Virus record (IMG/VR): IMGVR_UViG_3300030329_002238
DNA: 64,000 nucleotides
Reading direction: 5' to 3' (one strand)
Source of the DNA: an uncultured virus (IMG/VR IMGVR_UViG_3300030329_002238)
Taxonomy: Duplodnaviria > Heunggongvirae > Uroviricota > Caudoviricetes
Both the position numbers and the translations under genes were made by a program. The notes under the pieces were generated by a model. The model searched no databases, was not told the DNA's origin, and was given only the letters and a program-made list of their open reading frames with translations. Positions 1 to 64,000 of the stretch are shown in pieces; the first letter of the stretch is position 1, and each line of letters opens with the position of its first letter.

Positions 1-2
1 AT

Positions 3-200
3 GCTGTCCTAGCATTCTTAATACTAGGGCTAATAGTAGCGTTGACTGAACTATGGAGTACTAAAACTCAGAAGAAAAGACTTGAAATAGAGCTTGAATG
101 CTATAAAGCAACAAGATTCTCAATAGAAGAACTAGAAGAGTTTGAGAAGAGCATAGAACGTGAACCATCAATTATCGACCAAATACTTAACAAGGAGTAA
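3..200 (+). CDS. Small membrane protein, 5' truncated by window edge
   Basis: Manual translation AVLAFLILGLIVALTELW...ILNKE*; hydrophobic N-terminal part; ends within the AAGGAG RBS of the next gene. Confidence 0.55.
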   Translation, partial: AVLAFLILGLIVALTELWSTKTQKKRLEIELECYKATRFSIEELEEFEKSIEREPSIIDQILNKE

Positions 201-203
201 ATC

Positions 204-350
204 ATGGAAATATTTATAGGACTTATCATAGGCTTAATACTAGGCTTCTTTGGGTCATTTCACATATTTGTACAACAACTAGAAGAAATGACTGAAGAAG
301 AGTTACTTTGGACCAATAAAGTTTTAAAGGAGTTGGACAATGAACGTTAG
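204..350 (+). CDS. Small membrane protein (48 aa, not in ORF track)
   Basis: MEIFIGLIIGLILGFFGSFHIFV...NER*; AAGGAG RBS upstream. Confidence 0.7.
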   Translation: MEIFIGLIIGLILGFFGSFHIFVQQLEEMTEEELLWTNKVLKELDNER

Positions 351-585
351 CATTCAACAAGAAATTGGACGTTTAAAAGAGGTGCATGATTTAGAAAGCC
401 CTAGCTTTAATAGATATGAAAGAACCATAAGGTCATTATCTATACCTAAACCTATAGGACCTTATGGAGCAGACGTTCAAACTTATACTGATGAAGAAGT
501 AACAACAGCTATATTCCAAGAGATATGTGAATGGATAGTCATTTCTAACAGATATCACATATGGGAAAGAGGAGTATTAATATGA
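340..585 (+). CDS. Hypothetical early protein, paralogue family A
   Basis: AAGGAG RBS; begins MNVSIQQE like the next ORF. Confidence 0.7.
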   Translation: MNVSIQQEIGRLKEVHDLESPSFNRYERTIRSLSIPKPIGPYGADVQTYTDEEVTTAIFQEICEWIVISNRYHIWERGVLI

Positions 586-818
586 ACGTTAGCATTCAAC
601 AAGAGACTGAACGTTTGATAAATGTTCATTCTGGTGGAGTCAATCCCCATGAAACTCATATGTTATTTGACGACTTTGATGATGTAGAGATGTTTATACT
701 TATGTGTGACTTTGTTAGATATAAGTATTGTGACAGATATCTATTATATTACTTACAAAGTTCATGGAATTTCCGATGGGGAAGAAATCTTCCCCTTGGA
801 ATAGGTCCCTTTTGTTAG
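582..818 (+). CDS. Hypothetical early protein, paralogue family A
   Basis: ATG at 582 with GAGGAG RBS, ATGA overlap with the previous stop; first 23 nt identical to the ORF at 340. Confidence 0.7.
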   Translation: MNVSIQQETERLINVHSGGVNPHETHMLFDDFDDVEMFILMCDFVRYKYCDRYLLYYLQSSWNFRWGRNLPLGIGPFC

Positions 819-906
819 GGATTGTAGTTTGATTAAACCTCGACGATGTATGTTGGGTGTTTTTTCATATTTTTTAATAACCAGCTATTTATAAGGAGAA
901 ATTATT

Positions 907-1632
907 ATGGCTAAATCACAATTTGACCCAAGTGAATTGGAAACTGAAGAGTTACTTACACCTGAAACGACTGATAAAGACGCTTTCAATGATGATACTT
1001 TAGCAGACCCTGAGGGTGCTGAAGCTAGAGAACCTCAAAACAGAGGCACTCTGTATCCAACATATCTATATCGTGACTATAAAGTCGGCGAAAACGATGC
1101 GTTGGTTCCTAATCAATCAGCTATTGATGCAGTTATGGCTATCTTTGAAGAGAAAGCTGAAACACCAGTTGCTGAAGGTAAGGAGAAGCAATTTGCTAAA
1201 GACCTTAAAACAGTTGTAGCTGGCAGAAAGCCACTACTAGCTGTTGATGCACCATCATCTGGTATTCAATGCCTTCGTGAGATGACTAATGCATGGAGTG
1301 AGTTTGCTAGTCTAGTATATGACTATATAAATTCTTCTCAATCGCATAGTAAAGAAACCCAAATGCCTGATTGGCTACTTCAACGTGAAGCCAAAATGGT
1401 AGACATGGGCTACAAAGCAAGGCTATTGAGAGATGCTAATTCTGAATTATTCAGCGACTATAACTTACCCGGTAAGTTTGAGCTGAATAGAACAAGAGTT
1501 AGACAATCAATCGAATCTAGGTTCGAAAGATTAGCAGCTTGGCATACTTCCCAGCATAGAGAATCTACTGCTGGCGATAAGATGCAGAAAGCGAGCTCTG
1601 AATTCGCACAAAGTATTGCGGATAACGCTTAA
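907..1632 (+). CDS. Hypothetical protein (241 aa), acidic N-terminus
   Basis: TAAGGAG RBS; long ORF; no family recognised. Confidence 0.8.
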   Translation: MAKSQFDPSELETEELLTPETTDKDAFNDDTLADPEGAEAREPQNRGTLYPTYLYRDYKVGENDALVPNQSAIDAVMAIFEEKAETPVAEGKEKQFAKDLKTVVAGRKPLLAVDAPSSGIQCLREMTNAWSEFASLVYDYINSSQSHSKETQMPDWLLQREAKMVDMGYKARLLRDANSELFSDYNLPGKFELNRTRVRQSIESRFERLAAWHTSQHRESTAGDKMQKASSEFAQSIADNA

Positions 1633-1720
1633 ATAGTTTTATGAGTTGACTTAAGCATAGAAGAAGGTGGTAAAAAATAACCCCACAGTATGAGCAACTA
1701 TGCAAAGTAACTCACTAGAA

Positions 1721-1733
1721 CTCCCCCGGAGCA
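1721..1733. repeat. CTCCCCCGGAGCA dispersed motif, copy 1
   Basis: Exact copies at 8983-8995 and 10009-10021; one-mismatch copy at 11281-11293. Confidence 0.8.
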
Positions 1734-1793
1734 AAAAGATAGAGAAGTTTGTCTATTTAATCTCTATCTTATAGAAGAAATAGACTAGAAATC

Positions 1794-1845
1794 GCCCAGT
1801 AAGCTGTCTTGAATCATCAAAAGCAGAGCTTGCTGGGCTTTTTTT
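1794..1845 (+). terminator. Rho-independent terminator
   Basis: GCCCAGTAAGCT/AGCTTGCTGGGC stem followed by T7. Confidence 0.85.
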
Positions 1846-1874
1846 ATGCCAACAAGGAATAAGAATTAACACAA

Positions 1875-2207
1875 CCAATGATGTAGTTCTGGGAAGGTTG
1901 GTAAACTTCACGGTGCTGAAGGTTCATTGGAAGCACCACTAACACTAGGCCTAATTTGTGCAGTATTAAAAGACGCTAAGTGGGCACGATAGAGCGATTA
2001 CCTACTTCTGATCGTTAATTTAATAACATTGCCCACTAATGCAAATCTGGCGAAATGTTATTAAAAAAGAAGTAAATAGCCAAGGGTTTTATTCAATATT
2101 ATTGGTTTACCTTCATTGAGGGATTAGCTCACCCAAGAAGCTAGGAACGAGTTAGTGCAGAGTGGTATCCTTAAATTGCCACTTTGCACGTTTTTATTAA
2201 CCAATAA
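1875..2207 (+). ncRNA. Candidate structured RNA(s) with interleaved stems
   Basis: Multiple 6-13 bp complementary segments, several interleaved; no ORF in the track. Confidence 0.5.
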
Positions 2208-2258
2208 AGGAACCGATTTATGAGAACATTACCATTAAATTTAGAAAGGAGAATAACT

Positions 2259-2663
2259 ATGGGATTAGATCAATATGGTGGTTGGTTACAAAAACCAACT
2301 AAAGAAGAACAATTACATAGCAAAATTGTAAATCAACCTATATTTGAACATAACTGTGAGTTTGACTGGCGTAAACATGCAAAATTACAAAAGTTTATGG
2401 AAGACATATGGTATACCCGAGAAACTGACGGGGAAGACATGTTTAATGGTCAAACATTATTACTCACTAAGGAAGATATATTAAATTTGCAACAGGTTTT
2501 ATTAAATGATAATTTACCTGAATCTGAAGGTGGGTTCTTTTTTGGACATCAATTTCAAGATGAGTCTGCTAAACAATACAAAGAACAAGATCTAGAATTC
2601 TGTAAAGAAGCACTCAAATGGCTAGATGAAGGCAAAGAAGTATTTTATGAGTGCTCGTGGTAA
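2259..2663 (+). CDS. Conserved phage protein of the MGLDQY...WRKH...Y.CSW type
   Basis: AAGGAG RBS before ATG 2259; motif pattern recalled from a widespread phage hypothetical family. Confidence 0.75.
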   Translation: MGLDQYGGWLQKPTKEEQLHSKIVNQPIFEHNCEFDWRKHAKLQKFMEDIWYTRETDGEDMFNGQTLLLTKEDILNLQQVLLNDNLPESEGGFFFGHQFQDESAKQYKEQDLEFCKEALKWLDEGKEVFYECSW

Positions 2664-2665
2664 AA

Positions 2666-2860
2666 ATGAACATTGAACAAGAAAATAAACGGCTATTAGA
2701 TGTTTGCTTACAAAAACATGACTTTATTGGTTTTTACCATAGTTCAATGCTACCAAGTAATGCTGAACCTTTACCTTGGTTTAAAATGATGTGTGACTAT
2801 ATAGCTTATAATGCTGTCGACATTTATGAATATAATCAATGGTGTAAAGAACGTAGGTAG
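2666..2860 (+). CDS. Hypothetical early protein, paralogue family A (divergent)
   Basis: MNIEQENKRLLDV...FKMMCDYIAY resembles the ORFs at 340 and 582. Confidence 0.6.
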   Translation: MNIEQENKRLLDVCLQKHDFIGFYHSSMLPSNAEPLPWFKMMCDYIAYNAVDIYEYNQWCKERR

Positions 2861-2951
2861 GGATGTTATAGAGAGTAGGACGACTTCCTGGCGAGGAAGA
2901 GTAAGATAGGCCACGCTATAATTACCCCTACCGTTTTTATTTTAAGTTCCC

Positions 2952-3062
2952 GAAGTATGTAATAGACACGACCTTGTGGGTGTAATTGGTATATACCGTA
3001 AGATGCTGAGTTAATCAAAGCAACCCCTCAGTCCAACTGATACCGTCAATGTTACATACTTC
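2952..3062 (+). ncRNA. Boxed stem-closed RNA unit 1
   Basis: GAAGTATGTAATA/TGTTACATACTTC closing stem; boxes GACACGACC and TGATACCGTCAA. Confidence 0.7.
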
Positions 3063-3072
3063 ACTAGTTTCC

Positions 3073-3168
3073 GAAATACACAATAGACACGACCAGGTAC
3101 CAGCTGCAGCGAAGTGAACACGAGTACACGGGCGTTCACCCTTTGACACCGTCAATGTTGTGTATTTC
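3073..3168 (+). ncRNA. Boxed stem-closed RNA unit 2
   Basis: GAAATACACAATA/TGTTGTGTATTTC closing stem, compensatory changes relative to unit 1; boxes GACACGACC and TGACACCGTCAA. Confidence 0.7.
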
Positions 3169-3300
3169 ACCAAACAAAAGAACCCTTGCAAAGGTAGGAG
3201 GTTACACCAAAATCCCGGTAGACTAGCGTGTGTAATCATATAGTCAAAGAAGGTCGCACCTTCCATGCACAATGTTCCTCCGATTTTTGCATAAGTTCCC

Positions 3301-3493
3301 GTAATGTGCAGTTAATGAAACGACCACTGACAGCCTGCATTGTAATGATATATCACGCATGGCGAGGAGTTGCATTAACAGCTGGCCTCTAAAAGGGCGT
3401 AAAACAACCTTAGGTCTGATACATAGGTAGTGGTTTGCTGAATTTAAAACTTAAGCACAAACCCGAAAAAACTGAACCCTAACTGTACATTAC
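3301..3493 (+). ncRNA. Boxed stem-closed RNA unit 3 (long)
   Basis: GTAATGTGCAGTTA/TAACTGTACATTAC closing stem; GAAACGACC and TGAACCC boxes; same AAGTTCCC leader as unit 1. Confidence 0.6.
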
Positions 3494-3583
3494 AACCCTG
3501 CGACAGTATATGTCGCATGTGTAAGTTATTATCCTACGATGATATTTTTTATGTATTTCTATAAACCAAATAAGGAGTAAATT

Positions 3584-4618
3584 ATGGCACAAGAAATGAA
3601 TATCCCCCCAATTAAGGCTCAAGATTTATCAAAAGAAATTATTGATAATGTTCGAGCTGGTATTAATACATTTGTCTGGGGTCCCCCAGGTATAGGTAAA
3701 TCACAATTAATGCATCAAGTTGCAAGTAAATTAGAAAGACCAATATTGGACTTTCGTGCAAATTTATTTGATCCAGTAGATGTGCGTGGAATACCTTTTC
3801 ACGAAGCTATGGAAGGAACTAATATGACATATTGGGCACCACCTAGCATCTTCCCTTACGAGCATAGAGATTCACCAGAAGGTATTTTCTTTCTAGATGA
3901 ATTAACTACAGCACCTACAGCCACACAAAATGCTTTCTTACAACTATGTCTAGACGGAAAAGTTGGTGATTACAATTTACCAAATGGCTGGTCAATAGTT
4001 GGTGCAAGTAACAGATTAGCAGATATGGCAGCTGTTTATGAAATGACATCAGCTATGAAAGATAGATGGCTTCATTATGTATTAGAACCTAATGTAGAAA
4101 ATTGGTGTGAATGGGCAGCTGAAAATAACATATCAGATGTTATAACTTCTTTTATAAGATTTAGACCAAATTTATTACATGATTTTGATCCTACCTATAC
4201 TGCATTTCCAACTCCTAGAAGTTATGAAGTTTTAAATAAGAAACTACAAATGAATGATAATTCAGAAGAAGCTAGATTCTTTGCTGGAGTATCAGCTATT
4301 TTAGGACAAGGTGCAGCAGGTGAATTTGTAACGTTTAAAGAAAACAGAGACAAAATGCCTGATATAGAGAGCATCATTAGACAACCTAATGCAGCAAAAG
4401 TTCCTAAAGATGAACCTGCAATCATGTATGCAATAGCAGGTGCATTAGCAGCTAAAGCTACATCTGATAACTTTGACAAAATATGTACTTATGCAGGACG
4501 TATGGCTCCAGAGTTTCAAGTAGTTTTAATGAGAGATTCATTGTCTAGAACCAGATCATTGGGATCGCACCCTGCATATCAGCAGTGGGTTAGTAAAAAC
4601 GCAACGGAGATATTGTAA
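3584..4618 (+). CDS. MoxR-type AAA+ ATPase
   Basis: Walker A GPPGIGKS, Walker B FFLDE, sensor GASN, MKDRW; partner vWA gene downstream. Confidence 0.9.
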   Translation: MAQEMNIPPIKAQDLSKEIIDNVRAGINTFVWGPPGIGKSQLMHQVASKLERPILDFRANLFDPVDVRGIPFHEAMEGTNMTYWAPPSIFPYEHRDSPEGIFFLDELTTAPTATQNAFLQLCLDGKVGDYNLPNGWSIVGASNRLADMAAVYEMTSAMKDRWLHYVLEPNVENWCEWAAENNISDVITSFIRFRPNLLHDFDPTYTAFPTPRSYEVLNKKLQMNDNSEEARFFAGVSAILGQGAAGEFVTFKENRDKMPDIESIIRQPNAAKVPKDEPAIMYAIAGALAAKATSDNFDKICTYAGRMAPEFQVVLMRDSLSRTRSLGSHPAYQQWVSKNATEIL

Positions 4619-5256
4619 TGGCAACAGTAAGAATGAGCGACAGACTTGTATGGGGTATACGAGATGAAGCTAAAAATCAATTTGATAACATAAACCCAAA
4701 GAAAGAATTTCCTATGTCTATAGGAGATGCTATTTATAAGGAAAAAATTGCACCCTTCATAAATAAAATTACACCTATAGTTGAGGAATATAACTTTAGA
4801 GATGTTTTTAAGCTAGAAGCTCATGAAGAGTTATCGGTAGGATTATTAGGTGTAGATAACACTGTATCAGATAATGCTAAGATTCCTATGAGTGCTTCAA
4901 GAGACCTCCCTACATATCGTTATGGTTCTTGTACCATAGATTTAGAAGCTACTGATGAAAATGCTATAGCAATTAAAGAAATATTAAACTTTAATGAAGA
5001 CATTGGAATTCGTAGAACAGAATACGAAGATAAAGTAAAAGAAGCTTTAGGAAATTTTACTACTCTTAATCAAGCTCTTAAAGCATGGCCTGCTGTTAAG
5101 AAATTAATACCAGATGAAGAAAAACATTTGTTAGCTAGAGTCTATGAGAAAGTTCAAAGGAAAAAGAAACAAGATCAGCAAAGAGCTGAGATTGAATTAA
5201 ATGAAACTGAACTTAACGAAGTAATCTTAACTAATTCATTAATAGGAGGAGACTAA
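4618..5256 (+). CDS. Hypothetical protein, possibly Nmad5-like
   Basis: C-terminal TTLNQALKAWP pattern recalled from the Nmad5 family; translationally coupled. Confidence 0.5.
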   Translation: MATVRMSDRLVWGIRDEAKNQFDNINPKKEFPMSIGDAIYKEKIAPFINKITPIVEEYNFRDVFKLEAHEELSVGLLGVDNTVSDNAKIPMSASRDLPTYRYGSCTIDLEATDENAIAIKEILNFNEDIGIRRTEYEDKVKEALGNFTTLNQALKAWPAVKKLIPDEEKHLLARVYEKVQRKKKQDQQRAEIELNETELNEVILTNSLIGGD

Positions 5257-5441
5257 TGGGTAAACCTACAAATTGGATAAGAGTATCTAATGCTGACACA
5301 GGACATTACGAAATGTACCAAAATTTTAGAGATGTTTTGTGGGATATGGGTATTGATATATGGAAAGATGAAGATTTAGCATCCGAATCAGCAGTTGATC
5401 TATTTATTTGTTTAGAGAAAAGGGAGGAGACTAATGAGTGA
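5256..5441 (+). CDS. Hypothetical protein
   Basis: GGAGGAG RBS, overlapping operon structure. Confidence 0.65.
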   Translation: MGKPTNWIRVSNADTGHYEMYQNFRDVLWDMGIDIWKDEDLASESAVDLFICLEKREETNE

Positions 5442-6252
5442 TTATCATTGGAACCAAATACACCACAGAAAAAACCTTGATATGCCTGACTTTAGAAAGG
5501 ACTATCCTCTTTTAGTTAAATATTCTGGAGTTTGGAATATTCCTAACGACTTACCTGCTAGAGCACATGTAGAAGCAGAGTGGAATACACAAGATGAAGA
5601 AGCAAGAGCAAAAGAATATGCTTGGGAAATAAAAGTTCATGAAGAAATTCTTATAGAAGAACTTAAATCCACAAGGAAAAATAAACAACATCTTATAGAT
5701 GTATTTGATTATTTCTTTGTAAATGGGTGGAAATACAATAAATATATGTGGAAACCTTTTACAACACAAAATCTTGTAGATGTAAGAACCATAATTCATG
5801 ATTATTTTGCTGCTTCAAATTTTGAAAATGTATATACAAAACTAACTGCAGAGGATAAAGAGTCTTGGCAGTACGTAACTCAGGTGTGGTATAGAATCCC
5901 TCAAACACATGGAATTACACTTCATTTATTAGGTGCCTTTGATAATATTGAAGAACTTAATAAACACATGAATGAAGACTTCTTATTAAGTTTAAAAGAC
6001 TTACAAAGAGAAGATCTAGATTTTAGAAATGTATGGAACTCTTTAAATACATTAGCTCATTTTTATCATGAAGAAAATAAATATGGGAATATTTGGCATA
6101 GGGTAATACCAAATGCTATAGAGGTTAGAGCAGATGATGAACCTATAGGACTTGTTACTAGAGATGAATTCTCTGCAGAAGACGCTAATTGGCAAAGAAG
6201 CAAATACCATAAAGAAGCTTACTTAGACCAGAAAATAAAAGGAAAAATCTAA
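5434..6252 (+). CDS. Hypothetical protein (272 aa)
   Basis: GGAGGAG RBS; long ORF within operon. Confidence 0.75.
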   Translation: MSDYHWNQIHHRKNLDMPDFRKDYPLLVKYSGVWNIPNDLPARAHVEAEWNTQDEEARAKEYAWEIKVHEEILIEELKSTRKNKQHLIDVFDYFFVNGWKYNKYMWKPFTTQNLVDVRTIIHDYFAASNFENVYTKLTAEDKESWQYVTQVWYRIPQTHGITLHLLGAFDNIEELNKHMNEDFLLSLKDLQREDLDFRNVWNSLNTLAHFYHEENKYGNIWHRVIPNAIEVRADDEPIGLVTRDEFSAEDANWQRSKYHKEAYLDQKIKGKI

Positions 6253-6641
6253 TGAGTGAAATGTTATGTGATAAATGCCTAGAGAAAGGCATATTTTCTG
6301 TTCTTGTTCCAGGTAAAGAACTAGACGATTTAAATAATTATTATTGCGAGCAATGCGATGTTTTGTACGATGCTTTAAATAAAGATTCTGGTATTTGTTA
6401 TGGGTGTGATAAAAATATTAAACCTAACCAAGGCAGCTGGTTAGCAAAAGATGGCAATGAATATTGTAACCATTGTTATGACAATGATTTTTATCCAAGG
6501 TTTTATGGGTTTACCAGGACCGACATGATGGAAGGCAAAGCTGGGTTTAATATGGATGGCGAAAAATTACATAAAAAAGATCACAAACTTTTTAAAAAAC
6601 CAAAAATGAAAATTATCAAAAAAATAAAAAATGAGGACTGA
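6252..6641 (+). CDS. Zinc-finger protein
   Basis: Four CxxC pairs (CDKC, CEQC, CYGC, CNHC). Confidence 0.7.
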   Translation: MSEMLCDKCLEKGIFSVLVPGKELDDLNNYYCEQCDVLYDALNKDSGICYGCDKNIKPNQGSWLAKDGNEYCNHCYDNDFYPRFYGFTRTDMMEGKAGFNMDGEKLHKKDHKLFKKPKMKIIKKIKNED

Positions 6642-6897
6642 CTTAGTTTTTCAATTCGACTCTACTGATCACGGCACAATTGATTGGAAATACAACGATG
6701 ATGTAAAGGAAAAAATGTACTACGCACAATGGATGGTTAAAAAGCGAGACGTAGTTGTGCTTACAAAACTACCTGCAGATATCAAAAAGATTGTGCATAC
6801 AGAGTTATTTGAAAGCTTTGCAGAAGAAAACCAACAAGTTAGAGATCATAACAATAAAAAGGCACGTGAGAGACGTGCGAGGAGAAATAATGGCTGA
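6631..6897 (+). CDS. Hypothetical protein
   Basis: Overlapping operon structure. Confidence 0.65.
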   Translation: MRTDLVFQFDSTDHGTIDWKYNDDVKEKMYYAQWMVKKRDVVVLTKLPADIKKIVHTELFESFAEENQQVRDHNNKKARERRARRNNG

Positions 6898-8005
6898 TTC
6901 ATTTACTAGAGCTAGAACAAGATTGTTACTAGACCAACCATTCTTTGGTGCATTAGCATTAAAGTTAATAGTTCAAGAAGATACTACAATGCCGACTGGA
7001 GCTACAGACGGTAAGTATCTCAAATATAACCCTAAGTGGTTTGAAAAATTACCTGAGCCACAGCAAGAAGGGTTCATTGCTCATGAAATTATGCACATAG
7101 TTTACATGCATATGCTACGTAGAGAGCACAGACACCACAAAAAGTGGAATGTAGCTGCAGATTATGTAATTAATTGGAATCTTGTACATGACTGTCACAT
7201 GTCTTTACCAGAAGGAGCATTACTTGATGAGCAATATAGAGACATGACAACTGAGCATGTATATAACTTATTACCAGAAATGGAAGATGAAGATGGTAAC
7301 TCAATACCTTGGGACGATTTACCTACAGACTTCGGTGGTTGTGGTGGAGTAGAAGATGGCCAAGGAGATGGAACAGTTGCAGAACAAAAATGGACCATCG
7401 ATATCAACCAAGCATATCAAGCAGCGAAAATGGCTGGTAAGACACCAGGTGGGTTAACAAAAATTATTGATGAAATAATAAAGCCTAAAGTTAACTGGAA
7501 AACAGTCTTAATGAAGTTTATAACTAATACAGCTAAGAACGATTACAGTTGGTTAAAGCCTAATAGAAGATTTATCGCTAAAGATATGTATCTACCTAGT
7601 CTTTACAGTGAAAGATTAGAATCTATTGTAGTTGCAGTAGATACATCAGGTTCAATCTCTGATGAAGAGCTACAAATATTTGCCTCAGAAACTAGTGCAA
7701 TACTAGGCTTAATGGATCCTGAGAATATACATTTCTTACAGTGTGATACTGAAATAAATCAGCATGACACCTATACAAGACAAAATTTACCTCTAAAAGT
7801 AGAGTTTAAAGGTAGAGGTGGAACAGATTTCGCTCCTGTATGGGAATATATAGAAGAAAATAATCTAAATCCAAAATGCTGTGTCTATTTAACTGACTTA
7901 TATCCATGTGATTGGGGCGAGCAGCCACCATATCCTGTGCTATGGGTAGCAACAACAGATGATGTAGAAGTACCATTTGGTGAAGTTACAAGGATTCAGG
8001 TATAA
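6890..8005 (+). CDS. Zincin-like metallopeptidase plus vWA domain protein (DUF2201-like)
   Basis: ATG 6890 after AGGAG; AHEIMH (HExxH), WNVAADYVIN, MIDAS DTSGS, GGTDF, YLTD. Confidence 0.9.
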   Translation: MADSFTRARTRLLLDQPFFGALALKLIVQEDTTMPTGATDGKYLKYNPKWFEKLPEPQQEGFIAHEIMHIVYMHMLRREHRHHKKWNVAADYVINWNLVHDCHMSLPEGALLDEQYRDMTTEHVYNLLPEMEDEDGNSIPWDDLPTDFGGCGGVEDGQGDGTVAEQKWTIDINQAYQAAKMAGKTPGGLTKIIDEIIKPKVNWKTVLMKFITNTAKNDYSWLKPNRRFIAKDMYLPSLYSERLESIVVAVDTSGSISDEELQIFASETSAILGLMDPENIHFLQCDTEINQHDTYTRQNLPLKVEFKGRGGTDFAPVWEYIEENNLNPKCCVYLTDLYPCDWGEQPPYPVLWVATTDDVEVPFGEVTRIQV

Positions 8006-8006
8006 A

Positions 8007-8249
8007 ATGGAAGAGTGTAAAACCTGGGTAACAATTATTCGATACGGAGATGTAAATTCTCATACTGAACAAATAACTAGCTTTGGAATATTTTCAAATG
8101 AATTTGAAGGTAGAGAATGGGCAAATGAAGCCTATAAAAATGAAAATGTTATAGTTGAAGTAATTCCATTTAATGACCCATTCCCGCCAACTAAACCAGA
8201 CTTAACAATTGTGCAATCTAACGATAAAATAGAGGAGAACAATGAATAA
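8007..8249 (+). CDS. Hypothetical protein
   Basis: ATG just after the vWA stop; within operon. Confidence 0.6.
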   Translation: MEECKTWVTIIRYGDVNSHTEQITSFGIFSNEFEGREWANEAYKNENVIVEVIPFNDPFPPTKPDLTIVQSNDKIEENNE

Positions 8250-8493
8250 TAATCCATTTAAAGGTTTATATTCTTCACAAGGTAAATGGAGACAACCACC
8301 TGAAACGCCAATGGAAGTGGCTAAATGTCTTTCTATGTGCTTTGCATACCCACTTGATGGAGCTATAGAACTAATAAAAACCGGGGAAGGTAAAGATATT
8401 GTGCTACTTGGTAGAAAAGAACAATGGTCTGCTTATGATATAGCTGAAGCTTTATATTCTTTAATTCAGAGGACTAAAAATGGGAAAAGTTAA
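8242..8493 (+). CDS. Hypothetical protein
   Basis: GAGGAG RBS. Confidence 0.65.
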   Translation: MNNNPFKGLYSSQGKWRQPPETPMEVAKCLSMCFAYPLDGAIELIKTGEGKDIVLLGRKEQWSAYDIAEALYSLIQRTKNGKS

Positions 8494-8749
8494 AGAAGCT
8501 TATTATGAAGATATAGAATTATATGGACATATAATTGATGAAGCTTATCACAAAGTATTAACTACTTGGAAAGAAACATTATTAGATGCAAAAATAAAAG
8601 AACCACGAGTAGATACATATAGATTACTAACAGATAAAGTTGTAGAAGAGTGTAAGAATCATGAAATACCTGAATCACGATTAAATTTTTCTTGGGAATC
8701 TTTAGTAACTTCTTATTTAGCGGAGATGCAATATGACAGAATTTACTGA
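8480..8749 (+). CDS. Hypothetical protein
   Basis: GAGGA RBS. Confidence 0.65.
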   Translation: MGKVKEAYYEDIELYGHIIDEAYHKVLTTWKETLLDAKIKEPRVDTYRLLTDKVVEECKNHEIPESRLNFSWESLVTSYLAEMQYDRIY

Positions 8750-8981
8750 TAAAGTTAAACAACGACAATTTGAAATAGAGGCTGAAAAATGGGGAGAACA
8801 AGTAAAGATGGTTATTGCTGAAAATGGATATGTAGTCTACCATTTTAATAATGGTAATAAATGGATTATAAATTCAACCACCCATAAAAAAACTTGGGAA
8901 TATGCAAACACTCACAAAAAATCTTTAATAGAAAAATTTGAAAAATTTTTAATAGATAACAAAAAAAAGATAATTAACTAA
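8733..8981 (+). CDS. Hypothetical protein
   Basis: GGAG RBS, overlap with previous gene. Confidence 0.6.
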   Translation: MTEFTDKVKQRQFEIEAEKWGEQVKMVIAENGYVVYHFNNGNKWIINSTTHKKTWEYANTHKKSLIEKFEKFLIDNKKKIIN

Positions 8982-9027
8982 GCTCCCCCGGAGCAAGGAA
9001 AATATAGAACATTAACCAGGAGGATTA

Positions 9028-10836
9028 ATGATAACAATAACATTAGATTTTGAGACATATTACGATGTCAATTATTCGCTTACAAAGATGCCCACTCCAG
9101 TGTACGTCAACCATGATGACTTTAAAGTATGGGGTGTAGGTATAAAAGTCGAAGACCAAGAAACTGTATGGCTACAACCAGATGAAATAGAAGCAGAATT
9201 TGCTACTTACAACTGGGAAGACGTAGCTCTTGTGTGTCATAACACGCCATTTGACGCTTATATACTCACACAACGTTATGGAATAAAAGATGTAGGGCGT
9301 TATTACGATACAGCAGCGATGAGTCGTGGCTTGTATCCTTCGCAAAGTGCTAGCTTGTCTGCACTTGCAGAACGCCTCTGGCCCAACGATGTAAGTATGC
9401 GTAAGGGAGACGAACTTGTTAATGCCAAAGGTATACGTGATTTAACTGTCGAACTTGATAAAGAAATAGGTGGTTATTGTATTCAAGATGTTGACCTTAC
9501 ATATGCAGCCTGGCAAAGAATGTGTACAGGCTATCCAGAAAAAGAGTTACAGCTTATAGATCTAACAACACGTATGTATGTTGAACCTAAAATGATTCTA
9601 GATCCTGAAGTATGTGAAGCACATAGAGACGCACATAAAAAAGCGGGTGATAATGCGGTACGTAACTCAGGTATAGATAGAGATATTCTTAGTTCAAATC
9701 CAAAGTTTGCACAATACATCGAAGAAGAGCTGGAGATTGTAGTACCAACTAAAAAGTCTCCACGTACAGGTAAAATGATCCCGGCCCTAGGTAAAACCGA
9801 TTCGGCATATATACAAATGTGTAATATGTACCCGAACTACAAACATATCTGGGACGGACGAAGTGCAGTAAAAAGTAGAATAGAAGAAACCCGAGCCGAA
9901 AGATTCTTATCATCTATAAATAAAGATGGAACATTTTCTGCCCCCCTTAAATATTATGCTGCTCATACAGGAAGATTTGGGGGAACTGAAAAGATTAACT
10001 TACAAAATCTCCCCCGGAGCAGTGAGTTGAGACGTGCAATACAAGCTCCAGCAGGGAAAATGATGTATGTAGCTGACCTATCTAATATAGAAGCAAGAAT
10101 GTTAGCTTGGTTAGCAAATGAACCTTACTTACTTACGAGCTTCAAAAACCAGGTAGATGTGTACAGCGAATTTGCATCTCAAATATATGACCGACCAATT
10201 ACTAAAGAAGATAAACTTGAACGTTATGTAGGCAAAACCGCAGTACTTGGTCTTGGCTATGGTATGGGCTCCGATAAGTTTAAGTATACACTTTCAACCG
10301 GATCACCATCTGTTGATGTAAGTGATGCAGCAGCTAAAACTATTGTAAATCAATACCGAAGTTATTATGCAAACATACCGAACTTATGGTCTCAATGTAA
10401 ACAACTGTTATACAACATGCTTGACCAGCGTCAAACAGGTGTAACATATGGACCATTGACCATAGGTCTTCACCAAATAACCTTACCTAATGGTATGGCT
10501 CTTAAATATCCGATGCTTACATACAGCCCCAGGGACGGTCAGTTTATGTACATGTCTTATAAAAAATCAGAAAGGCTCTATGGCCCAAAACTTACAGAGA
10601 ATATTATCCAGGCACTTGCTAGAATTGTTATCACAGATCAAATGCTTATACTTGAGCAAGATCCATTATTCGATGTTGTGCTAACAGTTCACGATGAAAT
10701 TATACTTACAGGGCCGGATACAGATTGTGATGTACACATGGATAAGATATTAGAAGTTATGAAAACCCCACCCGATTGGTGTAAAGACCTTCCATTAGAC
10801 GCAGAAGGAGGGTATGATGTTTGTTACTCTAAATAA
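9028..10836 (+). CDS. polA: Family A DNA polymerase with 3'-5' exonuclease domain
   Basis: Exo I LDFET, Exo II HNTPFD, Exo III YCIQD; TGRF, INLQNLPR, motif A DLSNIEAR, motif B RYVGKTAVLGLGYG, motif C VHDE. Confidence 0.95.
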   Translation: MITITLDFETYYDVNYSLTKMPTPVYVNHDDFKVWGVGIKVEDQETVWLQPDEIEAEFATYNWEDVALVCHNTPFDAYILTQRYGIKDVGRYYDTAAMSRGLYPSQSASLSALAERLWPNDVSMRKGDELVNAKGIRDLTVELDKEIGGYCIQDVDLTYAAWQRMCTGYPEKELQLIDLTTRMYVEPKMILDPEVCEAHRDAHKKAGDNAVRNSGIDRDILSSNPKFAQYIEEELEIVVPTKKSPRTGKMIPALGKTDSAYIQMCNMYPNYKHIWDGRSAVKSRIEETRAERFLSSINKDGTFSAPLKYYAAHTGRFGGTEKINLQNLPRSSELRRAIQAPAGKMMYVADLSNIEARMLAWLANEPYLLTSFKNQVDVYSEFASQIYDRPITKEDKLERYVGKTAVLGLGYGMGSDKFKYTLSTGSPSVDVSDAAAKTIVNQYRSYYANIPNLWSQCKQLLYNMLDQRQTGVTYGPLTIGLHQITLPNGMALKYPMLTYSPRDGQFMYMSYKKSERLYGPKLTENIIQALARIVITDQMLILEQDPLFDVVLTVHDEIILTGPDTDCDVHMDKILEVMKTPPDWCKDLPLDAEGGYDVCYSK

Positions 10837-10871
10837 AATCACAAACACATACCAAATGCTAAGGAAAGGCT

Positions 10872-11048
10872 GTGAAAAACTTAATATTAACAAGGAGGAA
10901 GGGAGAGAAAATATACATACACGCTGAAGGAGCTGTCCTGGCGGTATGTACAGTAACAGGATTAGGTACAAAACAAGTTAAATTAGCTTTCGAAGCTGAT
11001 CCAACAATAAAGATTGATAGAGAAGAAATCTATCAAGACAAATTATGA
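10872..11048 (+). CDS. csrA: CsrA/RsmA family translational regulator (58 aa, not in ORF track)
   Basis: GTG start after AAGGA; MKNLILTRRKGEKIYIHAEGAVLAVCTVTGLGTKQVKLAFEADPTIKIDREEIYQDKL matches the CsrA pattern LILTRR.GE...QV......REEIYQ. Confidence 0.88.
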   Translation: MKNLILTRRKGEKIYIHAEGAVLAVCTVTGLGTKQVKLAFEADPTIKIDREEIYQDKL

Positions 11049-11054
11049 TATAAT
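11046..11054 (+). promoter_or_regulatory. Extended -10 sigma70-type promoter upstream of primase-helicase
   Basis: TGaTATAAT. Confidence 0.55.
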
Positions 11055-11077
11055 TATTTTTCTAGGAGGGATATCAA

Positions 11078-13561
11078 ATGGAACTTATATTTTTAAGCTC
11101 TAAACAAAAATTAGTTAAAGAAATTTCAACTCAGGGTGTAACGCCCTATCCATTAGTAAAAAACTTTACATCACACACTGAGATGGTGAATGACTGTGAT
11201 GAATTTTACGATGCACTTACAACACACGCGCAGCAGGGCCATTGTTTGCATAAAGGAGTGCTAAAGAAAAAATTAAAAAACTCCCCCAGAGCAGGTATAG
11301 CAGATCGCAATGCCCCGACCGATTACATAGTATTTGATTTAGACGGATTACATTTACCCAATTGCAATGTTACGAATGTAATAGAAGAAGATGATATTAA
11401 AACTATAGCAAAACAGTTTGTACATCTTTTACCATCAGAATTCGATGATGTAAGTTACATAGCACAAGCCAGCGCCAGCCTAGGAAATAAAGGGAACAAT
11501 ATATCAATGCACTTATTCTTTATGCTTGATAGACCTGTATATCCAAGAGCTTTAAAAGAATGGTTTCGATCTTTAAATTATGAAATCCCTATAATAGCCG
11601 AACAATTATCTTTATCTTCAAATGGACAATCTTTAACTTATCCGATAGATATATCAGTATCTGACAACTCTAAACTTATTTATATTGCCCCACCTAAATT
11701 TACTGGTGTACAAGACCCGGTATCTGGTTCACGATTTGTAAAGATTAACCGTGGATCATCGACCGTTGACATATTCCCATTACTCAAGAATGTTAACCGA
11801 GAACGTATAACTAATCTTGGTATTCAAATAAAAAATAACTTACGTAAAGAAGCCGGCTTACCAAAAAGAAATGCTAAAACACAGAACCTAAGTATTGGAG
11901 ATGAGTTTGTAGAACTATTAGATAATCCTGATAAAGTTACAATACAAGTGTCACGGATCTCTGAGCCGTATGTAAACTGTAATGTTAATGGAGGAGACAG
12001 CGGTGGATATTATTTCTTATTAACCAACCCCCATTATATGTACAACTTCAAGGGAGAACCTATATGGGAAATAGAAAAAGCCGACCCCGAATTCTATAGG
12101 TGGATATTCGAAGAATTTGAAAATGATATAAGCAAAGAAAAGAACCTAAAGCCCGTAGTATTAAGAGACTTTTTTACTGACACATACTATAACGGATTGT
12201 TTAATACTAAATTACAACAGTTTGATGATAAGTTCCCACTAACCCCAACTAATAAAACTAGTTTAGAAGGATTTATGAAAACTCATAATCGTCCTACCCC
12301 AGAATTTATTCCCGATGCCCGTGTAGTATTTGATCCCTCCGATCCCACGGGCATCAACCTTACAGAAGTCCCTTATTACGTGAACATGTACCGTCAGAGT
12401 GAGTATATGCTTAACTTACAAAAACCTGATGAGGATCTAGAATACGGTACAGCAATCAAATTAGTAGACTCAACACCAAATATTTATAAATTAATATCAC
12501 ACATACTTGGAGGCGCCCCGGCCGAGTTTGAACACTTTATTAATTGGCTTGCTTACATATACCAGAATAAAAACAAAGCTATGACAGCGTGGATACTTAC
12601 AGGCGTCCCGGGCACGGGTAAAGGTTTGTTCATACATAAAGTATTAAAACCTTTATTTGGAGAAGCCCAAGTACCTATGAGGGCTTTAGAAAATATAGAA
12701 GAACACTTCAACTTATATATGAGAACAGCATTATTCCTAGCAGTAGATGAGTTCCGAATGGGTGATTCAGGCAATATAGGTAAAATGGCTGATAAATTAA
12801 AACACCAAATAACCGAACCAAACCTCACAATTCGTGCAATGCGTACAAATCAGGTAGAGCTTCCGAGCTTTTGCAACTTCTTATTCTTAACCAACCGAGC
12901 CGATGCAGTAAAAATAGAAGAAGGCGACAGACGTTACAACGTAGCCCCCCGGCAAGAACGTAAGTTGGAAGAAGTATATCCAGAGTTACTTACAAACATC
13001 CAGGAGCTGCACCTGGAGTTGTACAAACTAGCAGGCATATTAGAAACATTCAAAGTAGACGAGCGTATGGCTCACACAGTATTAGAAAATACTGCTAAAC
13101 AAGAGATGAGACAGGTCAGCATGTCTGTATTAGAAGAATTTGCAACAGCTATAAAAAGCGGAGATTTACCATTCTTTACCGAGATACTAGACATACCACT
13201 TACAAACGCGTTCGATGCTGGTGGTATAAGTACAGCACAAAGATATGTAAAGAATTGGATAGCTACAGCAGGGGAAGAACTAGTTATTCCTATGCCACAT
13301 TTCAAAATAGTCTATGACATACTTACAGACAGCAAAAATAAAATGTCTGTAAGAGACTTTACAAAAGCCATGTCACGCCTTAATATAAAAGCAAGTCGTA
13401 AGAGAACCGGTGGCGACAGGACAACTTCAGCCCCCAGGGGAGTTGTAATAACTTGGCAAATAACGGAAAGTATTAAAGAAACACTAATAAAGGACTATTT
13501 TGACTCTAATGACAGATCACTCCTTGAAGACAGTACAGCTAACGAGCGACAAGCGGGCTGA
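11078..13561 (+). CDS. Primase-helicase (prim-pol-like N-terminus, SF3/DUF5906-like C-terminus)
   Basis: VFDLDG and MHLFF in the N-terminus; Walker A GVPGTGKG, Walker B AVDE, LTN, DRRY. Confidence 0.85.
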   Translation: MELIFLSSKQKLVKEISTQGVTPYPLVKNFTSHTEMVNDCDEFYDALTTHAQQGHCLHKGVLKKKLKNSPRAGIADRNAPTDYIVFDLDGLHLPNCNVTNVIEEDDIKTIAKQFVHLLPSEFDDVSYIAQASASLGNKGNNISMHLFFMLDRPVYPRALKEWFRSLNYEIPIIAEQLSLSSNGQSLTYPIDISVSDNSKLIYIAPPKFTGVQDPVSGSRFVKINRGSSTVDIFPLLKNVNRERITNLGIQIKNNLRKEAGLPKRNAKTQNLSIGDEFVELLDNPDKVTIQVSRISEPYVNCNVNGGDSGGYYFLLTNPHYMYNFKGEPIWEIEKADPEFYRWIFEEFENDISKEKNLKPVVLRDFFTDTYYNGLFNTKLQQFDDKFPLTPTNKTSLEGFMKTHNRPTPEFIPDARVVFDPSDPTGINLTEVPYYVNMYRQSEYMLNLQKPDEDLEYGTAIKLVDSTPNIYKLISHILGGAPAEFEHFINWLAYIYQNKNKAMTAWILTGVPGTGKGLFIHKVLKPLFGEAQVPMRALENIEEHFNLYMRTALFLAVDEFRMGDSGNIGKMADKLKHQITEPNLTIRAMRTNQVELPSFCNFLFLTNRADAVKIEEGDRRYNVAPRQERKLEEVYPELLTNIQELHLELYKLAGILETFKVDERMAHTVLENTAKQEMRQVSMSVLEEFATAIKSGDLPFFTEILDIPLTNAFDAGGISTAQRYVKNWIATAGEELVIPMPHFKIVYDILTDSKNKMSVRDFTKAMSRLNIKASRKRTGGDRTTSAPRGVVITWQITESIKETLIKDYFDSNDRSLLEDSTANERQAG

Positions 13562-14279
13562 TATTGATGATTCTTTTACTAAACCTGATCAATTAGGTTT
13601 AGTCCCTAGCTGGTCCTATTCAGCTTTGAAGATATATGAAACCTGTCCTTATAGAAGTTATATTCAGAAAGTTAAAAAAGTATATGAAGACCCAGGTCCT
13701 GCTGCTGAACGTGGTTCACATATACATAAACTTGCTGAAGACTATGTGCAAACTAAAATAGGTGAACTTCCCGATGAATTAAAAAAATTTGCTGCACAAT
13801 TCGAAGAGCTCAGAGAGCTGTATTGTGAAGGAAAAGTAGAAGTAGAAGGAGAATGGGGGTTCACTTTAGATTGGGACACTACAGGTTGGATGGATCCCGA
13901 TACGTGGGCACGTATTAAATTAGATGTAATCGTACATGAGTCAGAAACATCAGCACGTGTAATAGACCATAAAACAGGAAAAAAGTTCGGTAATGAAATA
14001 GCACACGGACAACAAGCACTTATATATGCAATTGGAACCTTCTTTAGACACCCAACATTAGAACACGTACAAACAGAATTATGGTATTTAGATCAAGCTG
14101 AAACAACTATTCAAGCTTACACTAGAGATGAGGCGATGGTATTCGCCCCAGGTTTATATCAACGTGCAATAGCTATGACTACTGCAACTGAATTTCCACC
14201 TAATCCAGGCAAAGAAAACTGTAGGTGGTGCCCATACAAAAAGGGAGAATTCCCTATTTGTGAATGGGGAGTCAAGTAA
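13509..14279 (+). CDS. PD-(D/E)XK nuclease (Cas4/RecB-like)
   Basis: SYS...CP, RGSHIH, KLD...IDHKTG, Q...YA, C-terminal CRWCPY...C. Confidence 0.85.
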   Translation: MTDHSLKTVQLTSDKRADIDDSFTKPDQLGLVPSWSYSALKIYETCPYRSYIQKVKKVYEDPGPAAERGSHIHKLAEDYVQTKIGELPDELKKFAAQFEELRELYCEGKVEVEGEWGFTLDWDTTGWMDPDTWARIKLDVIVHESETSARVIDHKTGKKFGNEIAHGQQALIYAIGTFFRHPTLEHVQTELWYLDQAETTIQAYTRDEAMVFAPGLYQRAIAMTTATEFPPNPGKENCRWCPYKKGEFPICEWGVK

Positions 14280-14344
14280 TTTATCTACACATCTAATTAA
14301 CTCCAACGATGGTGTTGGAGTGTATCTTAATATAAGGAGTAACT

Positions 14345-14527
14345 ATGAAATTAGATAACACCAAACAGCTTATGCAAAAATCTGCTAAGGTTTTATGCAT
14401 AGTTGGTGCTGGAGCTGCGGGTTTAACCTTAACAGCTTTAGCTTTCTTATACACATTCCAAGCAATAGGTTTAGTCCTAGTGCTTGGGTTATTTTTAATC
14501 TTATTATGGAGACTAAGAAATGCATAG
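14345..14527 (+). CDS. Small membrane protein
   Basis: TAAGGAG RBS; two hydrophobic segments. Confidence 0.7.
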   Translation: MKLDNTKQLMQKSAKVLCIVGAGAAGLTLTALAFLYTFQAIGLVLVLGLFLILLWRLRNA

Positions 14528-14672
14528 CATTGTCGCAACAACCACAACTATTTTGTGGATATTATTAGAGGCCATTCAATTTGGCTATATGGCTTACTTA
14601 ATTTGGAAGGAGAGAAATAGTGCTTACAATAGGTATTCTCAGCGCGTTAGGACTGCTGCTGCTAGCGCTTAA
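14520..14672 (+). CDS. Small membrane protein (50 aa, not in ORF track)
   Basis: MHSIVATTTTILWILLEAIQFGYMAYLIWKER...; GGAG RBS; fills the gap between neighbours. Confidence 0.5.
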   Translation: MHSIVATTTTILWILLEAIQFGYMAYLIWKERNSAYNRYSQRVRTAAASA

Positions 14673-14901
14673 AGCTGGTGGTAAAAAAGTTATAGGTATG
14701 GATATCGTTTTTGATATCGGTATTACTATAACTTTAATGATTATGTTTGCTGGTACTTTTAGCGGTATGGCTGCTGCCATGGTTGGTGGACTTTTTGTAA
14801 CTATATTACTTTTTATTATGAAAAAGACTATGGTTCATGAGACTTTAACAGTCCAAAAAGGTATACCAAAATGGAAAGAAGTAGACCCTAGAGACCATTA
14901 A
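14620..14901 (+). CDS. Membrane protein (about 3 TM)
   Basis: GTG start with AAGGAG RBS; hydrophobic. Confidence 0.7.
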   Translation: MLTIGILSALGLLLLALKAGGKKVIGMDIVFDIGITITLMIMFAGTFSGMAAAMVGGLFVTILLFIMKKTMVHETLTVQKGIPKWKEVDPRDH

Positions 14902-14904
14902 ACA

Positions 14905-14913
14905 TGTTATAAT
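14905..14913 (+). promoter_or_regulatory. Extended -10 sigma70-type promoter upstream of SNF2 helicase
   Basis: TGtTATAAT; same TGNTATAATTA context as at 11046. Confidence 0.55.
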
Positions 14914-14942
14914 TAACTTGTATATCGAGGAACGGTAATACT

Positions 14943-16286
14943 ATGAACGATGAACTAAGGCCATATGAGCACCAAGTTGTTACGACTGATTTTATTCTTA
15001 ACACTCCACGCTGCTTAATTACATCAGACCCAGGTACTGGTAAGACTAGAGCTGTACTAGATGCTTTCGCTAATAGAGGTGGAAAAATGTTAGTACTAGC
15101 ACCACTGTCTATATTAGAACCTGCATGGGCAGATGATATTAAGAAATTCCAACCTGATATTAATTATGGAATTGCATATGCAAAAAATAGGGAGAAAGTA
15201 TTTTCTAATACTGAACACCAAATCATAGTAACTAATTTTGAAGCTGTTAATTTTCTAATCAATAAAGAAGAATTATTAAAAGACTTCGATACTATATGTA
15301 TAGATGAATTTACAGCTTTTAAAAATAGAACAACTAAACGATCTAAAGCATTAGCTAAACTTATTCATAACTTTGAATATAGAATAGCTATGTCTGGTAC
15401 TCCTAATAGTAATACCATCCTTGATATATGGCACCCAACCTTATTAGTAGATGATGGGCAACGATTAGGTAAACGCTTCTTTTCTTTTAGAAGTCAGGTT
15501 TGCACTCCTAAATTCAATGGTTTTGCCAATGAATGGATAGATAAACCAGATGCAGAAGAAGCTGTAGCTAATGTATTAAAAGACATTACAGTTAGACACG
15601 CATTAGAAGATTGCATAGACATTCCTGAAAATGTAGTTCGAACTATGTATACAAACCTATCACCAACAATAAGAAAGAATTACGAAACTTTAGCTGAAGA
15701 GTCTGTGTTGTATACACAACAAGGGACCATTAATGCTGTAAATGCAGGAGCTAGAGTTAAAAAACTTCTACAGCTTCTTACAGGAGCAATATATGACCAG
15801 GAAGGTAATGTATTAAAAGTCCATGATGAACGCTATGAACTTATTATGGATCTAGTAGAAGTACGTAAACACTCTTTAGTTGCTTTTAATTGGAAGCATG
15901 AACGCGACCAATTAATAGAAAAAGCAGAAAAGAGAGGCATTACATATGCTGTCATTGACGGGGATGTAAATGTACAACAAAGAAAAGATGTAGTTGATCG
16001 GTTTCAAAGTGGTCATATACAAGTGTTATTTGCACACCCACAATCAGCTGGGCATGGGTTAACACTTACTAAAGGCACTTCTGCAATATGGTCATCTCCT
16101 ACTTATAATGCTGAACATTTTCAGCAATTTAATAGGAGAATCCACAGAGCAGGACAAAACTTAAAAACCGAAACAATATTAATTACAGCACGAGATACCT
16201 GGGAAGAAAGTGTGTATGAAAAATTAAACACAAAAATGGGTAGAATGGAGAACTTATTACATGTACTATGTGAATTATCCAATTAA
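14943..16286 (+). CDS. SNF2-family SF2 helicase
   Basis: YEHQ, DPGTGKT, IDEF, SGTP, GHGLTL, QFNRRIHRAGQ. Confidence 0.92.
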   Translation: MNDELRPYEHQVVTTDFILNTPRCLITSDPGTGKTRAVLDAFANRGGKMLVLAPLSILEPAWADDIKKFQPDINYGIAYAKNREKVFSNTEHQIIVTNFEAVNFLINKEELLKDFDTICIDEFTAFKNRTTKRSKALAKLIHNFEYRIAMSGTPNSNTILDIWHPTLLVDDGQRLGKRFFSFRSQVCTPKFNGFANEWIDKPDAEEAVANVLKDITVRHALEDCIDIPENVVRTMYTNLSPTIRKNYETLAEESVLYTQQGTINAVNAGARVKKLLQLLTGAIYDQEGNVLKVHDERYELIMDLVEVRKHSLVAFNWKHERDQLIEKAEKRGITYAVIDGDVNVQQRKDVVDRFQSGHIQVLFAHPQSAGHGLTLTKGTSAIWSSPTYNAEHFQQFNRRIHRAGQNLKTETILITARDTWEESVYEKLNTKMGRMENLLHVLCELSN

Positions 16287-16536
16287 AGATATGAGTAAAG
16301 ATCTTTTAGAAATAAACCCAAGTGCTGCTCTTGCTGTCGAAGCTTTAGCAGAACTCCCTAAATCCACATTAGCGACTGCGTTAGTATTTGCGATTGCTCA
16401 ATCAATTACATTAAACGACCCCAACGATGATGAAAATATGAATCTTGTGTTAGAAGTAGCTTCTTCTGAAGCAGTTAATCTAGCAGAAGGTATCGATGTA
16501 ATTTTTAATAGTAATCCAAATATAACGAGGCACTAA
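16261..16536 (+). CDS. Hypothetical protein
   Basis: ORF within replication operon. Confidence 0.6.
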   Translation: MYYVNYPIKDMSKDLLEINPSAALAVEALAELPKSTLATALVFAIAQSITLNDPNDDENMNLVLEVASSEAVNLAEGIDVIFNSNPNITRH

Positions 16537-16537
16537 T

Positions 16538-16909
16538 ATGGAACCTAACTTAGATGATTTAATGAATTCGCTTGCAGATATGCGTGAAGCTATATCTTCA
16601 ACTGAAGAAGGTTTAAAGACCCTAAAACAGAAGAAGAATGATCTGGAAGCACAACTAATTGCTAAAATGGAAGATCAAGGAATTGATCGAACAGGCAATG
16701 ATCGGTGTTCAGTTTCTCTTAAAACAGAAACTGTTCCTACAGTAGAAGACTGGGACGAAGTCTATAAACACATACTCTCTACGGAGCAGTTTGAGTTATT
16801 ACATAGACGAATGTCAGCTTCTGCTTACCGAGAACTTCTCTCCTTGGATATGGAACTCCCAGGAGTGAAACCCACGGACGTGGTTCGTATTAATTACAGA
16901 TCACGATAA
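16538..16909 (+). CDS. Coiled-coil phage protein
   Basis: N-terminal coiled coil; VEDWDEVY...LPGV pattern typical of PolA-module phages. Confidence 0.7.
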   Translation: MEPNLDDLMNSLADMREAISSTEEGLKTLKQKKNDLEAQLIAKMEDQGIDRTGNDRCSVSLKTETVPTVEDWDEVYKHILSTEQFELLHRRMSASAYRELLSLDMELPGVKPTDVVRINYRSR

Positions 16910-16938
16910 CATTAACTATGAAATAAGGAAGAAGAACT

Positions 16939-17610
16939 ATGGTTGAATCTACTGGTACAAATGTACAATTAGTCTCCAAAGACGTTCCTGCTCACGTAGT
17001 AAAAGGCACTGGCCTAGGAAATGAAGAAGTTGGTAAAGAACATCTTCAAACTCCTAGAGTTAAGTTAATTCAAACAATGTCAAACGAAGTGGATAAAAAC
17101 CACAGCGAATACATTGAGAATTTATCTCCTGGTGACTTTTTAAATAGCGTTACTAAAGAGAATTATGGCACTGAGATGTATGTCTTAAATGTCAAATTTA
17201 CTGAAGATTTCGTTGTTTGGAAAAAACGTGAGATCGGTGGTGGTTTACTAGGTAATTTTAAAAGCCTAGCAGAAGCTACTGATTACCTTAATTCAAATGA
17301 TCTAGATGTTGATCAGCATGACATAATACAGACGCAGTCTCATTTACTCATGCAGAAAGACCCTAGTACAGGAGAATTGGGTATACCTTTTATTATGGAC
17401 TTTGCATCTTCTAAGTTGCGTGTATCACGCTCTTGGAATTCACAAATCCAAACTAAAGGCGGTGATCGTTTTGCTTCTCTATGGAAAATGAAATCAGTTC
17501 AAACAGCTAATAAAGTTGGACAGAAGTTTATGAACTTAACTGTCGAATTTGAAGGCTGGGCGACTGAAGAAGATTACGTAGAGGCTAAAAAGCTTTACGA
17601 GAGCCTATAA
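16939..17610 (+). CDS. Putative ssDNA-binding/replication accessory protein
   Basis: PRVKLIQ..S, PGDF; beta-rich; position in replication module. Function is inferred. Confidence 0.5.
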   Translation: MVESTGTNVQLVSKDVPAHVVKGTGLGNEEVGKEHLQTPRVKLIQTMSNEVDKNHSEYIENLSPGDFLNSVTKENYGTEMYVLNVKFTEDFVVWKKREIGGGLLGNFKSLAEATDYLNSNDLDVDQHDIIQTQSHLLMQKDPSTGELGIPFIMDFASSKLRVSRSWNSQIQTKGGDRFASLWKMKSVQTANKVGQKFMNLTVEFEGWATEEDYVEAKKLYESL

Positions 17611-17619
17611 GCATAGCTT

Positions 17620-18024
17620 ATGAATGAACATTCGTTCATTAGGTCTATACACACAAACATGTCTTCGGATGTGTTTGTGTGGAAGATCTCCGATAAATAT
17701 CAAGGAGGCGTACCGGATACATTTTATTCGGGGCCTTCTGGATATATGTTCATAGAATATAAATATGAATCTAAACTACCAAAAAAACCCACCACTAAAA
17801 TAAAAATTGCACTTACAGAGCTCCAGCGCTCCTGGTTAAGTAGAGCACAATCCCACAACCATCTTGCATACATAGCTTTAGGATCCCCTGCCGGGGTGTA
17901 CATCACAGATGATATTACCGAAAAAGAAATTACAAAAGAAAAATTACTAGAAGAGTCTGTTACAAAAAAAGAATTTATTGATAGAATAGAAAAGGTGTGC
18001 ATTAAACACAGCACAATATTATAG
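17620..18024 (+). CDS. VRR-NUC-like / Holliday junction resolvase-type nuclease
   Basis: GGVPD...FIEYK...LQRSWL. Confidence 0.8.
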   Translation: MNEHSFIRSIHTNMSSDVFVWKISDKYQGGVPDTFYSGPSGYMFIEYKYESKLPKKPTTKIKIALTELQRSWLSRAQSHNHLAYIALGSPAGVYITDDITEKEITKEKLLEESVTKKEFIDRIEKVCIKHSTIL

Positions 18025-18032
18025 GAGTTAAT

Positions 18033-18263
18033 ATGAAAGGAGACCCAGTTAATAACCCCCTACATTACAACCAGGGGCTCATAGAGTGTATAGACGCTAT
18101 ACGAGCCATGCTTAGTCATGAAGAATTTATAGGGTATTTACGTGGCAATTCATTAAAATATCGTTGGCGTTTTCGTTATAAAAATGGTGTGCAGGACCTA
18201 GAAAAAGCTGAATGGTATGAGAAACGTTTAAAAGAAGAGTTAAATAAATTAGACAAACACTAG
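18033..18263 (+). CDS. DUF3310 (T7 gp1.7-like) protein
   Basis: DPVNNPLHY..G.IECID...GNSLKYRWR..KNG.QDLEKAEWY. Confidence 0.9.
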   Translation: MKGDPVNNPLHYNQGLIECIDAIRAMLSHEEFIGYLRGNSLKYRWRFRYKNGVQDLEKAEWYEKRLKEELNKLDKH

Positions 18264-18319
18264 AAAAAGTGTAATATTATCAAAGCTATAGGCACGAAAA
18301 ACTGAAAATTGGAGGTTTT

Positions 18320-18583
18320 ATGTGTAGATTAGCGCAATTAAAAGGTGAACCTGAGAGCTTAGCAGGTAACCCATGCATAGGCTGGTGTACTACCAGACAA
18401 TTCGGAGATGAGCGTTGTAAGGGCTGTGGCAGGCTTGAAACAGAGATTCGTCAATGGCAAAAGTATACTAATATAGAAAAGAAACTTATCAACATAAGAA
18501 ATGCTGGGGATGGGTTTACTATAAGACAATGTGTCCCTACTGGTTGGAGACCTACCCCTATAAATGGTACAATACACAAGTGA
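18320..18583 (+). CDS. DUF1289 family Cys-rich protein
   Basis: NPCIGWC...CKGCGR...EI..W; GGAGG RBS. Confidence 0.8.
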   Translation: MCRLAQLKGEPESLAGNPCIGWCTTRQFGDERCKGCGRLETEIRQWQKYTNIEKKLINIRNAGDGFTIRQCVPTGWRPTPINGTIHK

Positions 18584-18641
18584 AACCGAGCATTAGTTGA
18601 ATGACGATCTAATGCAAATTATCAAAAGAACGAGGAAAAAA

Positions 18642-18866
18642 TTGAAAAAATTAGTACTAGTTTTCTTACCTTTTTTAATTCTTGGTGGTTGTACGACTCT
18701 GTCAACAACCATAGACTCTGGTAAAGCTATAGGTAATGCTGCCGTTGATGACACTGTAAGTGTTGGTCAAACAGCTATATCTATACCTGTTAACGCAGTA
18801 AAAACTATAGTCGACAAAGTTGACGAAGAAGTAAATAAGAAACCATCAACTGAAGATAATAAATAA
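18642..18866 (+). CDS. Small lipoprotein
   Basis: TTG start after GAGG; MKKLVLVFLPFLILGG-C lipobox. Confidence 0.75.
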   Translation: MKKLVLVFLPFLILGGCTTLSTTIDSGKAIGNAAVDDTVSVGQTAISIPVNAVKTIVDKVDEEVNKKPSTEDNK

Positions 18867-18902
18867 TAGTCCAATAAAAAGACCATTACTTATTATTAAA
18901 GG

Positions 18903-18939
18903 AAAAAAAGGGCCTGATACATGATGCATCAGGCCCTTT
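18903..18939. terminator. Probably bidirectional terminator between convergent early and late transcription
   Basis: A-run, AAAGGGCCTGAT...ATCAGGCCCTTT inverted repeat. Confidence 0.85.
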
Positions 18940-18964
18940 AGTTTCTCATGGGAGGGAGAAATTC

Positions 18965-19375
18965 TTATGATACGTAAACCCACATTTCTAGAGTACCAGT
19001 TGCAACATCACTGCCTGGAGCAACTTCACAAATGATGTCAATTGTGTCATCAGAAGTGTAAGCAACAGGAGCAACATCAGCATCCATCTCATCAGCAGTT
19101 CCACCTTGTCCACATGTTGAAGCAGCGATGTACTTATCAGTATCTCCGCCATCACCAACACCAAAGACTAGGGCTGTTCCGCCGTCTAGGTCACTAGATT
19201 TAATTTTTACATCATGAACTGTTTCACCAGAAAATACGTCTACCATTTGGTAAACATCATTAGCATTAGGTGCTGCAGTTACTGAGTATTTAGCGTATCT
19301 TACGCCTAAGTTGCCATCTGGAAAAGGCTTAAAAGCCTGGTTCCCGTCAACTTGATCAGAAGTAAATGTAGCCAT
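18965..19375 (-). CDS. Probable capsid decoration/minor head protein
   Basis: Small beta-rich acidic protein (DLDGGTAL..GVGDGGDTDKY); TAAGGA RBS. Confidence 0.55.
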   Translation of the reverse strand: MATFTSDQVDGNQAFKPFPDGNLGVRYAKYSVTAAPNANDVYQMVDVFSGETVHDVKIKSSDLDGGTALVFGVGDGGDTDKYIAASTCGQGGTADEMDADVAPVAYTSDDTIDIICEVAPGSDVATGTLEMWVYVS

Positions 19376-19425
19376 TTTTATTCCTTATAATATAATTAAA
19401 CAAATGTACTTATGTACAAATATTT

Positions 19426-19453
19426 AACATAATGCCTTTTTAGCATATGTCAA
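19426..19453 (-). promoter_or_regulatory. Putative sigma70 promoter for 18965..19375
   Basis: TTGACA-16 nt-TATGTT on the - strand. Confidence 0.4.
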
Positions 19454-19472
19454 CATATTACGGAGAATAAAT

Positions 19473-19661
19473 TTGTCTACTTATGTATATGTAAAACGAA
19501 GTAAAGTTCGTTACAACTATAAGAATCCTAGAAACGTAGAGTTTAAAAGAGTCCCTATGGCTACAGCCTTTAATATGTGTCACCGAAAAGATGTTGGGTG
19601 GGAACGTGCAAAAAAAGGTGAATATGAAGAGTGGTTAAAAGCTATTAAAAAGAATCGTTAA
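19473..19661 (+). CDS. Small basic hypothetical protein
   Basis: GGAG RBS with TTG start; opposite orientation to neighbours. Confidence 0.55.
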   Translation: MSTYVYVKRSKVRYNYKNPRNVEFKRVPMATAFNMCHRKDVGWERAKKGEYEEWLKAIKKNR

Positions 19662-19804
19662 AGATATAAAGTCGCTTCTGAAAGAGCAATTAACAAAGGA
19701 AACATTCCTATAGTTGATACCATTATTATTATTCCTTTACACAGCTCCATCACGCTGCGCATTATATAGATATTGATTTTATTTATCAATATCTATAAGT
19801 GACA

Positions 19805-19975
19805 TTAATGTGTTTTTTCTAAATATTTTTTAACTTTATCTTCTACAGCGTGTGCAATCCACATGTAAGTAGGTCCAGTGTATGTCCACGCTTCATTAGT
19901 TGAAGTTTTAGGATCATCCTTTACATACCTTCCAGTTTTTGTACGCGCTCTTTTCTTTACTGTTTTAGTTGTCAT
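19805..19975 (-). CDS. Small basic protein (56 aa, not in ORF track)
   Basis: MTTKTVKKRARTKTGRYVKDDPKTSTNEAW...; RAR...G....DDP.T..NEAW pattern recalled from marine phages. Confidence 0.65.
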   Translation of the reverse strand: MTTKTVKKRARTKTGRYVKDDPKTSTNEAWTYTGPTYMWIAHAVEDKVKKYLEKTH

Positions 19976-20487
19976 AACAAACTATCTCCTGGTTGCCAAC
20001 TACAAGCAGTAAGCCCACCGGCTTTCAATGCTTGTAAAGTTCTAATTATCTCGTCAATATTTCTCCCTGTATCTAAAGCATTAACTGATATATGTTGTAT
20101 AGTATTGTCTGGGTCTACAATAAAAGTAGCCCTAAAACAAACACCATTTTCATCATCAACAATACCTAATTCATTAGATAGAAATAATCCTGTATCAGCA
20201 GCTAAAGGGTGGGCGATATGTTTTATCTGCTCATTAGTCTGTTTCCAGTTTAATTTACAGAATTCATTATCACCACTAAACCCAACTACTTCCACACCCT
20301 CAACTTCATCTCCTATTCTATCCATTTGTTCAATTTCAGTAGGACATATAAATGTAAAATCTTTTGGGTAAAAATAGAACACTGACCATTTATCTAAATA
20401 AGCAGATGAGTCTATAGTTTTTATGGTATTAGAATCGTCAACCCCTTCAAGTTTGAATAAGGGGAATTTTTCATTTATTTGTATCAT
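19972..20487 (-). CDS. ahpC: 2-Cys peroxiredoxin (AhpC/TSA)
   Basis: FYFYPKDFTFICPTEI, FRATFIVDP, GRNIDEIIR, resolving Cys in ACSWQPG. Confidence 0.95.
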   Translation of the reverse strand: MIQINEKFPLFKLEGVDDSNTIKTIDSSAYLDKWSVFYFYPKDFTFICPTEIEQMDRIGDEVEGVEVVGFSGDNEFCKLNWKQTNEQIKHIAHPLAADTGLFLSNELGIVDDENGVCFRATFIVDPDNTIQHISVNALDTGRNIDEIIRTLQALKAGGLTACSWQPGDSLL

Positions 20488-20495
20488 ATTTACTC

Positions 20496-20765
20496 CTATG
20501 TATATTTTTTACCCGCGTTTTTATTCCTAGCAAAAGATCTGTTACTACTCTTACTACGTGCCATAAGATTGCCAGCACTATTATTACGAGGATTGCCATC
20601 AACGTGGTGTATATCTTTACCGTCTCCTTTAGATACTTTACCTGTTCTCTCAGCATCTCTCCTAGCCTTATTCCTTCCAGCCCTATTCTTTTTTTGCTTA
20701 GATTTTGAATGGTAATTGGCATATTCTTGTGCATAATCCCTTTTATAATTCTTACTACTAGGCAT
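20496..20765 (-). CDS. HNH endonuclease-like protein
   Basis: GDGKDIHHVDGNPRNNSAGNL. Confidence 0.8.
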   Translation of the reverse strand: MPSSKNYKRDYAQEYANYHSKSKQKKNRAGRNKARRDAERTGKVSKGDGKDIHHVDGNPRNNSAGNLMARSKSSNRSFARNKNAGKKYT

Positions 20766-20859
20766 AATGTACAATTAAAGTAAGTAACAGAGTAACTGCC
20801 AATCCTAATGAAGATATAATAAGGGTTATTATTTTTTGGTTCCTACTCACTATCTACTC

Positions 20860-21234
20860 CTAATCTAGTAATGGGTTCTTATTATCGTTCCTAATTTCGT
20901 AAATTGCGTCTTGTAAATACTCTACCTCTTTTTGTAAGGCAATAATTTTATTGCCTGATTCATTAGAAGTTTCAGCAATAGTTTTTAATGAGGGGTTAAT
21001 ACCACCATCTATACTTTTATTTATATACTCTACTGATTTTTCAATAGCCGCAAACCGTTCTTCAATGGCTTGTTGAGCATTTTTTGTAGCTCCAATACCA
21101 CCTATCTTTGCTTCTAAGTTTTCAAGTCTATTTATGTAAGTGGCCCCTGTATACCCGAAACCAGCCAAAGTACCTACTATACTTACTAAGGCTATTAGTT
21201 GAGTTGTTGTGTTTTTAAACCAATCCATTTTCAC
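20860..21234 (-). CDS. Membrane-anchored coiled-coil protein
   Basis: N-terminal TM segment followed by heptad pattern. Confidence 0.7.
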   Translation of the reverse strand: MKMDWFKNTTTQLIALVSIVGTLAGFGYTGATYINRLENLEAKIGGIGATKNAQQAIEERFAAIEKSVEYINKSIDGGINPSLKTIAETSNESGNKIIALQKEVEYLQDAIYEIRNDNKNPLLD

Positions 21235-21312
21235 TTCCCATTAATAAAATTAAATATAACCAACAAGTACAATAGATTACATAAATAGCTCCATCTATTA
21301 TACGTTCTTTCA

Positions 21313-23505
21313 TTATAAATCTGGTTGTAAGTTTACCATTTCTCCAAGTCTATTCAAGTTAGTTCCTGCTAATTGATAGAATGCTTGTACATTATCTGAC
21401 ATATTAGAATTAGCATATATAGCTTTAGGTTCGTACCAAGTATCTTGTGTAGGCATTTGTACTTCTCTATAAGCATCAAAACCTACTACATATCCTAAAT
21501 AAGCTACTAAAGTTGACTCATCACCATACTGCCCTGTCTCTTGTTGTTCTGTTGCTGCCTGTTCTTGTTGGGCTTCTATATTTTGGGCTACTATTTGTTC
21601 AGCTATTTGGTCTGCCTCACTAGCTGTCATTGTTCCTGATACGGCTGTGTCTATCTCACCTTGCATATCCTGGACCTGAACATCGGCCATAGACACTTGA
21701 GGGGTGTTATCTATATCAGGTAATACACTAACTGTAACAGTAGAGCTGCTACTAGACATATCACTGCCTGAACTCATAGATAACACTTGTTGTGTTTGTG
21801 CAGAAGCAGAAGCGAATTGGTCAGATAAACTCGGAGAGCTTGTTGTACTTACCCCACCCGTTGATGACATGGACGCACCAGACGAACTACTTGTAACCGT
21901 AGAAGCACTAGACCCCCCAGAGTGTATTGAACTATTTCCCCCTACAGAATTTGCACTAGAAGAATAACTATTCCTGGCTGTTTGCATTGTTCCAGCAACA
22001 ACATCTAAAGCAGATATTCTTACTGAACTTCTTTGTTCTCCTACTTCTTCTTCGTTTTCGGCGAAGACTTCTTCGATTTCTTCGGACTCGATTTCTTCTT
22101 CGGTGCTTTCTTCGGCTTCGGCGATACGCTCTTCACGGGTTTCTGTGGCTTCAAAGATTTCATCCAGCTCTTGAACTTCATCCATCTCCTCTTCAAACCA
22201 CTCCTCCAAGTCTTCAATAGACTCGAATTCTTCGATCCTTTCTTCTTCATTTTCTAGTTCCTCTCTAATTATTGTTTCAAATTCAAATATATCAATTAGC
22301 TCATTAGTGTTAATTATATCTAAAACAGCCAAAGGCTCATCAATACGCTCAAATACTATATACTCTTCCTCAATTATATTGAAGTCTGGAAGTGGATCAA
22401 TGTCACCTATACTATATTCTTCAAATAACATTTCTTCTTCCCACTCAAATATGTCATCAACACCAAAAGTTATTAATATTTCTTCATATTCTTCTTCATA
22501 CCCAACGTAGTTAAACTCTTCAAATGGCTCTTCAAACCATTCTTCTTCTATGTAGTAGTCATTATAGTTGGTGTCTTCTTCATACCCATAATCAAATTCT
22601 TCTTCAATGAAATAGGCTACTGAGGCTTCTTGTGTGTAACCAGCACAGAAAGGAGCGTATTGTGGGTCTTCATCACATTGTTGATCATCATATGCTTCCC
22701 AATATAAAGGACATGACTGGCTGTATAATGAATCAAGATTACATTGCTGAGTTAGATAAGCTGCTGCATAACCTGAGCAACTAGCATCGTTCAGGGGGTC
22801 ACTACAGTCCACTGCATTGCCCGATCCCTCCCCATATAGACTGCCACCACCCTCTAGAGCGGTGTTACTAGCTGTACCATTCCAATTTGTGTTTACACAT
22901 GTACCAGCAACATTAGTTGTACCTGTATTACATTCATCGTGAAAAAGGTACGTATAGATCTCTGTCGCACTTCCTTGTTCTCCTATTAGTACATCGTGGT
23001 TAGTTATATTTAACCCCCCATATCTATATTCAAAAGTATCGTTGGGCCATAGTATTACTTCAAAACTATTGTCAGTATTATTACGACCATATTCCTTCAT
23101 GTTGTACCAACCAAAAACAGCCTTGTCCGTAAAGTTTTTAGCTAGCATCTTTGAACCGCCGTCCCTAATTAGATCAGTATAAAAAGGATATAGGGTATAA
23201 GTGGTATGGGGCAGTGGGTCGGGTGTGTAATCACCACAATAGTTATTATAGCTTACATTCCCTGTCCCTAAGCCAAAGTGAAGACAACCATTTGTAGCCA
23301 TTCTGGCAGAAGTAAAGTCTTCACCATATAAAGTAAACGTAAAGTCTAAATTAAAAGCACCTGATAATTGGTCATCACCAGTATTAAAATTCGTAGTACC
23401 TGTAAGGTTAGTTAAATTAAAAAGGTCTTGGTCAGCTTCGTATATATAAGCAGAACTTAAAAAACTACTTAATAAAAGTAAACTAGTAGTTATTAAACTC
23501 TTCAT
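21313..23505 (-). CDS. Secreted protein: NIDO-like domain, Cys-rich, Glu-rich and Ser-rich segments
   Basis: Signal peptide; LDFTFTLYG...ATNG...YPFYTDL...NSFEVILW resembles NIDO. Confidence 0.7.
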   Translation of the reverse strand: MKSLITTSLLLLSSFLSSAYIYEADQDLFNLTNLTGTTNFNTGDDQLSGAFNLDFTFTLYGEDFTSARMATNGCLHFGLGTGNVSYNNYCGDYTPDPLPHTTYTLYPFYTDLIRDGGSKMLAKNFTDKAVFGWYNMKEYGRNNTDNSFEVILWPNDTFEYRYGGLNITNHDVLIGEQGSATEIYTYLFHDECNTGTTNVAGTCVNTNWNGTASNTALEGGGSLYGEGSGNAVDCSDPLNDASCSGYAAAYLTQQCNLDSLYSQSCPLYWEAYDDQQCDEDPQYAPFCAGYTQEASVAYFIEEEFDYGYEEDTNYNDYYIEEEWFEEPFEEFNYVGYEEEYEEILITFGVDDIFEWEEEMLFEEYSIGDIDPLPDFNIIEEEYIVFERIDEPLAVLDIINTNELIDIFEFETIIREELENEEERIEEFESIEDLEEWFEEEMDEVQELDEIFEATETREERIAEAEESTEEEIESEEIEEVFAENEEEVGEQRSSVRISALDVVAGTMQTARNSYSSSANSVGGNSSIHSGGSSASTVTSSSSGASMSSTGGVSTTSSPSLSDQFASASAQTQQVLSMSSGSDMSSSSSTVTVSVLPDIDNTPQVSMADVQVQDMQGEIDTAVSGTMTASEADQIAEQIVAQNIEAQQEQAATEQQETGQYGDESTLVAYLGYVVGFDAYREVQMPTQDTWYEPKAIYANSNMSDNVQAFYQLAGTNLNRLGEMVNLQPDL

Positions 23506-24547
23506 TACAGGTGCGCTTTGACTTCCATTTTCCGCTTTCTCCCCTAGTGTTTTTACACTGTTTCATGAACTCCTTTTTATATTGTTTAGCATCTGGTCTT
23601 TTAGAAGGGTTCTCTTTCCAATATTTACTAGCCTCTTTACCTATCTTTCCATACGCTGGACACGGAGTGCCTGCCATTTCCATAGCTTGAAAAACACGGG
23701 AATCCTGGCAAAGAATACCTACTGAAGCCACTTTCATACCTGTGTCGTATAAATACTTAGAAAGTTTTAACCTTTCACAGTTCTCATCTCTTACTGTTCT
23801 ACCTGTTGAGATACCAAAGACCTGACCTTGAAATGCTCCTGATCTACCAACAGTACAAAGATCTTGGCTATAACTCATAATAGAAGGAGCTATAGCAGAG
23901 GCGGGAGGGGCTTTACTTGTTATCTCCTGTTTGATTGTCTGAGTAGAGTTGCTTTGATTAATATTCCTGTTCGTGTTGTCAGACGTAGTATTACTTTCAT
24001 TAATATTAGTATTTTTATTATCAGTAGTTACATTTGACTCAGATGTGGACTGGTTAATGTTTGTATTGTTATTTGTATTGTTGTTTGTATTCGTATTGTT
24101 GGACGTACTTGTGGATGTGTTAGTGTTGTTTGTAGTACTTGTGTTAGTAACATTCTGATTAACACTTGAGTTTACTGTACTTGTAGACGTAGAAACATTT
24201 GTGTTTGTGTTGCTGTTGGTATTAGTAGCCGTACTAGTACTATTATTAGTATTTACATTGGTATTACTATTGGTATTAGTATTTGTATTCGTATTTGTAT
24301 TAGTATTGGTATTAGTATTTGTACTCGTATTTGTATTCGTATTTGTATTAGTATTTGTGTTGGTATTAGTATTTGTGTTGGTATTAGTATTGTTAGTAGT
24401 TGTAGTGTTAGTTGTTTCTAAACTATTCTGCTCACAATACTGCTCCCCAGCTGTACAGTCACCTGTTTGATCCGCTAACGCGGTTGTTGATAGAACTCCT
24501 ATTACCCCTAGTAGAATCCATCTACCTACGGGGGTAATATTTTTCAC
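23483..24547 (-). CDS. Secreted Asn/Thr-repeat protein with Cys-containing C-terminal domain
   Basis: Signal peptide ending ALA; long (NT)n tract; PPASAIAP...DLC...DENCERLK...GTPCP. Confidence 0.8.
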   Translation of the reverse strand: MKNITPVGRWILLGVIGVLSTTALADQTGDCTAGEQYCEQNSLETTNTTTTNNTNTNTNTNTNTNTNTNTNTNTSTNTNTNTNTNTNTNTNTNSNTNVNTNNSTSTATNTNSNTNTNVSTSTSTVNSSVNQNVTNTSTTNNTNTSTSTSNNTNTNNNTNNNTNINQSTSESNVTTDNKNTNINESNTTSDNTNRNINQSNSTQTIKQEITSKAPPASAIAPSIMSYSQDLCTVGRSGAFQGQVFGISTGRTVRDENCERLKLSKYLYDTGMKVASVGILCQDSRVFQAMEMAGTPCPAYGKIGKEASKYWKENPSKRPDAKQYKKEFMKQCKNTRGESGKWKSKRTCNEEFNNY

Positions 24548-24634
24548 TTACTTCTTCTTTTTACTTTTACTTTTTTTATTTTTAACTGGGGGTCTTCCTC
24601 GTTTCTTCCCATATGTTCCTTTACCGTATGGCAT
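24548..24634 (-). CDS. 28-aa basic peptide with AT-hook-like motif (not in ORF track)
   Basis: MPYGKGTYGKKRGRPPVKNKKSKSKKKK; GAGG RBS. Confidence 0.7.
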   Translation of the reverse strand: MPYGKGTYGKKRGRPPVKNKKSKSKKKK

Positions 24635-24635
24635 A

Positions 24636-24785
24636 TTACTTCCTCTTTTTACCTGACTTCATTATACCTAGAATAGATAGAGCTTTAATATAGCTTTTTA
24701 TCTTATCAAAAGTAGTCGGGGCATAAGTTTTAAGTAAAAAACCAGCTACTACTAATACAATTATTATAATAATTAATGTTTCCAT
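24636..24785 (-). CDS. Small membrane protein (49 aa, not in ORF track)
   Basis: METLIIIIIVLVVAGFLLK...; tightly packed with neighbours. Confidence 0.6.
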   Translation of the reverse strand: METLIIIIIVLVVAGFLLKTYAPTTFDKIKSYIKALSILGIMKSGKKRK

Positions 24786-24947
24786 TTATTTACCTTGTCC
24801 TCGATAGCGCTTACGCGTATCTTTTTTATTACTACCAGCACCAAAACTAAACCTACTATTTCCTATACTAGTCCGTTTGGTACGACTATTTTGTTTACGT
24901 TCATCATTATACAAATTTTTATTGAAAATTGCTCTAGTCTTCTTCAT
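24786..24947 (-). CDS. Small basic protein ending RKRYRGQGK (not in ORF track)
   Basis: Manual translation; TSIG...YRGQG pattern recalled from marine phage late regions. Confidence 0.65.
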   Translation of the reverse strand: MKKTRAIFNKNLYNDERKQNSRTKRTSIGNSRFSFGAGSNKKDTRKRYRGQGK

Positions 24948-25092
24948 CTATTGCCTCATAAGCTTGTTCCATAAGCTTTTCATACAATACCCTAAAATTC
25001 TCTCTATTACAAAACGGCATGTCATTTCTTACTTGTAGTAAACAGTATTCTCTATATGCTTGGTCAAGTTGTGACTCTAAATACAAAATCAT
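24934..25092 (-). CDS. Small hypothetical protein (52 aa, not in ORF track)
   Basis: MILYLESQLDQAYREYC...; ATGA overlap with the upstream gene. Confidence 0.6.
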   Translation of the reverse strand: MILYLESQLDQAYREYCLLQVRNDMPFCNRENFRVLYEKLMEQAYEAIDEED

Positions 25093-25409
25093 TCTTTAGG
25101 ATATTTATTTTTTATCTCCGTTATTTTATCTTTCCAAGTTGTAGTACCGTTAACTTGGTCTTTATACATCATATCTAATTGGTCTCTCCAATGGGGATAT
25201 TCATTTAATCTTTTTTTATTATACTCTAATGTTTTAGCAACCCCTTTTCTATACAAAACCCCATCCTCTTCTACTATAGTTATAGTTTGAGGAACAGTAG
25301 GATCTATATCTTTGTCATGTACCTGTCTCCAATTATCTCCAGGACCTTTAGCTTCATACACTGCATTCCCTACTACTTTATTATCTACCCACTGTACCCA
25401 TTTAGCCAT
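25089..25409 (-). CDS. Tail fibre assembly-like protein
   Basis: Y...R..EYP...DQLDM.Y.D......W...I..IK.KYPK pattern; follows a tail gene. Confidence 0.6.
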   Translation of the reverse strand: MAKWVQWVDNKVVGNAVYEAKGPGDNWRQVHDKDIDPTVPQTITIVEEDGVLYRKGVAKTLEYNKKRLNEYPHWRDQLDMMYKDQVNGTTTWKDKITEIKNKYPKE

Positions 25410-27517
25410 TACCTCACCCCCATTAAAAAACCTGTTGCACTATAGACAGTTCGGTTTTCATTAGCTTGTTCACTACTACCATGTTGTTGATGACCTCTTA
25501 TTATTATCTTTGCTTTAACTCCATGAGAAACAGTAGCAGACCCAGAAGTATCTGACCAAACACCTGCTACAGCAAAGTCATTATAAGCATCATCAACTGC
25601 TATCCAGTCTGTTCTAGCTTTTGTAACGTAGTGTCCTGTACCTCCAGAGGAAATAGCTTCTCTAAATTGAATATTAGCTAAAGATAAACCCGATTCATAC
25701 CCACTATAAGTAACTACTACGGTATCAGAATTAATTTCAGGTCTTAAATCAACGCGAACCGCACTTACTATCTGTTTAGTTATACTTCCATCAGTAATAT
25801 AGTCATTACTAGTTGGCAATAAACCAGTATTTATCTCTGAACCATCACTCTCCCCAATTAGAGCAGTAGTAGTCCAAGTTAATTGACCATTACCACTAAC
25901 ATTCGCATGAGAAGGGGTGGGGGTATCCATATAATTAACATATAAAGTACTACCCGAAAAACCAGTACCATTAGCATTAGGGCTTGCATCTGATGTAGCT
26001 GTTTCACTTGAGGTCCCACCAGCAGAGTTTACATTCCAAGCAGCCATTTCTACTTTAATATGGGTCCAAGAGTTTTTATCTGTATCCATTTTTCCTATAT
26101 GGAAACTACCATAAGGTGCCCATCCCGAACTGTGCGTAGGTTTAGGTAAAGAAACTTCTAACACATCAGTATAATTATAATTTTCTAAGCTGCTTTCTAA
26201 ATTAGCAAAAGTAACTGTACTTCCTAATGTAGCAGAAGCTGATTTAGATACATCACCATTTAATTTATGTGCATATAGATTAGTTAAATGCCCTGTATTT
26301 ATTTGTGCTGTAGCTATTTTAGCTGCCGTAATAGCAGCATCATTTATTTTAGCTGTAGTTATATTAGCATCATTTACTTTTGCTGTAGTTATAGCAGCAT
26401 CAGCAATCTTAGCTGTAACAACAGCAGCGTCTGCAAGAATAGCTGATTCAGCTGTAACAGCTCCTGCAGCTATATCTCCAGCAACAATAGTATTTGCAGC
26501 GATCTTAGCTGAAGTTACAGCATTAGCTGCTAATTCGTCTACCCCTATAGCGCCTGCTGCCATTTGACCTGCTGTAATTGTATCTGAGGCAATTTGACTA
26601 GCTGTAATTGTATTAGCTGCTATTTCGCTAGCAGTTACTTGATTTGCTGCTATTTTAGCTGAGGTAATTGCATCATCAGCTATTTGAGTAGTACTTATAG
26701 TTCCAGACAAAGCAGAAGTAGCAACCCCACCCGTTATATCTGAACCCGCTACAGCTGCTGTCCATGCACTACCTGTATCTCTATATATCTTATTATCACT
26801 TGTTAAAAATACTGTACGCCCTTGTGTGCCGGCAGAAGGTAATGAACCTACAACTTCTATAGGCTTTATACCACTAGCAAATTTAGTCCCTGCTATTGTT
26901 CCATCTGCAATCTTTGCAGCTATAACTGAGTTATCAGCCAAAAAGGTGGAGCTTACTTGACCTGCTGTAGCATTAGCACTACTTGAAAAAGGACCCCTAA
27001 CATCAGTTGTAGATACATGTCTTACCCAATAATAATAAGTTAATAAAGGGTCTACATTATCTGTAAACATACCTGCCTGGGTAGTACCAACAATGATTGC
27101 ATCCCCTAAAGAATTACTAGTATGTCTATAAACTTCTGTATATGAGTGATTACCAAACTGTGTCCAACCATCTGTCCAAGATAAAATTATTTTAGTTAAC
27201 CCTGCACTAGCAGTTAAACTTGTAGGTGTTGGTGGAACTGCTAAGTCTTCTGGTCCTTGATGAAACTCAATGGCTGTAAAATCTACAGAACTATCTGCAT
27301 TGGGATCATATGGCCTACTAGTTAAATCTTTAGCTAAACCAGATTCAATTAATTCTCTTAACGTAACAGCTCTGTCTTTCTGGTCTCCTCTTCTACCCAG
27401 TCTTATTTCTAAAGCTTCTTTTATATCAGACATCCATTGTCTAACATTTGGGTTTACATTTGTCGGTACTGCGGGTAACTGTGGTACTTTAGTAGGTTGG
27501 TCTTTATATTCAGCCAT
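25409..27517 (-). CDS. Tail tip/spike-associated protein with FN3-like domain and ITAxKIA repeats
   Basis: PPTPTSLTA...YYYWVRHV...GPFS; about 10-residue fibre repeats. Confidence 0.75.
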   Translation of the reverse strand: MAEYKDQPTKVPQLPAVPTNVNPNVRQWMSDIKEALEIRLGRRGDQKDRAVTLRELIESGLAKDLTSRPYDPNADSSVDFTAIEFHQGPEDLAVPPTPTSLTASAGLTKIILSWTDGWTQFGNHSYTEVYRHTSNSLGDAIIVGTTQAGMFTDNVDPLLTYYYWVRHVSTTDVRGPFSSSANATAGQVSSTFLADNSVIAAKIADGTIAGTKFASGIKPIEVVGSLPSAGTQGRTVFLTSDNKIYRDTGSAWTAAVAGSDITGGVATSALSGTISTTQIADDAITSAKIAANQVTASEIAANTITASQIASDTITAGQMAAGAIGVDELAANAVTSAKIAANTIVAGDIAAGAVTAESAILADAAVVTAKIADAAITTAKVNDANITTAKINDAAITAAKIATAQINTGHLTNLYAHKLNGDVSKSASATLGSTVTFANLESSLENYNYTDVLEVSLPKPTHSSGWAPYGSFHIGKMDTDKNSWTHIKVEMAAWNVNSAGGTSSETATSDASPNANGTGFSGSTLYVNYMDTPTPSHANVSGNGQLTWTTTALIGESDGSEINTGLLPTSNDYITDGSITKQIVSAVRVDLRPEINSDTVVVTYSGYESGLSLANIQFREAISSGGTGHYVTKARTDWIAVDDAYNDFAVAGVWSDTSGSATVSHGVKAKIIIRGHQQHGSSEQANENRTVYSATGFLMGVR

Positions 27518-29307
27518 TAAGTACCCCTTATTTCATCTATTGATTCAGCTAAGCACAATTCATTTATGTTGTACTGGCTCTCAATTTGTACCTCCCATTC
27601 TTTAGCTACATTACTAGGTAACCTCATAACTGTTTCATATATAGTTGAGTTACTTATACTACCTGGTGTAGATACTGCTAAAGTTTTTGTACCTGAGCTT
27701 TCTGTAACTGTTCCTACATATATAAGAGTGCCATCTGCCCATACACTTACAGTAAATGGATATCCTTCAGCGCTTACAGATACCCAAGCCATACTAGTTG
27801 GACTAGGAGTTACAAACTTTTTACTTTTCCACTTAAGAGTAGAAAGAGTATTGCTACCTTGAAATTTTTGTATCTTTCTATTTGTAGCAGTAGTATCTAT
27901 TAAATACAATTGACCATCTTCTGGATCATAATAACCACCTCTAGGATCAGTAGTAGAAGTTAAACTTAATGTTGTAAAAGCATTTTTACCTCTACGTGGA
28001 TCAAATATAAACCCTGCTCTATCACTTGTTCCTGTACCGTGAAACGCTACATACGTACCTTCATGAAGATATGCTTGTATAGTTGCAGGATTGTATGTAC
28101 TTAACCACTCTTTAGGATCTATGAGTTGTTCTGTAACAAGTTCTACTTGATTACCTGCTACTGCTACTAGTCCATCAGGACTCGCATACATAGCATAATC
28201 ACCCATATCAACCATGCTTCTTTTATTCACACATGCTTGGGCAGCTTCTAATCTAACTGCCTGCATAGAGCTTGGATCAACTCCCCCTACTATATAAGGA
28301 TTTCCTTCTGTAGCTACAAGTAAAGTATTACCAGCCATTGATATCGCAACTATGTTATCCTCTGTGCTTATCCTATAAGAAACAGGCCAAGCATGAGGTA
28401 GGTATGGTTCAGAAAAACATAATCTTCTACCAGCAAACCCAGCAAATATACCATTAGGCATTGCTGTTAGACCTTTCATTGGTCCTTCTGGATAAGTGCT
28501 ACTATCATCATCCGGTGGGCTAATCCAATAAGTTGAAGGTATAACTTCGCCTAGCTCATCACCGTCTAAACTATCTGTAAAACTACCACCAAAACTAGTA
28601 CTTTCTCCTACAAATTGAAAAGCTGTTGTATTAGAACCCGTATTAGATCTATATATACGCATTTTATGGCCGGTAGCAAAATTAGTATTAGGGCTAGGAG
28701 CAGCAGGTAAATTAGATATGGTTACTGTTTGATTAGTACTGCCATCTGTTTGTGTATCTGTAACATCAAGAGTAGCTGTAGCCGCACTAGGAGGGCCTTC
28801 TTCACCAAAACCAGTAACATAGGTGAATACATAGCAAACGGTATTTGGGGTTTCTGTAGCAAGATTATCTGCAGCTCTAGCTAAAGATATATTACCAGGA
28901 AGAGATAAAGCAGGTACCCCTAACTTATAACTAGCTGCAGGATAAGTAGCGCCACTAATTAAAGATGCTTCACTTCCTACTCTTGGATAATCTTGACCTG
29001 TAAAATATATCCTATCGTAAGCGTCTTTGGGCAACGGTCCATATACAACATCTACATCTTCATTCCATTGTAACCAGTAGTCAGTAGCTTCAGGTGTGTA
29101 ACGCCATATAGATGTTCTAGAGGCATTTGATAGGGCACTTACACCATCTGAGAACCCAGAAGTAACTTGTGAATTAGTACGAAGTGGTACTGCTCTACCA
29201 CTATTTAAGACTACATTTTCAGCTATCTGTGCAACACCATCGGCTAATAGTCTTGGTGCTACTACCGGTGCTATACCATTAAACTCTGTAACCTTAAAAT
29301 ATGCCAC
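27517..29307 (-). CDS. Tail tubular/nozzle (stabilization) protein
   Basis: FNGIAP...P.LL, YVFTYVT.FGEEGPPS, LCFSEPYLPHAWP; beta-propeller-like. Confidence 0.7.
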   Translation of the reverse strand: MAYFKVTEFNGIAPVVAPRLLADGVAQIAENVVLNSGRAVPLRTNSQVTSGFSDGVSALSNASRTSIWRYTPEATDYWLQWNEDVDVVYGPLPKDAYDRIYFTGQDYPRVGSEASLISGATYPAASYKLGVPALSLPGNISLARAADNLATETPNTVCYVFTYVTGFGEEGPPSAATATLDVTDTQTDGSTNQTVTISNLPAAPSPNTNFATGHKMRIYRSNTGSNTTAFQFVGESTSFGGSFTDSLDGDELGEVIPSTYWISPPDDDSSTYPEGPMKGLTAMPNGIFAGFAGRRLCFSEPYLPHAWPVSYRISTEDNIVAISMAGNTLLVATEGNPYIVGGVDPSSMQAVRLEAAQACVNKRSMVDMGDYAMYASPDGLVAVAGNQVELVTEQLIDPKEWLSTYNPATIQAYLHEGTYVAFHGTGTSDRAGFIFDPRRGKNAFTTLSLTSTTDPRGGYYDPEDGQLYLIDTTATNRKIQKFQGSNTLSTLKWKSKKFVTPSPTSMAWVSVSAEGYPFTVSVWADGTLIYVGTVTESSGTKTLAVSTPGSISNSTIYETVMRLPSNVAKEWEVQIESQYNINELCLAESIDEIRGT

Positions 29308-29312
29308 ACTAT

Positions 29313-29798
29313 TTACTCTTCTTTATCTGGTGAATGGGAAGCCCCAAAATAAAATGAAATAACAGCACTAGCAAGACCACCTAGGTAACCTAGAACAAGA
29401 TTAATTAAAGCTTCTGAATTTTGTTCAGGTGGCTGTAATGTAACCATAAATATATACCCAAGAAACCCAGCAATAACTGCTGTACCCATTATTCTAGCTG
29501 TCCAATCTCTGCTAAATCTTCCTCTTGCATCTTGTTTATCTGCAGTTTCTAAAGCAAATACATCTACTTCAAGCTCTTTCATATGCATTTCAAATTCTTT
29601 TTCAGCTTTTTTTAACTCAAGCATCTGCTCTGGAGTAGCTGCTTGTATAGCTTGATTAATAGCTTTAGGTTCAGGAGAACATCCTAATACTTGTGATATA
29701 ACAGAAGCTGCTTGACCTCCTAAAGGACCAGCTAAAGCTGAACCAATAGTAGGTGCTACAGCACCAATTACATTTTTAAGAATACCAAATTTACTCAT
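29313..29798 (-). CDS. Putative holin-like membrane protein
   Basis: APTIGSALAGPLGG, DKQDAR, C-terminal TMs ending FYFG; in the same gene cluster as the endolysin. Confidence 0.65.
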   Translation of the reverse strand: MSKFGILKNVIGAVAPTIGSALAGPLGGQAASVISQVLGCSPEPKAINQAIQAATPEQMLELKKAEKEFEMHMKELEVDVFALETADKQDARGRFSRDWTARIMGTAVIAGFLGYIFMVTLQPPEQNSEALINLVLGYLGGLASAVISFYFGASHSPDKEE

Positions 29799-29801
29799 AA
29801 T

Positions 29802-30080
29802 TTACCTCAACATATAAAACGCAGTACTAATTCCTGCTGTTACTAAAATCCATATTACTCTTTCTGTACTAGTTACAGACTTTTTATTTAAGTTACTCTG
29901 TAACTCTACAATCTCTAATCGTTCTTCCATTTTATCTAAACGATCCATAAACCTATCTGTTTGTTTCAAAACTGTTGTTACCCTCTCTTCAATACGGGCC
30001 ATAGACACAAGCGCTTCAGAAAGACGATCTATCTTTATTTCAACTCTTTCAAGTCGTCTTTCATGTTCGCCGTTGCTCAT
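29802..30080 (-). CDS. Coiled-coil protein with C-terminal TM, lysis-associated
   Basis: RLERVEIKIDRL...ARIEER; C-terminal hydrophobic segment. Confidence 0.6.
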   Translation of the reverse strand: MSNGEHERRLERVEIKIDRLSEALVSMARIEERVTTVLKQTDRFMDRLDKMEERLEIVELQSNLNKKSVTSTERVIWILVTAGISTAFYMLR

Positions 30081-30454
30081 TTATAACTCCATATCCATGG
30101 TCTTGGTCTTTCAGAAGTACCACCTATGCTATCCACATGTATAAACCTAGACTCACCGTGTTGTTTTACTCCTATCCCAGTCATGCCAAAAGCTGCTGCT
30201 AAGATAACAGTTCTATAAGCGTCTTCCCCTCTCATAAGTATATCTACAGCTTTACCTGTAGTATGAGCACCAGGAGTTTTCTTTGCGGATTCAATAGGAT
30301 GAGTTGGATCTCTGTAGGCACTAGTAATAATAAAAGGCTTGCCTACAGCTTCCCTTAATTCTGTAAGTTTAAGCATGAAGTCATCGTCCATTTCACACTT
30401 ACCAGTGTGAGAACACTTAAGCTCATCTTCAGAAAAATATTTCCAATCACTCAT
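30077..30454 (-). CDS. Endolysin, peptidase M15A family
   Basis: YF...EL.C, ITSAYR, HTTGKAVD, FIHVD. Confidence 0.9.
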   Translation of the reverse strand: MSDWKYFSEDELKCSHTGKCEMDDDFMLKLTELREAVGKPFIITSAYRDPTHPIESAKKTPGAHTTGKAVDILMRGEDAYRTVILAAAFGMTGIGVKQHGESRFIHVDSIGGTSERPRPWIWSYK

Positions 30455-30701
30455 CTTCTGTTTTTGTCTCCTCTGGTGGTAAAGGTTTTATATCCTCGTC
30501 CACTAGACCCTTCTTTATATCCTTAATATAAAAAGATTGTGAAGCTTGTGTACGTTGTAATACATACGCTGCATCCTCAACCTCTCTATTAATACGGATT
30601 AACATATTAAATTTTAACGCTAGCTCCGGCGTTAAATCACTTATTAAGTATTGTTCCCCATCAAAATTAATTAACTCGGGTTGTTTTTGCTCTTCAGCCA
30701 T
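30447..30701 (-). CDS. Hypothetical protein
   Basis: AAGGAG RBS; I.FDGEQY...DL pattern. Confidence 0.7.
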   Translation of the reverse strand: MAEEQKQPELINFDGEQYLISDLTPELALKFNMLIRINREVEDAAYVLQRTQASQSFYIKDIKKGLVDEDIKPLPPEETKTEDE

Positions 30702-30742
30702 AATTTACTCCTTATTTATGTTTAAAACTATTATATATTATC

Positions 30743-31060
30743 CTATGAGGGTATTGAATAATCTGAATCAGGCACTGGTTTATTCGGTGGATTTGTAATA
30801 ACCGAATCAACCTGTTGACCAAACGTAGTATCCCATTGTGAAATTGGACATAAAGCTTCTAACTCATTTTTAGTCCAATCAGCTTTAGCTTTAGCTGTAA
30901 AATCGCCATTAGCTGCTACAACACGAATAATAAACGTACTTGTGTAATATGTAGCATCTCCTTCTGAGTCATTCTTATAAGTCATTTCTAAATCCCACTC
31001 TTCAACTTTACTATTTTTTTCAAAAGGTGTAGCTTTAGTTAGCACTTTTGTTACTGCCAT
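30743..31060 (-). CDS. Hypothetical tail-fibre-associated protein
   Basis: AAGGAG RBS; follows a tail fibre gene. Confidence 0.65.
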   Translation of the reverse strand: MAVTKVLTKATPFEKNSKVEEWDLEMTYKNDSEGDATYYTSTFIIRVVAANGDFTAKAKADWTKNELEALCPISQWDTTFGQQVDSVITNPPNKPVPDSDYSIPS

Positions 31061-31061
31061 T

Positions 31062-32639
31062 TTATTTCTCCTTTAATTTATCTTCTAATTCTTCGACTTT
31101 AGCCGAAAGTTCTTGTACTGCTTTGACCATTAAAGGCATTAAAGCTGCTTCACCAACTCTTTGTCTACCATCTAATTCATCTTCGCTCCACATATCAAAG
31201 CCATCTTTTAAGTCATATCTGTCTATAACTTCTTTTACTTCTTGAGCAATAAAGCCATGATTATATTTACCATTTGCGGCTCTTTTTTCAGATCCTTCTT
31301 TATAGGCTCTCAATGTTTGTGGTATGTCTTTTTCTTTTTTCCATCTGAAAGTTACAGGTCTTAAATCGTTTATAAAATCTAGTCCAATTACTTCGTCTTG
31401 TATATCCTCTTTTAATCTAATATCAGAAGGGTTAGTCCATGTGGTGCTATTAAACTCACATTTTGTATCATAAGAACCACTGCCAAAAACAAAGCTTGAA
31501 GCACCTCCACCCCCAACATCTTTACCTATAACTATTTCGTCATTTACACCTACCGCAGATGTCGCTGCACCCACACCAATAAGGATATTTCTTGAGCCTG
31601 TCGTAGTGCTACTTCCCGCACCTTTACCAAGACAAGTATTATCATCCCCAGTAGTTAAAGCTGTAAGTGTACTGCCTCCAACAGCAGTATTTTGAAATGC
31701 TCCAGCCAAACTTGAACTAGATGCTATGTTATAACCTATAAATACGTTTTGATAACCTGCTAATGCTCCTGTATTACTAGAAGCTACATTCTGTCCAATA
31801 GCTATAAGCTGTGATGTACTAGCTGAATCAACAACCGCTCTACCTGCATAGGGACCTATTGCAATGTTTCCATTTGCACCTGTAGTTTGTCTAACTAAAG
31901 CATCATATCCAATAGCCATATTGTCAGAAGAACCACTTTGAGCAGTAAGTGCTCTATAGCCAATTCCCATGTTTCTACTATTGTTTGTTGAGGCTAAAGC
32001 CTCTGTGCCAACAGCCACGTTGTCTTCCACAGTAGATGCAGTAGACAAAGCATTGTACCCTATGGCGACCATGTTATTACCAGTACTAACAGCAGTAAGA
32101 GCACCAAATCCTAGTGCCGTATTTTTATCGCCGGTAGTTAATGCTGCAAAAACATCTATACCTACAGCCGTGTTATAGTTTGCTCCACTTATAGTTCCTG
32201 TAGTAGCATCTCCAAGCATAATTGAAGAAGTACCAAAAGTTTTAGCATCAGATAAATCATTTATTGAACTTGCACCACCAGCTGCATCTTCCCAAGCTAC
32301 ACCTGAACCTGTTGAAGTTAGTACTTGGCCATCACTACCTTGTCCACCATTAACTTTGAAGTTTTCACCATCTACAAGTGCTGCATAAAAGTTTTTGTAT
32401 TTTAAACTTGCTGTTCCTAAATCTATTTGATTGTCTGTAACAGGGGACAATGCACCATCACCTATGGTTAATCTATTAGAACCACCAGTAGCGATAGTGA
32501 TTACATCTGAACCACTAAATGTTATTGACGTATTTGAATCGGCATCACCTTCTATAGCATCTAATGAAATAGTGCCTACATCGCTGATGTCTAGGTCTCC
32601 TACGCTAAATAATTCTCCTGGTATTTTTGTTAATGCCAT
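31062..32639 (-). CDS. Tail fibre with C-terminal peptidase S74 intramolecular chaperone
   Basis: NTAVG/NTALG beta-roll repeats; SDIRLKEDI...LRPVTFRW...GFIAQEV...LMVKAVQEL. Confidence 0.88.
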   Translation of the reverse strand: MALTKIPGELFSVGDLDISDVGTISLDAIEGDADSNTSITFSGSDVITIATGGSNRLTIGDGALSPVTDNQIDLGTASLKYKNFYAALVDGENFKVNGGQGSDGQVLTSTGSGVAWEDAAGGASSINDLSDAKTFGTSSIMLGDATTGTISGANYNTAVGIDVFAALTTGDKNTALGFGALTAVSTGNNMVAIGYNALSTASTVEDNVAVGTEALASTNNSRNMGIGYRALTAQSGSSDNMAIGYDALVRQTTGANGNIAIGPYAGRAVVDSASTSQLIAIGQNVASSNTGALAGYQNVFIGYNIASSSSLAGAFQNTAVGGSTLTALTTGDDNTCLGKGAGSSTTTGSRNILIGVGAATSAVGVNDEIVIGKDVGGGGASSFVFGSGSYDTKCEFNSTTWTNPSDIRLKEDIQDEVIGLDFINDLRPVTFRWKKEKDIPQTLRAYKEGSEKRAANGKYNHGFIAQEVKEVIDRYDLKDGFDMWSEDELDGRQRVGEAALMPLMVKAVQELSAKVEELEDKLKEK

Positions 32640-32643
32640 AATA

Positions 32644-34542
32644 TTATCCCTCTAGTGTAGTAATTCTTGCTTTTGCAGCATCTAGTTCTGTTGAAAGTTC
32701 TTTGATAGCTTCTATAAGCACAGAAGTTAAATGTGCATAATTAACAGATTTAAGGGGGTCATTACCATCATTATCTTTTGGTAAGCCACCATCATCTACT
32801 AATTGAGGATAAACAGCTTCTACTTCTTGAGCAATTAATCCTATAGCTGTATCTGTTCCTCTTTCTTCAGTATCTTTCCATGTAAACGAAACACCTCTTA
32901 ATTGTTTTACCTTATCTAATGTTCCTGTGAGCGTAGCAACGTTTTCTTTTAACCTTTGGTCTGAGACATTGAAAGTACCATTACCGCCATTAATATAAGA
33001 AACATAAGAACTGCCTACTGAAAAATAAACATGGTTAGCAGTTGAATGGATAACCCCATAATCTCCTCTTGTGTAGCCGGGCAGTAGGTCTGATATTCCT
33101 GCACTATTGTTAGCACCCTGTACCATCATATCTCCACCATCTACAGTTAATTTAGCATTTGATACTGCAGATGAAGTGCCTACAAGGACAGTTCCGTTTA
33201 GCATAACATTATCTTGATTAGCGACTATTCTATAAGCACCATTATTAGCATCTGCTCTGAATATTTCTCCAGAGGTTGCTACTACTTCTAATTTAGCATT
33301 TGTAGCAGTAGAATTTACACCAACATTTCCTGAAGAAGTAATACGCATTCTTTCTGAAGCATTAGCAATAAAACGCAATGAATTATCTGAGTGATAATAA
33401 TTAAGACCACCAATATTCTTATCCCCACTATCCCCAAAGCTTACATATGAAATACCTGCTGTTCCTGCTATTGAGGTAAATCCTGCATTGTCATCTGTTC
33501 CATCATTATTTTGAATAGTTAAAACATCTCCTGCTGCCATTGTTGGAGCTGTTCCTGCCCCATCTACAATATGTAATTTAGCCCCTGTGTGTGGACTCGC
33601 AGTTCCTATACCTACGTTTCCTGCTGAAGTAATGGTCATATTAGTAGTGCCTGCATCTTTAAAATATATTGCACCACCTGCTGTTTCAGCATCTATAAAT
33701 GTATGTCCACTCGCATCTACACCTATACTTCCATGATTACCGCCTGTTGCACCAAAAGTTAGTTTTCTTATTGTTCCATCTGAACCACTTAATAGTGCGT
33801 TACCTGAAACATCTAATGTTTCCGCAGCATTAGTAAGTCCTATACCAACATTCCCACCATTGGGATTTAATAAAAAGTCATATTCTGTAGATGACGTGCT
33901 TGTGTTTTGTGATTGAATCCATGCAGAGCCAGTATTTGAATCGTCAGTACCTAGACTCATACCATATCCACCACCTGAATCTAAGAATAAAATACCATTT
34001 GCAGGTGCGTTAGAATCATTGGAAGGAGCATCTCCTGTTGCACCTTTTATGTGGGCTTTCATAAGTGGACTATTAGTTCCTATACCAATCTTATCTGCAC
34101 TCCCATCAACAAAGAACATATTTGCATCAGTATCTCCTTCTATCCTAAAGTCTACTGCAGCACCACTTTCATTAAATACTTGGGCAGCATCAGTATCAAA
34201 TGTGCTTTCAGCACCCCATGAAATATCAGTACCATCAGATTTAAGTATTTGTCCATTAGAACCTAGAGCCAAAGCTGCAGGATTACCTGAAGAATCCCCA
34301 TATATTATTTTACCTCTAGCAAGGCCTGCCATTTTAGCCAAAGTAACTTGGTCATCTGCTATATGAGCTGTGTCTATACTTCCGTCTGTATAATGCTCAC
34401 TATTAATAGCATCATCAGCAATCTTAGCACCTGTAATCGCATCATTTGCTATCTTGGCAGTTGTAACATTAGCATCAGTAATATTTGCTGTTAATACTGC
34501 GTCATCTGCTAAAACCCTTGATGTTACCTTTGTATTTGCCAT
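32644..34542 (-). CDS. Tail fibre with C-terminal peptidase S74 chaperone
   Basis: GNVGIGT repeats; SDQRLKEN...GLIAQEVE...LIEAIKEL. Confidence 0.9.
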   Translation of the reverse strand: MANTKVTSRVLADDAVLTANITDANVTTAKIANDAITGAKIADDAINSEHYTDGSIDTAHIADDQVTLAKMAGLARGKIIYGDSSGNPAALALGSNGQILKSDGTDISWGAESTFDTDAAQVFNESGAAVDFRIEGDTDANMFFVDGSADKIGIGTNSPLMKAHIKGATGDAPSNDSNAPANGILFLDSGGGYGMSLGTDDSNTGSAWIQSQNTSTSSTEYDFLLNPNGGNVGIGLTNAAETLDVSGNALLSGSDGTIRKLTFGATGGNHGSIGVDASGHTFIDAETAGGAIYFKDAGTTNMTITSAGNVGIGTASPHTGAKLHIVDGAGTAPTMAAGDVLTIQNNDGTDDNAGFTSIAGTAGISYVSFGDSGDKNIGGLNYYHSDNSLRFIANASERMRITSSGNVGVNSTATNAKLEVVATSGEIFRADANNGAYRIVANQDNVMLNGTVLVGTSSAVSNAKLTVDGGDMMVQGANNSAGISDLLPGYTRGDYGVIHSTANHVYFSVGSSYVSYINGGNGTFNVSDQRLKENVATLTGTLDKVKQLRGVSFTWKDTEERGTDTAIGLIAQEVEAVYPQLVDDGGLPKDNDGNDPLKSVNYAHLTSVLIEAIKELSTELDAAKARITTLEG

Positions 34543-34543
34543 G

Positions 34544-34588
34544 TTATGCGTCCTCTAATGTTTTAATTCTAGCTTCTAGTTCTTGTAT
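34544..34588 (-). pseudogene. Remnant C-terminus of an S74-type tail fibre
   Basis: Reads IQELEARIKTLEDA* one base out of frame, overlapping the last base of the 885-aa fibre stop. Confidence 0.7.
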
Positions 34589-37245
34589 TATCTTACCAAC
34601 CATTCTTCAACTGAGTCTGAGACATCTCTCATTTTTATCCAGTTAGTTCCTGTTTGTTGTCCTTTCTTCATTCTTAATTTACCCATCAAACCTACTGTGT
34701 CCCATTCTTTTCTATTTTCTCTTTCTACATAAGTTAGTGAGTCATTATAACTAGCATTTAGCTTTCTTCTCATTAATGTATTGCCTTTATCATCTTTTGT
34801 TCTGCCGTCTGCTGCTGTATAAGTTTCCATAATATATCTTCCGTAGTCATCTTTCTCGTATTTGTCAGCCCATCTAGTATACGCTGCATCTCCTACTACT
34901 GCGGGATTTCCAGAGATAACTCCTATAATATTATCTGCTGAATCACTACCCGTAGCTTCTCTTATTTTGTTTCCATCTAAAACAACTGATAAGCCTATTC
35001 TATCTTGTGAACTGGCATTGCCATCAGACCACTCAAAATACTCTGCATAGTCAGCTCCTCCTCCTGTCCAAGAGCCATCTGCATAAGCCTCACCATCACC
35101 TCTAAGTTGGAATTCTAAATCGCCACCACCGTTATCAGCTCGTCTTCCTGAGTACAAATTAAAGAATTTATAAGCCGAACTTCCGCTTCTTTCCACCCCA
35201 AAAACGGATTGTGGATCAGCAAGACCAGTATTCATTATATACTGTGTATTAGTTGTAGTAGTATTTACTATGGATAATTTTCCTGCATCATAGTTCTGTG
35301 TCGTACTAGTTCCTAGCCCTACGTGTCCACTAGAAGCAATACGCATAGCTTCATCTAAAGTTGTATCATCTTGAGAAATGTAAAAAGCTAAAGCTGCATT
35401 AGCAACGCTATCATTTCCATCTTCTTTTAATCCTGCTATAGCAGCACCAGTTATAGGGTTTGTTTCATCATCTGGTATTTGAAACTCTAATCTTGGTCCT
35501 GCTCCTGCCCCACCATTTGCACCTGTACTAGCATATTTTGTTGCAAGAGTAAGAACTGTATCAGGAGAGGTTGTAGTATCACTAGATAAATTTGTAAGAA
35601 TATCTAATGGAACACTAGGACTTGCAGTTCCTATGCCTACGTTTCCACCATTAAAATATGAAGCTCCATTAGCATTGAAAACATTTTTTAAATTGCCTTG
35701 AGAATATTGTCCTACCCAATTATCATCAACACCAGTACCACTAGAAGCACCTGCTCCTAGAAACATTAAAGTTTCATCATTTGATTCAATTCTAAATCCA
35801 TTAGTTGCACCTTCTGTTACAAGAACCATATCTCTTGCAGGGCCCGTAGTACCAAAACCTACCCTTCCTGTGCTTCTAAATACTACAGAATGAGTTGAAC
35901 CTGCATCTTTACTAAAATATAAATCACTATATTGTATTAATAAGTTACCAGTGCCAGTATCTGTTATATATGAGTCAGAACCATCGTGATAGATTTGTAA
36001 ATCACCACCAGATGCCGAGCCTATCTCTAGTTTAACATTATCATTTAATATAAGATCGCCAGTCATTGTGCCGCCTGCTAAAGGTAAGTAGTTGGTTGCT
36101 ACTTCTTCGGCCCAAGAGATGTCTGTACCATCAGAGGTTAATACAGTTCCGGCAGATCCAACGGTTAGTGCAGCAGGGTTGCCACTACTATCACCATATA
36201 TTATTTTTCCACGAGCAAGTCCCGCCATCTTCGCCAAAGTTACCTGATCATCTGCTATCTTCGCGGTCGTTACAGCGTCATCTACTATAGAAGCTGTTAC
36301 TACGGCACTCGAAGCGAGCTGATCTGCACCTACAGCATCGTCCGCGATCTTAGCTTGTGTAACATTATCATCAACTATTGATGCTGTTACTACTGCACTC
36401 GCAGCTAATTGGTCAGCTCCTACTGCATCATCAGCAATTTTAGCTTGTGTAACATTGTCATCTACAATTGATGCTGTTACTACAGAGTTAGAAGCTGGTG
36501 TATTAACTTCTGTCTGTGTATGAGTTATACATTCAATAGCAACTCCACTAGCGGGGGCTGTAGAAAATGTTAATGTAGTACCAGATACAGAATAAGTACT
36601 CTTATGTTGATACACACCATCGAGGAATACCATGGTGTTGTTCTCATGTAGTGGGTCTGTACCTAAAGTAAATGTCGTGTCTGAGCCGTCTCCAGTAAAA
36701 TTATTCTGAGATAAACTATCTCCATTAACGGCGGCAGTTATGTTATATACAATTATTTCCCTGCTGTTTGCTGGGGCGGCAGAAAACGTTAGGGTAGTAC
36801 CACTTACACTATAAGCACTCTGTGTTTGGAAAACACCTTCAATAAATACTATTAAATCATTTTCAGTAGCTGGTGCTTTACTTAGAGTAAAAGCTGTAGT
36901 TGATCCATCTCCAGTAAATGCCTGTCTTGTAAAGGCATCAGACATAGCATCGTTTACTACATCTGTTAGTAATGCAGCATTTAGCCTTAGCTCTATATCA
37001 TCTCCTGAAGACCAGGCCCTAGCTGTAGTATCATCTTGGGCTCTTACTACAGTCCAATTAGTACCCGATACAGCTGTAACTTTAACTACTTCTAAGTTTG
37101 TAGCATCATCTAAAGTAGCATAGAAATAATCTGATCCACTCAATGAGGGGAAACCAGAACTACTTGCTACTGGTATAGTTGTTACACTGTTATTTATTCC
37201 AGAAGATATAGTAGTTTTAGCGTTGTTTGTATATTTAACGCCCAT
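34588..37245 (-). CDS. Tail fibre with C-terminal peptidase G2/IMC-type autoproteolytic domain
   Basis: FTGDGSTT repeats, GNVGIGT; GADYAEYFEW...IIGVIS...RKEWDTVGLMGK. Confidence 0.85.
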   Translation of the reverse strand: MGVKYTNNAKTTISSGINNSVTTIPVASSSGFPSLSGSDYFYATLDDATNLEVVKVTAVSGTNWTVVRAQDDTTARAWSSGDDIELRLNAALLTDVVNDAMSDAFTRQAFTGDGSTTAFTLSKAPATENDLIVFIEGVFQTQSAYSVSGTTLTFSAAPANSREIIVYNITAAVNGDSLSQNNFTGDGSDTTFTLGTDPLHENNTMVFLDGVYQHKSTYSVSGTTLTFSTAPASGVAIECITHTQTEVNTPASNSVVTASIVDDNVTQAKIADDAVGADQLAASAVVTASIVDDNVTQAKIADDAVGADQLASSAVVTASIVDDAVTTAKIADDQVTLAKMAGLARGKIIYGDSSGNPAALTVGSAGTVLTSDGTDISWAEEVATNYLPLAGGTMTGDLILNDNVKLEIGSASGGDLQIYHDGSDSYITDTGTGNLLIQYSDLYFSKDAGSTHSVVFRSTGRVGFGTTGPARDMVLVTEGATNGFRIESNDETLMFLGAGASSGTGVDDNWVGQYSQGNLKNVFNANGASYFNGGNVGIGTASPSVPLDILTNLSSDTTTSPDTVLTLATKYASTGANGGAGAGPRLEFQIPDDETNPITGAAIAGLKEDGNDSVANAALAFYISQDDTTLDEAMRIASSGHVGLGTSTTQNYDAGKLSIVNTTTTNTQYIMNTGLADPQSVFGVERSGSSAYKFFNLYSGRRADNGGGDLEFQLRGDGEAYADGSWTGGGADYAEYFEWSDGNASSQDRIGLSVVLDGNKIREATGSDSADNIIGVISGNPAVVGDAAYTRWADKYEKDDYGRYIMETYTAADGRTKDDKGNTLMRRKLNASYNDSLTYVERENRKEWDTVGLMGKLRMKKGQQTGTNWIKMRDVSDSVEEWLVR

Positions 37246-37259
37246 TACTTATTCTCCTA

Positions 37260-37697
37260 TTAACTAACCGTAACAGTCCAAGTTATAGTCATAGAGTCAG
37301 AAGCTCCTTTATTTACAACATTAAACTCAGTTCTACACAACATAGTACCACTAGAGCTAGCATTAAAAATACCAGCTTCAGTAAGTGCTCCAGTACCTTC
37401 TCCAGCACTAAAAGCACAAACATAAGTAACTACAGCACCAGATACAGAAGCAGAAGTAGTAAAAGCTTTTCTACTACCTACTTGAGTTTCCAGAGCAGTG
37501 TCACCAGCAGCGGGGTCAGTCGTTCCAGTTCCAACAGCCATGTGAGTCATGACACCAGAACTGGTACCAATCATCCTGGAGGCTACAAAACCTTTACCCG
37601 CAGTAACTACTAAGTTGTCGATGTCTCTTACAAGTTCGCCGTTAAGCTCGATCTTTAAGTGACCCTTCATTTTTAGTTGCTCATTTACGTTTGACAT
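37260..37697 (-). CDS. Tail structural protein
   Basis: NLVVTAGK...HMAVGTGTT.P...DTAL...LTEAGIFNA pattern. Confidence 0.7.
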   Translation of the reverse strand: MSNVNEQLKMKGHLKIELNGELVRDIDNLVVTAGKGFVASRMIGTSSGVMTHMAVGTGTTDPAAGDTALETQVGSRKAFTTSASVSGAVVTYVCAFSAGEGTGALTEAGIFNASSSGTMLCRTEFNVVNKGASDSMTITWTVTVS

Positions 37698-37720
37698 TTA
37701 TTTTTCCTCTTTAATTTAAA

Positions 37721-38692
37721 TTAAGAATTTAAGGTAAATATATTAAGCGCAGACTGATTAAGTTTGGCTCCTTTACCTATTACCAATTCTACCAATATTG
37801 ACTCAGAAATCGTAGCACTATCTGCAAAAGAAGTACTAAAAGATATCGCTGGGGAATCAGATACTGATGGAGTCTCAGCAAATGTAGTGCTGAAACTAAT
37901 CGCAGCTGATTCTGACAACGATGGTGTATCTGCTAGAGTACTAGCATAAGCCATAACATGAGATAACGCATCTGACATAGTCACAGCATTACTCTTATTA
38001 ACACCTACGTCTGTACGCAGATCATCCGAAGCACTTGCTGTGTCATCAAGTGCGGCAGAATCCGAAAAAGCTCTAACAAAGGTATTAACTAGCGTGGGTG
38101 AATCACTAGTTGATACTGAATCTGATTTACTTGCCTCTATCCCTAGGGACGGTGCATCAGTTACAGTAGGGGTCTCTGTTAGAGCTTTAGAAAAATTATA
38201 CACACTGCTTTCTAAAATAGAAGCAGAATCTGAAACAGCTTTACTAACAGCAAAACTTTGAATACTTTCAGACATAGTAGCAGTTTCAGCAAAGGCTCTT
38301 TCAAAAGTTAATAGGGTGGAGAAACTATCCGAAAGAGATAAGGTCTCAGCTGTAGTACTAGAGAACCCTTTAAATACACTTTCTGTTAATTGGGCTGCTT
38401 CACTAAATGATTTAGAGGTAGAAAGAGCAGGGCTATCAGTTAAAGTAACTAAACCTCTTCTAGTAGAACCATCTAACTCATACTGACCAACATCAGCAAG
38501 GAACCATTGGTTTAATGAGTAAGAATCAATAAGTATCTCTGAGGCTGTTAAGTTCCTATAATCTGTAACAGTTCTTAAGTATAAGTACTGAGAAATAGCG
38601 CGTAGATTTACATAAGACGCAACAGAAGCAGTAGCGCTAGTATCTACTACAGCCTTTAGCTGTCTATAACTAACTACCGCTTTAAACGCCAT
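37721..38692 (-). CDS. Ser/Thr-rich repetitive tail-associated protein
   Basis: About 16-residue SDS/SES repeats. Confidence 0.7.
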   Translation of the reverse strand: MAFKAVVSYRQLKAVVDTSATASVASYVNLRAISQYLYLRTVTDYRNLTASEILIDSYSLNQWFLADVGQYELDGSTRRGLVTLTDSPALSTSKSFSEAAQLTESVFKGFSSTTAETLSLSDSFSTLLTFERAFAETATMSESIQSFAVSKAVSDSASILESSVYNFSKALTETPTVTDAPSLGIEASKSDSVSTSDSPTLVNTFVRAFSDSAALDDTASASDDLRTDVGVNKSNAVTMSDALSHVMAYASTLADTPSLSESAAISFSTTFAETPSVSDSPAISFSTSFADSATISESILVELVIGKGAKLNQSALNIFTLNS

Positions 38693-39066
38693 TAATCAAA
38701 ATCCGATCTTACTATAAACTTAATTAAATCTTGTACTGTTTGTACTTTACTATTTGAATCTGTGTACTCTATCTCACCCTCATACGTACCTGCAGTAGGG
38801 AAAGTAGCAGTAGTAAACAACACAGTACAAGTACCAGCAGAAGCATTTGTTAATGTTGCTGTTAAAGTACTTGTAATGGTTGTAGATCCAACTTCTCTTA
38901 CTCTAAGTTTAACGCTACCACTAGTTAAATTAACTGCACCCCATGTTGATGAATCTTCTTCATCTAGGGTCTTACCAGTAGCGGCAGTATTGCTATCCTT
39001 AAGATTAAAAGTAAGCTCTGGGTAAGTATCTCCAGTAACTAATTTTATTGTCGTTGAATATGCCAT
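38692..39066 (-). CDS. BppU-N-like tail protein
   Basis: GDTYP.L...AVNLT...GTYEGEIE. Confidence 0.65.
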   Translation of the reverse strand: MAYSTTIKLVTGDTYPELTFNLKDSNTAATGKTLDEEDSSTWGAVNLTSGSVKLRVREVGSTTITSTLTATLTNASAGTCTVLFTTATFPTAGTYEGEIEYTDSNSKVQTVQDLIKFIVRSDFD

Positions 39067-39085
39067 ATTATCTCCAAATTAAAAT

Positions 39086-42000
39086 CTACCAAAGGGTGTA
39101 GTATACAGGAACTTGTTCCTTCCAGAATCTTGAATCAAGAGGACCATATTTAAATAGGTCGAAAACTTTACCAGAAGTAGGACCTAATATATCTGCCCCT
39201 GTTTCATACGGCCCACCAAAACTATGATCACCAGGTAGTAATGGGAAAAGTATCCCAAAAGCCCCCAAAATTCCACTCCTATCAATAAGCTCCGCAAACC
39301 ATGTACCCCAATCCATATTATCCGTGTGAAAGTGTTGATCCTTCATCTCTACTCCAGGTAATGGTCCAGCTAATACATATTTAATCCATTCTTTTAATTC
39401 TAGCCCCATTATAGTTAAAGGTAAAACAGTAAAAGCCATCATAGTTAAAGGAACAGCGGCCCCTCCAATACCTTGCTCTCTAAACCTATTTTTTATCTCT
39501 CTATATTGCCCCATAACTATAGTTTGCCCATATGCATAGAAGAAACCTTTAAGCTGCCAAACTAAAGCAAAATAAGGGTTACTAGCCCATGTAGGTCTTT
39601 GAGCTGCATTAGGTCTAATTATTGATTCATTAACAAATTGATAAATAGCTTGAGATGCTTTTTCACCTTCAGGAGTATTAAAATCAAACCCACTTTTCTC
39701 CCAAGCCAATACTTCTGCCCTTGTTATATTAAGCTGTTCTAACCAACGGTCAGTAGTTACCCTATCAGTTAACACATCATGTGCAGTACTAACTAAAAAT
39801 CTTTTACCCATACCTGCAGCAAATACCCTAGTAAACCTAGTGAATTGATCTAACATTATTGCTTTAAAGAAATAGTCTGTTAACCTTTTGGAGTTAGGGG
39901 TCATATAATCCATTTCAGCTGCATGTATATACATCATAGATAATGAATCTTGAGTAATGGCACCAACATCTAAAGCAAACTGTACTGCTGCATCTTTATC
40001 ATTAAAATATTGTCTATACTCTTTAGCCGCATTTTGAAAAGAATTAAAAGAATTACTACGTAAAAGTGGACCAGCTAAATCTGGAAAAGACGCAAGTACA
40101 GCAAAAGTTAAAGTTGTAAATACGTTTGCAGCTATTCCCCAACTATTAATTTTTCTAGCTAAAGGGTCCATAGGAGTACCAAGTTTACCTAGCATTGCTC
40201 TTATAGCTTCCCTAGCTTTAGGCTGCTGGTGGGGTTCAAGTTTGCTAATTTTACTCTCAAACCACGCTGCACCACCCACTCTTTCGTACTCTACTCTTTT
40301 AGTAATAGCCCTTAAGTAATTCATGGTTGCTGTAAAACCATCTTCTAGTACACCTATTTCTCTTAATTCACTAGTAGCAAATCCATAGGCTTTGTAAATT
40401 GGGTTACCGTCCTCATCAACTTGTTCAACTCCGTTTTCATTCACAGCTGGTGAAATTTCATACTTCATAGTACGGGCTAATGCATTAGGTAGCCCCAACT
40501 TAATAGATTTAGAATCTATATCTTGCTCATGTTTTGATAATGCATCAGTAAGATTATCATTTGGGTCTCTACTAAGTATATCTAAAACAAATAATTCAGC
40601 CCATTCTTCAGGTGTAACCCTCTGCGCTTCTACGCCTTCAGGTGTCCTAAGCCCCTCATAAACTACAAGACCATCTATATCTGGTCTTATTTCCCCTCGC
40701 GTCCCTTTGTTACTTTTTATACGCCCTTCTCTTAGTTTATTTGCTACATAATTAACAAAAGCATTTCTAAGACCATCATCATTTGCCATATCCCATACTT
40801 TTAATGACCTACTAAAATAACTAGCAACACCAATTTCTTTACCTTTTCTATCTCTTAATATAGTTTCAAGGAACTTGGGTGAATCTTCAAATTCAACTTC
40901 TTGCAAATAAGGATATAATACGTTCCTTTTCCACATCCTTAACTTATGCCCCATAGGACTTAATTTAGAAAGTTTTTCATCTGAGATTCTTTCATCTTCT
41001 GCATAGGCAAATGCCTTATCATGTTTCTCAGTAAACTGCCTACTAAACATCCTGTTTACATCTAGTTCAAGTATCTTAGCTAGTTGATTATTGAACTGAG
41101 AGAACTTTCTATCTTTGGCATCAAGTAATCCTAATTCTTGACCTTTTTCTGCTACTGTTCTTGATCTACGTTGTATTCTATTCGCCATCTCCCTGCCTAC
41201 AGGGTTACCTTCTTTATCTTTCATACGCCCCAAAAAACTAGAAGCAGGTTGAACAATTTTTGCGAGGAATGAAGCCCCATTAGGATTATTTCTAACAATC
41301 TCGTTATATTTCTTAGCTGTTTCTTTTCTTACAGTTTTCCAAGCAGCTTTTGCTAAACCAAAATTATTTCTTTCTGCCTCAACAACTTCTTCAACCATGT
41401 TAAACAAGTGTTCTTTTTCTTCAAATCCTAAATAACCCCGCTGAAATTCAAGGTTCTTTGTTGCCTTAAATGACTTAGCTAAATCATCTGCAAACTCATT
41501 GAAAGCTTCACTAGGAACAAATCTCCCTGCAAAAATCTTATCTGCTGCTACACCTTCCATAAGTTTAGTCCAAGCTCTTTTTATTTTATTTGCTAATCGT
41601 GCAAAAAAACCTTCTGCAAAATTTTGAGGTTTAGTTTTTCTACCGTCCCTAAGAGTTTTTATTAACCAGGCTGCAGTTTGATCAGCGAACCACTCTTCAA
41701 AACCTTTTGTTTGATCTTCGACTCTTCCAGGCTCCTCGTTCCTATATCTAGTGTTAAGAGGTTGAGCTGCTTTAAAGTCTTTCCATATTTTTTCTTTTAC
41801 GCCCTTATTAAAATGTAAACTGTCTAACTCGTTAAAAGCTATAACGTGCCCAAGCTCATGAGCTAAAGCGATCATAACCTGTGCAGAACCTAATAGATCT
41901 TTTTGAGTTTTATTTAATTTAGCATAATCATCTGCTCGGATATTAGAGGGTCTCCCTGTTCTTGCAGAATATGTATCTATTACAATAATATACTCCTTGT

Positions 42001-45000
42001 CCCCCCTCATCTTAAAGGTCGCCCCTCTTTGGCCCCATTTATTTTTCTGTTTCTCCTTCCATAATTTATTTAAAACTCTTTCTGTCTTACCATCCCTATA
42101 TAGAAGCTTTAATAATGCATCTTCTCTTTTACGCTTAGTATTCCACTCTGGATTAATGTCATCGTAAGTTAAAAAAGTTAGGTTTGCTTTTATACCAAAA
42201 AATTTAAATTTCTTAAGAAGAGCTAACATAGGCCCACTATATTTACCCATAGACTCTTTGAATGCTTTACTAGTACTAACAAGTTGTTTACCTGCCTCCC
42301 TAGTATCTTTTGTGCCTATTGCGTCTTGGTCTACTCTTAAGCCCCCTATAAGCCCCTCTTTTACATATTCTGGTATAAAGCTCCTAGAAGATGCTTGTAA
42401 AGAACCTGGGTTTAACTTTTCACTAAGCCTTATTTGTGCTCTAAACTCTGCTTCTCTTTTTGCTGTTGGCATGTCTGAAAGCTCACCTAGAATTGAATCC
42501 GCTATTTCTGGATCAGATTCTCCTGTATCTGGATCCATTTCTATATCTTGTGTATTTATTGAATAGCCGTTTTTTTCAGCATAGTCTTGTAGTGTTACTA
42601 TTATAAATTTATAGTCTTCAACGCTGTCTACAATTGTTTCACCTGGCGTAAACTCATTAGTAGGTTGAAGATATATAGTCTCCGGAGATAACTTATCTAT
42701 ATCTGGCATTATTTCAACATACAGAGGTTTATACTGCTCCCAATTAGTATTTAAAACATTTTCATCACTATTTTTACCCCAAGAATTTTCTATAATTTCA
42801 TTTATTTGTTTTTCTCTGTTTTCTGATATTTCTCTAGGTCCAGCTATATTAACTGTGTCTATATTATGGGCTTTTAACCACACCCATATTTTTTCCTGAC
42901 TTTGAGGATTAACTAAAGTGGGCTTACCGAGCTCCCTAGCTTTTCTTATAGTGTAACCAGTTCCAGGAGTTATACCCGATCCATCACCTTCAGTAAAAAC
43001 TAAAGTTCCATCACTATTTATAATATTTTTATCGGTACGATCGTTATAGTTATCACTTTCTGCTTCTTCTAAACCAAGATCTTGTAGTTTCTTAGCATGC
43101 GTTGCTGGATTGGTGGCAGCACTCCTATACCCTAATGGGGCCGTGCCACCAGTCTCTATTCCTACTTTTTTAGCTGCATTTAACCCTATAAAATCAACGC
43201 CTGTTTGCCCACCACTAATAATTTTGCTAGGTTTTATGGCTTTGCCCCGGCTTTCTATTGCGCTCCTTGTCTCTTCAAGTGACTCCTTCCGGCGCTCTGC
43301 AAACTTATCATTTACTTCCGTTTCTAAATCTTCATAAGCCTGAAAATTACCCCATATTATACCGTCCAACTTTGTTAGAGGTACTTCACCTGTCTGAAGT
43401 TGTTCATTAACTATAGTATGCATAAGGGCTCTTATTTGTTCTCTATAATTTTTTATAGTCTCTAGACCTATGGCGTCAGCCGGTAATTTACCAGTTATAC
43501 CATACAAGTCAGCAAATGTAGCTCGTTTACCTAGTTTATAGTTAGAAGAAACTGCAGCCCTAGATTGAAGAAATATTTCTGGTGTAGCGTCTACAAGAGC
43601 TACAGAAGGAAGTAATGTATCCGTATCTTTATATTCTTTTTCTTCCTGTTTAGAAAGTTTTTTAAACTTATGGGTGTATAGTGGGTCATTACTATATCCA
43701 AAAGGTTCCTCTTGTTTTTTTAATTTAGTATCATGTATATTGGCATACCAACGCCCCGGTCTATAGTCTGCGTAGTTTACAGTATCAGTTTGTTCATAAA
43801 ATTTTACCCCATTCAGTCTATACTCATTATATTGTAGATGTGGTTGCTTCTGCTTTTCTAAAGTTTTAGGATAAGGGTTTTCTGTCCATTCAACATAAAT
43901 CCCGTGATTACCTACTAACAACCTAGAAAATTTAGGACCAAATATTTCTTTAAGTCGTGCTTTTATACCAGCAGCAACTTTTATAGTTGAATTGTCTTTT
44001 TGTATAGTAGCTTTTTTTAAAGTGGGGTAAGATCTTTTTAAGCCCTCTAAATGGGTTTTTCTTATACCTAAATTTATTTCTTCTATTTCTGCTTCAGAGT
44101 ATTCTTCTAAATATTTTAACCTATGTATAAAGCGCTGGTACAGTGGAACACCTCTATCTCCACCACCAGTTCTACCACCATACATAAACATGTTTGTATA
44201 GAAGTCGTTATAATCGAAGTGAATATAGTTTAATTCTTCAAATGCATCAAAAGCTTCTCTTTGGCTATTAAAACCTTCTGCCTTAAAGTCTTCTTTAATA
44301 ATCTCTTGAACTTTCTTTTGTTTGGGTTCCTCTATTAATCTATATAAACCAGCGTCTTTATCTTTTGCTATTCTAAATACATCTCCTTTCTCTCCTAATT
44401 TAGAACGCCTAGAAGTCATAGTTTTTTTACCAGATTTAACTAATTCCGCTGGCTCTGTAAAAGAAACTACAATTTCTTTTGTAGTGCTGGGCTTACTAGG
44501 TCTTACCCTAAAATCATATCCATATTTAGCTCCTAAAGCTAATACCGTCAATAAAGATGCCTGTCTAAAATCTCTATCCCCCTCTATAAACTTACCAAGC
44601 ATGTTACTTTGATTGACTGTAGTACCATACTTAGCAAATCCTAAAGGCATATGAATAATTTTTTCCTCTGCCCTAGAAAAGTTTTGTAATTTTTCATCGT
44701 AGGCTTTTTCTAAAAATAGAACTCTTTCAACAAACTCTGTTTTTATATCTTTCCTTCTTCTATCTTTTTTAGCTTTTTTAAACTCTGAAACTACTATTCC
44801 TTCTATACTTTCTCTTTCTGTTTTCTCTCTAAATTCTAAAGCTTTGTCTTCCGCCTTTTTTTTGCCTTCAGGAGTAAGCATAGTAAAGAAAGCTTCTCCT
44901 CTCATTCTTTCAGCGTCTGCATCTGTTTCTTTACCACTTACAGTAGCTGCGGCAAAAAACCTCTTAGTGAACTCTTCCTCAGTGATTGGTAACGGGCCCC

Positions 45001-48000
45001 TCTTTGTATTTGAATAGTCCATAATAAGATTACTTTCTGGACTAGGTAAGTATTTTATTACAAAGCCTAACTTGTTTTTAGCAAAGCCAAATTGCTCTGC
45101 TATAACAGGGTAGGTATCAATTACATGCTCTAAATTAAAACGGTTATGTGTGTTTTTTATTTCATTTACTGCATTTACAAACTCTTCTTTTATTGCTTTT
45201 TTTCTTCTGTCTTTTCCTTCACTCTTAAACTGTCTAATTACTTCTTCTTTAAATATCCTGTCTTTTATTTCTGGTTCATCTTCTTTTTTAGTCTTATTCA
45301 CCTCCACAAAATGCTGAGGTACAACCGTGTATCTAATAGCCTGGCCCTCATGGGAATCTATTAATCTTATTAATCTATTTATAAGACCTTGGGGTAGTTT
45401 TACACCCAATCTGGACTCAAGTGCATTTAAATCTGCTGATTCTTCTGGTTGTAGTCTTTCTCTTAAAGCTATTCTACTGTCTGTATATGCCTGATATGCT
45501 CCTTCTACTTTTTTAGCGGCTTCTTCATTAAAGGGTAGCCACGGGTTGCCATTTTGATTAATAACTTCCACCCAAGAATTTGGTTCTCTTGTAGACATAC
45601 CTTCTTCAGTTTCATCAACAAAACCCCCCTCTTCTTCTTGTACTTGTTGTTCAGCAACTCCTGCTGCTGTGTCATCTAATTCTTCTTGAGCTCGCTCTGC
45701 TTTAGTTTTTGCTACTCCTTCTATATCTTCTTCCAAAGACTCAGTGGGTTTTTTGGCTTTTTCAGCTTCTGCCTCTTCTTGCTGTTGTAGAGCAGCTTTA
45801 TATTTACGTAGGACTCTAGAATCTAATAGAGATACATCATTTACTGGCTCCCCTTTTCTTTCTAAAGAAGCAATAAGTTCTTTTTGTATAGGTACAAGTA
45901 TTTCCTTTATACGCTTTTCTAGAGTTAATTTTAAAGGTAATAGACTTTTTAATACCTGATCAAAATTACCCCCAGTTAAATTTTTATATATTTCTATTAA
46001 TACAAGTGGGTCATCCCAAAAAGATTCTACTACTCTACCTATTTCGTCTGCGTTTTTAGCAGCTTTTATTCTGTCTAAAGCGTTTTCAGTTCTTACCCTA
46101 GTAAAATCATCTTTATTTTCTTTTGTGTTATTTCTTTCATATGTGTCTTCTGCTATGTCTTCAGTGCTATAAGGACCCTCTATTTCTACAAGATTTTCTT
46201 CTATGCCCTTTTTAAAAAGAGCTTCTAAACTCTGTTTAGTTGCTTCTTGGTCAGCTGCATTAGTTAATTCTGTATGTACATATTCACCACCATCTTTCCA
46301 CCTAACTCTAAAACCTCTATCGTCTGCTGAGGTTAAAGGTCTTAGATAATTAAGAGCTGCAGCTATAGACTCTTTACCTGGGTCATCCACAAACTCATCT
46401 ACTTTCCTTTTATTTAAAGATATTAAAGTACCAACACCTTCTACCGCACCCACGTGTACTTTTCTCCCACCATAAATCTTATTTAACTCTTTCTGGGTTG
46501 GAATTACTTGATTTGGTGGAAGATACACTGAATCTTTAGCAAGGCTAGTTTCAAACAAAGAAGATATTTGTCTTCTTATATCTTTTACTGGTTCAGGGAT
46601 ACTCTCATTAGGTCCTTTAGTCCAATCAAATTCAGTAAACTGTTTAGTATCTAAAAAAGATAAATCAGGCATAACCACCGGTTTTAGATTCAAGTCTTCT
46701 TCAATACTAATATCGGTACCAAATATTTTTTTACCTGTTTCTTTACCACCAAACAGCGCGGATATAGTTCTTACAGCAGAAGAAGCCTTTTTATATTGTG
46801 CTTTACTATTAAGGGCAGAATCAAAATCAGGATTTATACCAAATAAATCCAATTGCTCCATCTCTCCTCTAGCCCGTTTTGCTTTTCTTTCTGTCCGTCT
46901 TTCTTTTCTACCTAATAAATCTTGAGTTCTATTAACAATCCTTTCTACACTAGAAGACACACCTCTACCACCACCAGCAAATACACCACCACCTACAATA
47001 CCTTTAAATGAAGCCGTTAGTAAATCCATTCTGGCTTGTTCCCTGTCATATTCTGGATCTATAGAAAGTTTTTGTGCAATCGTCATACTTTCTTGAAGGG
47101 TTTCAGCAGTACCTTCAGATACAGCTCCCGTAGCAAAACCTTTAGCTGTTTGTACCCCAACCTTACTGAGATCATTTAAAAGGGCCATATATATAGGAGC
47201 CTCGGCTCCACCTTTTGCGGCACGTTTCTTAGCTATTTTTGTAATATGATCTGTTAGGGGTTTTATAATTGCTCTACCTGCAACTAACTCTGAAGTTATT
47301 CCAACTGCTGCGTATGGACCAAAACCTACTGCAGCACTTATAGCCGCTTCTCTAGGTGAAGTCATATCTTGCCTAGCAAACTCACCAAAAGTTACACCTG
47401 TTCCCTGTCCACCCTCTTGTAAATAAGCTCCCGCTAATCCCCCCATTCTTGTTCTACGTTTCCAACCAGGTTGTCCAGCAAATTTCTCTAGTAATTTTAA
47501 TTGGTCCCCCCTAAATTTATCATCATAAGTTCCTTTTAAATCTCTTAATCCTTTTCTTTTATTTTTCCAAGAGTCTTTTACAATATTTAATAAAGCCTTT
47601 TTACCAGGTCCAGATATAGCCTGTGTTAGCCCTAATCTAGCTCCCGCCCAAGTAGCCGTCCCTGTAAGGAGACCACCAGTTACCGCGGGGACCCCCGCAA
47701 TACCTGCTATAATAGCTCCTGTAGTTGCCGCAGCTAAACTCGCCACTATTGAAGGAGCAAACTCACCCGTAGCTATTTTTGCCTGTTCTATAAAACCATC
47801 TACTGTTGGGGCATTTAAAAAATCTTCAACTGTAGGTAACCCCTGCATATATTCACCAGCAATTTCTTCCCAAAATAGGGCTTCCTGTAGGGATTCATCT
47901 AGTTCTTTTTCATCACCTGTTATAGCTTGGAAAGCAGCATCTAGATAATTTATATTAGCTCGTACGCTAGCAGCACCAGACGAGACAGCACGAGAAAAAG

Positions 48001-48115
48001 TACCCGCTCCACCGCCAGATGGGCCTTTTTCAGGGGTTCCGATTCTTTGATCTAGTAAAGTTTGATTAAGATCATTAAGAGCGCTAATGTCAAAAGAGTA
48101 TTCTTCTTTCGCCAC
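39086..48115 (-). CDS. Giant polyvalent internal virion (ejection) protein: ASCH, SLOG cpYpsA, zincin peptidase
   Basis: VKSGKKTMTSR...AEGF (ASCH); KIISGGQTGVD...RTDKNIINSDGTL...NIAGPRE (cpYpsA/MoCo-carrier-like); AHELGH...EEWFAD. Confidence 0.85.
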   Translation of the reverse strand: MAKEEYSFDISALNDLNQTLLDQRIGTPEKGPSGGGAGTFSRAVSSGAASVRANINYLDAAFQAITGDEKELDESLQEALFWEEIAGEYMQGLPTVEDFLNAPTVDGFIEQAKIATGEFAPSIVASLAAATTGAIIAGIAGVPAVTGGLLTGTATWAGARLGLTQAISGPGKKALLNIVKDSWKNKRKGLRDLKGTYDDKFRGDQLKLLEKFAGQPGWKRRTRMGGLAGAYLQEGGQGTGVTFGEFARQDMTSPREAAISAAVGFGPYAAVGITSELVAGRAIIKPLTDHITKIAKKRAAKGGAEAPIYMALLNDLSKVGVQTAKGFATGAVSEGTAETLQESMTIAQKLSIDPEYDREQARMDLLTASFKGIVGGGVFAGGGRGVSSSVERIVNRTQDLLGRKERRTERKAKRARGEMEQLDLFGINPDFDSALNSKAQYKKASSAVRTISALFGGKETGKKIFGTDISIEEDLNLKPVVMPDLSFLDTKQFTEFDWTKGPNESIPEPVKDIRRQISSLFETSLAKDSVYLPPNQVIPTQKELNKIYGGRKVHVGAVEGVGTLISLNKRKVDEFVDDPGKESIAAALNYLRPLTSADDRGFRVRWKDGGEYVHTELTNAADQEATKQSLEALFKKGIEENLVEIEGPYSTEDIAEDTYERNNTKENKDDFTRVRTENALDRIKAAKNADEIGRVVESFWDDPLVLIEIYKNLTGGNFDQVLKSLLPLKLTLEKRIKEILVPIQKELIASLERKGEPVNDVSLLDSRVLRKYKAALQQQEEAEAEKAKKPTESLEEDIEGVAKTKAERAQEELDDTAAGVAEQQVQEEEGGFVDETEEGMSTREPNSWVEVINQNGNPWLPFNEEAAKKVEGAYQAYTDSRIALRERLQPEESADLNALESRLGVKLPQGLINRLIRLIDSHEGQAIRYTVVPQHFVEVNKTKKEDEPEIKDRIFKEEVIRQFKSEGKDRRKKAIKEEFVNAVNEIKNTHNRFNLEHVIDTYPVIAEQFGFAKNKLGFVIKYLPSPESNLIMDYSNTKRGPLPITEEEFTKRFFAAATVSGKETDADAERMRGEAFFTMLTPEGKKKAEDKALEFREKTERESIEGIVVSEFKKAKKDRRRKDIKTEFVERVLFLEKAYDEKLQNFSRAEEKIIHMPLGFAKYGTTVNQSNMLGKFIEGDRDFRQASLLTVLALGAKYGYDFRVRPSKPSTTKEIVVSFTEPAELVKSGKKTMTSRRSKLGEKGDVFRIAKDKDAGLYRLIEEPKQKKVQEIIKEDFKAEGFNSQREAFDAFEELNYIHFDYNDFYTNMFMYGGRTGGGDRGVPLYQRFIHRLKYLEEYSEAEIEEINLGIRKTHLEGLKRSYPTLKKATIQKDNSTIKVAAGIKARLKEIFGPKFSRLLVGNHGIYVEWTENPYPKTLEKQKQPHLQYNEYRLNGVKFYEQTDTVNYADYRPGRWYANIHDTKLKKQEEPFGYSNDPLYTHKFKKLSKQEEKEYKDTDTLLPSVALVDATPEIFLQSRAAVSSNYKLGKRATFADLYGITGKLPADAIGLETIKNYREQIRALMHTIVNEQLQTGEVPLTKLDGIIWGNFQAYEDLETEVNDKFAERRKESLEETRSAIESRGKAIKPSKIISGGQTGVDFIGLNAAKKVGIETGGTAPLGYRSAATNPATHAKKLQDLGLEEAESDNYNDRTDKNIINSDGTLVFTEGDGSGITPGTGYTIRKARELGKPTLVNPQSQEKIWVWLKAHNIDTVNIAGPREISENREKQINEIIENSWGKNSDENVLNTNWEQYKPLYVEIMPDIDKLSPETIYLQPTNEFTPGETIVDSVEDYKFIIVTLQDYAEKNGYSINTQDIEMDPDTGESDPEIADSILGELSDMPTAKREAEFRAQIRLSEKLNPGSLQASSRSFIPEYVKEGLIGGLRVDQDAIGTKDTREAGKQLVSTSKAFKESMGKYSGPMLALLKKFKFFGIKANLTFLTYDDINPEWNTKRKREDALLKLLYRDGKTERVLNKLWKEKQKNKWGQRGATFKMRGDKEYIIVIDTYSARTGRPSNIRADDYAKLNKTQKDLLGSAQVMIALAHELGHVIAFNELDSLHFNKGVKEKIWKDFKAAQPLNTRYRNEEPGRVEDQTKGFEEWFADQTAAWLIKTLRDGRKTKPQNFAEGFFARLANKIKRAWTKLMEGVAADKIFAGRFVPSEAFNEFADDLAKSFKATKNLEFQRGYLGFEEKEHLFNMVEEVVEAERNNFGLAKAAWKTVRKETAKKYNEIVRNNPNGASFLAKIVQPASSFLGRMKDKEGNPVGREMANRIQRRSRTVAEKGQELGLLDAKDRKFSQFNNQLAKILELDVNRMFSRQFTEKHDKAFAYAEDERISDEKLSKLSPMGHKLRMWKRNVLYPYLQEVEFEDSPKFLETILRDRKGKEIGVASYFSRSLKVWDMANDDGLRNAFVNYVANKLREGRIKSNKGTRGEIRPDIDGLVVYEGLRTPEGVEAQRVTPEEWAELFVLDILSRDPNDNLTDALSKHEQDIDSKSIKLGLPNALARTMKYEISPAVNENGVEQVDEDGNPIYKAYGFATSELREIGVLEDGFTATMNYLRAITKRVEYERVGGAAWFESKISKLEPHQQPKAREAIRAMLGKLGTPMDPLARKINSWGIAANVFTTLTFAVLASFPDLAGPLLRSNSFNSFQNAAKEYRQYFNDKDAAVQFALDVGAITQDSLSMMYIHAAEMDYMTPNSKRLTDYFFKAIMLDQFTRFTRVFAAGMGKRFLVSTAHDVLTDRVTTDRWLEQLNITRAEVLAWEKSGFDFNTPEGEKASQAIYQFVNESIIRPNAAQRPTWASNPYFALVWQLKGFFYAYGQTIVMGQYREIKNRFREQGIGGAAVPLTMMAFTVLPLTIMGLELKEWIKYVLAGPLPGVEMKDQHFHTDNMDWGTWFAELIDRSGILGAFGILFPLLPGDHSFGGPYETGADILGPTSGKVFDLFKYGPLDSRFWKEQVPVYYTLW

Positions 48116-48116
48116 A

Positions 48117-50336
48117 CTAGTCTCTCCAATTTGGGTCTATGCTAAAGTAGGCCAGTAAACTTTTTTCGGCCGCATCACCAAAAAACTTTTTCATATTGTC
48201 TGCAGTAAATCGTAAAGGTGGGCCTGTTCTATCTTCCCCCATTCCACTCAAATTAAATCCAAATTCAACTAATTCCCCATTGCCATTATATTTAGGGGTA
48301 ATAAGAGATAGAACCCCATTTAATCTTGAGTTTACATAATCTCCTGTTGGGTCCATCCCCCACCATCTAGCCCACGCCTTCCTAATTGCGCCTTTAGAAT
48401 TGTTATAATTATGATAAGCAATATTCATCATAGCTTGGGCTATATAAACAGATGTACTCCTTAAAGCTAAGCGGGCTTCTTCATACCCGGGATCCCCCGG
48501 TTTTAAAGTCCCATCCAGTATACTTCGAGAATATAGAGACGCCTTATTCATTTTATCTGTTAGAAATCCTTGGGCTTCTGGGTTTTGTCGAAAATCTACT
48601 GCATATTTATTAACTATATTGCTATTATCTGGGTCTGTTCCATAGAACACTTTCATCCATCTCTCACCCTCATCTCCATAGGCATCATCCTTAGCTAACT
48701 CATAGATATCTTTTTGGACGGCCTGATTTAATGTCGTTTGAGCGTTATGAACTCTGGTTCTATCAGTCATAGATTCAAAAGACACAAACGGCTCGCCCCT
48801 AATAACTCTGTTATAAAGCACAGCCATATTATCATTTGCTATATCCATTATTTGGGATGCACCTGTTGGACCATAAACTGCAGCTACATCAAAAGCAGCC
48901 TCACGTGCAGCTAACTCTGCAACTTGAAAGGCTTCTTGGGCAGTTAATTTTTTAGATGTAATAAATTCATTTAAATTAGTTATACCCTTCTTTTTAAGCA
49001 TTTCTTGAAGTTCTTGGTCTTTTATTCCCTGTAAACTATCTTTATAAGTATCAGATTGCTTAAAGTTTCCAGACTGACCACTTTCCATAAAACTAACAAA
49101 TTCATCAAAATCTTCTTCTGTAAAGAAATTTGCTACCGCGCCAGCATCGATTTGTTCCCCTTCCTTGGTATTAGTGCTAGTTTTCTTACCATTATGCTCA
49201 CTATTACTTTTAGGCATAGCCTCATACGCTAAGTCATCAAGTTTTTTTCTAGTTCTCTTTATCTGTCTAAGAGCCGCCATATGTAAGGCACTTCCAGGAT
49301 CTGGATGTTTATTAAGTTTTTCCTCTGCTTTCTCTAAATCTAACATTAACTTGTCATACTTATCTTTTGCGGTAGGAGAGGACGTTATATAGTCTATAGT
49401 TTTACCAAGTAGAGTATCTTTAAACTCTCTATCAACTCTAGTTGATACTTTTCCTTGAGCATCTGTTTTAGTATAAACCATTCTTTGAGGATCAAACTCC
49501 CACCCATCTGCTATTAATTCATCATAACTTTTAGGCTCAATAGGTTCAGAAACTGTTGTAGCAGGAGTAGGTGTTGGTGTTGGTGTCGGTGTAGGACTAT
49601 CAGTAGTAGGTTGTTTATCATCTACTGCAATCTGCCAATCATCTAAATAAGAATTAAAAACTATTCTTTGTTCATCTGGACTTAAAACAGAAAACTCCGG
49701 AGAAAGAGCTAAATCAGCCCAGCCAGCCGCTCTCTGCGCCCATTCTATATCTGCTGCAGCATTTCGATATTCCTTTTCTGCTTTCATTCCTTTTATAGTG
49801 GCTATATATCCAGGTTGAGCTTTCTCTTTCTTTAACATAAGCTCTACACCAATCATCTTTTCTAAATTTGATAAACTTATAGGCATAGGTGGCTCTCCAA
49901 CTAAACTACGTTCAGATATAGTGGCAGGGCCATCTTCTTGGTTTCTAGTTATTATAAATTTTTCCCCGTTGGGGGCATCTTCAATTCTATCTATAGTGCT
50001 TTGTTTTATAGTGGGTTGACCATCAGGGCCTGTATTTACTTGGTCTACATATCTAAGCATAGTTTTGTATAACGTAGAATTTTTACCTGCAATTTCTTTA
50101 AGATATGCATTAGATTGATGACTCCCATCAAATAATCTAGCGGTAGGTCTATAAGTTAGGTTAGATGCATCCCATTCAATATATGCACCCCCACCATCAT
50201 CCATCATAGGTCTATCAAACCACTTATTAGCCTCATCTCGTTCTTTCTTGGCTCTGGCTTCTGCCCCCATAGCACGAAGCTCCCAGAAGTTTTTACTTCC
50301 CCACGCTCTATCAAAAATTGCTCCTGGATCTGACAT
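48117..50336 (-). CDS. Probable internal virion/ejection protein
   Basis: Position between adaptor genes and the giant protein; PT-repeat linker. Confidence 0.6.
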   Translation of the reverse strand: MSDPGAIFDRAWGSKNFWELRAMGAEARAKKERDEANKWFDRPMMDDGGGAYIEWDASNLTYRPTARLFDGSHQSNAYLKEIAGKNSTLYKTMLRYVDQVNTGPDGQPTIKQSTIDRIEDAPNGEKFIITRNQEDGPATISERSLVGEPPMPISLSNLEKMIGVELMLKKEKAQPGYIATIKGMKAEKEYRNAAADIEWAQRAAGWADLALSPEFSVLSPDEQRIVFNSYLDDWQIAVDDKQPTTDSPTPTPTPTPTPATTVSEPIEPKSYDELIADGWEFDPQRMVYTKTDAQGKVSTRVDREFKDTLLGKTIDYITSSPTAKDKYDKLMLDLEKAEEKLNKHPDPGSALHMAALRQIKRTRKKLDDLAYEAMPKSNSEHNGKKTSTNTKEGEQIDAGAVANFFTEEDFDEFVSFMESGQSGNFKQSDTYKDSLQGIKDQELQEMLKKKGITNLNEFITSKKLTAQEAFQVAELAAREAAFDVAAVYGPTGASQIMDIANDNMAVLYNRVIRGEPFVSFESMTDRTRVHNAQTTLNQAVQKDIYELAKDDAYGDEGERWMKVFYGTDPDNSNIVNKYAVDFRQNPEAQGFLTDKMNKASLYSRSILDGTLKPGDPGYEEARLALRSTSVYIAQAMMNIAYHNYNNSKGAIRKAWARWWGMDPTGDYVNSRLNGVLSLITPKYNGNGELVEFGFNLSGMGEDRTGPPLRFTADNMKKFFGDAAEKSLLAYFSIDPNWRD

Positions 50337-50339
50337 AAT

Positions 50340-50963
50340 CTATATAAATTTTGAAACTACACTTGTTATTAAACCACGCCTCGCATTTTTTTCATTTGTT
50401 TTAGCATTTCTATACGCTTGTTCTTGAGCTACTTGCATACTACTTAATGCAGAAAGCCCCTCCATTGCTTTGCCTAATGCTGTATTAGCCCAAGCCCCCA
50501 CGGCGAAACTTTTACCTATACCTCCTATTTTATCAGCAAACCTTGAAAGATTTGTTGCATTAACTATTCCTAATTGTTTGTTTCTTTGTCCTTGTGCATC
50601 TATCTCTCTAGCTTCAGCTGCAGTCGTCTGTATTCCATACCTTTCTAAGTTTCTTCTATCTATACCGGCTTGTCTATTTCTAGCAATCTCGTCTGCTCTT
50701 AAAGCTTCTTCAGTTGTGCTTTCCTCTATAGAGGCTAATAACTCTTGTTCAATTTGTGGACCACCAAGCTCTTGATAACTGTCACTTAACCTTTGAGAAA
50801 TTTGTTCTTGTGCGCTTTTAGGATCAGAAATACTTGGTGTATCATTTTTATAACCTTTATATACTGTAGTTTGGTAGTTTGTTGGCATTGTACCCATAGC
50901 CTTAGGTCCCTTACTAACATAGGTCTGCGCTCTTTTCATTACATCTGTTTCTACTGGTAACAT
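50340..50963 (-). CDS. Probable internal virion protein
   Basis: Synteny; helical, Ala/Gln-rich. Confidence 0.55.
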   Translation of the reverse strand: MLPVETDVMKRAQTYVSKGPKAMGTMPTNYQTTVYKGYKNDTPSISDPKSAQEQISQRLSDSYQELGGPQIEQELLASIEESTTEEALRADEIARNRQAGIDRRNLERYGIQTTAAEAREIDAQGQRNKQLGIVNATNLSRFADKIGGIGKSFAVGAWANTALGKAMEGLSALSSMQVAQEQAYRNAKTNEKNARRGLITSVVSKFI

Positions 50964-50966
50964 AAT

Positions 50967-51512
50967 CTAATCACCCCCCCAGTCCCACTTTGTAGGGTTA
51001 AAGCCACTTGTAGCAACCTGGCTCCCTATAGCCCCACCTATTCTAGCTATACCCCCTAATCTAGAAGCATAGTCAGAAGACTTTCTAGCCCCCTCACCAA
51101 GTATTTGCTGTTTCCCAAGCTCAGCTAAATTTACCATACCCATTTGACCAATACCTTGACCACCTTTTATAAGGTCTAAGTAACCAAGTCTATTCTGGAA
51201 CTTCATATTCTGCCCTTGGTCATGAGCGGCCATCCTAGTTGCATACTCTAGTCTTTGTTGAGTCGGCGTTAATAGGTTTCCTGTAGATACATCACCGTAA
51301 CTTAATTTAGGACTACCCTGAGCATAATCCCCCATAGCTTTATCTTGTAATGTTTGTGAAAAGTCTTCTTCAATCATTCCGCGTAAGCCTCTTTTTACAG
51401 CTAAGCCCAATTTTTCTGCTTGCTCTGCATCCCTTTTAAAAGTACCCGCCGCTCTTTTTTGCGACTCACTAAACTGAAAATCTGCTCTTCTTGCTTTCTT
51501 TTTATTGCCCAT
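50967..51512 (-). CDS. Probable internal virion protein
   Basis: Synteny; Gly-rich C-terminus. Confidence 0.55.
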   Translation of the reverse strand: MGNKKKARRADFQFSESQKRAAGTFKRDAEQAEKLGLAVKRGLRGMIEEDFSQTLQDKAMGDYAQGSPKLSYGDVSTGNLLTPTQQRLEYATRMAAHDQGQNMKFQNRLGYLDLIKGGQGIGQMGMVNLAELGKQQILGEGARKSSDYASRLGGIARIGGAIGSQVATSGFNPTKWDWGGD

Positions 51513-51514
51513 AA

Positions 51515-51937
51515 CTATAAATCCTTTCTATATGTATAACTAACTAATTTAAAACCGTGCTTTGGAGCAATTTTTTGCCAGCCTGGCCTACTTGTTTCAA
51601 ACTCGATATTATCAGCTTTGAGTTCTTCTGCAAGCCTATCCAATAATTCATAACCATGTTTTGACTGGTTATATTTAGGGTCTTGATAAGCTGCCAAGAC
51701 AAATAAGGTGGGACCTCCCCCAATGTTAGGGTGGTTCTCAGTAATAATAAATCCGATGTTTTCATCTCCTTCATAAGCTATATATAAATCTGCTTGCTTA
51801 GTTTTTAAACCAACATATACGTCTGCTGGTAACCAATCAGAATTACTTTTTTTAACTATATACCTTAATTTCTCCTCTATCTCTTCATAAACAAATTGTA
51901 AGTCATCTACATGTATCTTACTAAACTTAACAGCCAT
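51515..51937 (-). CDS. GNAT-fold-like head/tail assembly protein
   Basis: GFII...LFVLAAY...R.GW......GF pattern; synteny. Confidence 0.55.
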   Translation of the reverse strand: MAVKFSKIHVDDLQFVYEEIEEKLRYIVKKSNSDWLPADVYVGLKTKQADLYIAYEGDENIGFIITENHPNIGGGPTLFVLAAYQDPKYNQSKHGYELLDRLAEELKADNIEFETSRPGWQKIAPKHGFKLVSYTYRKDL

Positions 51938-52624
51938 TTATCCTTTCTCCGATCCATACCTCCGATATCTTCTAGTAGGAGGTAACCCCACACCAGAATA
52001 AACAACTTTACGTCCTACTCCTATATCAGCTCTTCTAGCTTTTATTTCTGCATCTCGTACTGTTTGGGCAAATAGCCCAGCATAATCAACTGCAGCTTGT
52101 GGGTCTGACCAATCTCTTGATGGCATTCTAAGTAGTCTATATAAAGCACCAAAAATAATACCATCCCTATAATCGTCAGCTATTTCTGTAGCAATATTAT
52201 TAGATGACCTAGATGGTTTTAATGATACATTCATAATAACACCACCTGCTTTAGTAGTATCTGGTACTGGAACCAACCAAAATAAATCTGGGGATTGTTG
52301 AATAAAATATTCAGGAGTAGAAGTATTATTAGCATCTCTCCATTTAGGTTTTCTACTTTCTAAGGCTCTAGGAGTAATAGCTTCTAAATCCTTACCATCA
52401 TATATAGCCCAAATTATCTTATCTACTTTAGTACCTGCAGGTTGGTTAAACTCATATTCATATATACCTGCTACAGTACTTATTGGGTCTAACTCTTTTG
52501 TGTACACCGCTGCTTTTTCACAAAGCTCAATTGAAGAAGAACGTAACGCATTCTCTACAACCGTATCTGGGCACCCAGGTACGTAGGGTAATACATCTTT
52601 CATAAACGATTCAAAACTTGCCAT
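51938..52624 (-). CDS. Head-tail adaptor-like protein
   Basis: VLPYVPGCPD...IELCE...LVPVPD...LKPS...GALYRL. Confidence 0.65.
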   Translation of the reverse strand: MASFESFMKDVLPYVPGCPDTVVENALRSSSIELCEKAAVYTKELDPISTVAGIYEYEFNQPAGTKVDKIIWAIYDGKDLEAITPRALESRKPKWRDANNTSTPEYFIQQSPDLFWLVPVPDTTKAGGVIMNVSLKPSRSSNNIATEIADDYRDGIIFGALYRLLRMPSRDWSDPQAAVDYAGLFAQTVRDAEIKARRADIGVGRKVVYSGVGLPPTRRYRRYGSEKG

Positions 52625-53310
52625 TATGCACTCATTATTTGTATATCGGGTTTAATCAAAGCATCTATTTGTGCTTTACCTTGTACACTAACAGAAAATA
52701 ACTGGTAGTGTGTTGCAGCTCTCTGGGCATTCCCAGCAAACTCAGCGTCTTTAGAAAAAGCTCTAAACAAAGTGTAATCGATAATTGCATTAGAATAATT
52801 ATCTGGTACAGCAATTGTTGCAGAAGTATTAGCTAAATCTGTTGGTCTCTGTGAATACACAATTTCTACATAAGCATTTCCAGATATTCCAGGGTATATG
52901 TAGTAATTCAATGGGTCATTCTCATCAAACAAAAAATGTTTGGGAGTTGTTCCATGAGTTGCATCTCCTGTTACAGTTGGATCATGCCAGTCTGGATTTT
53001 GTGTATCTAGAATATCCCAAGATACTAATCTAATAGCTCTACCACCAGTAGCACCACCAGAAGCATCAGACATGTTTCTTATTACATTAATAAGTTTTAG
53101 TCCATCTGAAGGAATTGCTTGTTTAGTACCAGTAACTAACTGTACGTTAGCATGTAATGCAGTAGCTCCAGGCTGTACATTAGCTATCTCACGTTGGGCG
53201 TCATTAATATAATTTAACAACTCAGCTTCAGTCCACCTCACATTTGAAGTGTCCTGAAGTGTTCCTTCTACACGAGATAATAAGTTAGCGCCTGTCGTTA
53301 CTGATGCCAT
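52624..53310 (-). CDS. Head-tail adaptor/tail tubular protein A-like
   Basis: LQD....RWTEAELL.YINDAQ.EI...YIYP...FRAFSKD. Confidence 0.7.
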   Translation of the reverse strand: MASVTTGANLLSRVEGTLQDTSNVRWTEAELLNYINDAQREIANVQPGATALHANVQLVTGTKQAIPSDGLKLINVIRNMSDASGGATGGRAIRLVSWDILDTQNPDWHDPTVTGDATHGTTPKHFLFDENDPLNYYIYPGISGNAYVEIVYSQRPTDLANTSATIAVPDNYSNAIIDYTLFRAFSKDAEFAGNAQRAATHYQLFSVSVQGKAQIDALIKPDIQIMSA

Positions 53311-53738
53311 TAGTCTTCTTTATCTACTACTATTTCTGCCCAGACTTCATCTCTTTCATCTGAGGTTATTTGTTCTCCAAAAACAGCTTTTATAACAGAT
53401 TGTTTAGGTAGCCCATCAGAAGTAAAACTATCTGGGTCTCCTTCATCTAATATCTGTTGCATTGCTGCCTTTAATAATTCTCCTCTTCCATCTTCTTCCT
53501 CAAGAATAACCTCTTCAACATCTTCTATAACTTCAGCATCTTGTACCTCAATTACTTCCGCTTCTATTATTAAATCAGGTTTTTCTAAAGGCTCGTTATC
53601 TTTTATCTCCCTAGCTCCCTGTTGAATTGCAACATATCCTATGTCATCACCAACTTCTTTTGGTTCACCCGCATACAAACGTATAGCAGCTCCCCATGTT
53701 GTAGCTACATACATATCTTCATTTGAAATTACTTTCAT
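53310..53738 (-). CDS. Hypothetical acidic protein downstream of capsid
   Basis: ATG 53738 with AGGAG RBS; FTSDGLP...ERDEVW. Confidence 0.7.
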   Translation of the reverse strand: MKVISNEDMYVATTWGAAIRLYAGEPKEVGDDIGYVAIQQGAREIKDNEPLEKPDLIIEAEVIEVQDAEVIEDVEEVILEEEDGRGELLKAAMQQILDEGDPDSFTSDGLPKQSVIKAVFGEQITSDERDEVWAEIVVDKED

Positions 53739-53753
53739 TATTTCTCCTAAATT

Positions 53754-53794
53754 AAAAAATGAAGGAGAGCCACCCAAAGATGGCCCTCACTTCA
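53754..53794 (-). terminator. Terminator after major capsid gene
   Basis: TGAAGtGAGGGCCA...TGGCTCTCCTTCA followed by T6 on the - strand. Confidence 0.8.
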
Positions 53795-53806
53795 ACTAAG
53801 ACTGGA

Positions 53807-54955
53807 TTATGCGTAAGCAACATCAAGTCTAATTACACCAAAGTCCTCAACTGCGCTGTTGTGGTCGCTTTGGAATTTTGGCTTTCTAAGACCGAAGATC
53901 TTACCAATAGAGATACCATTTTGGTTACCGTAGTCAAAGTTATCTTCAACCATTTCCGGTAGACCGATATCAGCCATAGCAAGAGCTTGAGCTCCACAGA
54001 ATAAGCAAGCAGCGCCATTGACGTCAGCGTCAGCGCCCCACTTGTATCCAGCAGATCCAGCGTTACTTGATGTTCCAGAAGTAGCTCCTGAAGTATCAAA
54101 CACGTGCCTGAACTCATGTACCATTATTCCATCAACCATTAAGCTAGAAGATCCAGCAAACAAAGTGTTGCTAGGTCCTCTTACTCCAGCATTCCTAACG
54201 TTAGCTAAGAAATCAGAGTCTAGTTTAAGGTCAGCCATTACTTGTGGAGTTACGAAAAGGTGGAATACCTCATCGTTACCTGCGCCTCTGATACCACGGA
54301 TGTAGTTATCTTTAGCATAAGCTTTTAAGTCCACAATTGCGTTATAAGACAGTTTATCAGCAGCTACAGTAGCTGTGACATCACCAGCAACCAAACCACT
54401 AGTTGCATCCCATCTTCTATGTCTATTAGAAGTTGGAGATGAGACATCGCTACCAAAAGCGAGGTCACCTAGGTTTTGGCCAGTAGTGTAAACTGGTCTT
54501 AGAGCACCGTTGTTTTTCTGCGTGTACGCGATACCAGAAAGCGTTAAAAACGCTAATTGGTCTATTCTGTCAGCAATTGCATAAGCAAGAGCGTCTCTAG
54601 AATGTTCACGGAAATTAACAACTGATTTTTGATCCGCTAATCTACCAGCAAGTCTATTAGCAAATCTTAGTTGATCTAATTGAACAACTATGTCGTATGC
54701 TCTTAACGATTCTTCATTACCTTCTAGAGTGTTATCTCCAGTGATACCATCGCCTGTCATGTCTGCTAAAAGTGTTAATACAGCTCTAGCTCCTTTTTCA
54801 GACTTAGTAAGTTCACTTATTCTTTGGACCATTGCATTGGACCCAGAACCAGCAAACTGGTTAATGAACGACATGTTACGAGCAACGCGCCAAAAGTCAC
54901 GTGACCAAGCCGTTAATTGTTCGGAGGTCAGTGACGCGAAATTAGTATTAGCCAT
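53807..54955 (-). CDS. Major capsid protein (N4-gp56/DUF4043-like)
   Basis: LEGNEE.L, FLANVRNAGVRG.SNTLFAG, LFCGAQAL, FDYGN...GLRK.KF...DFGVI; synteny after scaffold. Confidence 0.9.
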   Translation of the reverse strand: MANTNFASLTSEQLTAWSRDFWRVARNMSFINQFAGSGSNAMVQRISELTKSEKGARAVLTLLADMTGDGITGDNTLEGNEESLRAYDIVVQLDQLRFANRLAGRLADQKSVVNFREHSRDALAYAIADRIDQLAFLTLSGIAYTQKNNGALRPVYTTGQNLGDLAFGSDVSSPTSNRHRRWDATSGLVAGDVTATVAADKLSYNAIVDLKAYAKDNYIRGIRGAGNDEVFHLFVTPQVMADLKLDSDFLANVRNAGVRGPSNTLFAGSSSLMVDGIMVHEFRHVFDTSGATSGTSSNAGSAGYKWGADADVNGAACLFCGAQALAMADIGLPEMVEDNFDYGNQNGISIGKIFGLRKPKFQSDHNSAVEDFGVIRLDVAYA

Positions 54956-55020
54956 TGGGCTTCTCCTATATTTATTACGTTACTATTACCTGCCAACTTA
55001 TTGGGGTGACAAAATTAACC

Positions 55021-55155
55021 CGTATACCTCGTATCGTGAGGGAACGACTTCGCGACTTTAACGAATGCGACCTCGACCAGATTAACGTCATGATAGACGA
55101 ACAACGTTTTTTTACCTTAACGACTAGGGCTAGATATCGTTCTAGCTAACGAATT
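55021..55155 (-). promoter_or_regulatory. CG-dense repetitive leader upstream of major capsid gene
   Basis: 15 CG dinucleotides in about 130 nt; TAACG four times on the + strand; short hairpins. Confidence 0.55.
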
Positions 55156-55176
55156 CTTTATATAATATACAACTAT

Positions 55177-56247
55177 TTACCCAAAGTCACCACGTAATCT
55201 ACGTAAAGTTTCTTCTGGTAATGCATTAAATTCATCTTCAGATAAAGCATTAACATCAAGCGTAGCTTCCCCTCTTTCAGCGTTGCCTTGTCCCTGTAAA
55301 TCAGGTGGTTGAGATTGAGAAGCTGCTATCTTCTTTTTAACTGCTGCTTTCTTTTTCTTTTGTGCAACAGCTGCATCTTGTTGGGCAACTGGTTCTTGAG
55401 CTGGTTCAGGAGTGTTAGCTCCCATAACATATCTTGTAGCTTTAGTTAAAGCATCTGCTGCTTGATACCCTTGAACAATAAAAGCATCACGAAGATCAAT
55501 TACTTCGCTCGCAGTGCTTTCATTATATTCCTGACTATTTTCGTCAAGAATTGGGTACTGCTGTTCTATAGCTTTAGCTACTGATTGAAGTTCTACAGCT
55601 TCTTGGCTCTGTTGAACTGTTTGCCCCATTTTTTGTTGTACCTCAAATAACATCTGCTCTTTTTCAGCATTTCTAATTTCGGTTCGTAACAATGTTGCTT
55701 TCTCAGTTTCTCCTTCAAGGACTAACTCCTGGTACTCAACTTCTTTAGCTTCAAAATCATACTGTGGTGCTTCAGCTTGTAGTTGAGCTTGCTGTGCAGC
55801 TTGCTCGTCTAGCTGTTTTTGTAAAGCTTTCTGTTTTGCCAGCACTTCATCTAATCTCGATTTAGGAACCATAGGAGACTTCTTTTTATCTTCTACTGCT
55901 TCAAGCTGTTCTGGAACTGCTCCATCATCCTCTGCATCAGCTGCTTCTGGGTCTTCCTCTCCCGCTTCCTCTCCGTCAGTCTCTCCTTCCTCAGTTGTAA
56001 CAACTTCCTCTTCCGTCTCTGGATCCTCTTCTGTTGTTTCTTCAACTGCATCAGTCTCTTCTGAGTCTTCATTTACTTCCTCTTCTATTGGGTTGCCATC
56101 TCCATCTAAGCCAAAACTTAGATCCTCTGAAAAAGGTGACGCTTCTTCATCACTTACTTTATCTGCACCGGGCATTCCATCATAAGTAACATCGAATTGT
56201 CGTTCAGCCTCTTGTGAGGCCTCTACTTGTGGTTTTGCTTCTGCCAT
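55177..56247 (-). CDS. Capsid scaffolding protein
   Basis: Highly acidic, coiled coil, MVPKSRLDEV; between portal and capsid. Confidence 0.8.
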   Translation of the reverse strand: MAEAKPQVEASQEAERQFDVTYDGMPGADKVSDEEASPFSEDLSFGLDGDGNPIEEEVNEDSEETDAVEETTEEDPETEEEVVTTEEGETDGEEAGEEDPEAADAEDDGAVPEQLEAVEDKKKSPMVPKSRLDEVLAKQKALQKQLDEQAAQQAQLQAEAPQYDFEAKEVEYQELVLEGETEKATLLRTEIRNAEKEQMLFEVQQKMGQTVQQSQEAVELQSVAKAIEQQYPILDENSQEYNESTASEVIDLRDAFIVQGYQAADALTKATRYVMGANTPEPAQEPVAQQDAAVAQKKKKAAVKKKIAASQSQPPDLQGQGNAERGEATLDVNALSEDEFNALPEETLRRLRGDFG

Positions 56248-56261
56248 AATTTACTCCTATA

Positions 56262-58364
56262 TTATTGCTTCATTGCTTCAGTCGCCATTTTAACGGCTGC
56301 TTGGGTTTCCGCCTGAGTTCTACGTACATCATTTGTGTCCGCAGATAAGTTCTGACGTACCGCCAATTCTTCTCTCTTCATTTGTAGCTCAGATTGTAAC
56401 TTAGCTATCTGTAATTGTGGATCTATTTCGGCTATATCCTGAGCTTTAGCTGAATTAAGTTGAGCTTCAGATTGTGTTCTCATTATCTCTGCTTCTAATT
56501 TAGCTATTTCTAATTGTATTTGTTGCATTTGTGCTTCCATTTGGAATTGCATAAGCTGTGCTTCTTCTTCCGTTGGTGGTTCTTGACCAGTTAGTACTCT
56601 AATTCTTCTAGCAAGTTCTCCTTTTCTCTGTAAGTTTGAGTATTCTACAATAACATCATCTGGTATGGGAACACCCATTTGTTTTAATTCAAGTGCTTGT
56701 GCAAATTGTATATCATCAAAATTATCTCTAGCGGGGGCAGTTCCGACAATTACATCATACTCACCAAGCGTTAAGTTATTAATCACTATACCTTCAGGAG
56801 TCATTTGATTAACAACCATAGGTTCACGAGGTTTCATTGGATCTTCTTCATTTGTAACTTGTATAACTCTTTCTTCAGTGTAGAAATTTTGTATAAGACC
56901 TAAAACATTTTCAGCTAAATACTGTCTAGTCTTAGTTAAGTTGTCTAATGGCACTTGTATCATTAAAGCACCACGTTCTTGTTTAGCTCTGATAGCAACT
57001 CCAGACACTTCTGGTTTATCAGTACCTAACATAGAATCACTAACACCACTTATTTCTTTTATATTAAAGGCGGCTTTTTTAGCTATATTATCTATTCCAG
57101 TAGGTATAGTATTAGAAGGGATTTTTGCCGGGGGTTCTGACCCACGGTTATATTCTAATACTAACCCCGTCTCTGCTCCATGCTCTTCTAAATCATCAGC
57201 AGTCATTCCTACTAATGATCCAGACTCTACCATCCAACCACTATTAGCAGTGGTGTTTACTATATGTAGTTCTTGAGAAGATATTTTGTTTAATTGTTCT
57301 TGGGGAGAAAGTAAATTTCTTACCATCCCAAATGGTTTACCTCTTCTCCAATATGGGAAATAAGGAACAACTGTAAAATCAGAATATGGAGACCAATCAT
57401 CGTGTAGTACTACTTTATCTGCTGTAACTGTCCATCTGACTTTTTTATGTAATTTTTCAATTACATCTAAATTAAAATCTCTAGCAAACTTATTGCGTTT
57501 TGTTTTTGACCACCCCGCTGGAACTTCTCTCATATCTCCAGTTTCTGGGTCAACATAAAACTCACATAACATAAGTTTACGATGTTGTCTTTCTATAACT
57601 CTTATAGCTCTAACTGCTCCAACTTCTTCTGGGTCAGCTATAGGGTCTTCTCTATATTCAAGTCCTGTATTAACAGTGCCATATCTTTGTTCTTCATATT
57701 CAACAGAATCTATCCCAAAGCTTGAACCATTTTCGGCAATCACTCTTAACTTATCTGCTTTAGGTTGACCATATAATTCTTCAATCTCGTCTGTAGTCAT
57801 CCACCGAGTTTTAAATACTTCATTCCAAGATTTCGGGTCCCACTCTTTTGCATCTGGGTCTATTAATATATCTAATGGGTCTTCCGCTTTTATTCTTATC
57901 TCACCTTCTACATGATCACTAAAATCCATTCTTACATCAAAATACCCACGGTCTTGTATAAGCCCGTCTGTAAATATCTGACTCTCTACCCAGTCTAATT
58001 TATTATTATCCCCAATCTGTTTAAATAGTTTATTTAAAACAACCGCTGTTTCTTCATCAGCATTTCTTCTTGGTTTAAAGTTAATGTCCATTCTTCTTGT
58101 GGACTGTTCACCTACCACAGTATTTACTGTTGGTAATATTGTGTTGATCGTAAGTGCGGGTCTCCCTTCTTCATCTAGTGCAGCTATATCTGCTTGGTCC
58201 CATTGCTCCCCCCTATAAAAAGCATCACATTTTTTAGCCATATCTACATATTCTAGATGGCCATTATCTCTTGCCCTTTTATATCGGTCCCATTGGTTTT
58301 TACATATGCGGTGCTCTTCTTCACCTGTGAGTTTCTTTTGTTTTTTGTATCTAGGATCTGGCAT
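56262..58364 (-). CDS. Portal protein (P22-like)
   Basis: FYRGEQW...GRPALTIN, GMVRNL..PQ..LNK..S, EVSGVAI; Gln-rich barrel C-terminus. Confidence 0.9.
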   Translation of the reverse strand: MPDPRYKKQKKLTGEEEHRICKNQWDRYKRARDNGHLEYVDMAKKCDAFYRGEQWDQADIAALDEEGRPALTINTILPTVNTVVGEQSTRRMDINFKPRRNADEETAVVLNKLFKQIGDNNKLDWVESQIFTDGLIQDRGYFDVRMDFSDHVEGEIRIKAEDPLDILIDPDAKEWDPKSWNEVFKTRWMTTDEIEELYGQPKADKLRVIAENGSSFGIDSVEYEEQRYGTVNTGLEYREDPIADPEEVGAVRAIRVIERQHRKLMLCEFYVDPETGDMREVPAGWSKTKRNKFARDFNLDVIEKLHKKVRWTVTADKVVLHDDWSPYSDFTVVPYFPYWRRGKPFGMVRNLLSPQEQLNKISSQELHIVNTTANSGWMVESGSLVGMTADDLEEHGAETGLVLEYNRGSEPPAKIPSNTIPTGIDNIAKKAAFNIKEISGVSDSMLGTDKPEVSGVAIRAKQERGALMIQVPLDNLTKTRQYLAENVLGLIQNFYTEERVIQVTNEEDPMKPREPMVVNQMTPEGIVINNLTLGEYDVIVGTAPARDNFDDIQFAQALELKQMGVPIPDDVIVEYSNLQRKGELARRIRVLTGQEPPTEEEAQLMQFQMEAQMQQIQLEIAKLEAEIMRTQSEAQLNSAKAQDIAEIDPQLQIAKLQSELQMKREELAVRQNLSADTNDVRRTQAETQAAVKMATEAMKQ

Positions 58365-60016
58365 TATGCTCTCATTGCTGTTTTAGTTTTAATATCTTTC
58401 GCAAGATGTTTTAATTTATCTCTCCATGATGGGATATGTTCAACTGGTTCAACATAAGTTGCAAACTCAGCCATCATTAATCCAACCCATGCCAAAGCAT
58501 CAACCTGGTCATCATGAACTCCATTTGGGAAACGTAATAATTCTGCAACTAGTGGACCTGTCCATATTTCATCTTTAGGTATTTTAACCATTCCTTGTTG
58601 CATCCTACCTTGTATTGCCCTCGCTCTTGCTTCCTTATCTCGCCTTCCCGGTTTCAAATCTTTAAAATAAGCCTCATATAGTTTACGCTCTCTTACCCTT
58701 TTTTCCAAGAATGGACCAAGGGCCATCTCTATATGACCTTTCTCAATGCCAATTATGGACGGTCTCCACTGTTCATACAAGTCTAAAATGCGTTCAACTA
58801 TCTCAAAACCGTCAAATTTGCCTCGAACTAGATCAATTATATACATATAATCGTATTCATCTACTCCTACAACAATTCCAACTGAATAATCGTTCCTGTC
58901 TCTTTGACCAATGGCCAAGTCCCATGCACAGTAAAATTTCATTCTGCCAAGGTCAATTTCGTCTGGTTCATAATACCTGATCATATCTCTTGTGAAATAA
59001 TCACCTTCATCTGAAACTGGATTTTGCTGATATAGTGCTGACCAATCTCGAGGACCAACAGCTCTTTTTATTTTTTCTAACGAAGGTAAATTGTATCTAT
59101 CTTCATGTAACGCCTCGCCCATCTTTCTGTACTCTTCATCGGCTTCTGCTATTGCTGGATATTTAACCACCTCCCATTCATCACCACCATCAGCTGCGCC
59201 TCTTAGTAAACGTCCAGCTAAATCATCATCATGCCACCTAGTTAAAATTATAAGTATCCCCCCACCTGGAGCGAGACGGGTATACGCAGTGGATGTATAC
59301 CAGTCCCACACTGACTCTCTATTAAAATCTGATTCTGCATCTTCTCTATTTTTTACTGGGTCATCGATTACAAGTACATGAGCACCTTTACCAGTAATAC
59401 CACCTCCAACACCAGCTGCTACATAACCACCACCTTTGGTAGTTAACCATGCTTCAACTGACTGTGAAGTTGGGTCTAATTTTGCGTCTGTGAACACATT
59501 CTTATATAATGGCTCCCGCAGTAAATGACGGACCTTTCTACTGAAAGACATCGCCAACGATCCAGAGTACGAGCAACTTATAAATTCATGTTTTGGATTT
59601 CTGCCTAAGTGCCATGCTGGGTAAGCGATACTAGCTAATGTTGATTTCCCATGTCGTGGTGGCATAAACAACATTAATCTAGGAGATTTCCGATCAACTA
59701 CATCTTGACTAAACTTTTCGAGGCGCTGGCAAATGTCTTTGTGTACCCAACCAGCAGAATAGTCAGGATTAAATCTCTCTACAAAAGGAAGGAGTCTTTT
59801 TCGTGAAAGTATACGTTTGGCTAATTCTTTTTGTGCCTTTAACGATGCGGCTTCTGCCTTTGGATCTTCTTCTTGTGGAGTTGGATCAGGGTTCGGGGCA
59901 ATCCGCTCAGCGTCATCGGCTCGACAATATACACATAGACCATGTTCCTCCGAATACAATGTTTGCGGATGTAATTTCTTACAACGTGGACATTCTACTT
60001 TAGGTATTGTGCTCAT
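58364..60016 (-). CDS. terL: Terminase large subunit
   Basis: MPPRHGKS, ITGKGA..LVIDDP, TRWHDDDL, YQQNP, WDLA, HDDQVDA. Confidence 0.95.
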   Translation of the reverse strand: MSTIPKVECPRCKKLHPQTLYSEEHGLCVYCRADDAERIAPNPDPTPQEEDPKAEAASLKAQKELAKRILSRKRLLPFVERFNPDYSAGWVHKDICQRLEKFSQDVVDRKSPRLMLFMPPRHGKSTLASIAYPAWHLGRNPKHEFISCSYSGSLAMSFSRKVRHLLREPLYKNVFTDAKLDPTSQSVEAWLTTKGGGYVAAGVGGGITGKGAHVLVIDDPVKNREDAESDFNRESVWDWYTSTAYTRLAPGGGILIILTRWHDDDLAGRLLRGAADGGDEWEVVKYPAIAEADEEYRKMGEALHEDRYNLPSLEKIKRAVGPRDWSALYQQNPVSDEGDYFTRDMIRYYEPDEIDLGRMKFYCAWDLAIGQRDRNDYSVGIVVGVDEYDYMYIIDLVRGKFDGFEIVERILDLYEQWRPSIIGIEKGHIEMALGPFLEKRVRERKLYEAYFKDLKPGRRDKEARARAIQGRMQQGMVKIPKDEIWTGPLVAELLRFPNGVHDDQVDALAWVGLMMAEFATYVEPVEHIPSWRDKLKHLAKDIKTKTAMRA

Positions 60017-60744
60017 AACCCCATTGCCTCTTTACCAAACACTTCTATATTTTTACGCCTCATTTCATCAAAATCTTCCCCTTTACCAATCCTTCTCCAT
60101 AATTCTTCTTCTGTTTCTAGATCAGCCCCTAGTAGATCACCGGATGGGGTAATACCAATAGCCTTTAAATACTCCTCTTCTTTTTTAGGGTCACGGAACC
60201 CTTCTTTCCCTTGAACTGTAAATTTACCTAAAGACCTTACTGGATTAGCAAGAGCTTCATTAATAATATTAGTCTCTGTAAGAACATCAGCTATTTTTTT
60301 CCTAATCCATCTTCCATAACCATAATGATCCATTCCTTCGTAATTGGTATCCTCTACAAGCATGTATTCTGGGTAATAAATTGTCCCTCCAGTACCTGCA
60401 TCCATATATTTACGGGCTAACCTCATACTATTAATATAATCTCTAGGTCCTGCATTAGGGTCAAGAGATTTTAAAAAAGTTTCAGCCTCAGGATTATCTT
60501 CCACTTTATTTAAATCAATACCTTGAGGTATAAAAAACACTCCGGTCATAGAGCTTAAACCTGTTTTTTCAGCCCACTTTTCACTTAACTCGGGAGGTAA
60601 TGTTTTTACATTAATGTTCCTCTCTCTTAAATGGTCTATTAAATCCGGAGCATACTCATACTCCTCCCAAGTACTCATTATTGGAGAGTCCTTAATTTTA
60701 GTTTTAAGGTTTAATAAGGATTGATCTACTTTTCCTATGCTCAT
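60013..60744 (-). CDS. Hypothetical protein between terS and terL
   Basis: Translationally coupled long ORF. Confidence 0.7.
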   Translation of the reverse strand: MSIGKVDQSLLNLKTKIKDSPIMSTWEEYEYAPDLIDHLRERNINVKTLPPELSEKWAEKTGLSSMTGVFFIPQGIDLNKVEDNPEAETFLKSLDPNAGPRDYINSMRLARKYMDAGTGGTIYYPEYMLVEDTNYEGMDHYGYGRWIRKKIADVLTETNIINEALANPVRSLGKFTVQGKEGFRDPKKEEEYLKAIGITPSGDLLGADLETEEELWRRIGKGEDFDEMRRKNIEVFGKEAMGL

Positions 60745-61628
60745 TATTTAGGTAGTTCTTTGATTTTATATTTTTCGGGTCTAAGAAGAATAACTGTTCG
60801 TTTCAAATCAGTCTTTGGTCCAGAAGCGTTTAAAGTTCGAATAGCATCATATCCATTCGCTTCTAAAAAATCTCTTTGTGCGGGGGTGACTTTAAGAAGT
60901 GAATTTTTCCCCCTCTTTAACGATTCTAATTCTTTTACTTTCCTAAGGTCTTTTGCTTCTTCTGCTAATTTTATTTCTTCATCCAATTTCTTCCCCATAA
61001 ATTTTGATGGTTTATTAAAGTCATATATTTTTTTAGCCACAGAAGTATCTATTTCATATAAAGCTTTTCTACTAGGAGATGCGTAGTCTTCAGCTACCTT
61101 TTTTTCAGCAGTATAAAGACCTGCTTGAAAAGGAGTGGGCGGAGTTTTAGTTGTTGGGTGCTCAGTTTGGGGAAACCTAGAAGAAAAAGTTGGTCTAAAT
61201 AATGTATCGTCATCTATTTTTTCCCCCTTCATAGCACGGTCGTAAGTTGTTCTTAAAGTACTAATATTTTTTTCACCGCCGTGGTATGTTGTTTTAGGTG
61301 TAATCATTCTAGTAAACCTATCCACAACCTGATCAGAATACATTTTAGTTTTGGCTAGTGTATTGACTGCTGTTTTACCTAACCCCAACCCAAAAAGTTC
61401 TGCAACGGGTAGAACTTGTTTTAGTCCTTGTGGTCCATAATCAGAATCTACAGATTGCCCAGTTTGTGGTTGACTAAGTGCATGCCAGTCCTCGTCTGTC
61501 AGTGCTCGTGGTGGAATGCCTAATCTAGAAGACATTTCTACTTCGCTCTCGGTTATTGGTCCACGGTCGATTTCTTCTTGGAGTTTATCTAGTGCAACTT
61601 CATAATCACTTAATGTGCCTATGCTCAC
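60744..61628 (-). CDS. Putative ADP-ribosyltransferase-fold protein (ART-PolyVal-like)
   Basis: TYHGG...GLYTA....AEDYA...LYEI...LEANGYDAI...VILLRPE. Confidence 0.6.
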   Translation of the reverse strand: MSIGTLSDYEVALDKLQEEIDRGPITESEVEMSSRLGIPPRALTDEDWHALSQPQTGQSVDSDYGPQGLKQVLPVAELFGLGLGKTAVNTLAKTKMYSDQVVDRFTRMITPKTTYHGGEKNISTLRTTYDRAMKGEKIDDDTLFRPTFSSRFPQTEHPTTKTPPTPFQAGLYTAEKKVAEDYASPSRKALYEIDTSVAKKIYDFNKPSKFMGKKLDEEIKLAEEAKDLRKVKELESLKRGKNSLLKVTPAQRDFLEANGYDAIRTLNASGPKTDLKRTVILLRPEKYKIKELPK

Positions 61629-62104
61629 TTTTTAGGCTCCAGATATTTAACATCATCACCTGCTAACTTTAGTAACTCCTCATCAGATAAATTTTCTAGC
61701 CTTTCTACTTGCTCTGCATTAATAATATTTATTTGTGTTGCATTTTCAGGAGCGAAAAGGCCATGTAATTTACATAATGAATCTACAATGTTTTTTTCTT
61801 CGGTAGCATTAGCTGATTTTCTATGAGCTTCGAGATACATACTAGTCGCAGTACCTTTATCAAAGTTATACTCTCGTCTAGATTCTTCACGTAAATAATT
61901 AACCGCTTGTATAATTTTAGGCTTCTTAAAAATATCATAAACAGAGTCCATATCCTGATACCCCGCCGCTCGTCCAGCAGCAGCTTTTGTCATTCCTCTT
62001 AAATAACACAGGATTAACCGTTCTTCTTGTACGCTTAATTCGTTTAAATGTATGCCCATATAAGGGTAGTGGGACTGTAATTCAGCTCTTTCAGAATTTG
62101 CCAT
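61625..62104 (-). CDS. terS: Terminase small subunit
   Basis: HTH-like AAAGRAAGY, LCKLHGLF, LSDEEL; upstream of terL. Confidence 0.75.
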   Translation of the reverse strand: MANSERAELQSHYPYMGIHLNELSVQEERLILCYLRGMTKAAAGRAAGYQDMDSVYDIFKKPKIIQAVNYLREESRREYNFDKGTATSMYLEAHRKSANATEEKNIVDSLCKLHGLFAPENATQINIINAEQVERLENLSDEELLKLAGDDVKYLEPKK

Positions 62105-62116
62105 GTAAATATAGTA

Positions 62117-62593
62117 TCAAATTTCACCTTTGGTCGTCACTATATTCTTTATCCACCAGTAAAACATATCTTCAGTTAAAGTATGTTTCATTGTGTTGAT
62201 TCTATGACATACAAGCTGGATATTTCCTGGTGTGTAATGTAAGTTAGGATTAACTCTATCTATTGATACATTAAAATCGTGTACACCAGTACCGTCTTTA
62301 ATATGTGTCATGTGTACACCGCTGATGGCACATCGTCCTTTTTGTTTATCCCATATCTGTATCAAATATCCAGGGTCGATGGCCCATTCCATTTCTGGGT
62401 TTTTCTTGTTTCTTGAGTATTTCAACTGAGTGCACAAATGAGAAAGGTAAGCTTCTGGAGTTGCACTCCTACTTCTGTTCTGTTCAGCTGTTCTACATTT
62501 TTTGCAAATAGATCTATTCCATTTTCCTTTAAGAACTTCAAATTCTTTTAGGGGTCGATCCTTCTTACAATCAGCACATGTCCTTGTACTCAT
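62117..62593 (-). CDS. Zn-binding HNH-like endonuclease
   Basis: CADC...CKKC; QKGRCAISG; SIDRVNP...YTPGNIQLVC..IN.MK. Confidence 0.75.
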   Translation of the reverse strand: MSTRTCADCKKDRPLKEFEVLKGKWNRSICKKCRTAEQNRSRSATPEAYLSHLCTQLKYSRNKKNPEMEWAIDPGYLIQIWDKQKGRCAISGVHMTHIKDGTGVHDFNVSIDRVNPNLHYTPGNIQLVCHRINTMKHTLTEDMFYWWIKNIVTTKGEI

Positions 62594-62852
62594 CAGGGCA
62601 CTTTAGCATAGAAAATTTTTTATAGAAATTTTTTATAAAAATATATCCCTATATCGCTCGCTCAGGGGAGTCCCAGTGCCTGCCAACCAACCCCCGAACC
62701 CCTTTTTCGTTCTCCTTTCCCTTACATTTGGAAATCGACTTGTGGAACCTTGTTTTGGCTTTTTTTACTTGTACCCTTCGGGCACAAGACTATTGGTGTT
62801 TGTGAGTGGGAGTAATTATTCACTCATTTGTTTAACTAATGGAGATATAACC

Positions 62853-63173
62853 ATGGCTAATGAAGCTAAAATAATATATGACGTGTTCTTTGTCGGTCAC
62901 GCTTACCAAAACGGCAACGGTACTGGTACTAACTGGGTTCAAGCTGGGACTGGCTTCCCAACTGACGATGGTTCAGGTATCAATATCCAATGGGAGACTT
63001 CACTACCTGAAGAAATCAGAGAAGTTGTTGTCAACGCTAATGGTGACACTATACATAGACTGTTACCTGTCAAAGTGTGTGTCAAACAACGTAAACCTAA
63101 ACAAGCAGTTGCCAAAACTTCTAAGAAAGCACCTGCTAAGAAAGCGGAGAGTAGCAATGCCATCCCTTTTTAA
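62853..63173 (+). CDS. Small early protein with SSB-like IPF C-terminus
   Basis: GGAGATATAACC-ATG; W..AGTGF..DG.GINI pattern; ends NAIPF. Confidence 0.7.
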   Translation: MANEAKIIYDVFFVGHAYQNGNGTGTNWVQAGTGFPTDDGSGINIQWETSLPEEIREVVVNANGDTIHRLLPVKVCVKQRKPKQAVAKTSKKAPAKKAESSNAIPF

Positions 63174-63486
63174 GAAAGGTATCGCCCACCTAAAAATGGG
63201 CACTACCGACCTTGTCGGTGGTACATTGGAGTTCGCATCAAAGTTCGCTCATGATGTCGAGCATGAAGTTCAATCAATGAAGGAAGAAAAGCTAAAAGTC
63301 AAGGAAGACACACTTGCTGAGAAAATCTCACTTCTTGAGGATAAAATAGCCCTCTGTAAACACTGCAAGGCTACTGGATATCAACCTGACCGAATTAACT
63401 GGGACGAAGATATCGCATTCCTTGAAATGGAGCTACAGCAACTGAAAAATGAGAGAGAGCCCCAACAAATGGATCTCCCACTCTAG
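63157..63486 (+). CDS. Early protein with coiled coil, CxxC and C-terminal clamp-binding-like motif
   Basis: ATG 63157 after GGAG; CKHC; ends QQMDLPL. Confidence 0.7.
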   Translation: MPSLFKKGIAHLKMGTTDLVGGTLEFASKFAHDVEHEVQSMKEEKLKVKEDTLAEKISLLEDKIALCKHCKATGYQPDRINWDEDIAFLEMELQQLKNEREPQQMDLPL

Positions 63487-63493
63487 CTAGAAG

Positions 63494-63529
63494 AAGCCTC
63501 AATGTCCTTCGGGCATTGGGGCTTTTTTT
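63494..63529 (+). terminator. Rho-independent terminator
   Basis: AAGCCTCAATGTCC-TTCG-GGCATTGGGGCTT followed by a T-run. Confidence 0.9.
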
Positions 63530-63705
63530 ATGCTATTACATTACATCATAAAGGGTTCGGGGGTTGGCTGGGCTGGTCGTGTGCGTGCGTGCATTTACTA
63601 CTATCATAGATGATTTTACTACTATCATCAGCGAGCTGTGTGCGAGTCTGATATTGGTCATGGGACTATTTCCTCTGTGAAATGCCCTGGATCCAAGAGC
63701 CCCCT

Positions 63706-63978
63706 GTGTACCGGTGTGTACCGGCAATCACCACAATAGTGGTACACAGCTAAACCCTTGATTTTAAAGGCTTTTCACGGATGTGTACCACGTGTACCAT
63801 GTGTACCGGCAAATTTCGCTATTTGACCATGGACCATTGTTCATAGATAACTCTTATTTATCATTTAAAATGAAAAACAAGTGGTACACCTGGTACACAT
63901 GGACCATGGACCATAGATAAAGGTAATAGAATCAAGGACTTACGTGTGTACCACCACCTACAAATCGAGGTGGTACAC
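63706..63978. repeat. Iteron-like array, putative replication origin
   Basis: 10 copies of GTGTACC/GGTACAC in both orientations around an AT-rich core. Confidence 0.75.
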
Positions 63979-64000
63979 AACAACGCCTCATTCGGACGTT

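What the first reader, a model, noticed from the sequence alone, without database searches (positions are those of the whole stretch)
1642..2207. Serial pseudoknot-like RNA folds in an ORF-free early intergenic region
Seen: at least three sets of interleaved stems. (a) 1736-1745/1761-1770 with loop 1751-1758 pairing 1778-1785. (b) CCAATGA 1875-1881/1924-1930 interleaved with GGTGCT 1912-1917/1932-1937. (c) AGTGGGCA 1979-1986/2030-2037 interleaved with TTTAATAACAT 2019-2029/2055-2065. A multibranch element closed by 2099-2107/2199-2207 contains a 13-bp hairpin (2155-2189). Established: type III toxin-antitoxin antitoxins (ToxI) are H-type pseudoknots, and phages can escape ToxIN using antitoxin mimics. 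Inference: this could be a library of decoy or nuclease-resistant RNAs expressed early, or one large undescribed ncRNA.
Basis: partly seen in the sequence, partly recalled or inferred. Interest (0 to 1): 0.75.

Follow-up and report, generated by a model that had tools for sequence, protein, structure and literature searches.

The report
Phage gene-end pseudoknot terminator RNA modules
A gene-free stretch of an uncultured marine phage is a chain of small folded RNA signals, and one of them, a knotted fold just ahead of a transcription stop signal, is kept by all relatives and absent from RNA databases, though its job is still inferred.

Summary
Comparison with relatives splits the gap into separate modules, not one RNA.

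- **(a) 1718-1845, real and conserved.** It has an invariant C-rich box, an H-type pseudoknot and an intrinsic terminator. Both pseudoknot stems are rebuilt with different letters in 11 distinct variants. It follows the stop codon of a 241-aa gene in 18 of 18 loci with sequence there. No Rfam family matches.
- **(b)** One reader stem has weak support; a different partner stem fits better.
- **(c)** A 132-nt insertion found only in near-identical relatives, so it cannot be tested.
- **(d)** The closing stem is not conserved. The 13-bp hairpin is a second terminator.

No tandem repeats and no ToxI-like organisation were found. My best reading, at 0.45, is cis-acting gene-end punctuation that shapes termination, read-through and 3'-end stability of an early message. 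Antitermination, a trans-acting small RNA or decoy, and a riboswitch remain possible. The motif is new but of a familiar kind, and its function is untested.

The parts
907..1632 (+). Gene for a 241-aa protein of unknown function; module a always follows its stop codon.
   Evidence: ORF. No Pfam or PHROG family. The AF2 model is helical with mean pLDDT 68 and has no fold match at E <= 0.001. Homologs in 25 metagenome loci. RNA-library contigs of 3 of 4 runs lie on it.
1633..1717 (+). ins1: an 85-nt portable hairpin-like insert between the stop codon and module a.
   Evidence: Present in the window, L021, L027-29, L034 and L031, and absent in 13 of 18 metagenome loci. It is 96-100% identical even where the flanking gene is about 69% identical. 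Fold z = -2.11 on +, -2.96 on -.
1718..1733 (+). C-box: an invariant 16-mer GAACUCCCCCGGAGCA. Positions 1721-1731 can form a 4-bp stem with a CCC loop.
   Evidence: Identical in 18 of 18 loci with downstream sequence, apart from one C>U in the loop in L041. No covariation, so the hairpin itself is unproven.
1736..1785 (+). H-type pseudoknot of module a. S1 is 1736-1745/1761-1770; S2 is 1751-1758/1778-1785. L1 carries UUU, S2 ends in UUU/AAA, and L3 is A-rich.
   Evidence: Eleven variants form S1 of 7-10 bp and S2 of 6-10 bp. G-U pairs occur in 5 variants, which fits the + strand read as RNA.
1786..1845 (+). A-tract UAGAAAU (1786-1792), GC-rich hairpin 1794-1838 and U7 (1839-1845): intrinsic terminator 1.
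   Evidence: RNAalifold on 12 sequences gives 6 pairs with compensatory changes, and the A-tract pairs with the U-tract. The terminator scan calls the homologous sites in L038 and L022. It did not list the window's own long-stem version.
1906..1937 (+). Module b: a small candidate H-type pseudoknot. S1 is CUUC 1906-1909 / GAAG 1918-1921; S2 is GGUGCU 1912-1917 / AGCACC 1932-1937.
   Evidence: 97.1% of cells paired, with one compensatory pair in each helix across 7 sequences. MFE z is only -0.95.
1941..2072 (+).
   Evidence: Present only in the window and L027-29. Absent in L021, L030, L033 and L034. An RNA-library contig joins 1940 to 2073. z = -2.62. No variation to test.
2111..2154 (+). Module d core. 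Hairpin UAGCUC 2125-2130 / GAGUUA 2149-2154, with a possible crossing helix 2111-2122 / 2132-2140, which would make it a pseudoknot.
   Evidence: The 6-bp helix is 100% paired with 1 compensatory change and 1 G-U to G-C change. In the crossing helix 7 of 9 pairs never vary, so it is only compatible, not shown. The MFE prefers a small alternative 5' hairpin.
2155..2198 (+). The 13-bp hairpin 2155-2167/2177-2189 plus the T-run 2191-2198: intrinsic terminator 2.
   Evidence: 91% paired with 2 compensatory pairs. In L034 the T-run is replaced, so there it is only a hairpin.
2259..2663 (+). Downstream gene (134 aa from the conserved MGLDQYGG start; the 2220 ATG is an upstream in-frame start).
   Evidence: In L038 and L041 the whole gap between the two genes is 136-138 nt, which is module a plus the ribosome-binding site.

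Best explanation
The gap 1633-2258 is a recombination-shuffled chain of separate RNA modules read on the + strand. The order is ins1, a, b, c, d.

Module a (1718-1845) is the only deeply conserved one. It is the gene-end cassette of the 241-aa early gene and has three parts:
- an invariant C-rich box;
- 4-6 nt later, a compact H-type pseudoknot whose U-rich loop 1, A-U-rich stem 2 and A-rich loop 3 fit a triplex-stabilised fold;
- an A-tract, a GC-rich hairpin and U7, which together form an intrinsic terminator.

Proposed mechanism: cis-acting punctuation.
1. RNA polymerase stops in part at the U7. This makes a short message for the 241-aa gene.
2. The pseudoknot is already folded when the terminator is transcribed. 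It acts as a rigid plug that insulates terminator folding from upstream RNA and from the terminating ribosome.
3. The plug is also a second barrier to 3'-to-5' exonucleases.
4. The fraction that reads through feeds the downstream replication-region genes.

Module d repeats the design, with a structured core abutting a second terminator.

Shown: the folds, their conservation, their position and the terminator anatomy. Inferred: partial termination, the barrier and insulator roles, and the need for read-through.
For: - Both pseudoknot stems are kept by compensatory change in 11 distinct variants. Each variant beats 999 or more of 1000 shuffles.
- G-U pairs in 5 variants fit the + strand read as RNA.
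- Module a lies after the stop codon of the 241-aa gene homolog in 18 of 18 loci with sequence there. It follows directly in 13 and after an insert in 5.
- It travels with that gene. A covariance model finds one copy in each of 22 related loci and none in 11 loci of more distant phages that keep only the downstream gene (regex).
- In L033 and L034 the mosaic break lies between a and d. The 241-aa gene is about 69% identical while the downstream gene is 93.9% identical.
- The terminator is real. Six pairs covary, and the A-tract is complementary to the U-tract. The scan calls it in L038 (12 pairs, T7) and in L022.
- In L038 and L041 only about 20 nt separate the U-tract from the ribosome-binding site. 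No sigma-70-like promoter is found in L038 1800-2300 or on the + strand of window 1633-2258. Downstream genes there therefore seem to depend on read-through.
- One RNA-library contig runs from 1716 across the terminator to 1901 (weak, because DNA can be present in such libraries).
- Earlier AI notes of this scan report small pseudoknots right after stop codons in other marine phages. These are leads only.
Against: - There are no mapped RNA ends.
- Three RNA-library contigs of the 241-aa gene, from three studies, stop inside the C-box. They end at window 1727, or after ...GGAG, or after ...CCGG. None stops at the pseudoknot or the terminator. This fits a processing site better than a plug, or it may be an assembly break.
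- The plug model does not explain why the 16-nt C-box is invariant.
- It also does not explain why C-box-like copies recur on the same strand at 8983, 10009 and 11281, and 45-170 nt upstream of the DNA polymerase gene in 7 of 7 close relatives.
- In L031, L058 and L059 about 165 nt separate the pseudoknot from the terminator.
- A terminator hairpin alone normally protects a 3' end.
- The promoter scan covers only sigma-70-type sites.
- In L034 the hairpin of module d has no T-run.
Confidence: 0.45

Rival explanations
1. Processive antitermination signal, in the manner of lambda nut or HK022 put. The C-box recruits a phage or host factor to the elongating polymerase, or the pseudoknot binds the polymerase itself. 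The polymerase then reads through terminator 1, terminator 2 and later stops.
For: - Its position matches nutR and putR (recalled): just after the first gene and just ahead of a terminator that separates it from the replication genes.
- Two strong terminators lie between co-oriented genes, with no recognisable promoter after them.
- The C-box is sequence-invariant, as a factor-binding site would be, and recurs on the early strand only.
- The pseudoknot does not overlap the terminator, so any effect on read-through could not work by alternative pairing.
Against: - No N-, Q- or RfaH-like protein was recognised in the ORFs scanned.
- No boxA-like motif was examined, and none is claimed.
- put RNA is two stem-loops, not a pseudoknot. 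This is recalled; in the search listing the putRNA structure paper PMC9378689 shows 0 occurrences of 'pseudoknot'.
- The C-box copies inside ORFs may partly reflect coding.
Confidence: 0.15
2. Trans-acting small RNA of about 110-130 nt. It would be cut from the 3' UTR at the C-box, or started within ins1, and would end at terminator 1. It would act on host RNAs or proteins, and this includes the reader's idea of a decoy for a host ribonuclease such as a type III toxin.
For: - The layout resembles Hfq-type small RNAs (recalled): a conserved 5' single-stranded or C-rich segment, a structured body, an A/U-rich stretch, and a terminator with a long U tail.
- RNA-library contigs of the upstream gene end in the C-box in 3 studies. 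That would fit cleavage there.
- GAAAU/AAAAU after the pseudoknot equals the reported ToxN cleavage consensus (PMC8860590 passages).
- ToxI-type antitoxins are triplex pseudoknots (PMC5086642 passages).
Against: - No tandem repeat unit and no Rfam antitoxin or sRNA family.
- The two AAAU sites are 8 nt apart (1778-1781 and 1789-1792), so they do not bracket a pseudoknot unit.
- The A-rich motif is explained by pairing with the U-tract.
- No promoter was found in ins1.
- The stems covary freely, so they cannot be seeds.
- No complementary target of the C-box was found on the late strand.
- I put the ToxI-mimic version alone at 0.05 or less.
Confidence: 0.15
3. Ligand-sensing riboswitch: a pseudoknot aptamer that controls the adjacent terminator.
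For: - Pseudoknot followed by terminator followed by gene is a common riboswitch layout.
- The U-rich L1 over an A-U stem recalls the SAM-II and preQ1-II type triplex pockets (recalled).
Against: - No Rfam riboswitch even at E <= 10.
- Few invariant unpaired nucleotides apart from the C-box.
- No overlap or alternative pairing between the aptamer and the terminator was seen.
- In L031, L058 and L059 about 165 nt lie between them.
- The element travels with the upstream gene, not the downstream one.
Confidence: 0.05
4. For fold (c), the closing stem of (d) and the CCAATGA/TCATTGG stem of (b): these are chance or lineage-specific complementarity in inserted DNA, with no conserved RNA function.
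For: - (c) is an indel found only in relatives that are 97.8-100% identical.
- The closing stem of (d) is 58% paired.
- The CCAATGA stem is absent in 2 of 7 sequences and never covaries.
- Stems of 6 bp or more are no denser than in shuffles.
Against: (c) still folds somewhat better than shuffles (z = -2.62, 3 of 200). Its two long stems, of 8 and 12 bp, are rare in shuffles.
Confidence: 0.6

Closest known systems
Intrinsic (Rho-independent) terminators and intercistronic mRNA-stabilising structures, such as REP elements and the 3' hairpins left by T7 RNase III (recalled)
   Same: - They sit at gene ends within an operon.
- They have a GC-rich hairpin plus a U-tract.
- They are expected to raise the level of the upstream message relative to downstream genes.
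   Different: - Here a covarying H-type pseudoknot and an invariant 16-nt C-rich box precede the terminator.
- None of the known classes has such a composite.
- No Rfam family matches.
Lambda nut and HK022 put antitermination sites
   Same: It is located after the first gene and ahead of a terminator that gates the replication genes. It combines a sequence-invariant small box with structured RNA.
   Different: It has no boxA/boxB or two-stem put architecture. No antiterminator protein was recognised. Activity is untested.
ToxI-type (type III) antitoxin RNAs and the phage pseudo-ToxI mimic (PMC3475682, listing only; PMC5086642 and PMC8860590, passages)
   Same: A compact pseudoknot with a likely base-triple core, and an A-rich GAAAU motif next to it.
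   Different: - It is single copy, about 50 nt, and not a tandem array of short repeats.
- The motif sites do not bracket a unit.
- It is tied to a terminator and to one phage gene.
Pseudoknot in the T4 gene 32 leader (as described in PMC10690425, passages)
   Same: A conserved phage mRNA pseudoknot attached to one highly expressed early gene.
   Different: The T4 element lies 5' of its gene and nucleates binding of the gene's own protein. Here the element is 3' of the gene, and the protein is helical and of unknown function.
PeSL (promoter-early stem-loop) cassettes of T4-type phages (recalled; named in earlier notes)
   Same: Small structured regulatory cassettes in early regions. They sit at mosaic junctions and are gained or lost between relatives.
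   Different: No early promoter was found in the modules. Module a is a pseudoknot with RNA-level covariation, not a simple stem-loop.

Membership tests
H-type RNA pseudoknot (module a) | Two helices, with the 5' strand of helix 2 lying in the loop of helix 1 and its 3' strand lying downstream. | tested here: met
   Exact complementarity in the window. The same topology holds in 11 of 11 distinct variants.
H-type RNA pseudoknot (module a) | Both helices are maintained by compensatory change. | tested here: met
   S1 shows both-side changes at 10 of 10 positions and S2 at 7 of 10. At most 1 of 1000 shuffles per variant gives both helices. The register differs by 1 nt between groups, so the counting tool could not be used on one alignment.
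Intrinsic terminator | A GC-rich hairpin directly followed by a U-tract on the transcribed strand. | tested here: met
   Hairpin 1794-1838 plus T7, with 6 covarying pairs. Hairpin 2155-2189 plus a T-run. The homologs were called by the scan in L038 and L022. The window's own sites were not listed by the simple scan.
Intrinsic terminator | It ends transcripts in vivo. | not testable with these tools
   Only assembled contigs of RNA libraries were available.
Type III antitoxin RNA (ToxI-like) or phage mimic | A tandem array of short direct repeats, each forming one pseudoknot. | tested here: not met
   0 tandem repeats in 1500-3700. No repeat family lies within 1633-2258.
Type III antitoxin RNA (ToxI-like) or phage mimic | Toxin cleavage motifs bracket each unit. 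| tested here: not met
   AAAU occurs at the start of the 3' strand of S2 (1778-1781) and in the linker (1789-1792), 8 nt apart. No such site lies at the 5' side of the pseudoknot in most variants.
Type III antitoxin RNA (ToxI-like) or phage mimic | Similarity to a described antitoxin RNA family. | tested here: not met
   No Rfam match at gathering score or at E <= 10.
Type III antitoxin RNA (ToxI-like) or phage mimic | It neutralises a cognate toxin of the host. | not testable with these tools
   The host is unknown. No relative was found in 185,579 species genomes.
Known riboswitch or ribozyme classes | A match to a curated covariance model. | tested here: not met
Riboswitch (generic) | The aptamer and the expression platform compete for shared nucleotides. 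| tested here: inconclusive
   No overlap was seen in the consensus fold. No dedicated search for alternative folds was made.
tRNA, tmRNA or tRNA-like | Cloverleaf or tmRNA domains. | tested here: not met
   ARAGORN finds 0 genes in the window.
nut/put antitermination site | It lies between an early gene and a terminator that gates downstream genes. | tested here: met
nut/put antitermination site | boxA/boxB motifs or the two-stem put fold, with read-through activity. | not tested
   No reference sequences were compared. Activity needs an assay.
PeSL-like regulatory cassette | A terminator-like stem-loop joined to an early promoter, at mosaic junctions. | tested here: inconclusive
   Terminators and mosaic junctions are present. 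No sigma-70-like promoter lies on the + strand of 1633-2258.

The most novel reading that the evidence does not exclude
The C-box plus triplex-type pseudoknot is one member of a widespread, undescribed class of 'gene-end pseudoknots' of marine phages. These would act on the transcription or decay machinery itself. One version is an RNA-based antiterminator. Another is a processing and capping signal: cleavage at the C-box frees a pseudoknot-capped downstream RNA or a ribonuclease-decoy small RNA. On this reading the elements are more than passive 3' structures.
Probability: 0.2. Interest if true: 0.8.

Novelty: new variant of a known kind. Interest (0 to 1): 0.55.

Why it matters
Phage early regions are full of unexplained gaps. 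Here one gap resolves into defined, testable RNA parts, and one part has unusually clean covariation for a pseudoknot.

If module a controls termination, read-through or message stability, it would be a compact new regulatory part. It would also be a clue to how uncultured marine phages set gene dosage along an operon. Similar stop-codon-proximal pseudoknots noted elsewhere in this scan suggest that the class may be general.

If instead it acts on RNA polymerase or on host nucleases, it would be a new mechanism.

Tried and rejected
- **Known RNA families.** Rfam at gathering score on the whole window, at E <= 10 on 700-3700, and at gathering score on 10 related loci gave nothing relevant. There are no tRNA or tmRNA genes.
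- **N4-type hairpin promoter for a virion RNA polymerase.** The 3009-aa virion protein has no match to solved chains except a SLOG-like domain, and Pfam gives only cpYpsA. Upstream-of-polymerase copies with CACC break the hairpin. Dropped.
- **Stop-codon read-through or frameshift signal.** The frames after the stop are not conserved in length or sequence between variants (read). Dropped.
- **CsrA sponge.** GGA density in the gap is 0.0128 per nt against 0.0136 for the early strand. Dropped.
- **Function of the 241-aa protein.** No Pfam or PHROG family. The ESM Atlas gives no hit at 0.9 or more. Foldseek against PDB gives nothing at E <= 0.001. No relative among 50,697 phage records.
- **Host or prophage.** 0 pattern matches and 0 protein relatives in the species genomes.
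- **Formal pair counting on module a.** MAFFT and covariance-model alignments keep two groups 1 nt out of register. I therefore counted per sequence in scripts.
- **Cross-sequence control.** Own arms pair better than foreign arms (S1 8.41 against 5.31; S2 7.91 against 6.01). However, 13 and 21 of 110 cross pairs reach the own value because related variants share stems.
- **Published catalogue of 10,006 viral structured RNAs (PMC10690425).** No occurrence of the C-box or of two contig ids in the 6 supplement files searched. Three further files were not searchable, so this is not proof of absence.
- **RNA-library contigs.** Parts of the stretch without cover (for example 2174-2355 and 2720-3265 in all 4 runs) say nothing.
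Full report
**Setting**

The window is most of the genome of an uncultured marine tailed phage.
- Small genes and replication genes lie on the + strand from 1 to about 18 kb. They include a MoxR-like ATPase, a VWA/metallopeptidase protein, a family-A DNA polymerase, a primase-like protein, a PD-(D/E)XK nuclease and an SNF2 helicase.
- Structural genes lie on the - strand from 19 to 62.6 kb.
- The nearest isolates by large terminase are Aeromonas phage phiA008 (48.7% identity) and the Pseudomonas KPP25 group (about 42%).
- Holders of the DNA are marine metagenomes.
- The finding lies in the largest ORF-free gap, 1633-2219. The gap sits between a 241-aa gene (907-1632) and a gene whose conserved start is at 2259.

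**Observation**

- The gap folds better than dinucleotide shuffles on both strands, more so on + (z = -5.19 against -3.89).
- Per module on the + strand, z is -2.11 (ins1), -4.67 (a), -0.95 (b), -2.62 (c) and -4.40 (d).
- Counting perfect stems gives a moderate excess at 8 bp or more (5 against 1.08; 1 of 300 shuffles).
- Interleaved pairs at 7 bp or more are also in excess (4 against 0.69; 7 of 300).
- There is no excess at 6 bp or more, and other tiles of the window hold as many stems.
- Stem density alone would therefore not carry the claim.

**Relatives**

I collected relatives from several sources:
- a 97% identical IMG/VR contig (G001 = L021);
- more distant viral contigs;
- 25 metagenome loci found through the 241-aa protein.

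Between the stop codon and the next gene the relatives differ by whole blocks. The gap is 136-138 nt in L038 and L041, 171-173 nt in L037, L039 and L040, 306-343 nt in others, and 609-737 nt in the window group. This divides the gap into five modules.

**Module a (1718-1845)**

Every one of the 18 loci with sequence after the stop codon carries the 16-mer GAACUCCCCCGGAGCA. One has a C>U change in the middle. In 13 loci it follows the stop codon directly. In 5 loci, and in the window, it follows an insert.

In 11 distinct variants the two helices are always there:
- S1 is 7-10 bp and S2 is 6-10 bp, in H-type topology.
- The letters differ between variants. For example, S1 reads AAGAUAGAGA, AGGAGAAGA, GAUUACUAGG, CUAAUAGG or UGUUAAGAC.
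- Ten of 10 S1 positions and 7 of 10 S2 positions show changes on both sides.
- For each variant, at most 1 of 1000 shuffles of its own sequence gives both helices at those places.
- G-U pairs in five variants would be C-A mismatches on the other strand, so the fold belongs to the + strand read as RNA.

The unpaired parts are not random:
- Loop 1 keeps UUU.
- Stem 2 always ends in UUU/AAA at the junction.
- Loop 3 is A-rich.

This is the pattern of pseudoknots stabilised by major-groove U-A-U and minor-groove A triples. That is an inference from recalled structures, not a test.

After the pseudoknot come UAGAAAU, a GC-rich hairpin (1794-1838) and seven U (1839-1845).
- In 12 sequences six hairpin pairs covary, and the A-rich linker pairs with the U-tract.
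- The simple scan calls the homologous sites as terminators in L038 and L022.
- It misses the window's own longer, interrupted stem.

A covariance model built from the variants finds exactly one copy in each of 22 related loci. It finds none in 11 loci of more distant phages that share only the downstream gene.

No Rfam family matches in the window or in ten related loci.

**Modules b, c, d and ins1**

*Module b.*
- The helix that crosses it best is CUUC 1906-1909 / GAAG 1918-1921. It changes to CUCC/GGAG in three relatives.
- Across the two helices 97.1% of cells are paired, and 7 of 500 shuffles reach the covariation score.
- This is weak support for a small pseudoknot. Its nested fold is no better than chance.

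*Module c.* The stretch 1941-2072 is absent from the 97% relative and from L030, L033 and L034. It is present only in copies that are 97.8-100% identical. An RNA-library contig also joins 1940 to 2073. Nothing can be said about its fold beyond z = -2.62.

*Module d.*
- The closing stem 2099-2107/2199-2207 is not kept (58% of cells paired).
- The 13-bp hairpin is kept, has two compensatory pairs and precedes a T-run, so it is a second intrinsic terminator.
- In L034 the T-run is replaced.
- Directly in front of the hairpin, UAGCUC 2125-2130 pairs with GAGUUA 2149-2154. L022 has UAGUUC/GAACUA there.
- A crossing helix 2111-2122/2132-2140 would make this a pseudoknot too, but it hardly varies, and the MFE prefers another small hairpin.

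*ins1 (1633-1717).* This is an 85-nt hairpin-like block. It is 96-100% identical in phages whose flanking gene is only about 69% identical. It is a portable insert, and no promoter was called in it.

*Mosaic pattern.* The high identity of d in L033 and L034 (about 90%) is explained by mosaicism. Their downstream gene is 93.9% identical to the window's, while the 241-aa gene is about 69% identical.

**What the gap is not**
- It is not one RNA. A strong terminator sits at 1794-1845, and the modules come and go independently.
- It is not a ToxI-like array. There are no tandem repeats, no repeat family within the gap and no sequence shared between the four folds.
- From the passages I read, type III antitoxins are arrays of short repeats, each bounded by toxin cleavage sites (AA/AU and GAA/AU), that fold into triplex pseudoknots (PMC8860590 and PMC5086642).
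- Module a shares the fold type and a GAAAU motif. However, the motif sites do not bracket a unit, and the motif doubles as the terminator's A-tract.

**Mechanism**

The anatomy says 'gene-end cassette of the 241-aa gene'. The cassette is always behind that gene, is inherited with it, and ends in a terminator.

In L038 and L041 only about 20 nt lie between the U-tract and the next ribosome-binding site, and no sigma-70-type promoter is found there. The window has none on the + strand of the gap either. The downstream genes therefore seem to be reached by reading through the terminator.

I therefore favour cis-acting punctuation, at 0.45. Partial termination gives a short message for the 241-aa gene. 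The pre-folded pseudoknot insulates terminator folding and blocks 3' exonucleases.

Two observations do not fit this comfortably and keep the rivals alive.

*First, the C-box.* It is invariant and recurs on the early strand only.
- It stands at 8983, which is 45 nt before the polymerase start.
- It stands at 10009, inside the polymerase gene. There it is written with four rare codons whose joint probability under the phage's own codon usage is 5.8e-6.
- It stands at 11281 with one change.
- Two related contigs have 3 and 4 copies, all on the early strand, with 0 for the reversed control pattern.
- All 7 relatives with 81% or more polymerase identity have a C[U/A]CCCCC[G/A]GAGCA box 45-170 nt upstream of the polymerase gene.
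- The exact hairpin is broken in five of those seven.

*Second, the contig ends.* Contigs of three RNA libraries from three studies that cover the 241-aa gene all stop inside the C-box. This could mean a processing site. It could equally be an assembly break where strains diverge, since contigs cannot show RNA ends.

These two points fit a factor-binding or cleavage site. That leads to the antitermination rival (0.15) or to a processed small RNA (0.15). A riboswitch is unlikely (0.05).

**Literature and earlier notes**
- I found no description of this motif. The searches listed no such element.
- The catalogue of 10,006 viral structured RNAs (PMC10690425) was read in passages and partly in supplements. 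It could not be fully searched.
- Earlier AI notes of this scan report small covarying pseudoknots just after stop codons in other uncultured marine phages, read there as gene-end signals.
- Those notes agree with my reading. They are unchecked leads, and no sequence overlap was found.

**Verdict**

The decoy-library reading is not supported.

Module a is a new, well-supported structured RNA motif of a familiar general kind, a gene-end or terminator-associated element. Its mechanism is open.

Noticed in passing
window 2861-3583 (units at 2945-3065, 3066-3171 and 3294 to about 3500); also L021, L022, L029, L033, L034, L037, L042: The second ORF-free gap is a tandem array of units of 100-200 nt. 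Each unit starts with AGUUYCCG, followed by a 10-bp closing stem; in the 11 units aligned, 7 of its pairs show compensatory changes. Most units share a conserved junction (AGACACGACC ... GAUACCGUCAAUG) around a 45-65-nt core that differs from unit to unit. Copy number differs between relatives. No Rfam match. An RNA-library contig covers 3318-3529. It looks like a family of scaffolded small RNAs of unknown function.
   Followed up: partly
window 8983-8993, 10009-10019, 11281-11291; G002 and G003 contigs: The C-rich box of module a recurs on the early strand only. It also lies 45-170 nt upstream of the DNA polymerase gene in 7 of 7 close relatives. Inside the polymerase gene it is spelled with four rare codons (joint probability 5.8e-6). 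It may be a factor-binding or processing site.
   Followed up: partly
window 10872-11045 (+): A 58-aa ORF between the polymerase and primase-like genes matches the CsrA family (PF02599, E = 5.5e-11, 42.7 bits against a cut-off of 27). This is a phage-encoded RNA-binding regulator. GGA motifs are not enriched in the gap studied.
   Followed up: partly
window 1633-1717: An 85-nt hairpin-like insert is 96-100% identical in phages whose neighbouring gene is about 69% identical. It looks like a portable element, possibly with a TA target duplication. That last point is my reading of the junctions and was not tested.
   Followed up: partly
window 1716-1733 in RNA libraries X15, X16, X17: Contigs from three metatranscriptome studies that cover the 241-aa gene all end within the C-box, and a fourth run's contig spans it. 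This is a weak hint of an RNA end or of an assembly break.
   Followed up: no
window 3532-3541; L022, L024, L025, L033, L034, L037, L042 between the terminators and the next genes: A motif CCCU[A/G/U]CGAUG, followed 5-8 nt later by a UAAAAU-like hexamer, precedes several early genes in relatives and the ATPase gene in the window. It is a possible phage-specific promoter. In the window itself it is not more frequent than chance.
   Followed up: partly
L021, L033 and L034, between module d and the downstream gene: These relatives carry an extra ORF of about 70 codons (starting MGFEIEK or MEFEIEK) that the window lacks. At that place the window has only 53 nt.
   Followed up: no
window 39086-48115 (-) and 19972-20487 (-): The 3009-aa virion protein carries a circularly permuted YpsA/SLOG domain (PF12694, E = 8.6e-25) and has no match to any solved RNA polymerase. 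A 170-aa AhpC/TSA peroxiredoxin gene lies at 19972-20487.
   Followed up: no

Follow-up and report, generated by a model that had tools for sequence, protein, structure and literature searches.

What does a phage encode in a gene-free stretch between two co-directional genes, if not a protein? The question arises within 64,000 nucleotides of DNA from an uncultured marine phage (the window), where the sequence-only reading had described a tandem array of stem-closed RNAs with conserved boxes and variable interiors, possibly guides. Judged from the window and its relatives together, the stretch is a row of folded RNA units, that is, plus-strand non-coding modules that have one clamp-and-junction frame in common and whose inner folds are different and exchangeable. 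The earlier proposal of a modular array therefore survives in its plus-strand structured frame and its swapped interiors, and its hint of TIGR-type guides does not. Our comparisons draw on 16 related arrays from viral and metagenomic contigs, with 1 to 6 units each.

Direct reading agreed with the coordinates, stems, boxes and preceding motifs originally claimed for the three units, which lie at 2952-3062, 3073-3168 and 3301-3493 (these, and all features given below, are on the plus strand). Units 1 and 2 have the same order from 5' to 3': a 13-nt arm, the box GACACGACC, an interior, the box TGAYACCGTCAA, and a second 13-nt arm. The arms are GAAGTATGTAATA/TGTTACATACTTC in unit 1 (closing helix P1, 2952-2964 with 3050-3062) and GAAATACACAATA/TGTTGTGTATTTC in unit 2 (3073-3085 with 3156-3168), and position 12 of the stem is a single U.G pair in both. 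In unit 1, the 5' box occupies 2965-2973 and the 3' box (GATACCGTCAA) 3039-3049; between them lie P2, a 3-bp inner helix newly recognized here (TTG 2974-2976 with CAA 3034-3036), and a cargo that is an H-type pseudoknot (GGGT 2978-2981 with ACCC 3023-3026, and the hairpin GCTGAG 3005-3010 with CTCAGT 3027-3032). Unit 2 has its 5' box at 3086-3094, P2 formed by AGG 3095-3097 and CCT at about 3140-3142, its 3' box (GACACCGTCAA) at 3145-3155, and a cargo that includes a hairpin (GTGAAC...GTTCAC). Unit 3, the last, is closed by a 14-bp P1 (GTAATGTGCAGTTA/TAACTGTACATTAC; 3301-3314 with 3480-3493) and carries the boxes GAAACGACC and CTGAACCC; CGACCAC of the former pairs inside the unit with GTGGTT(T/C), and the interior consists of a conserved core and two hairpins whose variation is compensated.

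Across the arrays, the box module resolves into four parts: the closing helix P1 (10-13 bp), a conserved internal loop, the covarying helix P2, and a structured cargo, which is either a pseudoknot or hairpins. The internal loop is large and invariant (9 x 11 nt), with GACACGACC on the 5' side facing GAYACYGUMAA on the 3' side, and box units are 92-111 nt long. Every unit starts with a G that is paired to C. The same linkers are also used by plain long hairpins, whose stem ends are GTGT...ACAC, and by the 190-nt last unit. In the window, each of the three units is preceded by AAGTTCCC or AGTTTCC; the leader motif AAGTTCCC lies at 2944-2951, directly 5' of unit 1, and the linker ACTAGTTTCC at 3063-3072, between units 1 and 2. 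The module linker is conserved and single-stranded, AC(C/U)A-(G/A)UU(U/C)CC. The consensus A-[AG]-T-T-[TC]-C-C precedes all 56 unit instances, but its last five positions served to call units; only the box units, which the box pattern had identified without it, give independent evidence, and they follow A-R-T-T-Y-C-C in 27/27 cases. The constant frame that had been proposed, namely a closing stem, two conserved boxes and a conserved linker, is upheld.

Two stem-closed elements beyond the original three units were also observed in the window, at 2856-2932 and about 3187-3291. The pre-array element (2856-2943) pairs GGTAGGG 2856-2862 with CCCTACC 2926-2932 and continues into a U-run at 2934-2943; the fold of 2853-2943 has a predicted energy of -26 kcal/mol (z -2.06), and the element also stands 5' of the array in the related locus L233. 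In the spacer between units 2 and 3 (3169-3300), TGCAAAGGT at about 3187-3195 pairs with ATTTTTGCA at about 3283-3291 around an inner GGAGG/CCTCC, and the 3' end of the spacer is the leader motif ATAAGTTCCC. This spacer folds at -36.5 kcal/mol (z -4.42, with 0/200 shuffles as good), and an identical copy of it lies in the related locus L220. Beyond unit 3, the region 3499-3550 (fold z -2.93) contains hairpin A (TGCGACA 3499-3505 with TGTCGCA 3511-3517) and the terminator-like hairpin B (TATTATC 3527-3533 with GATGATA 3538-3544, then T6 at 3545-3550). By reading, hairpin B covaries between lineages (TATTATC/GATGATA versus TAACATC/GATGTTA); it was not called by our consensus terminator scan, which requires three G-C pairs. 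Within the array, consensus scans called neither a terminator nor a sigma-70-like promoter, and reading the linker or the 3' box as -10/-35 elements was rejected on account of wrong spacing and variable stems.

Single-sequence folds beat shuffled sequences only moderately (unit 1, z -3.25, 0/200 shuffles as good; unit 2, z -1.65, 14/200; unit 3, z -2.14, 6/200) and minus-strand folds were about equal (z -1.99 and -1.74), so folding energy alone proves little. It is the covariation among relatives that argues strongly for array structure beyond chance. The boxes and the pairing are kept in the relatives: in 27 distinct box units, P1 and P2 are 94.6% paired, against 25.8-55.0% when the partners are slid by 1-3 columns, and 10 of the 16 pairs of P1 and P2 show changes on both sides. 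None of 500 shuffles attained the covariation score of these box units, a count that is not a probability and overstates significance because the sequences are related. Closing stems indeed differ yet stay paired, as had been claimed, with 21 distinct arm pairs matching their own partners at 9.9 of 10 positions versus 6.4 of 10 across units. All non-Watson-Crick pairs in the outer nine positions of P1 are G.U, and homologous stems show A-U, G.U and G-C intermediates. The alignment of 12 unit 3 sequences has 49 predicted pairs, 4 of them changed on both sides, and the closing stem shows an AU/GU/GC series among relatives. In the pseudoknot cargo, GGGY can pair with RCCC in 11/11 units, with three versions of the pairing among them, and covariation (G.U/U-A/C-G) is also seen in the pair that closes its hairpin. 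Perfect palindromes of 8-10 nt were noticed at the same site in 9/11 pseudoknot cargos, each with p about 0.025-0.05 versus shuffles.

Wobble pairs favor a plus-strand RNA, in keeping with what the sequence-only reading had made of the G-U pairs in the stems: the unit 3 alignment has 48 G.U cells and 11 A.C cells. Positions 11 and 12 of P1 (A.C in 19/27 and U.G in 22/27 units) do not distinguish the strands. The array is co-directional with both flanking genes, and the plus strand also carries the U-tailed hairpin. Contigs from three of four RNA libraries (three studies) partly cover the region or close relatives (2847-2933 plus 3294-3384; 3318-3529; 3294-3312 plus 3476-3700), a cover of assembled contigs that carries no ends, depth or strand, that may include DNA, since DNA can occur in RNA libraries, and that permits no inference on uncovered array stretches. 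The pre-array element is within the contig of RNA run X1, run X5 gave none, and seven RNA runs contain 5-10% of sampled words. In the window, L222 and L233, a terminator-like hairpin with a U-run separates unit 1 from the upstream gene; to transcribe the array there, polymerase would have to read through or start at an unrecognized promoter.

Relatives carry stems and interiors in recombined sets. In the 17 arrays, 15 stems and about 20 cargo clusters occur in 26 combinations, which bears out the idea of swappable interiors; one cargo, that of unit 2, is found on three different closing stems among relatives, and two cargos on two stems each. Closing helices, cargos and unit number (1-6) vary among close relatives in mixed combinations. 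In 2/17 arrays one closing stem is used twice, so that a requirement for different stems in the same array becomes less likely. The interiors themselves are about 20 conserved folds, structured by prediction, and not hypervariable guides. A search for antisense targets in the 64-kb window returned none that was convincing; the best match, of 14 nt (E 0.014-0.016 per query, 49 queries), is sense-oriented to a local gene.

The predicted RNA family occurs only within a single narrow clade of marine podophages. The strict box pattern matched 4 IMG/VR loci and 26 metagenome loci (16 true arrays and 10 chance matches), and its 3 matches in genome contigs had no stems. With a loose box pattern, 121 IMG/VR loci were obtained, one with flanking stems and the remainder attributable to chance, and linker-plus-linker patterns gave 33 and 78 loci, among which stems of at least 9 bp occurred in two, both already-known relatives. 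A covariance model found no additional unit in 77 loci of more distant relatives, matches to an nhmmer profile of unit 3 were confined to the same clade, and blastn against 50,697 phage records gave no cultured-phage match. By portal protein, the closest cultured relatives are KPP25-like and only 38% identical; MoxR relatives of cultured phages are about 33% identical. Word searches of the literature, including the accessible part of a preprint (bioRxiv 10.64898/2026.10.21.760802), found no description of such an array.

Every array sits between the same two genes. Upstream is a conserved small gene (2259-2663; 134 aa from MGLDQYGGW, or ORF147 if called from 2220), homologues of which were found directly upstream of arrays by phmmer on the related loci and aligned as 23 sequences; downstream, in the relatives as well, is always a MoxR-type AAA+ ATPase gene (3584-4618; Pfam AAA_5/bpMoxR; phrog_1297, E 1.7e-88). 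The replication module lies just downstream of the array. The small gene has no Pfam, PHROG or PADLOC family, the best Foldseek match of its AF2 model (pLDDT 78.8) is YfbM (1ryl, E 0.12), and sequence searches of the Atlas and the PDB were uninformative. The sequence-only reading had advised a look for RNA-binding or Nop-like folds in the neighboring ORFs at 907-1632 and 2259-2663. AF2 models of these two nearest uncharacterized proteins gave no Nop or Tas match (Foldseek on the PDB, with a wider fold search for ORF 907-1632), no significant fold match, and no recognizable RNA-binding fold among the top matches, although a missing fold match is no proof. The 59 ORF translations covering the window contained no PF01798 or other Nop match, no Ro/TROVE, L7Ae or fibrillarin protein, and no reverse transcriptase (RVT) or integrase/recombinase family. 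PADLOC returned only noise for 23 early-region ORFs (IetA, E 9e-4, and Cas12c, E 5e-4, both at about 16 bits).

The units match no known RNA family that we could identify by sequence or predicted structure. An Rfam 15 scan of 2700-3700 at E<=10 gave one noise match, outside the units (SCARNA7, 14.5 bits against a gathering threshold of 65), and at gathering thresholds 0/4227 families matched in the 64-kb window and none in 8 related loci, in agreement with the original view that the array is not a CRISPR and resembles no recognized family. Box C/D sRNAs and Y RNAs are scaffolds in which a helix joins the ends and a conserved internal loop binds protein, while the interior is variable. The units resemble them: their 5' and 3' ends form a terminal helix, an asymmetric conserved loop lies just inside it, the interior changes from one RNA to the next, and in both cases genes may occur in clusters. 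However, the boxes are GACACGACC and GAYACYGTMAA, not RUGAUGA/CUGA, and no k-turn geometry can be drawn by reading with general rules, since the GA of the 3' box is 9 nt from the stem; no Y RNA or snoRNA family of Rfam matched. Hammerhead (CUGANGA/GAAA), k-turn, loop E and T-loop motifs were compared with the boxes by eye, and none fitted; a similar comparison of unit 3 with the conserved regions of RNase P also gave no fit, and none of these look-alikes is backed by any tool. A ToxI-like type III toxin-antitoxin array, which has nearly identical short direct repeats beside an endoribonuclease toxin gene, was rejected because stems and cargos differ between units and PADLOC found nothing above noise in the 23 ORFs, and a retron ncRNA array because of the missing RVT family.

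We give roughly even odds (about 0.5) to the reading that the upstream gene and the array are transcribed together into a plus-strand precursor, which is cut at its linkers into stable small RNAs with a common protein-binding loop and differing cargos. Transcription would run on from the upstream gene and end at the U-tailed hairpin (3527-3550). Co-transcription is favored by the short gap in 5/17 arrays, where the first unit begins 9-12 nt past the small-gene stop codon, and by the lack of a sigma-70-like promoter within the array in the consensus scan. A host single-strand endonuclease would then cut the A/U-rich linkers (A-R-U-U-Y-C-C); RNase E would be the best fit (to A-R/U-U-Y, the slash marking the cut), or, alternatively, RNase P might act on the 12-13 bp helix followed by ACCA, both assignments being made from general consensus rules. 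The closing helices would shield the ends and so yield stable RNAs of 45-200 nt. The invariant internal loop could be a shared binding platform for one protein, and the exchangeable cargos may be trans-acting, mimicking host or defense factors or serving as decoys for them, which would account for the gain, loss and shuffling of units in the manner of accessory genes.

It is possible, though not probable, that the array instead punctuates the early transcript in cis, its units being processing or stability elements, or a leader or attenuator of the MoxR operon, and not free trans RNAs; it would then be comparable to T7 RNase III sites or 3' stabilizing hairpins, with unit 3 and hairpin B as sensor and terminator. 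Early phage genes are separated by stem-loops in T7, whose early mRNA has RNase III hairpins, and in T4-type phages, which have PeSL cassettes; the array resembles both in its intergenic stem-loops and putative transcript processing, and resembles PeSLs in its modular shuffling among relatives. Its position would suit such a role: it lies between two co-directional gene blocks, abuts the upstream stop codon in 5/17 arrays (first unit 9-12 nt past the small-gene stop codon), and has on its 3' side a covarying U-tailed hairpin, with the MoxR start 33 nt further on. Unit 3 would suit it as well, given its length, its high conservation (mean column identity 89%) and its place as the last unit wherever it is present. 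Yet those systems are single hairpins, whereas the array strings together up to six units uninterrupted by genes, which share an internal loop, carry pseudoknotted cargos and have no promoter in their linkers. Punctuation needs neither an invariant 9 x 11 nt loop nor pseudoknotted cargos nor six different units in a row; phages with similar flanking genes have anywhere from 1 to 6 units, hairpins A and B are retained in L136 and L218 in the absence of unit 3, and no alternative pairing of unit 3 with hairpin B could be read as conserved across lineages. Polycistronic tRNA clusters of bacteria and phages, which are matured by RNase E and RNase P, are another parallel, with their head-to-tail structured RNAs, 6-10 nt spacers, paired G1 and a different stem per unit. 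That our units mimic tRNA ends, with RNase P cutting before G1, the 3' end trimmed to ACCA, and the resulting minihelix engaging tRNA-handling enzymes or tRNA-directed defenses, is nonetheless distinctly unlikely. Helix length (13-14 bp in box units and unit 3, against about 12 bp in tRNA-like minihelices) and a G1 paired to C fit a minihelix; the four bases after P1 are ACCA in 24/56 and ACTA in 14/56 unit instances, and spacers extend 6 nt past ACCA; and cleavage of non-tRNA pseudoknot substrates by RNase P is reported to depend on a 3' RCCA motif (PMC12710915). Against this, ARAGORN recognized neither a tRNA nor a tmRNA, whether in the window or in 13 related loci, no tRNA-like Rfam family matched, the units have a continuous 13-bp helix and no cloverleaf with acceptor and T arms, and the conserved leader motif and shared internal loop are lacking in tRNAs. 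ACCA also stands before first units that have no preceding unit (L216, L220, L230 and L239) and so may belong to the leader motif, and last units end in AACC, CACC or ACTA. Moreover, RNase P prefers U at position -1, which here is C in 56/56 unit instances.

The shuffling of units, stems and cargos at conserved boxes and linkers among close relatives, and the location just upstream of the replication module, could also be expected of an element that acts as DNA, with linkers and boxes as recombination sites of mobile cassettes (as in integrons or the PeSLs of T4-type phages) or with single-stranded DNA hairpins at an origin. DNA hairpins, too, tolerate G.T pairs. We consider this very unlikely, given that recombination sites need no compensatory changes of the kind seen in P1, P2, cargo hairpins and the pseudoknot, that wobble pairs show a strand bias, that integrase and recombinase families are absent from the 59 scanned ORFs, and that homologous recombination at short conserved sequences selected as RNA explains the shuffling equally well. 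Nor does the GC skew turn near 3 kb; it tracks gene orientation and turns near 20 kb and 62 kb, and a replication origin at the array was rejected on this ground. What remains is the suggestion of guide spacing made by the sequence-only reading, under which the units would steer a Nop-domain (Tas) protein to nucleic-acid targets. Stem-loop TIGR arrays are described as tandem hairpins with variable palindromic stems, short conserved stem-side motifs, variable loops and short linkers (Faure et al. 2025, PMC12045711); their two intervals directly adjoin the closing stem, with no more than 15 nt between them (bioRxiv 10.64898/2026.09.09.750476). On that description, the superficial layout is alike: tandem arrangement, differing but palindromic closing stems, motifs beside the stem, a variable inner part, a conserved processing motif in short linkers, occurrence in phages, and a proposed host-supplied processing. 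CCA-N9-TG does follow the 5' box in units 2 and 3 and is absent from unit 1, just as had been pointed out. However, a guide array is scarcely credible here. At least one CNA-N9-YG interval occurs in 13/27 box units, in differing registers, and none in 14/27; two occur only in three units, with the unit 2 cargo on the GAAATACACA stem and with flanks that read as unpaired outward, and no pair of intervals ever abuts both arms. On the GAGG-type stem (six distinct units), the same cargo keeps its fold without either interval. Compared with TIGR as there described, our units have no dual 9-nt spacers in register between box C (CNA) and box D (YG), are 92-111 nt instead of about 54 nt long, and have covarying conserved folds where TIGR has guides; the presumed spacer positions are base-paired in P2 and the pseudoknot and conserved in relatives, which speaks against a free guide spacer. 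The 59 ORFs gave no PF01798 match, and the best fold matches of the two adjacent uncharacterized proteins include nothing like Tas, which points the same way.

The non-coding RNAs of phages have been explored far less than their proteins, and the comparative evidence presented here argues strongly that as many as six different folded RNAs can follow one another on one frame. That stems and inner domains are recombined suggests that RNA modules are selected as parts to be exchanged, like accessory genes. Even if the array merely punctuates a transcript, it would add a well-supported new structured-RNA family of marine podophages, with a consensus and a covariance model. If, as in the precursor reading that we prefer, the units are released and bound by a common protein, the frame would offer a ready-made scaffold for RNA display, and the cargos a collection of natural aptamers or mimics, the targets of which might be fished for directly. 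One extension of that reading, which we hold to be unlikely as it stands, is a phage ribonucleoprotein in which a protein binds a constant frame (closing helix and invariant 9 x 11 nt loop) with swappable aptamer-like pseudoknot and hairpin cargos, recombined at boxes and linkers, each neutralizing or mimicking a different host or defense factor. Were it true, such a modular ribonucleoprotein system would be a new class, the RNA counterpart of an anti-defense gene island.

An array of stem-closed RNA units separates a small conserved gene (2259-2663) from a MoxR ATPase gene (3584-4618), and all of these are on the plus strand. When we read positions 2600-3900, the units, stems, boxes and coordinates of the sequence-only reading were matched letter for letter. 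Units 1 (2952-3062, +) and 2 (3073-3168, +) each consist of a 13-nt arm, GACACGACC, an interior, TGAYACCGTCAA and a second 13-nt arm, the arms being complementary within a unit and unlike in sequence between the two, while unit 3 (3301-3493, +) is closed by a third stem, of 14 bp, and has a long interior after a related 5′ box (GAAACGACC). All three begin with G, directly preceded by A-(A/G)-TT-(T/C)-CC. An extra stem-closed fold, then a U-run, stands before the array (2856-2932, +), and another (about 3187-3291, +; z -4.4) splits it within a 132-nt spacer. The second of two hairpins after unit 3 (3527-3544, +) is followed by T6. The first is a palindrome, TGCGACA-N5-TGTCGCA (3499-3517), which all close relatives keep and which a distant one (L174, about 2113-2140; MoxR about 48% identical) has shortly before the start of a gene; either a phage regulator's operator or a conserved RNA hairpin could explain it. 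Several relatives carry, before the first unit of an array or subarray, an H-type pseudoknot-like element (L123, about 1027-1075 and 1290-1345; L135, about 1870-1920) of the form TTGAG..GGTCC..CTCAA..GGACY, with variants AGTTC/GAACT and CAAAG/CTTTG, that covaries by eye; the pre-array element of the window differs from it.

Relatives were found both by searches with the downstream MoxR protein and by a strict box pattern, which returned 4 loci in IMG/VR and 26 in metagenomes (16 true arrays and 10 chance matches without stems). Removal of same-contig duplicates and two window-identical loci left 16 related arrays, or 17 with the window, every one bounded by the same two genes. Their 56 unit instances comprise 50 distinct sequences: 27 box units (with conserved 5′ and 3′ boxes), 13 copies of unit 3 and 10 plain long hairpins. 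Only a single narrow clade, in which MoxR identity is about 70% or higher, carries the frame, and unit 3 too is restricted to it. A covariance model built from the 27 box units recovered nothing beyond known units from 83 sources, and zero units from 77 loci of relatives with MoxR about 46-50% identical or from L130, a locus with MoxR 73% identical. Linker-based scans of IMG/VR gave stem-bearing matches to known relatives only, and the genome collection gave chance matches only. At the corresponding place, L130 carries another kind of hairpin array, whose linker, ACU(A/G)AAYUU, is similar. There (2570-2900), a small CAT..ATG hairpin and then a AGGAGTGC...GCACTCC hairpin, whose stem sequesters a Shine-Dalgarno-like AGGAG, are repeated three times, the copies being joined by ACT(A/G)AAYTT linkers resembling those of the window.

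Single-unit folding energies were only modestly better than those of shuffles, with minus strands about equal; it is the comparison of sequences, over folding energy, that we take as decisive in placing the array beyond chance. Taken over all 27 box units, P1 (the closing helix) and P2 (a newly found 3-bp helix directly inside both boxes) are 94.6% paired, versus 25.8 to 55.0% with partners slid by 1 to 3 columns, and 10 of their 16 pairs show both-sided changes. The earlier observation that the stems differ yet stay paired is confirmed. The covariation score was reached by 0 of 500 column shuffles, a figure that is not a probability, because the sequences are related. P2 occurs as UUG/CAA, UCG/CGA, AGG/CCU, GCG/CGC, GUU/AAC, GUG/CAC, UUA/UAA and CCG/CGG. 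The full set of units has 21 distinct arm pairs; pairing between partner arms covers 9.9 of 10 positions, versus 6.4 of 10 when an arm is matched with those of other units, non-Watson-Crick pairs in the outer nine positions are all G.U, and homologous stems show A-U, G.U and G-C intermediates.

Stems and interiors (cargos) are also exchanged, as the sequence-only reading had proposed in calling the cargo swappable. The unit 2 cargo is found on three stems (GAAATACACA, GAGGTATGTA and GAGGTGTGTA), two further cargos are found on two stems each, and a single stem can bear different cargos; in all, the 17 arrays, of 1 to 6 units, combine 15 stems and about 20 cargo clusters in 26 ways. One relative, L235, combines the unit 3 stem and part of the unit 3 interior with the unit 1 and unit 2 boxes, which makes unit 3 a long version of this frame. 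Two arrays use one stem twice, so a stem can occur more than once in an array.

The interiors have conserved folds of their own. Unit 3 (12 sequences) has a mean column identity of 89%, a closing stem in an AU/GU/GC series and two hairpins whose sequences are lineage specific with full compensation. The unit 1 interior is one of 11 distinct units predicted to form an H-type pseudoknot, in which RCCC, the partner of GGGY, directly precedes the 3′ strand of a CUGAG/CUCAG hairpin. All 11 of the 11 units keep this complementarity, with the pairing taking one of three forms (GGGU/ACCC, AGGU/ACCU or GGGC/GCCC), and the hairpin's closing pair covaries (G.U, U-A and C-G). Given this covariation, this family and the grouping of interiors by K-mer clustering into about 20 clusters, the interiors are not hypervariable spacers. 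Nine of the 11 pseudoknot cargos have a perfect 8- to 10-nt palindrome at one shared position, in four different sequences; in the window, such palindromes lie at 2988-2997 (GGTATATACC) and 3346-3355 (TGATATATCA). Each has a p of about 0.025 to 0.05 against shuffles; a site of RNA-RNA dimerization or a small hairpin is possible. The unit 1 hairpin loop (3011-3024, TTAATCAAAGC) recurs in an unrelated plain-hairpin unit (lacking boxes) of L233 (about 990-1005) and is identical, in sense orientation, to minus-strand positions 23948-23964 inside gene 23483-24547, possibly by chance. No convincing antisense target was found within the window.

The plus strand is common to the flanking genes and the U-tailed hairpin. 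Unit 3 has G.U in 48 cells versus A.C in 11, and the outer ten P1 pairs of box units include four G.U and zero mismatches; P1 positions 11 (A.C in 19/27) and 12 (U.G in 22/27) cancel as strand evidence. Among the 17 arrays, 5 have a first unit that starts 9 to 12 nt past the upstream gene's stop codon, leaving no room for a promoter, which argues for cotranscription; a terminator-like hairpin and U-run intervene in L222, L233 and the window, and this speaks for either read-through or an unseen promoter in these three. A consensus scan found no promoter or terminator inside the array. Between 5 and 10% of sampled words were present in seven RNA runs, and contigs from three of four compared runs (three studies) cover parts of the region or close relatives, a weak hint of transcription only, as strand and ends are invisible in contigs and RNA libraries may contain DNA. 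In one contig of 151 nt from run X2, an oligo-dT RNA library, 3294-3312 is joined to 3476-3603, so that the entire unit 3 interior is missing and the join falls at the foot of its closing stem; this could reflect a relative whose hairpin is minimal, or a reverse transcriptase jump across a stable stem.

In our best-supported reading, to which we give a probability of about 0.5, the array is a set of cotranscribed, structured RNA modules. Cutting at the conserved single-stranded linkers would separate them, the closing helix would protect each one, all would have in common an invariant internal loop that most likely binds one protein, and their structured cargos would differ. A-R-T-T-Y-C-C lies directly 5′ of 27/27 box units, whose detection did not depend on the linker; the plain-hairpin linker is not independent evidence, because its last five bases belonged to the unit caller. 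RNase E prefers RN|WUU, which the array linker A-R|U-U-Y presumably fits. That the units instead punctuate or attenuate a transcript is a tentative alternative that we rate as rather doubtful. Mimicry of tRNA ends as the specific mechanism seems unlikely. We take a 12- to 13-bp helix with G1 and a 3′ ACCA to fit RNase P minihelix substrates, and directly 3′ of P1 the 56 instances have ACCA (24), ACTA (14) or, in last units, AACC (15). ACCA also precedes the first unit in four arrays, however, and so may belong to the leader. No tRNA or tmRNA was detected in the window or in 13 related loci, and no Rfam family reached its gathering threshold in the window or in 8 related loci, so the earlier statement that no recognized RNA family matches stands.

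We hold DNA-level cassettes to be quite improbable and give hardly any credence to guides of the TIGR type. Among 59 ORF translations, no Nop, reverse transcriptase, recombinase or Cas family was detected. A stem-loop tigRNA is about 54 nt long and lies beside a Nop-domain Tas gene, its stem enclosing two CNA-N9-YG intervals no more than 15 nt apart (PMC12045711; bioRxiv 10.64898/2026.09.09.750476). The sequence-only reading had seen a hint of this box C/spacer/box D spacing and suggested a search for Nop-like folds nearby. The hint did not survive comparison: the interval is missing from 14/27 box units, a pair abuts the arms in none, and the candidate spacer positions are base-paired and conserved. 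AF2 modeled one of the two neighboring unknown proteins as a helical bundle (pLDDT 76.3) and the other as an alpha/beta fold (pLDDT 78.8); no PDB match to them was significant (best, YfbM, E 0.12). In arrangement the array is like tRNA clusters, stem-loop TIGR arrays and scaffolded sRNAs, but it does not qualify as any of them. There was no match in cultured phage records, and a limited literature search found no published description of such an array.

At 37% G+C, the window represents a podophage genome that is nearly complete. It encodes a P22-type portal, a T4-type large terminase and SU10-type adaptors, as well as a virion protein of 3009 aa (39086-48115, -), of which residues 1632-1767 form a circularly permuted YpsA (SLOG) domain (PF12694, E 8.6e-25). 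Its replication block comprises the MoxR ATPase, Nmad5, a DUF2201 VWA protein, a family A DNA polymerase, a VapE-like primase-helicase, a PD-(D/E)XK nuclease and an SNF2 helicase. Directly 3′ of the array (3584-8005, +), MoxR, Nmad5 (nucleotide-modification associated), two unknown genes and the DUF2201 metallopeptidase-VWA gene hint at a nucleotide/DNA modification or chaperone module. No defense family was found above noise in 23 early-region ORFs, and GC skew gave no sign of an origin at the array.

Units are gained, lost and reshuffled among phages with near-identical flanking genes, which is the pattern of accessory, conflict-related functions. For this reason we favor, by inference only, a role for the modules as trans-acting mimics or decoys over one in housekeeping regulation.

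What the first reader, a model, noticed from the sequence alone, without database searches (positions are those of the whole stretch)
41680..44480. Effector stack inside the 3009-aa ejection protein: ASCH, unknown domain, SLOG cpYpsA, zincin
Seen: ASCH-like segment (~44477-44224), cpYpsA/SLOG domain (~43226-42830) and HELGH...EEWFAD metallopeptidase (~41864-41682), in a gene at the podovirus ejection-protein position. Established: phage polyvalent proteins combine such domains, with zincin peptidases proposed to release them; SLOG domains bind or process nucleotides; ASCH binds nucleic acids or modified nucleosides. Inference: an injected anti-defence toolkit acting before phage transcription, possibly against nucleotide or NAD-derived signalling.
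Basis: partly seen in the sequence, partly recalled or inferred. Interest (0 to 1): 0.75.

Follow-up and report, generated by a model that had tools for sequence, protein, structure and literature searches.

The report
Swappable cargo in phage ejection protein
A marine bacterial virus has a giant protein, probably injected with its DNA, whose fixed frame carries swappable nucleotide-handling parts, including one unnamed domain that usually travels with ADP-ribose-processing enzymes and may be a new tool against bacterial immunity.

Summary
cpYpsA SLOG is above the Pfam cut-off. ASCH is divergent (below cut-off), but five weak tests agree and its catalytic residues are kept. The zincin is not cargo: HExxH occurs in 101 of 106 relatives at a fixed place. 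ASCH and the unknown domain occur in only 3 of 106 relatives, SLOG in 4. The unknown domain (aa 1321-1466) is a real mobile family: 231 clusters, no consistent Pfam, PHROG, NCBIfam or PDB match, a confident model with no clear solved fold. 18 of 41 longer carriers also hold NADAR, SLOG or DUF4326. A 97.7%-identical sister protein has a 141-aa NADAR-like domain right behind it. 4 of 4 independent marine runs carry an insert of that length at that spot. Best reading: a polyvalent ejection protein with interchangeable cargo against ADP-ribose/NAD-type defences. Packaging, cleavage and every activity are inferred. The design is known (Iyer 2017, 2022), and this scan noted SLOG/NADAR cassettes in other giant virion proteins. 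The unnamed domain and strain-level cassette swapping are the new parts.

The parts
39086..48115 (-). 3009-aa polyvalent, probable large ejection protein (whole gene)
   Evidence: ORF; C-terminus matches PHROG 30152 virion structural protein, E 1.6e-16 and KPP25 ORF088 'structural protein'; 106 relatives
46856..48115 (-). Conserved N-terminal frame (aa 1-420), Gly/Ala-rich with a hydrophobic stretch at aa 123-141
   Evidence: blastp match in 93 of 106 relatives; hydropathy. Some relatives carry a muralytic domain in front (P0006 lysozyme aa 15-132, P0089 SLT aa 12-88); the window protein has none
44171..44488 (-). ASCH-like domain (aa 1210-1315), Thr-type octapeptide; K1231, T1234, R1236, E1280
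   Evidence: in 3 of 106 relatives
43718..44155 (-). Unnamed mobile domain (aa 1321-1466; here 'VNYADY domain'): three helices plus a Tyr-rich beta core
   Evidence: 231 cluster representatives at E<=1e-3; model pLDDT 91.7; no consistent library match; in 3 of 106 relatives
43709..43725 (-). Empty cassette slot: sister alleles carry a 141-aa NADAR-like domain here
   Evidence: P0001 (97.7% identical) and P0115 have the insert; 4 of 4 laid runs have 440 letters in place of these 17
43241..43705 (-). Spacer M3 (aa 1471-1625), probably the continuation of the frame interrupted by the ASCH-VNYADY cassette
   Evidence: P0003's equivalent scores 11.3 bits on a cargo-poor frame profile against at most 2.5 for 20 shuffles; the window's own copy does not beat its shuffles (0.6 vs 2.9)
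42800..43228 (-). cpYpsA-family SLOG domain (aa 1630-1772), motifs intact
   Evidence: Pfam above cut-off; PDB 3imk alignment; in 4 of 106 relatives
42311..42769 (-). Acidic, fast-changing spacer M4 (aa 1783-1935)
   Evidence: 34% and 19% identity to P0002 and P0003, against 65% and 53% for SLOG; no family match
41486..42310 (-). Zincin-like metallopeptidase module of the conserved frame (aa 1936-2210; HELGH 2086, EEWFAD 2140)
   Evidence: HExxH in 101 of 106 relatives, 858+-62 aa from the C-terminus; frame profile matches aa 1936-2210, E 7e-61
39089..40315 (-). Conserved C-terminal domain (aa 2601-3009) with a hydrophobic helix at aa 2887-2905
   Evidence: used as part of the search query, so found in 106 of 106 by construction; PHROG 30152/6958; hydrophobic helix in 5 of 5 proteins checked
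48117..51937 (-). Upstream genes of 739, 207 and 181 aa and a GNAT, after portal, capsid and two SU10-type adaptors: probable partner ejection proteins
   Evidence: gene order; likeness to the T7 gp13-16 order is recalled, not tested

Best explanation
This is the large ejection (internal virion) protein of an uncultured marine podophage related to Kochitakasuvirus KPP25, built as a fixed frame with cargo slots. SHOWN: the frame (N-terminal membrane-like region, zincin module, C-terminal domain) is shared by nearly all relatives. The cargo (ASCH-like, VNYADY, cpYpsA SLOG, and in sister alleles a NADAR-like domain) is restricted to few lineages and is gained or lost as whole in-frame domains between proteins 97% identical. 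INFERRED from gene position and homologues: the protein is packaged and enters the cell with the DNA. INFERRED from family knowledge and from the domains it travels with: SLOG, NADAR-like and VNYADY act on ADP-ribose or NAD-derived marks and signals of host immunity. NADAR would strip ADP-ribose from guanine, as phage AdfN does against DarT1. SLOG would bind or cleave a nucleotide signal. VNYADY would bind or process a related nucleotide in a conserved Tyr/Glu/Gln pocket. The ASCH-like domain would be an amidohydrolase or binder for acylated cytidine in RNA or nucleosides. MOST SPECULATIVE: the zincin cuts the protein during head maturation or after entry to free these parts.
For: Frame versus cargo. 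The clade with ASCH+VNYADY+SLOG has 100% bootstrap support in a neighbour-joining tree of 35 C-termini. Whole-domain indels in near-identical pairs: P0001/window 97.7% (+141 aa), P0015/P0017 97.5% (+132 aa NADAR-like, +141 aa second domain), P0048/P0049 96.9% (+137 aa). 4 of 4 runs from 4 studies carry 440 letters for 17 at window 43709-43725, net 141 codons. Cargo is better conserved than its spacers (SLOG 63-65%, ASCH 54-58%, VNYADY 54-58% versus 34-37% in P0002/P0115). VNYADY partners: 18 of 41 scanned carriers over 200 aa hold NADAR (10), cpYpsA (7), YAcAr SLOG (1) or DUF4326 (1) at E<=1e-3. The partner lies within 90 aa in 16 of 21 co-carriers. Vibrio phage pVa-21 gp150 is VNYADY plus YAcAr SLOG (E 2e-5, below cut-off). 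Virion context. Lytic domains in front of relatives. Literature: polyvalent proteins and zincin processing (PMC5512222); viral SLOG/NADAR predicted to counter ADP-ribose signals (PMC9503650); phage NADARs shown to reverse DarT1 (PMC11825919); ASCH residues and ac4C activity (bioRxiv 10.64898/2026.02.27.708502).
Against: No direct evidence of packaging or injection. The A1002 cryo-EM passages read name no ejection protein. The window protein lacks the NADAR-like domain, the only cargo type with proven counter-defence activity, and that insert is below Pfam's cut-off: not found in P0001 at E 0.01, and only E 0.009 (P0001) and 3e-4 (P0115) with a profile built from other NADARs. 96 of 106 relatives show none of the five cargo types searched, so the cargo is dispensable. 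No PADLOC or NCBIfam match for any window domain. 23 of 41 VNYADY carriers show no NADAR, SLOG or DUF4326, and some are fused to helicases, UDG or DarA_C instead. Carriers are not phylogenetically independent, so the 18 of 41 is not a test statistic. ASCH has no known link to NAD defences. N4 vRNAP holds a zincin yet is packaged uncut. The host is unknown.
Confidence: 0.55

Rival explanations
1. The protein is injected, but the cargo serves the phage's own take-over rather than defeating immunity. SLOG senses nucleotide status, ASCH and VNYADY bind or edit RNA or modified bases (for example ac4C on tRNA), and together they tune translation, DNA pulling or early transcription.
For: ASCH proteins remove ac4C from tRNA and bind nucleic acids. 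Iyer 2022 reads some SLOG fusions as sensors that regulate nucleic-acid enzymes. VNYADY is also fused to helicases, UDG and a kinase-like ATPase.
Against: Gain and loss between strains 97% identical fits an arms race better than a core function. NADAR and SLOG are the commonest partners of VNYADY.
Confidence: 0.2
2. The cargo is cut off by the zincin during head assembly, or never enters the next cell, and works late in the producing cell or not from the virion at all.
For: P1 DdrB is processed before packaging and holds a C-terminal zincin. VNYADY also exists as stand-alone genes in jumbo phages outside obvious head-protein clusters. Packaging was not shown here.
Against: The cargo lies between two conserved frame parts, so removing it needs two cuts. 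If late action were enough, stand-alone genes would do, yet these domains recur inside giant proteins (16 of 150 VNYADY hits exceed 1000 aa).
Confidence: 0.15
3. The inserts are tolerated passengers in a loop-rich region of a structural protein, with no present function.
For: Most relatives lack them; they come and go; the ASCH copy is divergent.
Against: Motifs are intact in SLOG and ASCH. Cargo is 15-30 points better conserved than its spacers. Seven VNYADY positions are invariant in 107 of 107 sequences. The compared inserts are whole and in frame.
Confidence: 0.07

Closest known systems
Phage polyvalent proteins (Iyer et al. 2017, PMC5512222)
   Same: Large multi-domain protein among late virion genes, disparate domains in one chain, zincin with HExxH plus downstream Glu.
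   Different: ASCH, SLOG, YpsA and NADAR are not named in that paper's main text (supplements unreadable). The VNYADY domain matches no LPD model in Pfam. Here the frame is an ejection-protein-like chassis, and strain-level cassette exchange is visible.
Viral SLOG/NADAR/Macro/DUF4326 ADP-ribose-processing network (Iyer et al. 2021 PMC7824862; 2022 PMC9503650)
   Same: YpsA-like SLOG coupled to NADAR, placed among virion genes, predicted to counter ADP-ribose-derived signals.
   Different: Those papers describe mostly stand-alone or small fused proteins; no passage read mentions this unnamed partner domain or ASCH.
cpYpsA SLOG family (Pfam PF12694; PDB 3imk)
   Same: Above cut-off over 132 of 145 profile positions; N-terminal GGQTGxD loop and C-terminal NIAGPR shared with 3imk.
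   Different: Embedded in a 3009-aa virion-type protein; ligand and activity unknown.
ASCH amidohydrolases (E. coli YqfB, PF04266)
   Same: K-x-x-T-x-R spacing of Lys21/Thr24/Arg26 and a downstream Glu (K1231, T1234, R1236, E1280).
   Different: Below Pfam cut-off; embedded; fold not confirmed by a good model; activity untested.
AdfN phage NADARs (anti-DarT1; PMC11825919)
   Same: A NADAR-like domain in sister alleles of this protein.
   Different: Compact divergent clade below cut-off, fused inside a virion-type protein, absent from the window's allele; relation to AdfN not tested.
KPP25 ORF088 / PHROG 30152 virion structural protein (Kochitakasuvirus)
   Same: C-terminal domain 27% identical; same place in the structural operon; capsid protein 53% identical.
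   Different: About 2000 aa, and the match covers only the C-terminal part; its role in ejection is not documented in the papers read.

Membership tests
cpYpsA SLOG (PF12694) | Score above Pfam gathering cut-off over most of the profile | tested here: met
   87.6 vs 26.2 bits, positions 1-132 of 145
cpYpsA SLOG (PF12694) | Homology to the solved member, with the glycine loop at the N-terminus | tested here: met
   3imk E 2.6e-13; GGQTG and NIAGPR aligned
cpYpsA SLOG (PF12694) | Nucleotide binding or cleavage | not testable with these tools
   needs biochemistry
ASCH (PF04266 / YqfB type) | Score above Pfam cut-off | tested here: not met
   15.3 vs 21.2 bits; filed as ASCH-like, not as a PF04266 member
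ASCH (PF04266 / YqfB type) | G-x-K-x-x-[E/T/S]-x-R octapeptide and downstream Glu | tested here: met
   G1229-R1236 and E1280, invariant in the 4-sequence alignment with P0261; residue roles
ASCH (PF04266 / YqfB type) | Beta-barrel fold | tested here: inconclusive
ASCH (PF04266 / YqfB type) | ac4C amidohydrolase activity | not testable with these tools
   needs assay
Zincin-like MPTase of polyvalent proteins | HExxH helix plus Glu on the next conserved helix | tested here: met
   HELGH 2086, EEWFAD 2140; HExxH in 101 of 106 relatives, strict downstream motif in 49 of 106; definition
Zincin-like MPTase of polyvalent proteins | Three-stranded sheet with flanking helices | not tested
Zincin-like MPTase of polyvalent proteins | Self-cleavage | not testable with these tools
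   needs virion MS or in vitro assay
Phage polyvalent protein | Several domains of disparate activity in one large chain, with MPTase | tested here: met
Phage polyvalent protein | Gene among late virion genes | tested here: met
   between adaptors/GNAT and collar-like/fibre genes
Phage polyvalent protein | Packaged and injected with DNA | not testable with these tools
   indirect only
Podophage large ejection protein | Homology to a structurally proven ejection protein | tested here: inconclusive
   whole-protein PDB search found only 3imk. By protein lengths, the A1002 counterpart of KPP25 ORF088 is not among the 11 outer proteins resolved (inferred), which fits an internal protein but proves nothing
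LPD29 (PF18847), considered for the unknown domain | Profile match of family members | tested here: not met
   0 of 107 members at E<=0.1; earlier hints were E 0.18 and Atlas 0.88
beta-tent fold (CULT/Yippee/MsrB), considered for the unknown domain | Structural match | tested here: inconclusive
beta-tent fold (CULT/Yippee/MsrB), considered for the unknown domain | Zinc-binding cysteines (usual; absent in DUF427 and TCTP) | tested here: not met
   no Cys among the 19 columns conserved at 70% or more
NADAR (PF08719), for the sister-allele insert | Score above Pfam cut-off | tested here: not met
   no hit on P0001; its 57-60% identical homologues in P0015, P0048 and P0116 score 22.7-24.8 vs 35.1 bits; called NADAR-like
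NADAR (PF08719), for the sister-allele insert | Match to a profile of bona fide NADARs built without it | tested here: inconclusive
   E 0.0086 (P0001) and 3.2e-4 (P0115) for 300 sequences, over most of the profile

The most novel reading that the evidence does not exclude
The VNYADY domain is an undescribed viral effector with no solved relative, possibly a zinc-free beta-tent. It binds or cleaves an ADP-ribose/NAD-derived immune signal or DNA mark in a pocket of invariant Tyr, Glu and Gln residues. It moves as a cassette among podophage ejection proteins, other giant phage polyproteins, stand-alone jumbo-phage genes and a Pithovirus. The ejection protein is then a natural, strain-variable delivery rack whose cargo set maps which nucleotide defences the marine host uses.
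Probability: 0.35. Interest if true: 0.78.

Novelty: new variant of a known kind. Interest (0 to 1): 0.55.

Why it matters
Counter-defence proteins that arrive with the DNA act before any phage gene is read, and few are characterised. This locus gives a small, well-folded, unnamed domain with a clear functional neighbourhood and stand-alone copies in cultured jumbo phages, so it can be tested at once. It also gives natural with/without allele pairs at 97% identity, showing that ejection proteins exchange whole effector domains within populations. The overall design was already predicted, which limits the surprise.

Tried and rejected
LPD29 for the unknown domain: rejected. No match of VNYADY members in PHROGs (0 of 107) or PDB by sequence; the three VNYADY-only proteins scanned had none in NCBIfam or PADLOC; Foldseek against PDB gave nothing at E<=0.001. 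These blanks show no placement, not a new fold. Pattern scans of viral contigs with the unknown domain and with ASCH found no confirmed locus. The deep alignment was too variable for a pattern scan. Single-sequence PDB search with the ASCH segment gave only unrelated rows. DUF7831 as a Macro-like fold (recalled idea): no PDB support, so it is not counted as ADP-ribose-related. A NADAR-like look of the stretch after ASCH in L005 was not confirmed by blastp with the P0001 insert. That M3 continues the interrupted frame held for P0003 only, 1 of 4 proteins. The window's assembly is not held, and the nearest record did not cover the gene. Maximum-likelihood tree programs were unavailable, so the tree is neighbour-joining with 50 bootstraps and its deep nodes are unreliable. 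No proteomics for KPP25 or A1002 was found. The original SLOG paper (Burroughs 2015, recalled) was not held. An assembly artefact for the missing NADAR was considered. It is unlikely because 17 letters replace 440 rather than a clean cut and P0002 and P0003 also lack it. It is not excluded, since the only record with the window's exact allele (L003) may share its source. No complex prediction was run.
Full report
1. What is in the sequence. The window is a marine podophage genome region. The capsid protein is 53% identical to that of Pseudomonas phage KPP25, genus Kochitakasuvirus. 20 of 24 listed runs hold half or more of the sampled words of the region; all are marine metagenomes, from 8 studies, and 3 are marked as possible sources. 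The gene 39086-48115 (-) encodes 3009 aa. It follows terminase, P22-like portal, capsid, two SU10-type adaptors, a GNAT and genes of 181, 207 and 739 aa, and precedes collar-like and fibre genes. Its C-terminus matches PHROG 30152 'virion structural protein' and KPP25 ORF088, deposited as 'structural protein'.

3. Frame and cargo. A search with aa 2200-3009 returned 106 relatives of 1772-3552 aa. By blastp the N-terminal 420 aa match 93 of 106 and the zincin segment 84 of 106, while SLOG matches 4, ASCH 3 and the unknown domain 3. HExxH occurs in 101 of 106. Its distance from the C-terminus is nearly fixed (858+-62 aa), while its distance from the N-terminus ranges from 873 to 2702. So the zincin is frame, and length varies in front of it. 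A profile from 13 mostly cargo-free relatives matches window aa 506-1062, 1174-1219 and 1936-2210. In P0003 the ASCH+unknown block sits between adjacent profile positions 558 and 565; this was not reproduced for the other three proteins tested. The proteins with ASCH+unknown+SLOG form one clade with 100% bootstrap support in a neighbour-joining tree of 35 C-termini. With my own profiles, which were partly seeded with these proteins, 10 of 106 relatives carry ASCH, VNYADY, SLOG, NADAR-like or DUF7831. Two relatives were shown to start with a lysozyme or SLT domain, and four more carry a precomputed SLT label. That is typical of ejection proteins (T7 gp16 likeness recalled).

4. A cassette slot. 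P0001 is 97.7% identical to the window protein but has 141 extra residues right after the unknown domain. P0115, from the sister lineage, has the same insert at the same place; P0002 and P0003 lack it. The inserts of P0001 and P0115 are 73% identical, against 59% and 36% for the flanks. This fits either exchange or repeated loss of a conserved enzyme. The insert is 57-64% identical to segments in P0015, P0016, P0018, P0048 and P0116. Three of these score on Pfam NADAR below cut-off, and a profile of bona fide NADARs finds the insert weakly. It is NADAR-like. The same toggling occurs in P0015/P0017 (97.5%) and P0048/P0049 (96.9%). I laid 4 of the 20 holding runs, from 4 studies. All 4 have a contig with 440 letters in place of window 43709-43725, net 141 codons. 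The letters were not shown, so its identity with the NADAR-like insert is inferred from place and length. The window's NADAR-less allele is matched by L003 (99.9%, no gaps), which may share its source.

6. Mechanism. Shown: frame plus exchangeable, motif-intact cargo. Inferred: packaging and injection, from gene position, structural-protein homologues and muralytic heads in relatives. By protein lengths, the Kochitakasuvirus counterpart is not among the 11 outer proteins resolved in A1002, which fits an internal protein without proving it. Inferred: the cargo works against ADP-ribose/NAD-type defences, from the predicted role of viral SLOG and NADAR, the proven role of phage NADARs against DarT1, the partners of the unknown domain, and the strain-level turnover. 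Speculative: release by the zincin; Iyer 2017 gives both processed (P1 DdrB) and unprocessed (N4 vRNAP) examples. Confidence 0.55; rivals are take-over or sensing (0.2), late action after cleavage (0.15) and passengers (0.07).

7. Known versus new. The design is a polyvalent virion protein, and SLOG/NADAR among virion genes was predicted. The scan's own notes record SLOG with NADAR-like or DUF4326 cassettes in other giant virion proteins (e1-6276053, e1-5890662; not checked by me). I found no paper on this combination in searches for polyvalent/SLOG/NADAR, ASCH/phage/polyvalent, cpYpsA, ejection protein/anti-defence and crAss/NADAR/SLOG. An unnamed domain cannot be searched well by words, and the Iyer 2017 supplements, which list 131 domains and could include it, were not readable.

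8. Papers seen. PMC5512222: abstract, word search, sections Peptidases and Genomic contexts. PMC9503650: passages and section 3.7.4. PMC7824862: passages. PMC11825919: abstract and one results section. bioRxiv 10.64898/2026.02.27.708502: passages. PMC4287342: abstract and part 1 of the beta-tent section. PMC13730344: passages and the overall-structure section. PMC12870095: word search, no hits. All others: search listings only.

9. Verdict. Observation confirmed, interpretation partly supported. New variant of a known kind; interest 0.55, carried by the unnamed NADAR/SLOG-associated domain and the natural with/without alleles.

Noticed in passing
P0015 aa 1588-1728 (also P0016, P0018, P0106; L005 protein aa 1352-1475): A second unnamed mobile domain of about 130-140 aa next to the NADAR-like insert; absent from the 97.5%-identical P0017; 56% identical in the L005 giant protein; no Pfam hit there.
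   Followed up: partly
L005:6809-16285: 3159-aa protein with VNYADY, DUF7831, the second unnamed domain, an ASCH-like domain and a superfamily-1-type helicase: a similar cargo set on another frame.
   Followed up: partly
L010:5836-6261 vs L015: Stand-alone VNYADY gene in Salmonella phage SPLA1a; a 391-nt stretch holding most of it is missing from SPN3US at about 98.5% flanking identity.
   Followed up: partly
P0216, P0125, P0137, L007:2-11998, P0151: VNYADY also fused to uracil-DNA glycosylase, DarA C-terminal domain, an AAA_33 kinase-like domain, and a tubulin-like stretch.
   Followed up: no
window 3584-8005 (+): Early region with a MoxR-like AAA ATPase, an Nmad5 protein and a DUF2201 metallopeptidase-VWA protein.
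   Followed up: no
window 31062-37245 (-): Three consecutive fibre-like genes with self-cleaving chaperone domains (two Peptidase_S74, one Peptidase_G2).
   Followed up: no
window 21313-23505 (-): 730-aa late gene with no Pfam or PHROG match.
   Followed up: no
window 44108: In-frame 6-nt deletion at the start of the VNYADY domain in 3 of 4 laid runs.
   Followed up: no
P0080, P0099, P0104: Other cargo in more distant relatives of the frame: DUF7831 plus a weak DprA-type SLOG, a staphylococcal-nuclease label, and LPD23.
   Followed up: no
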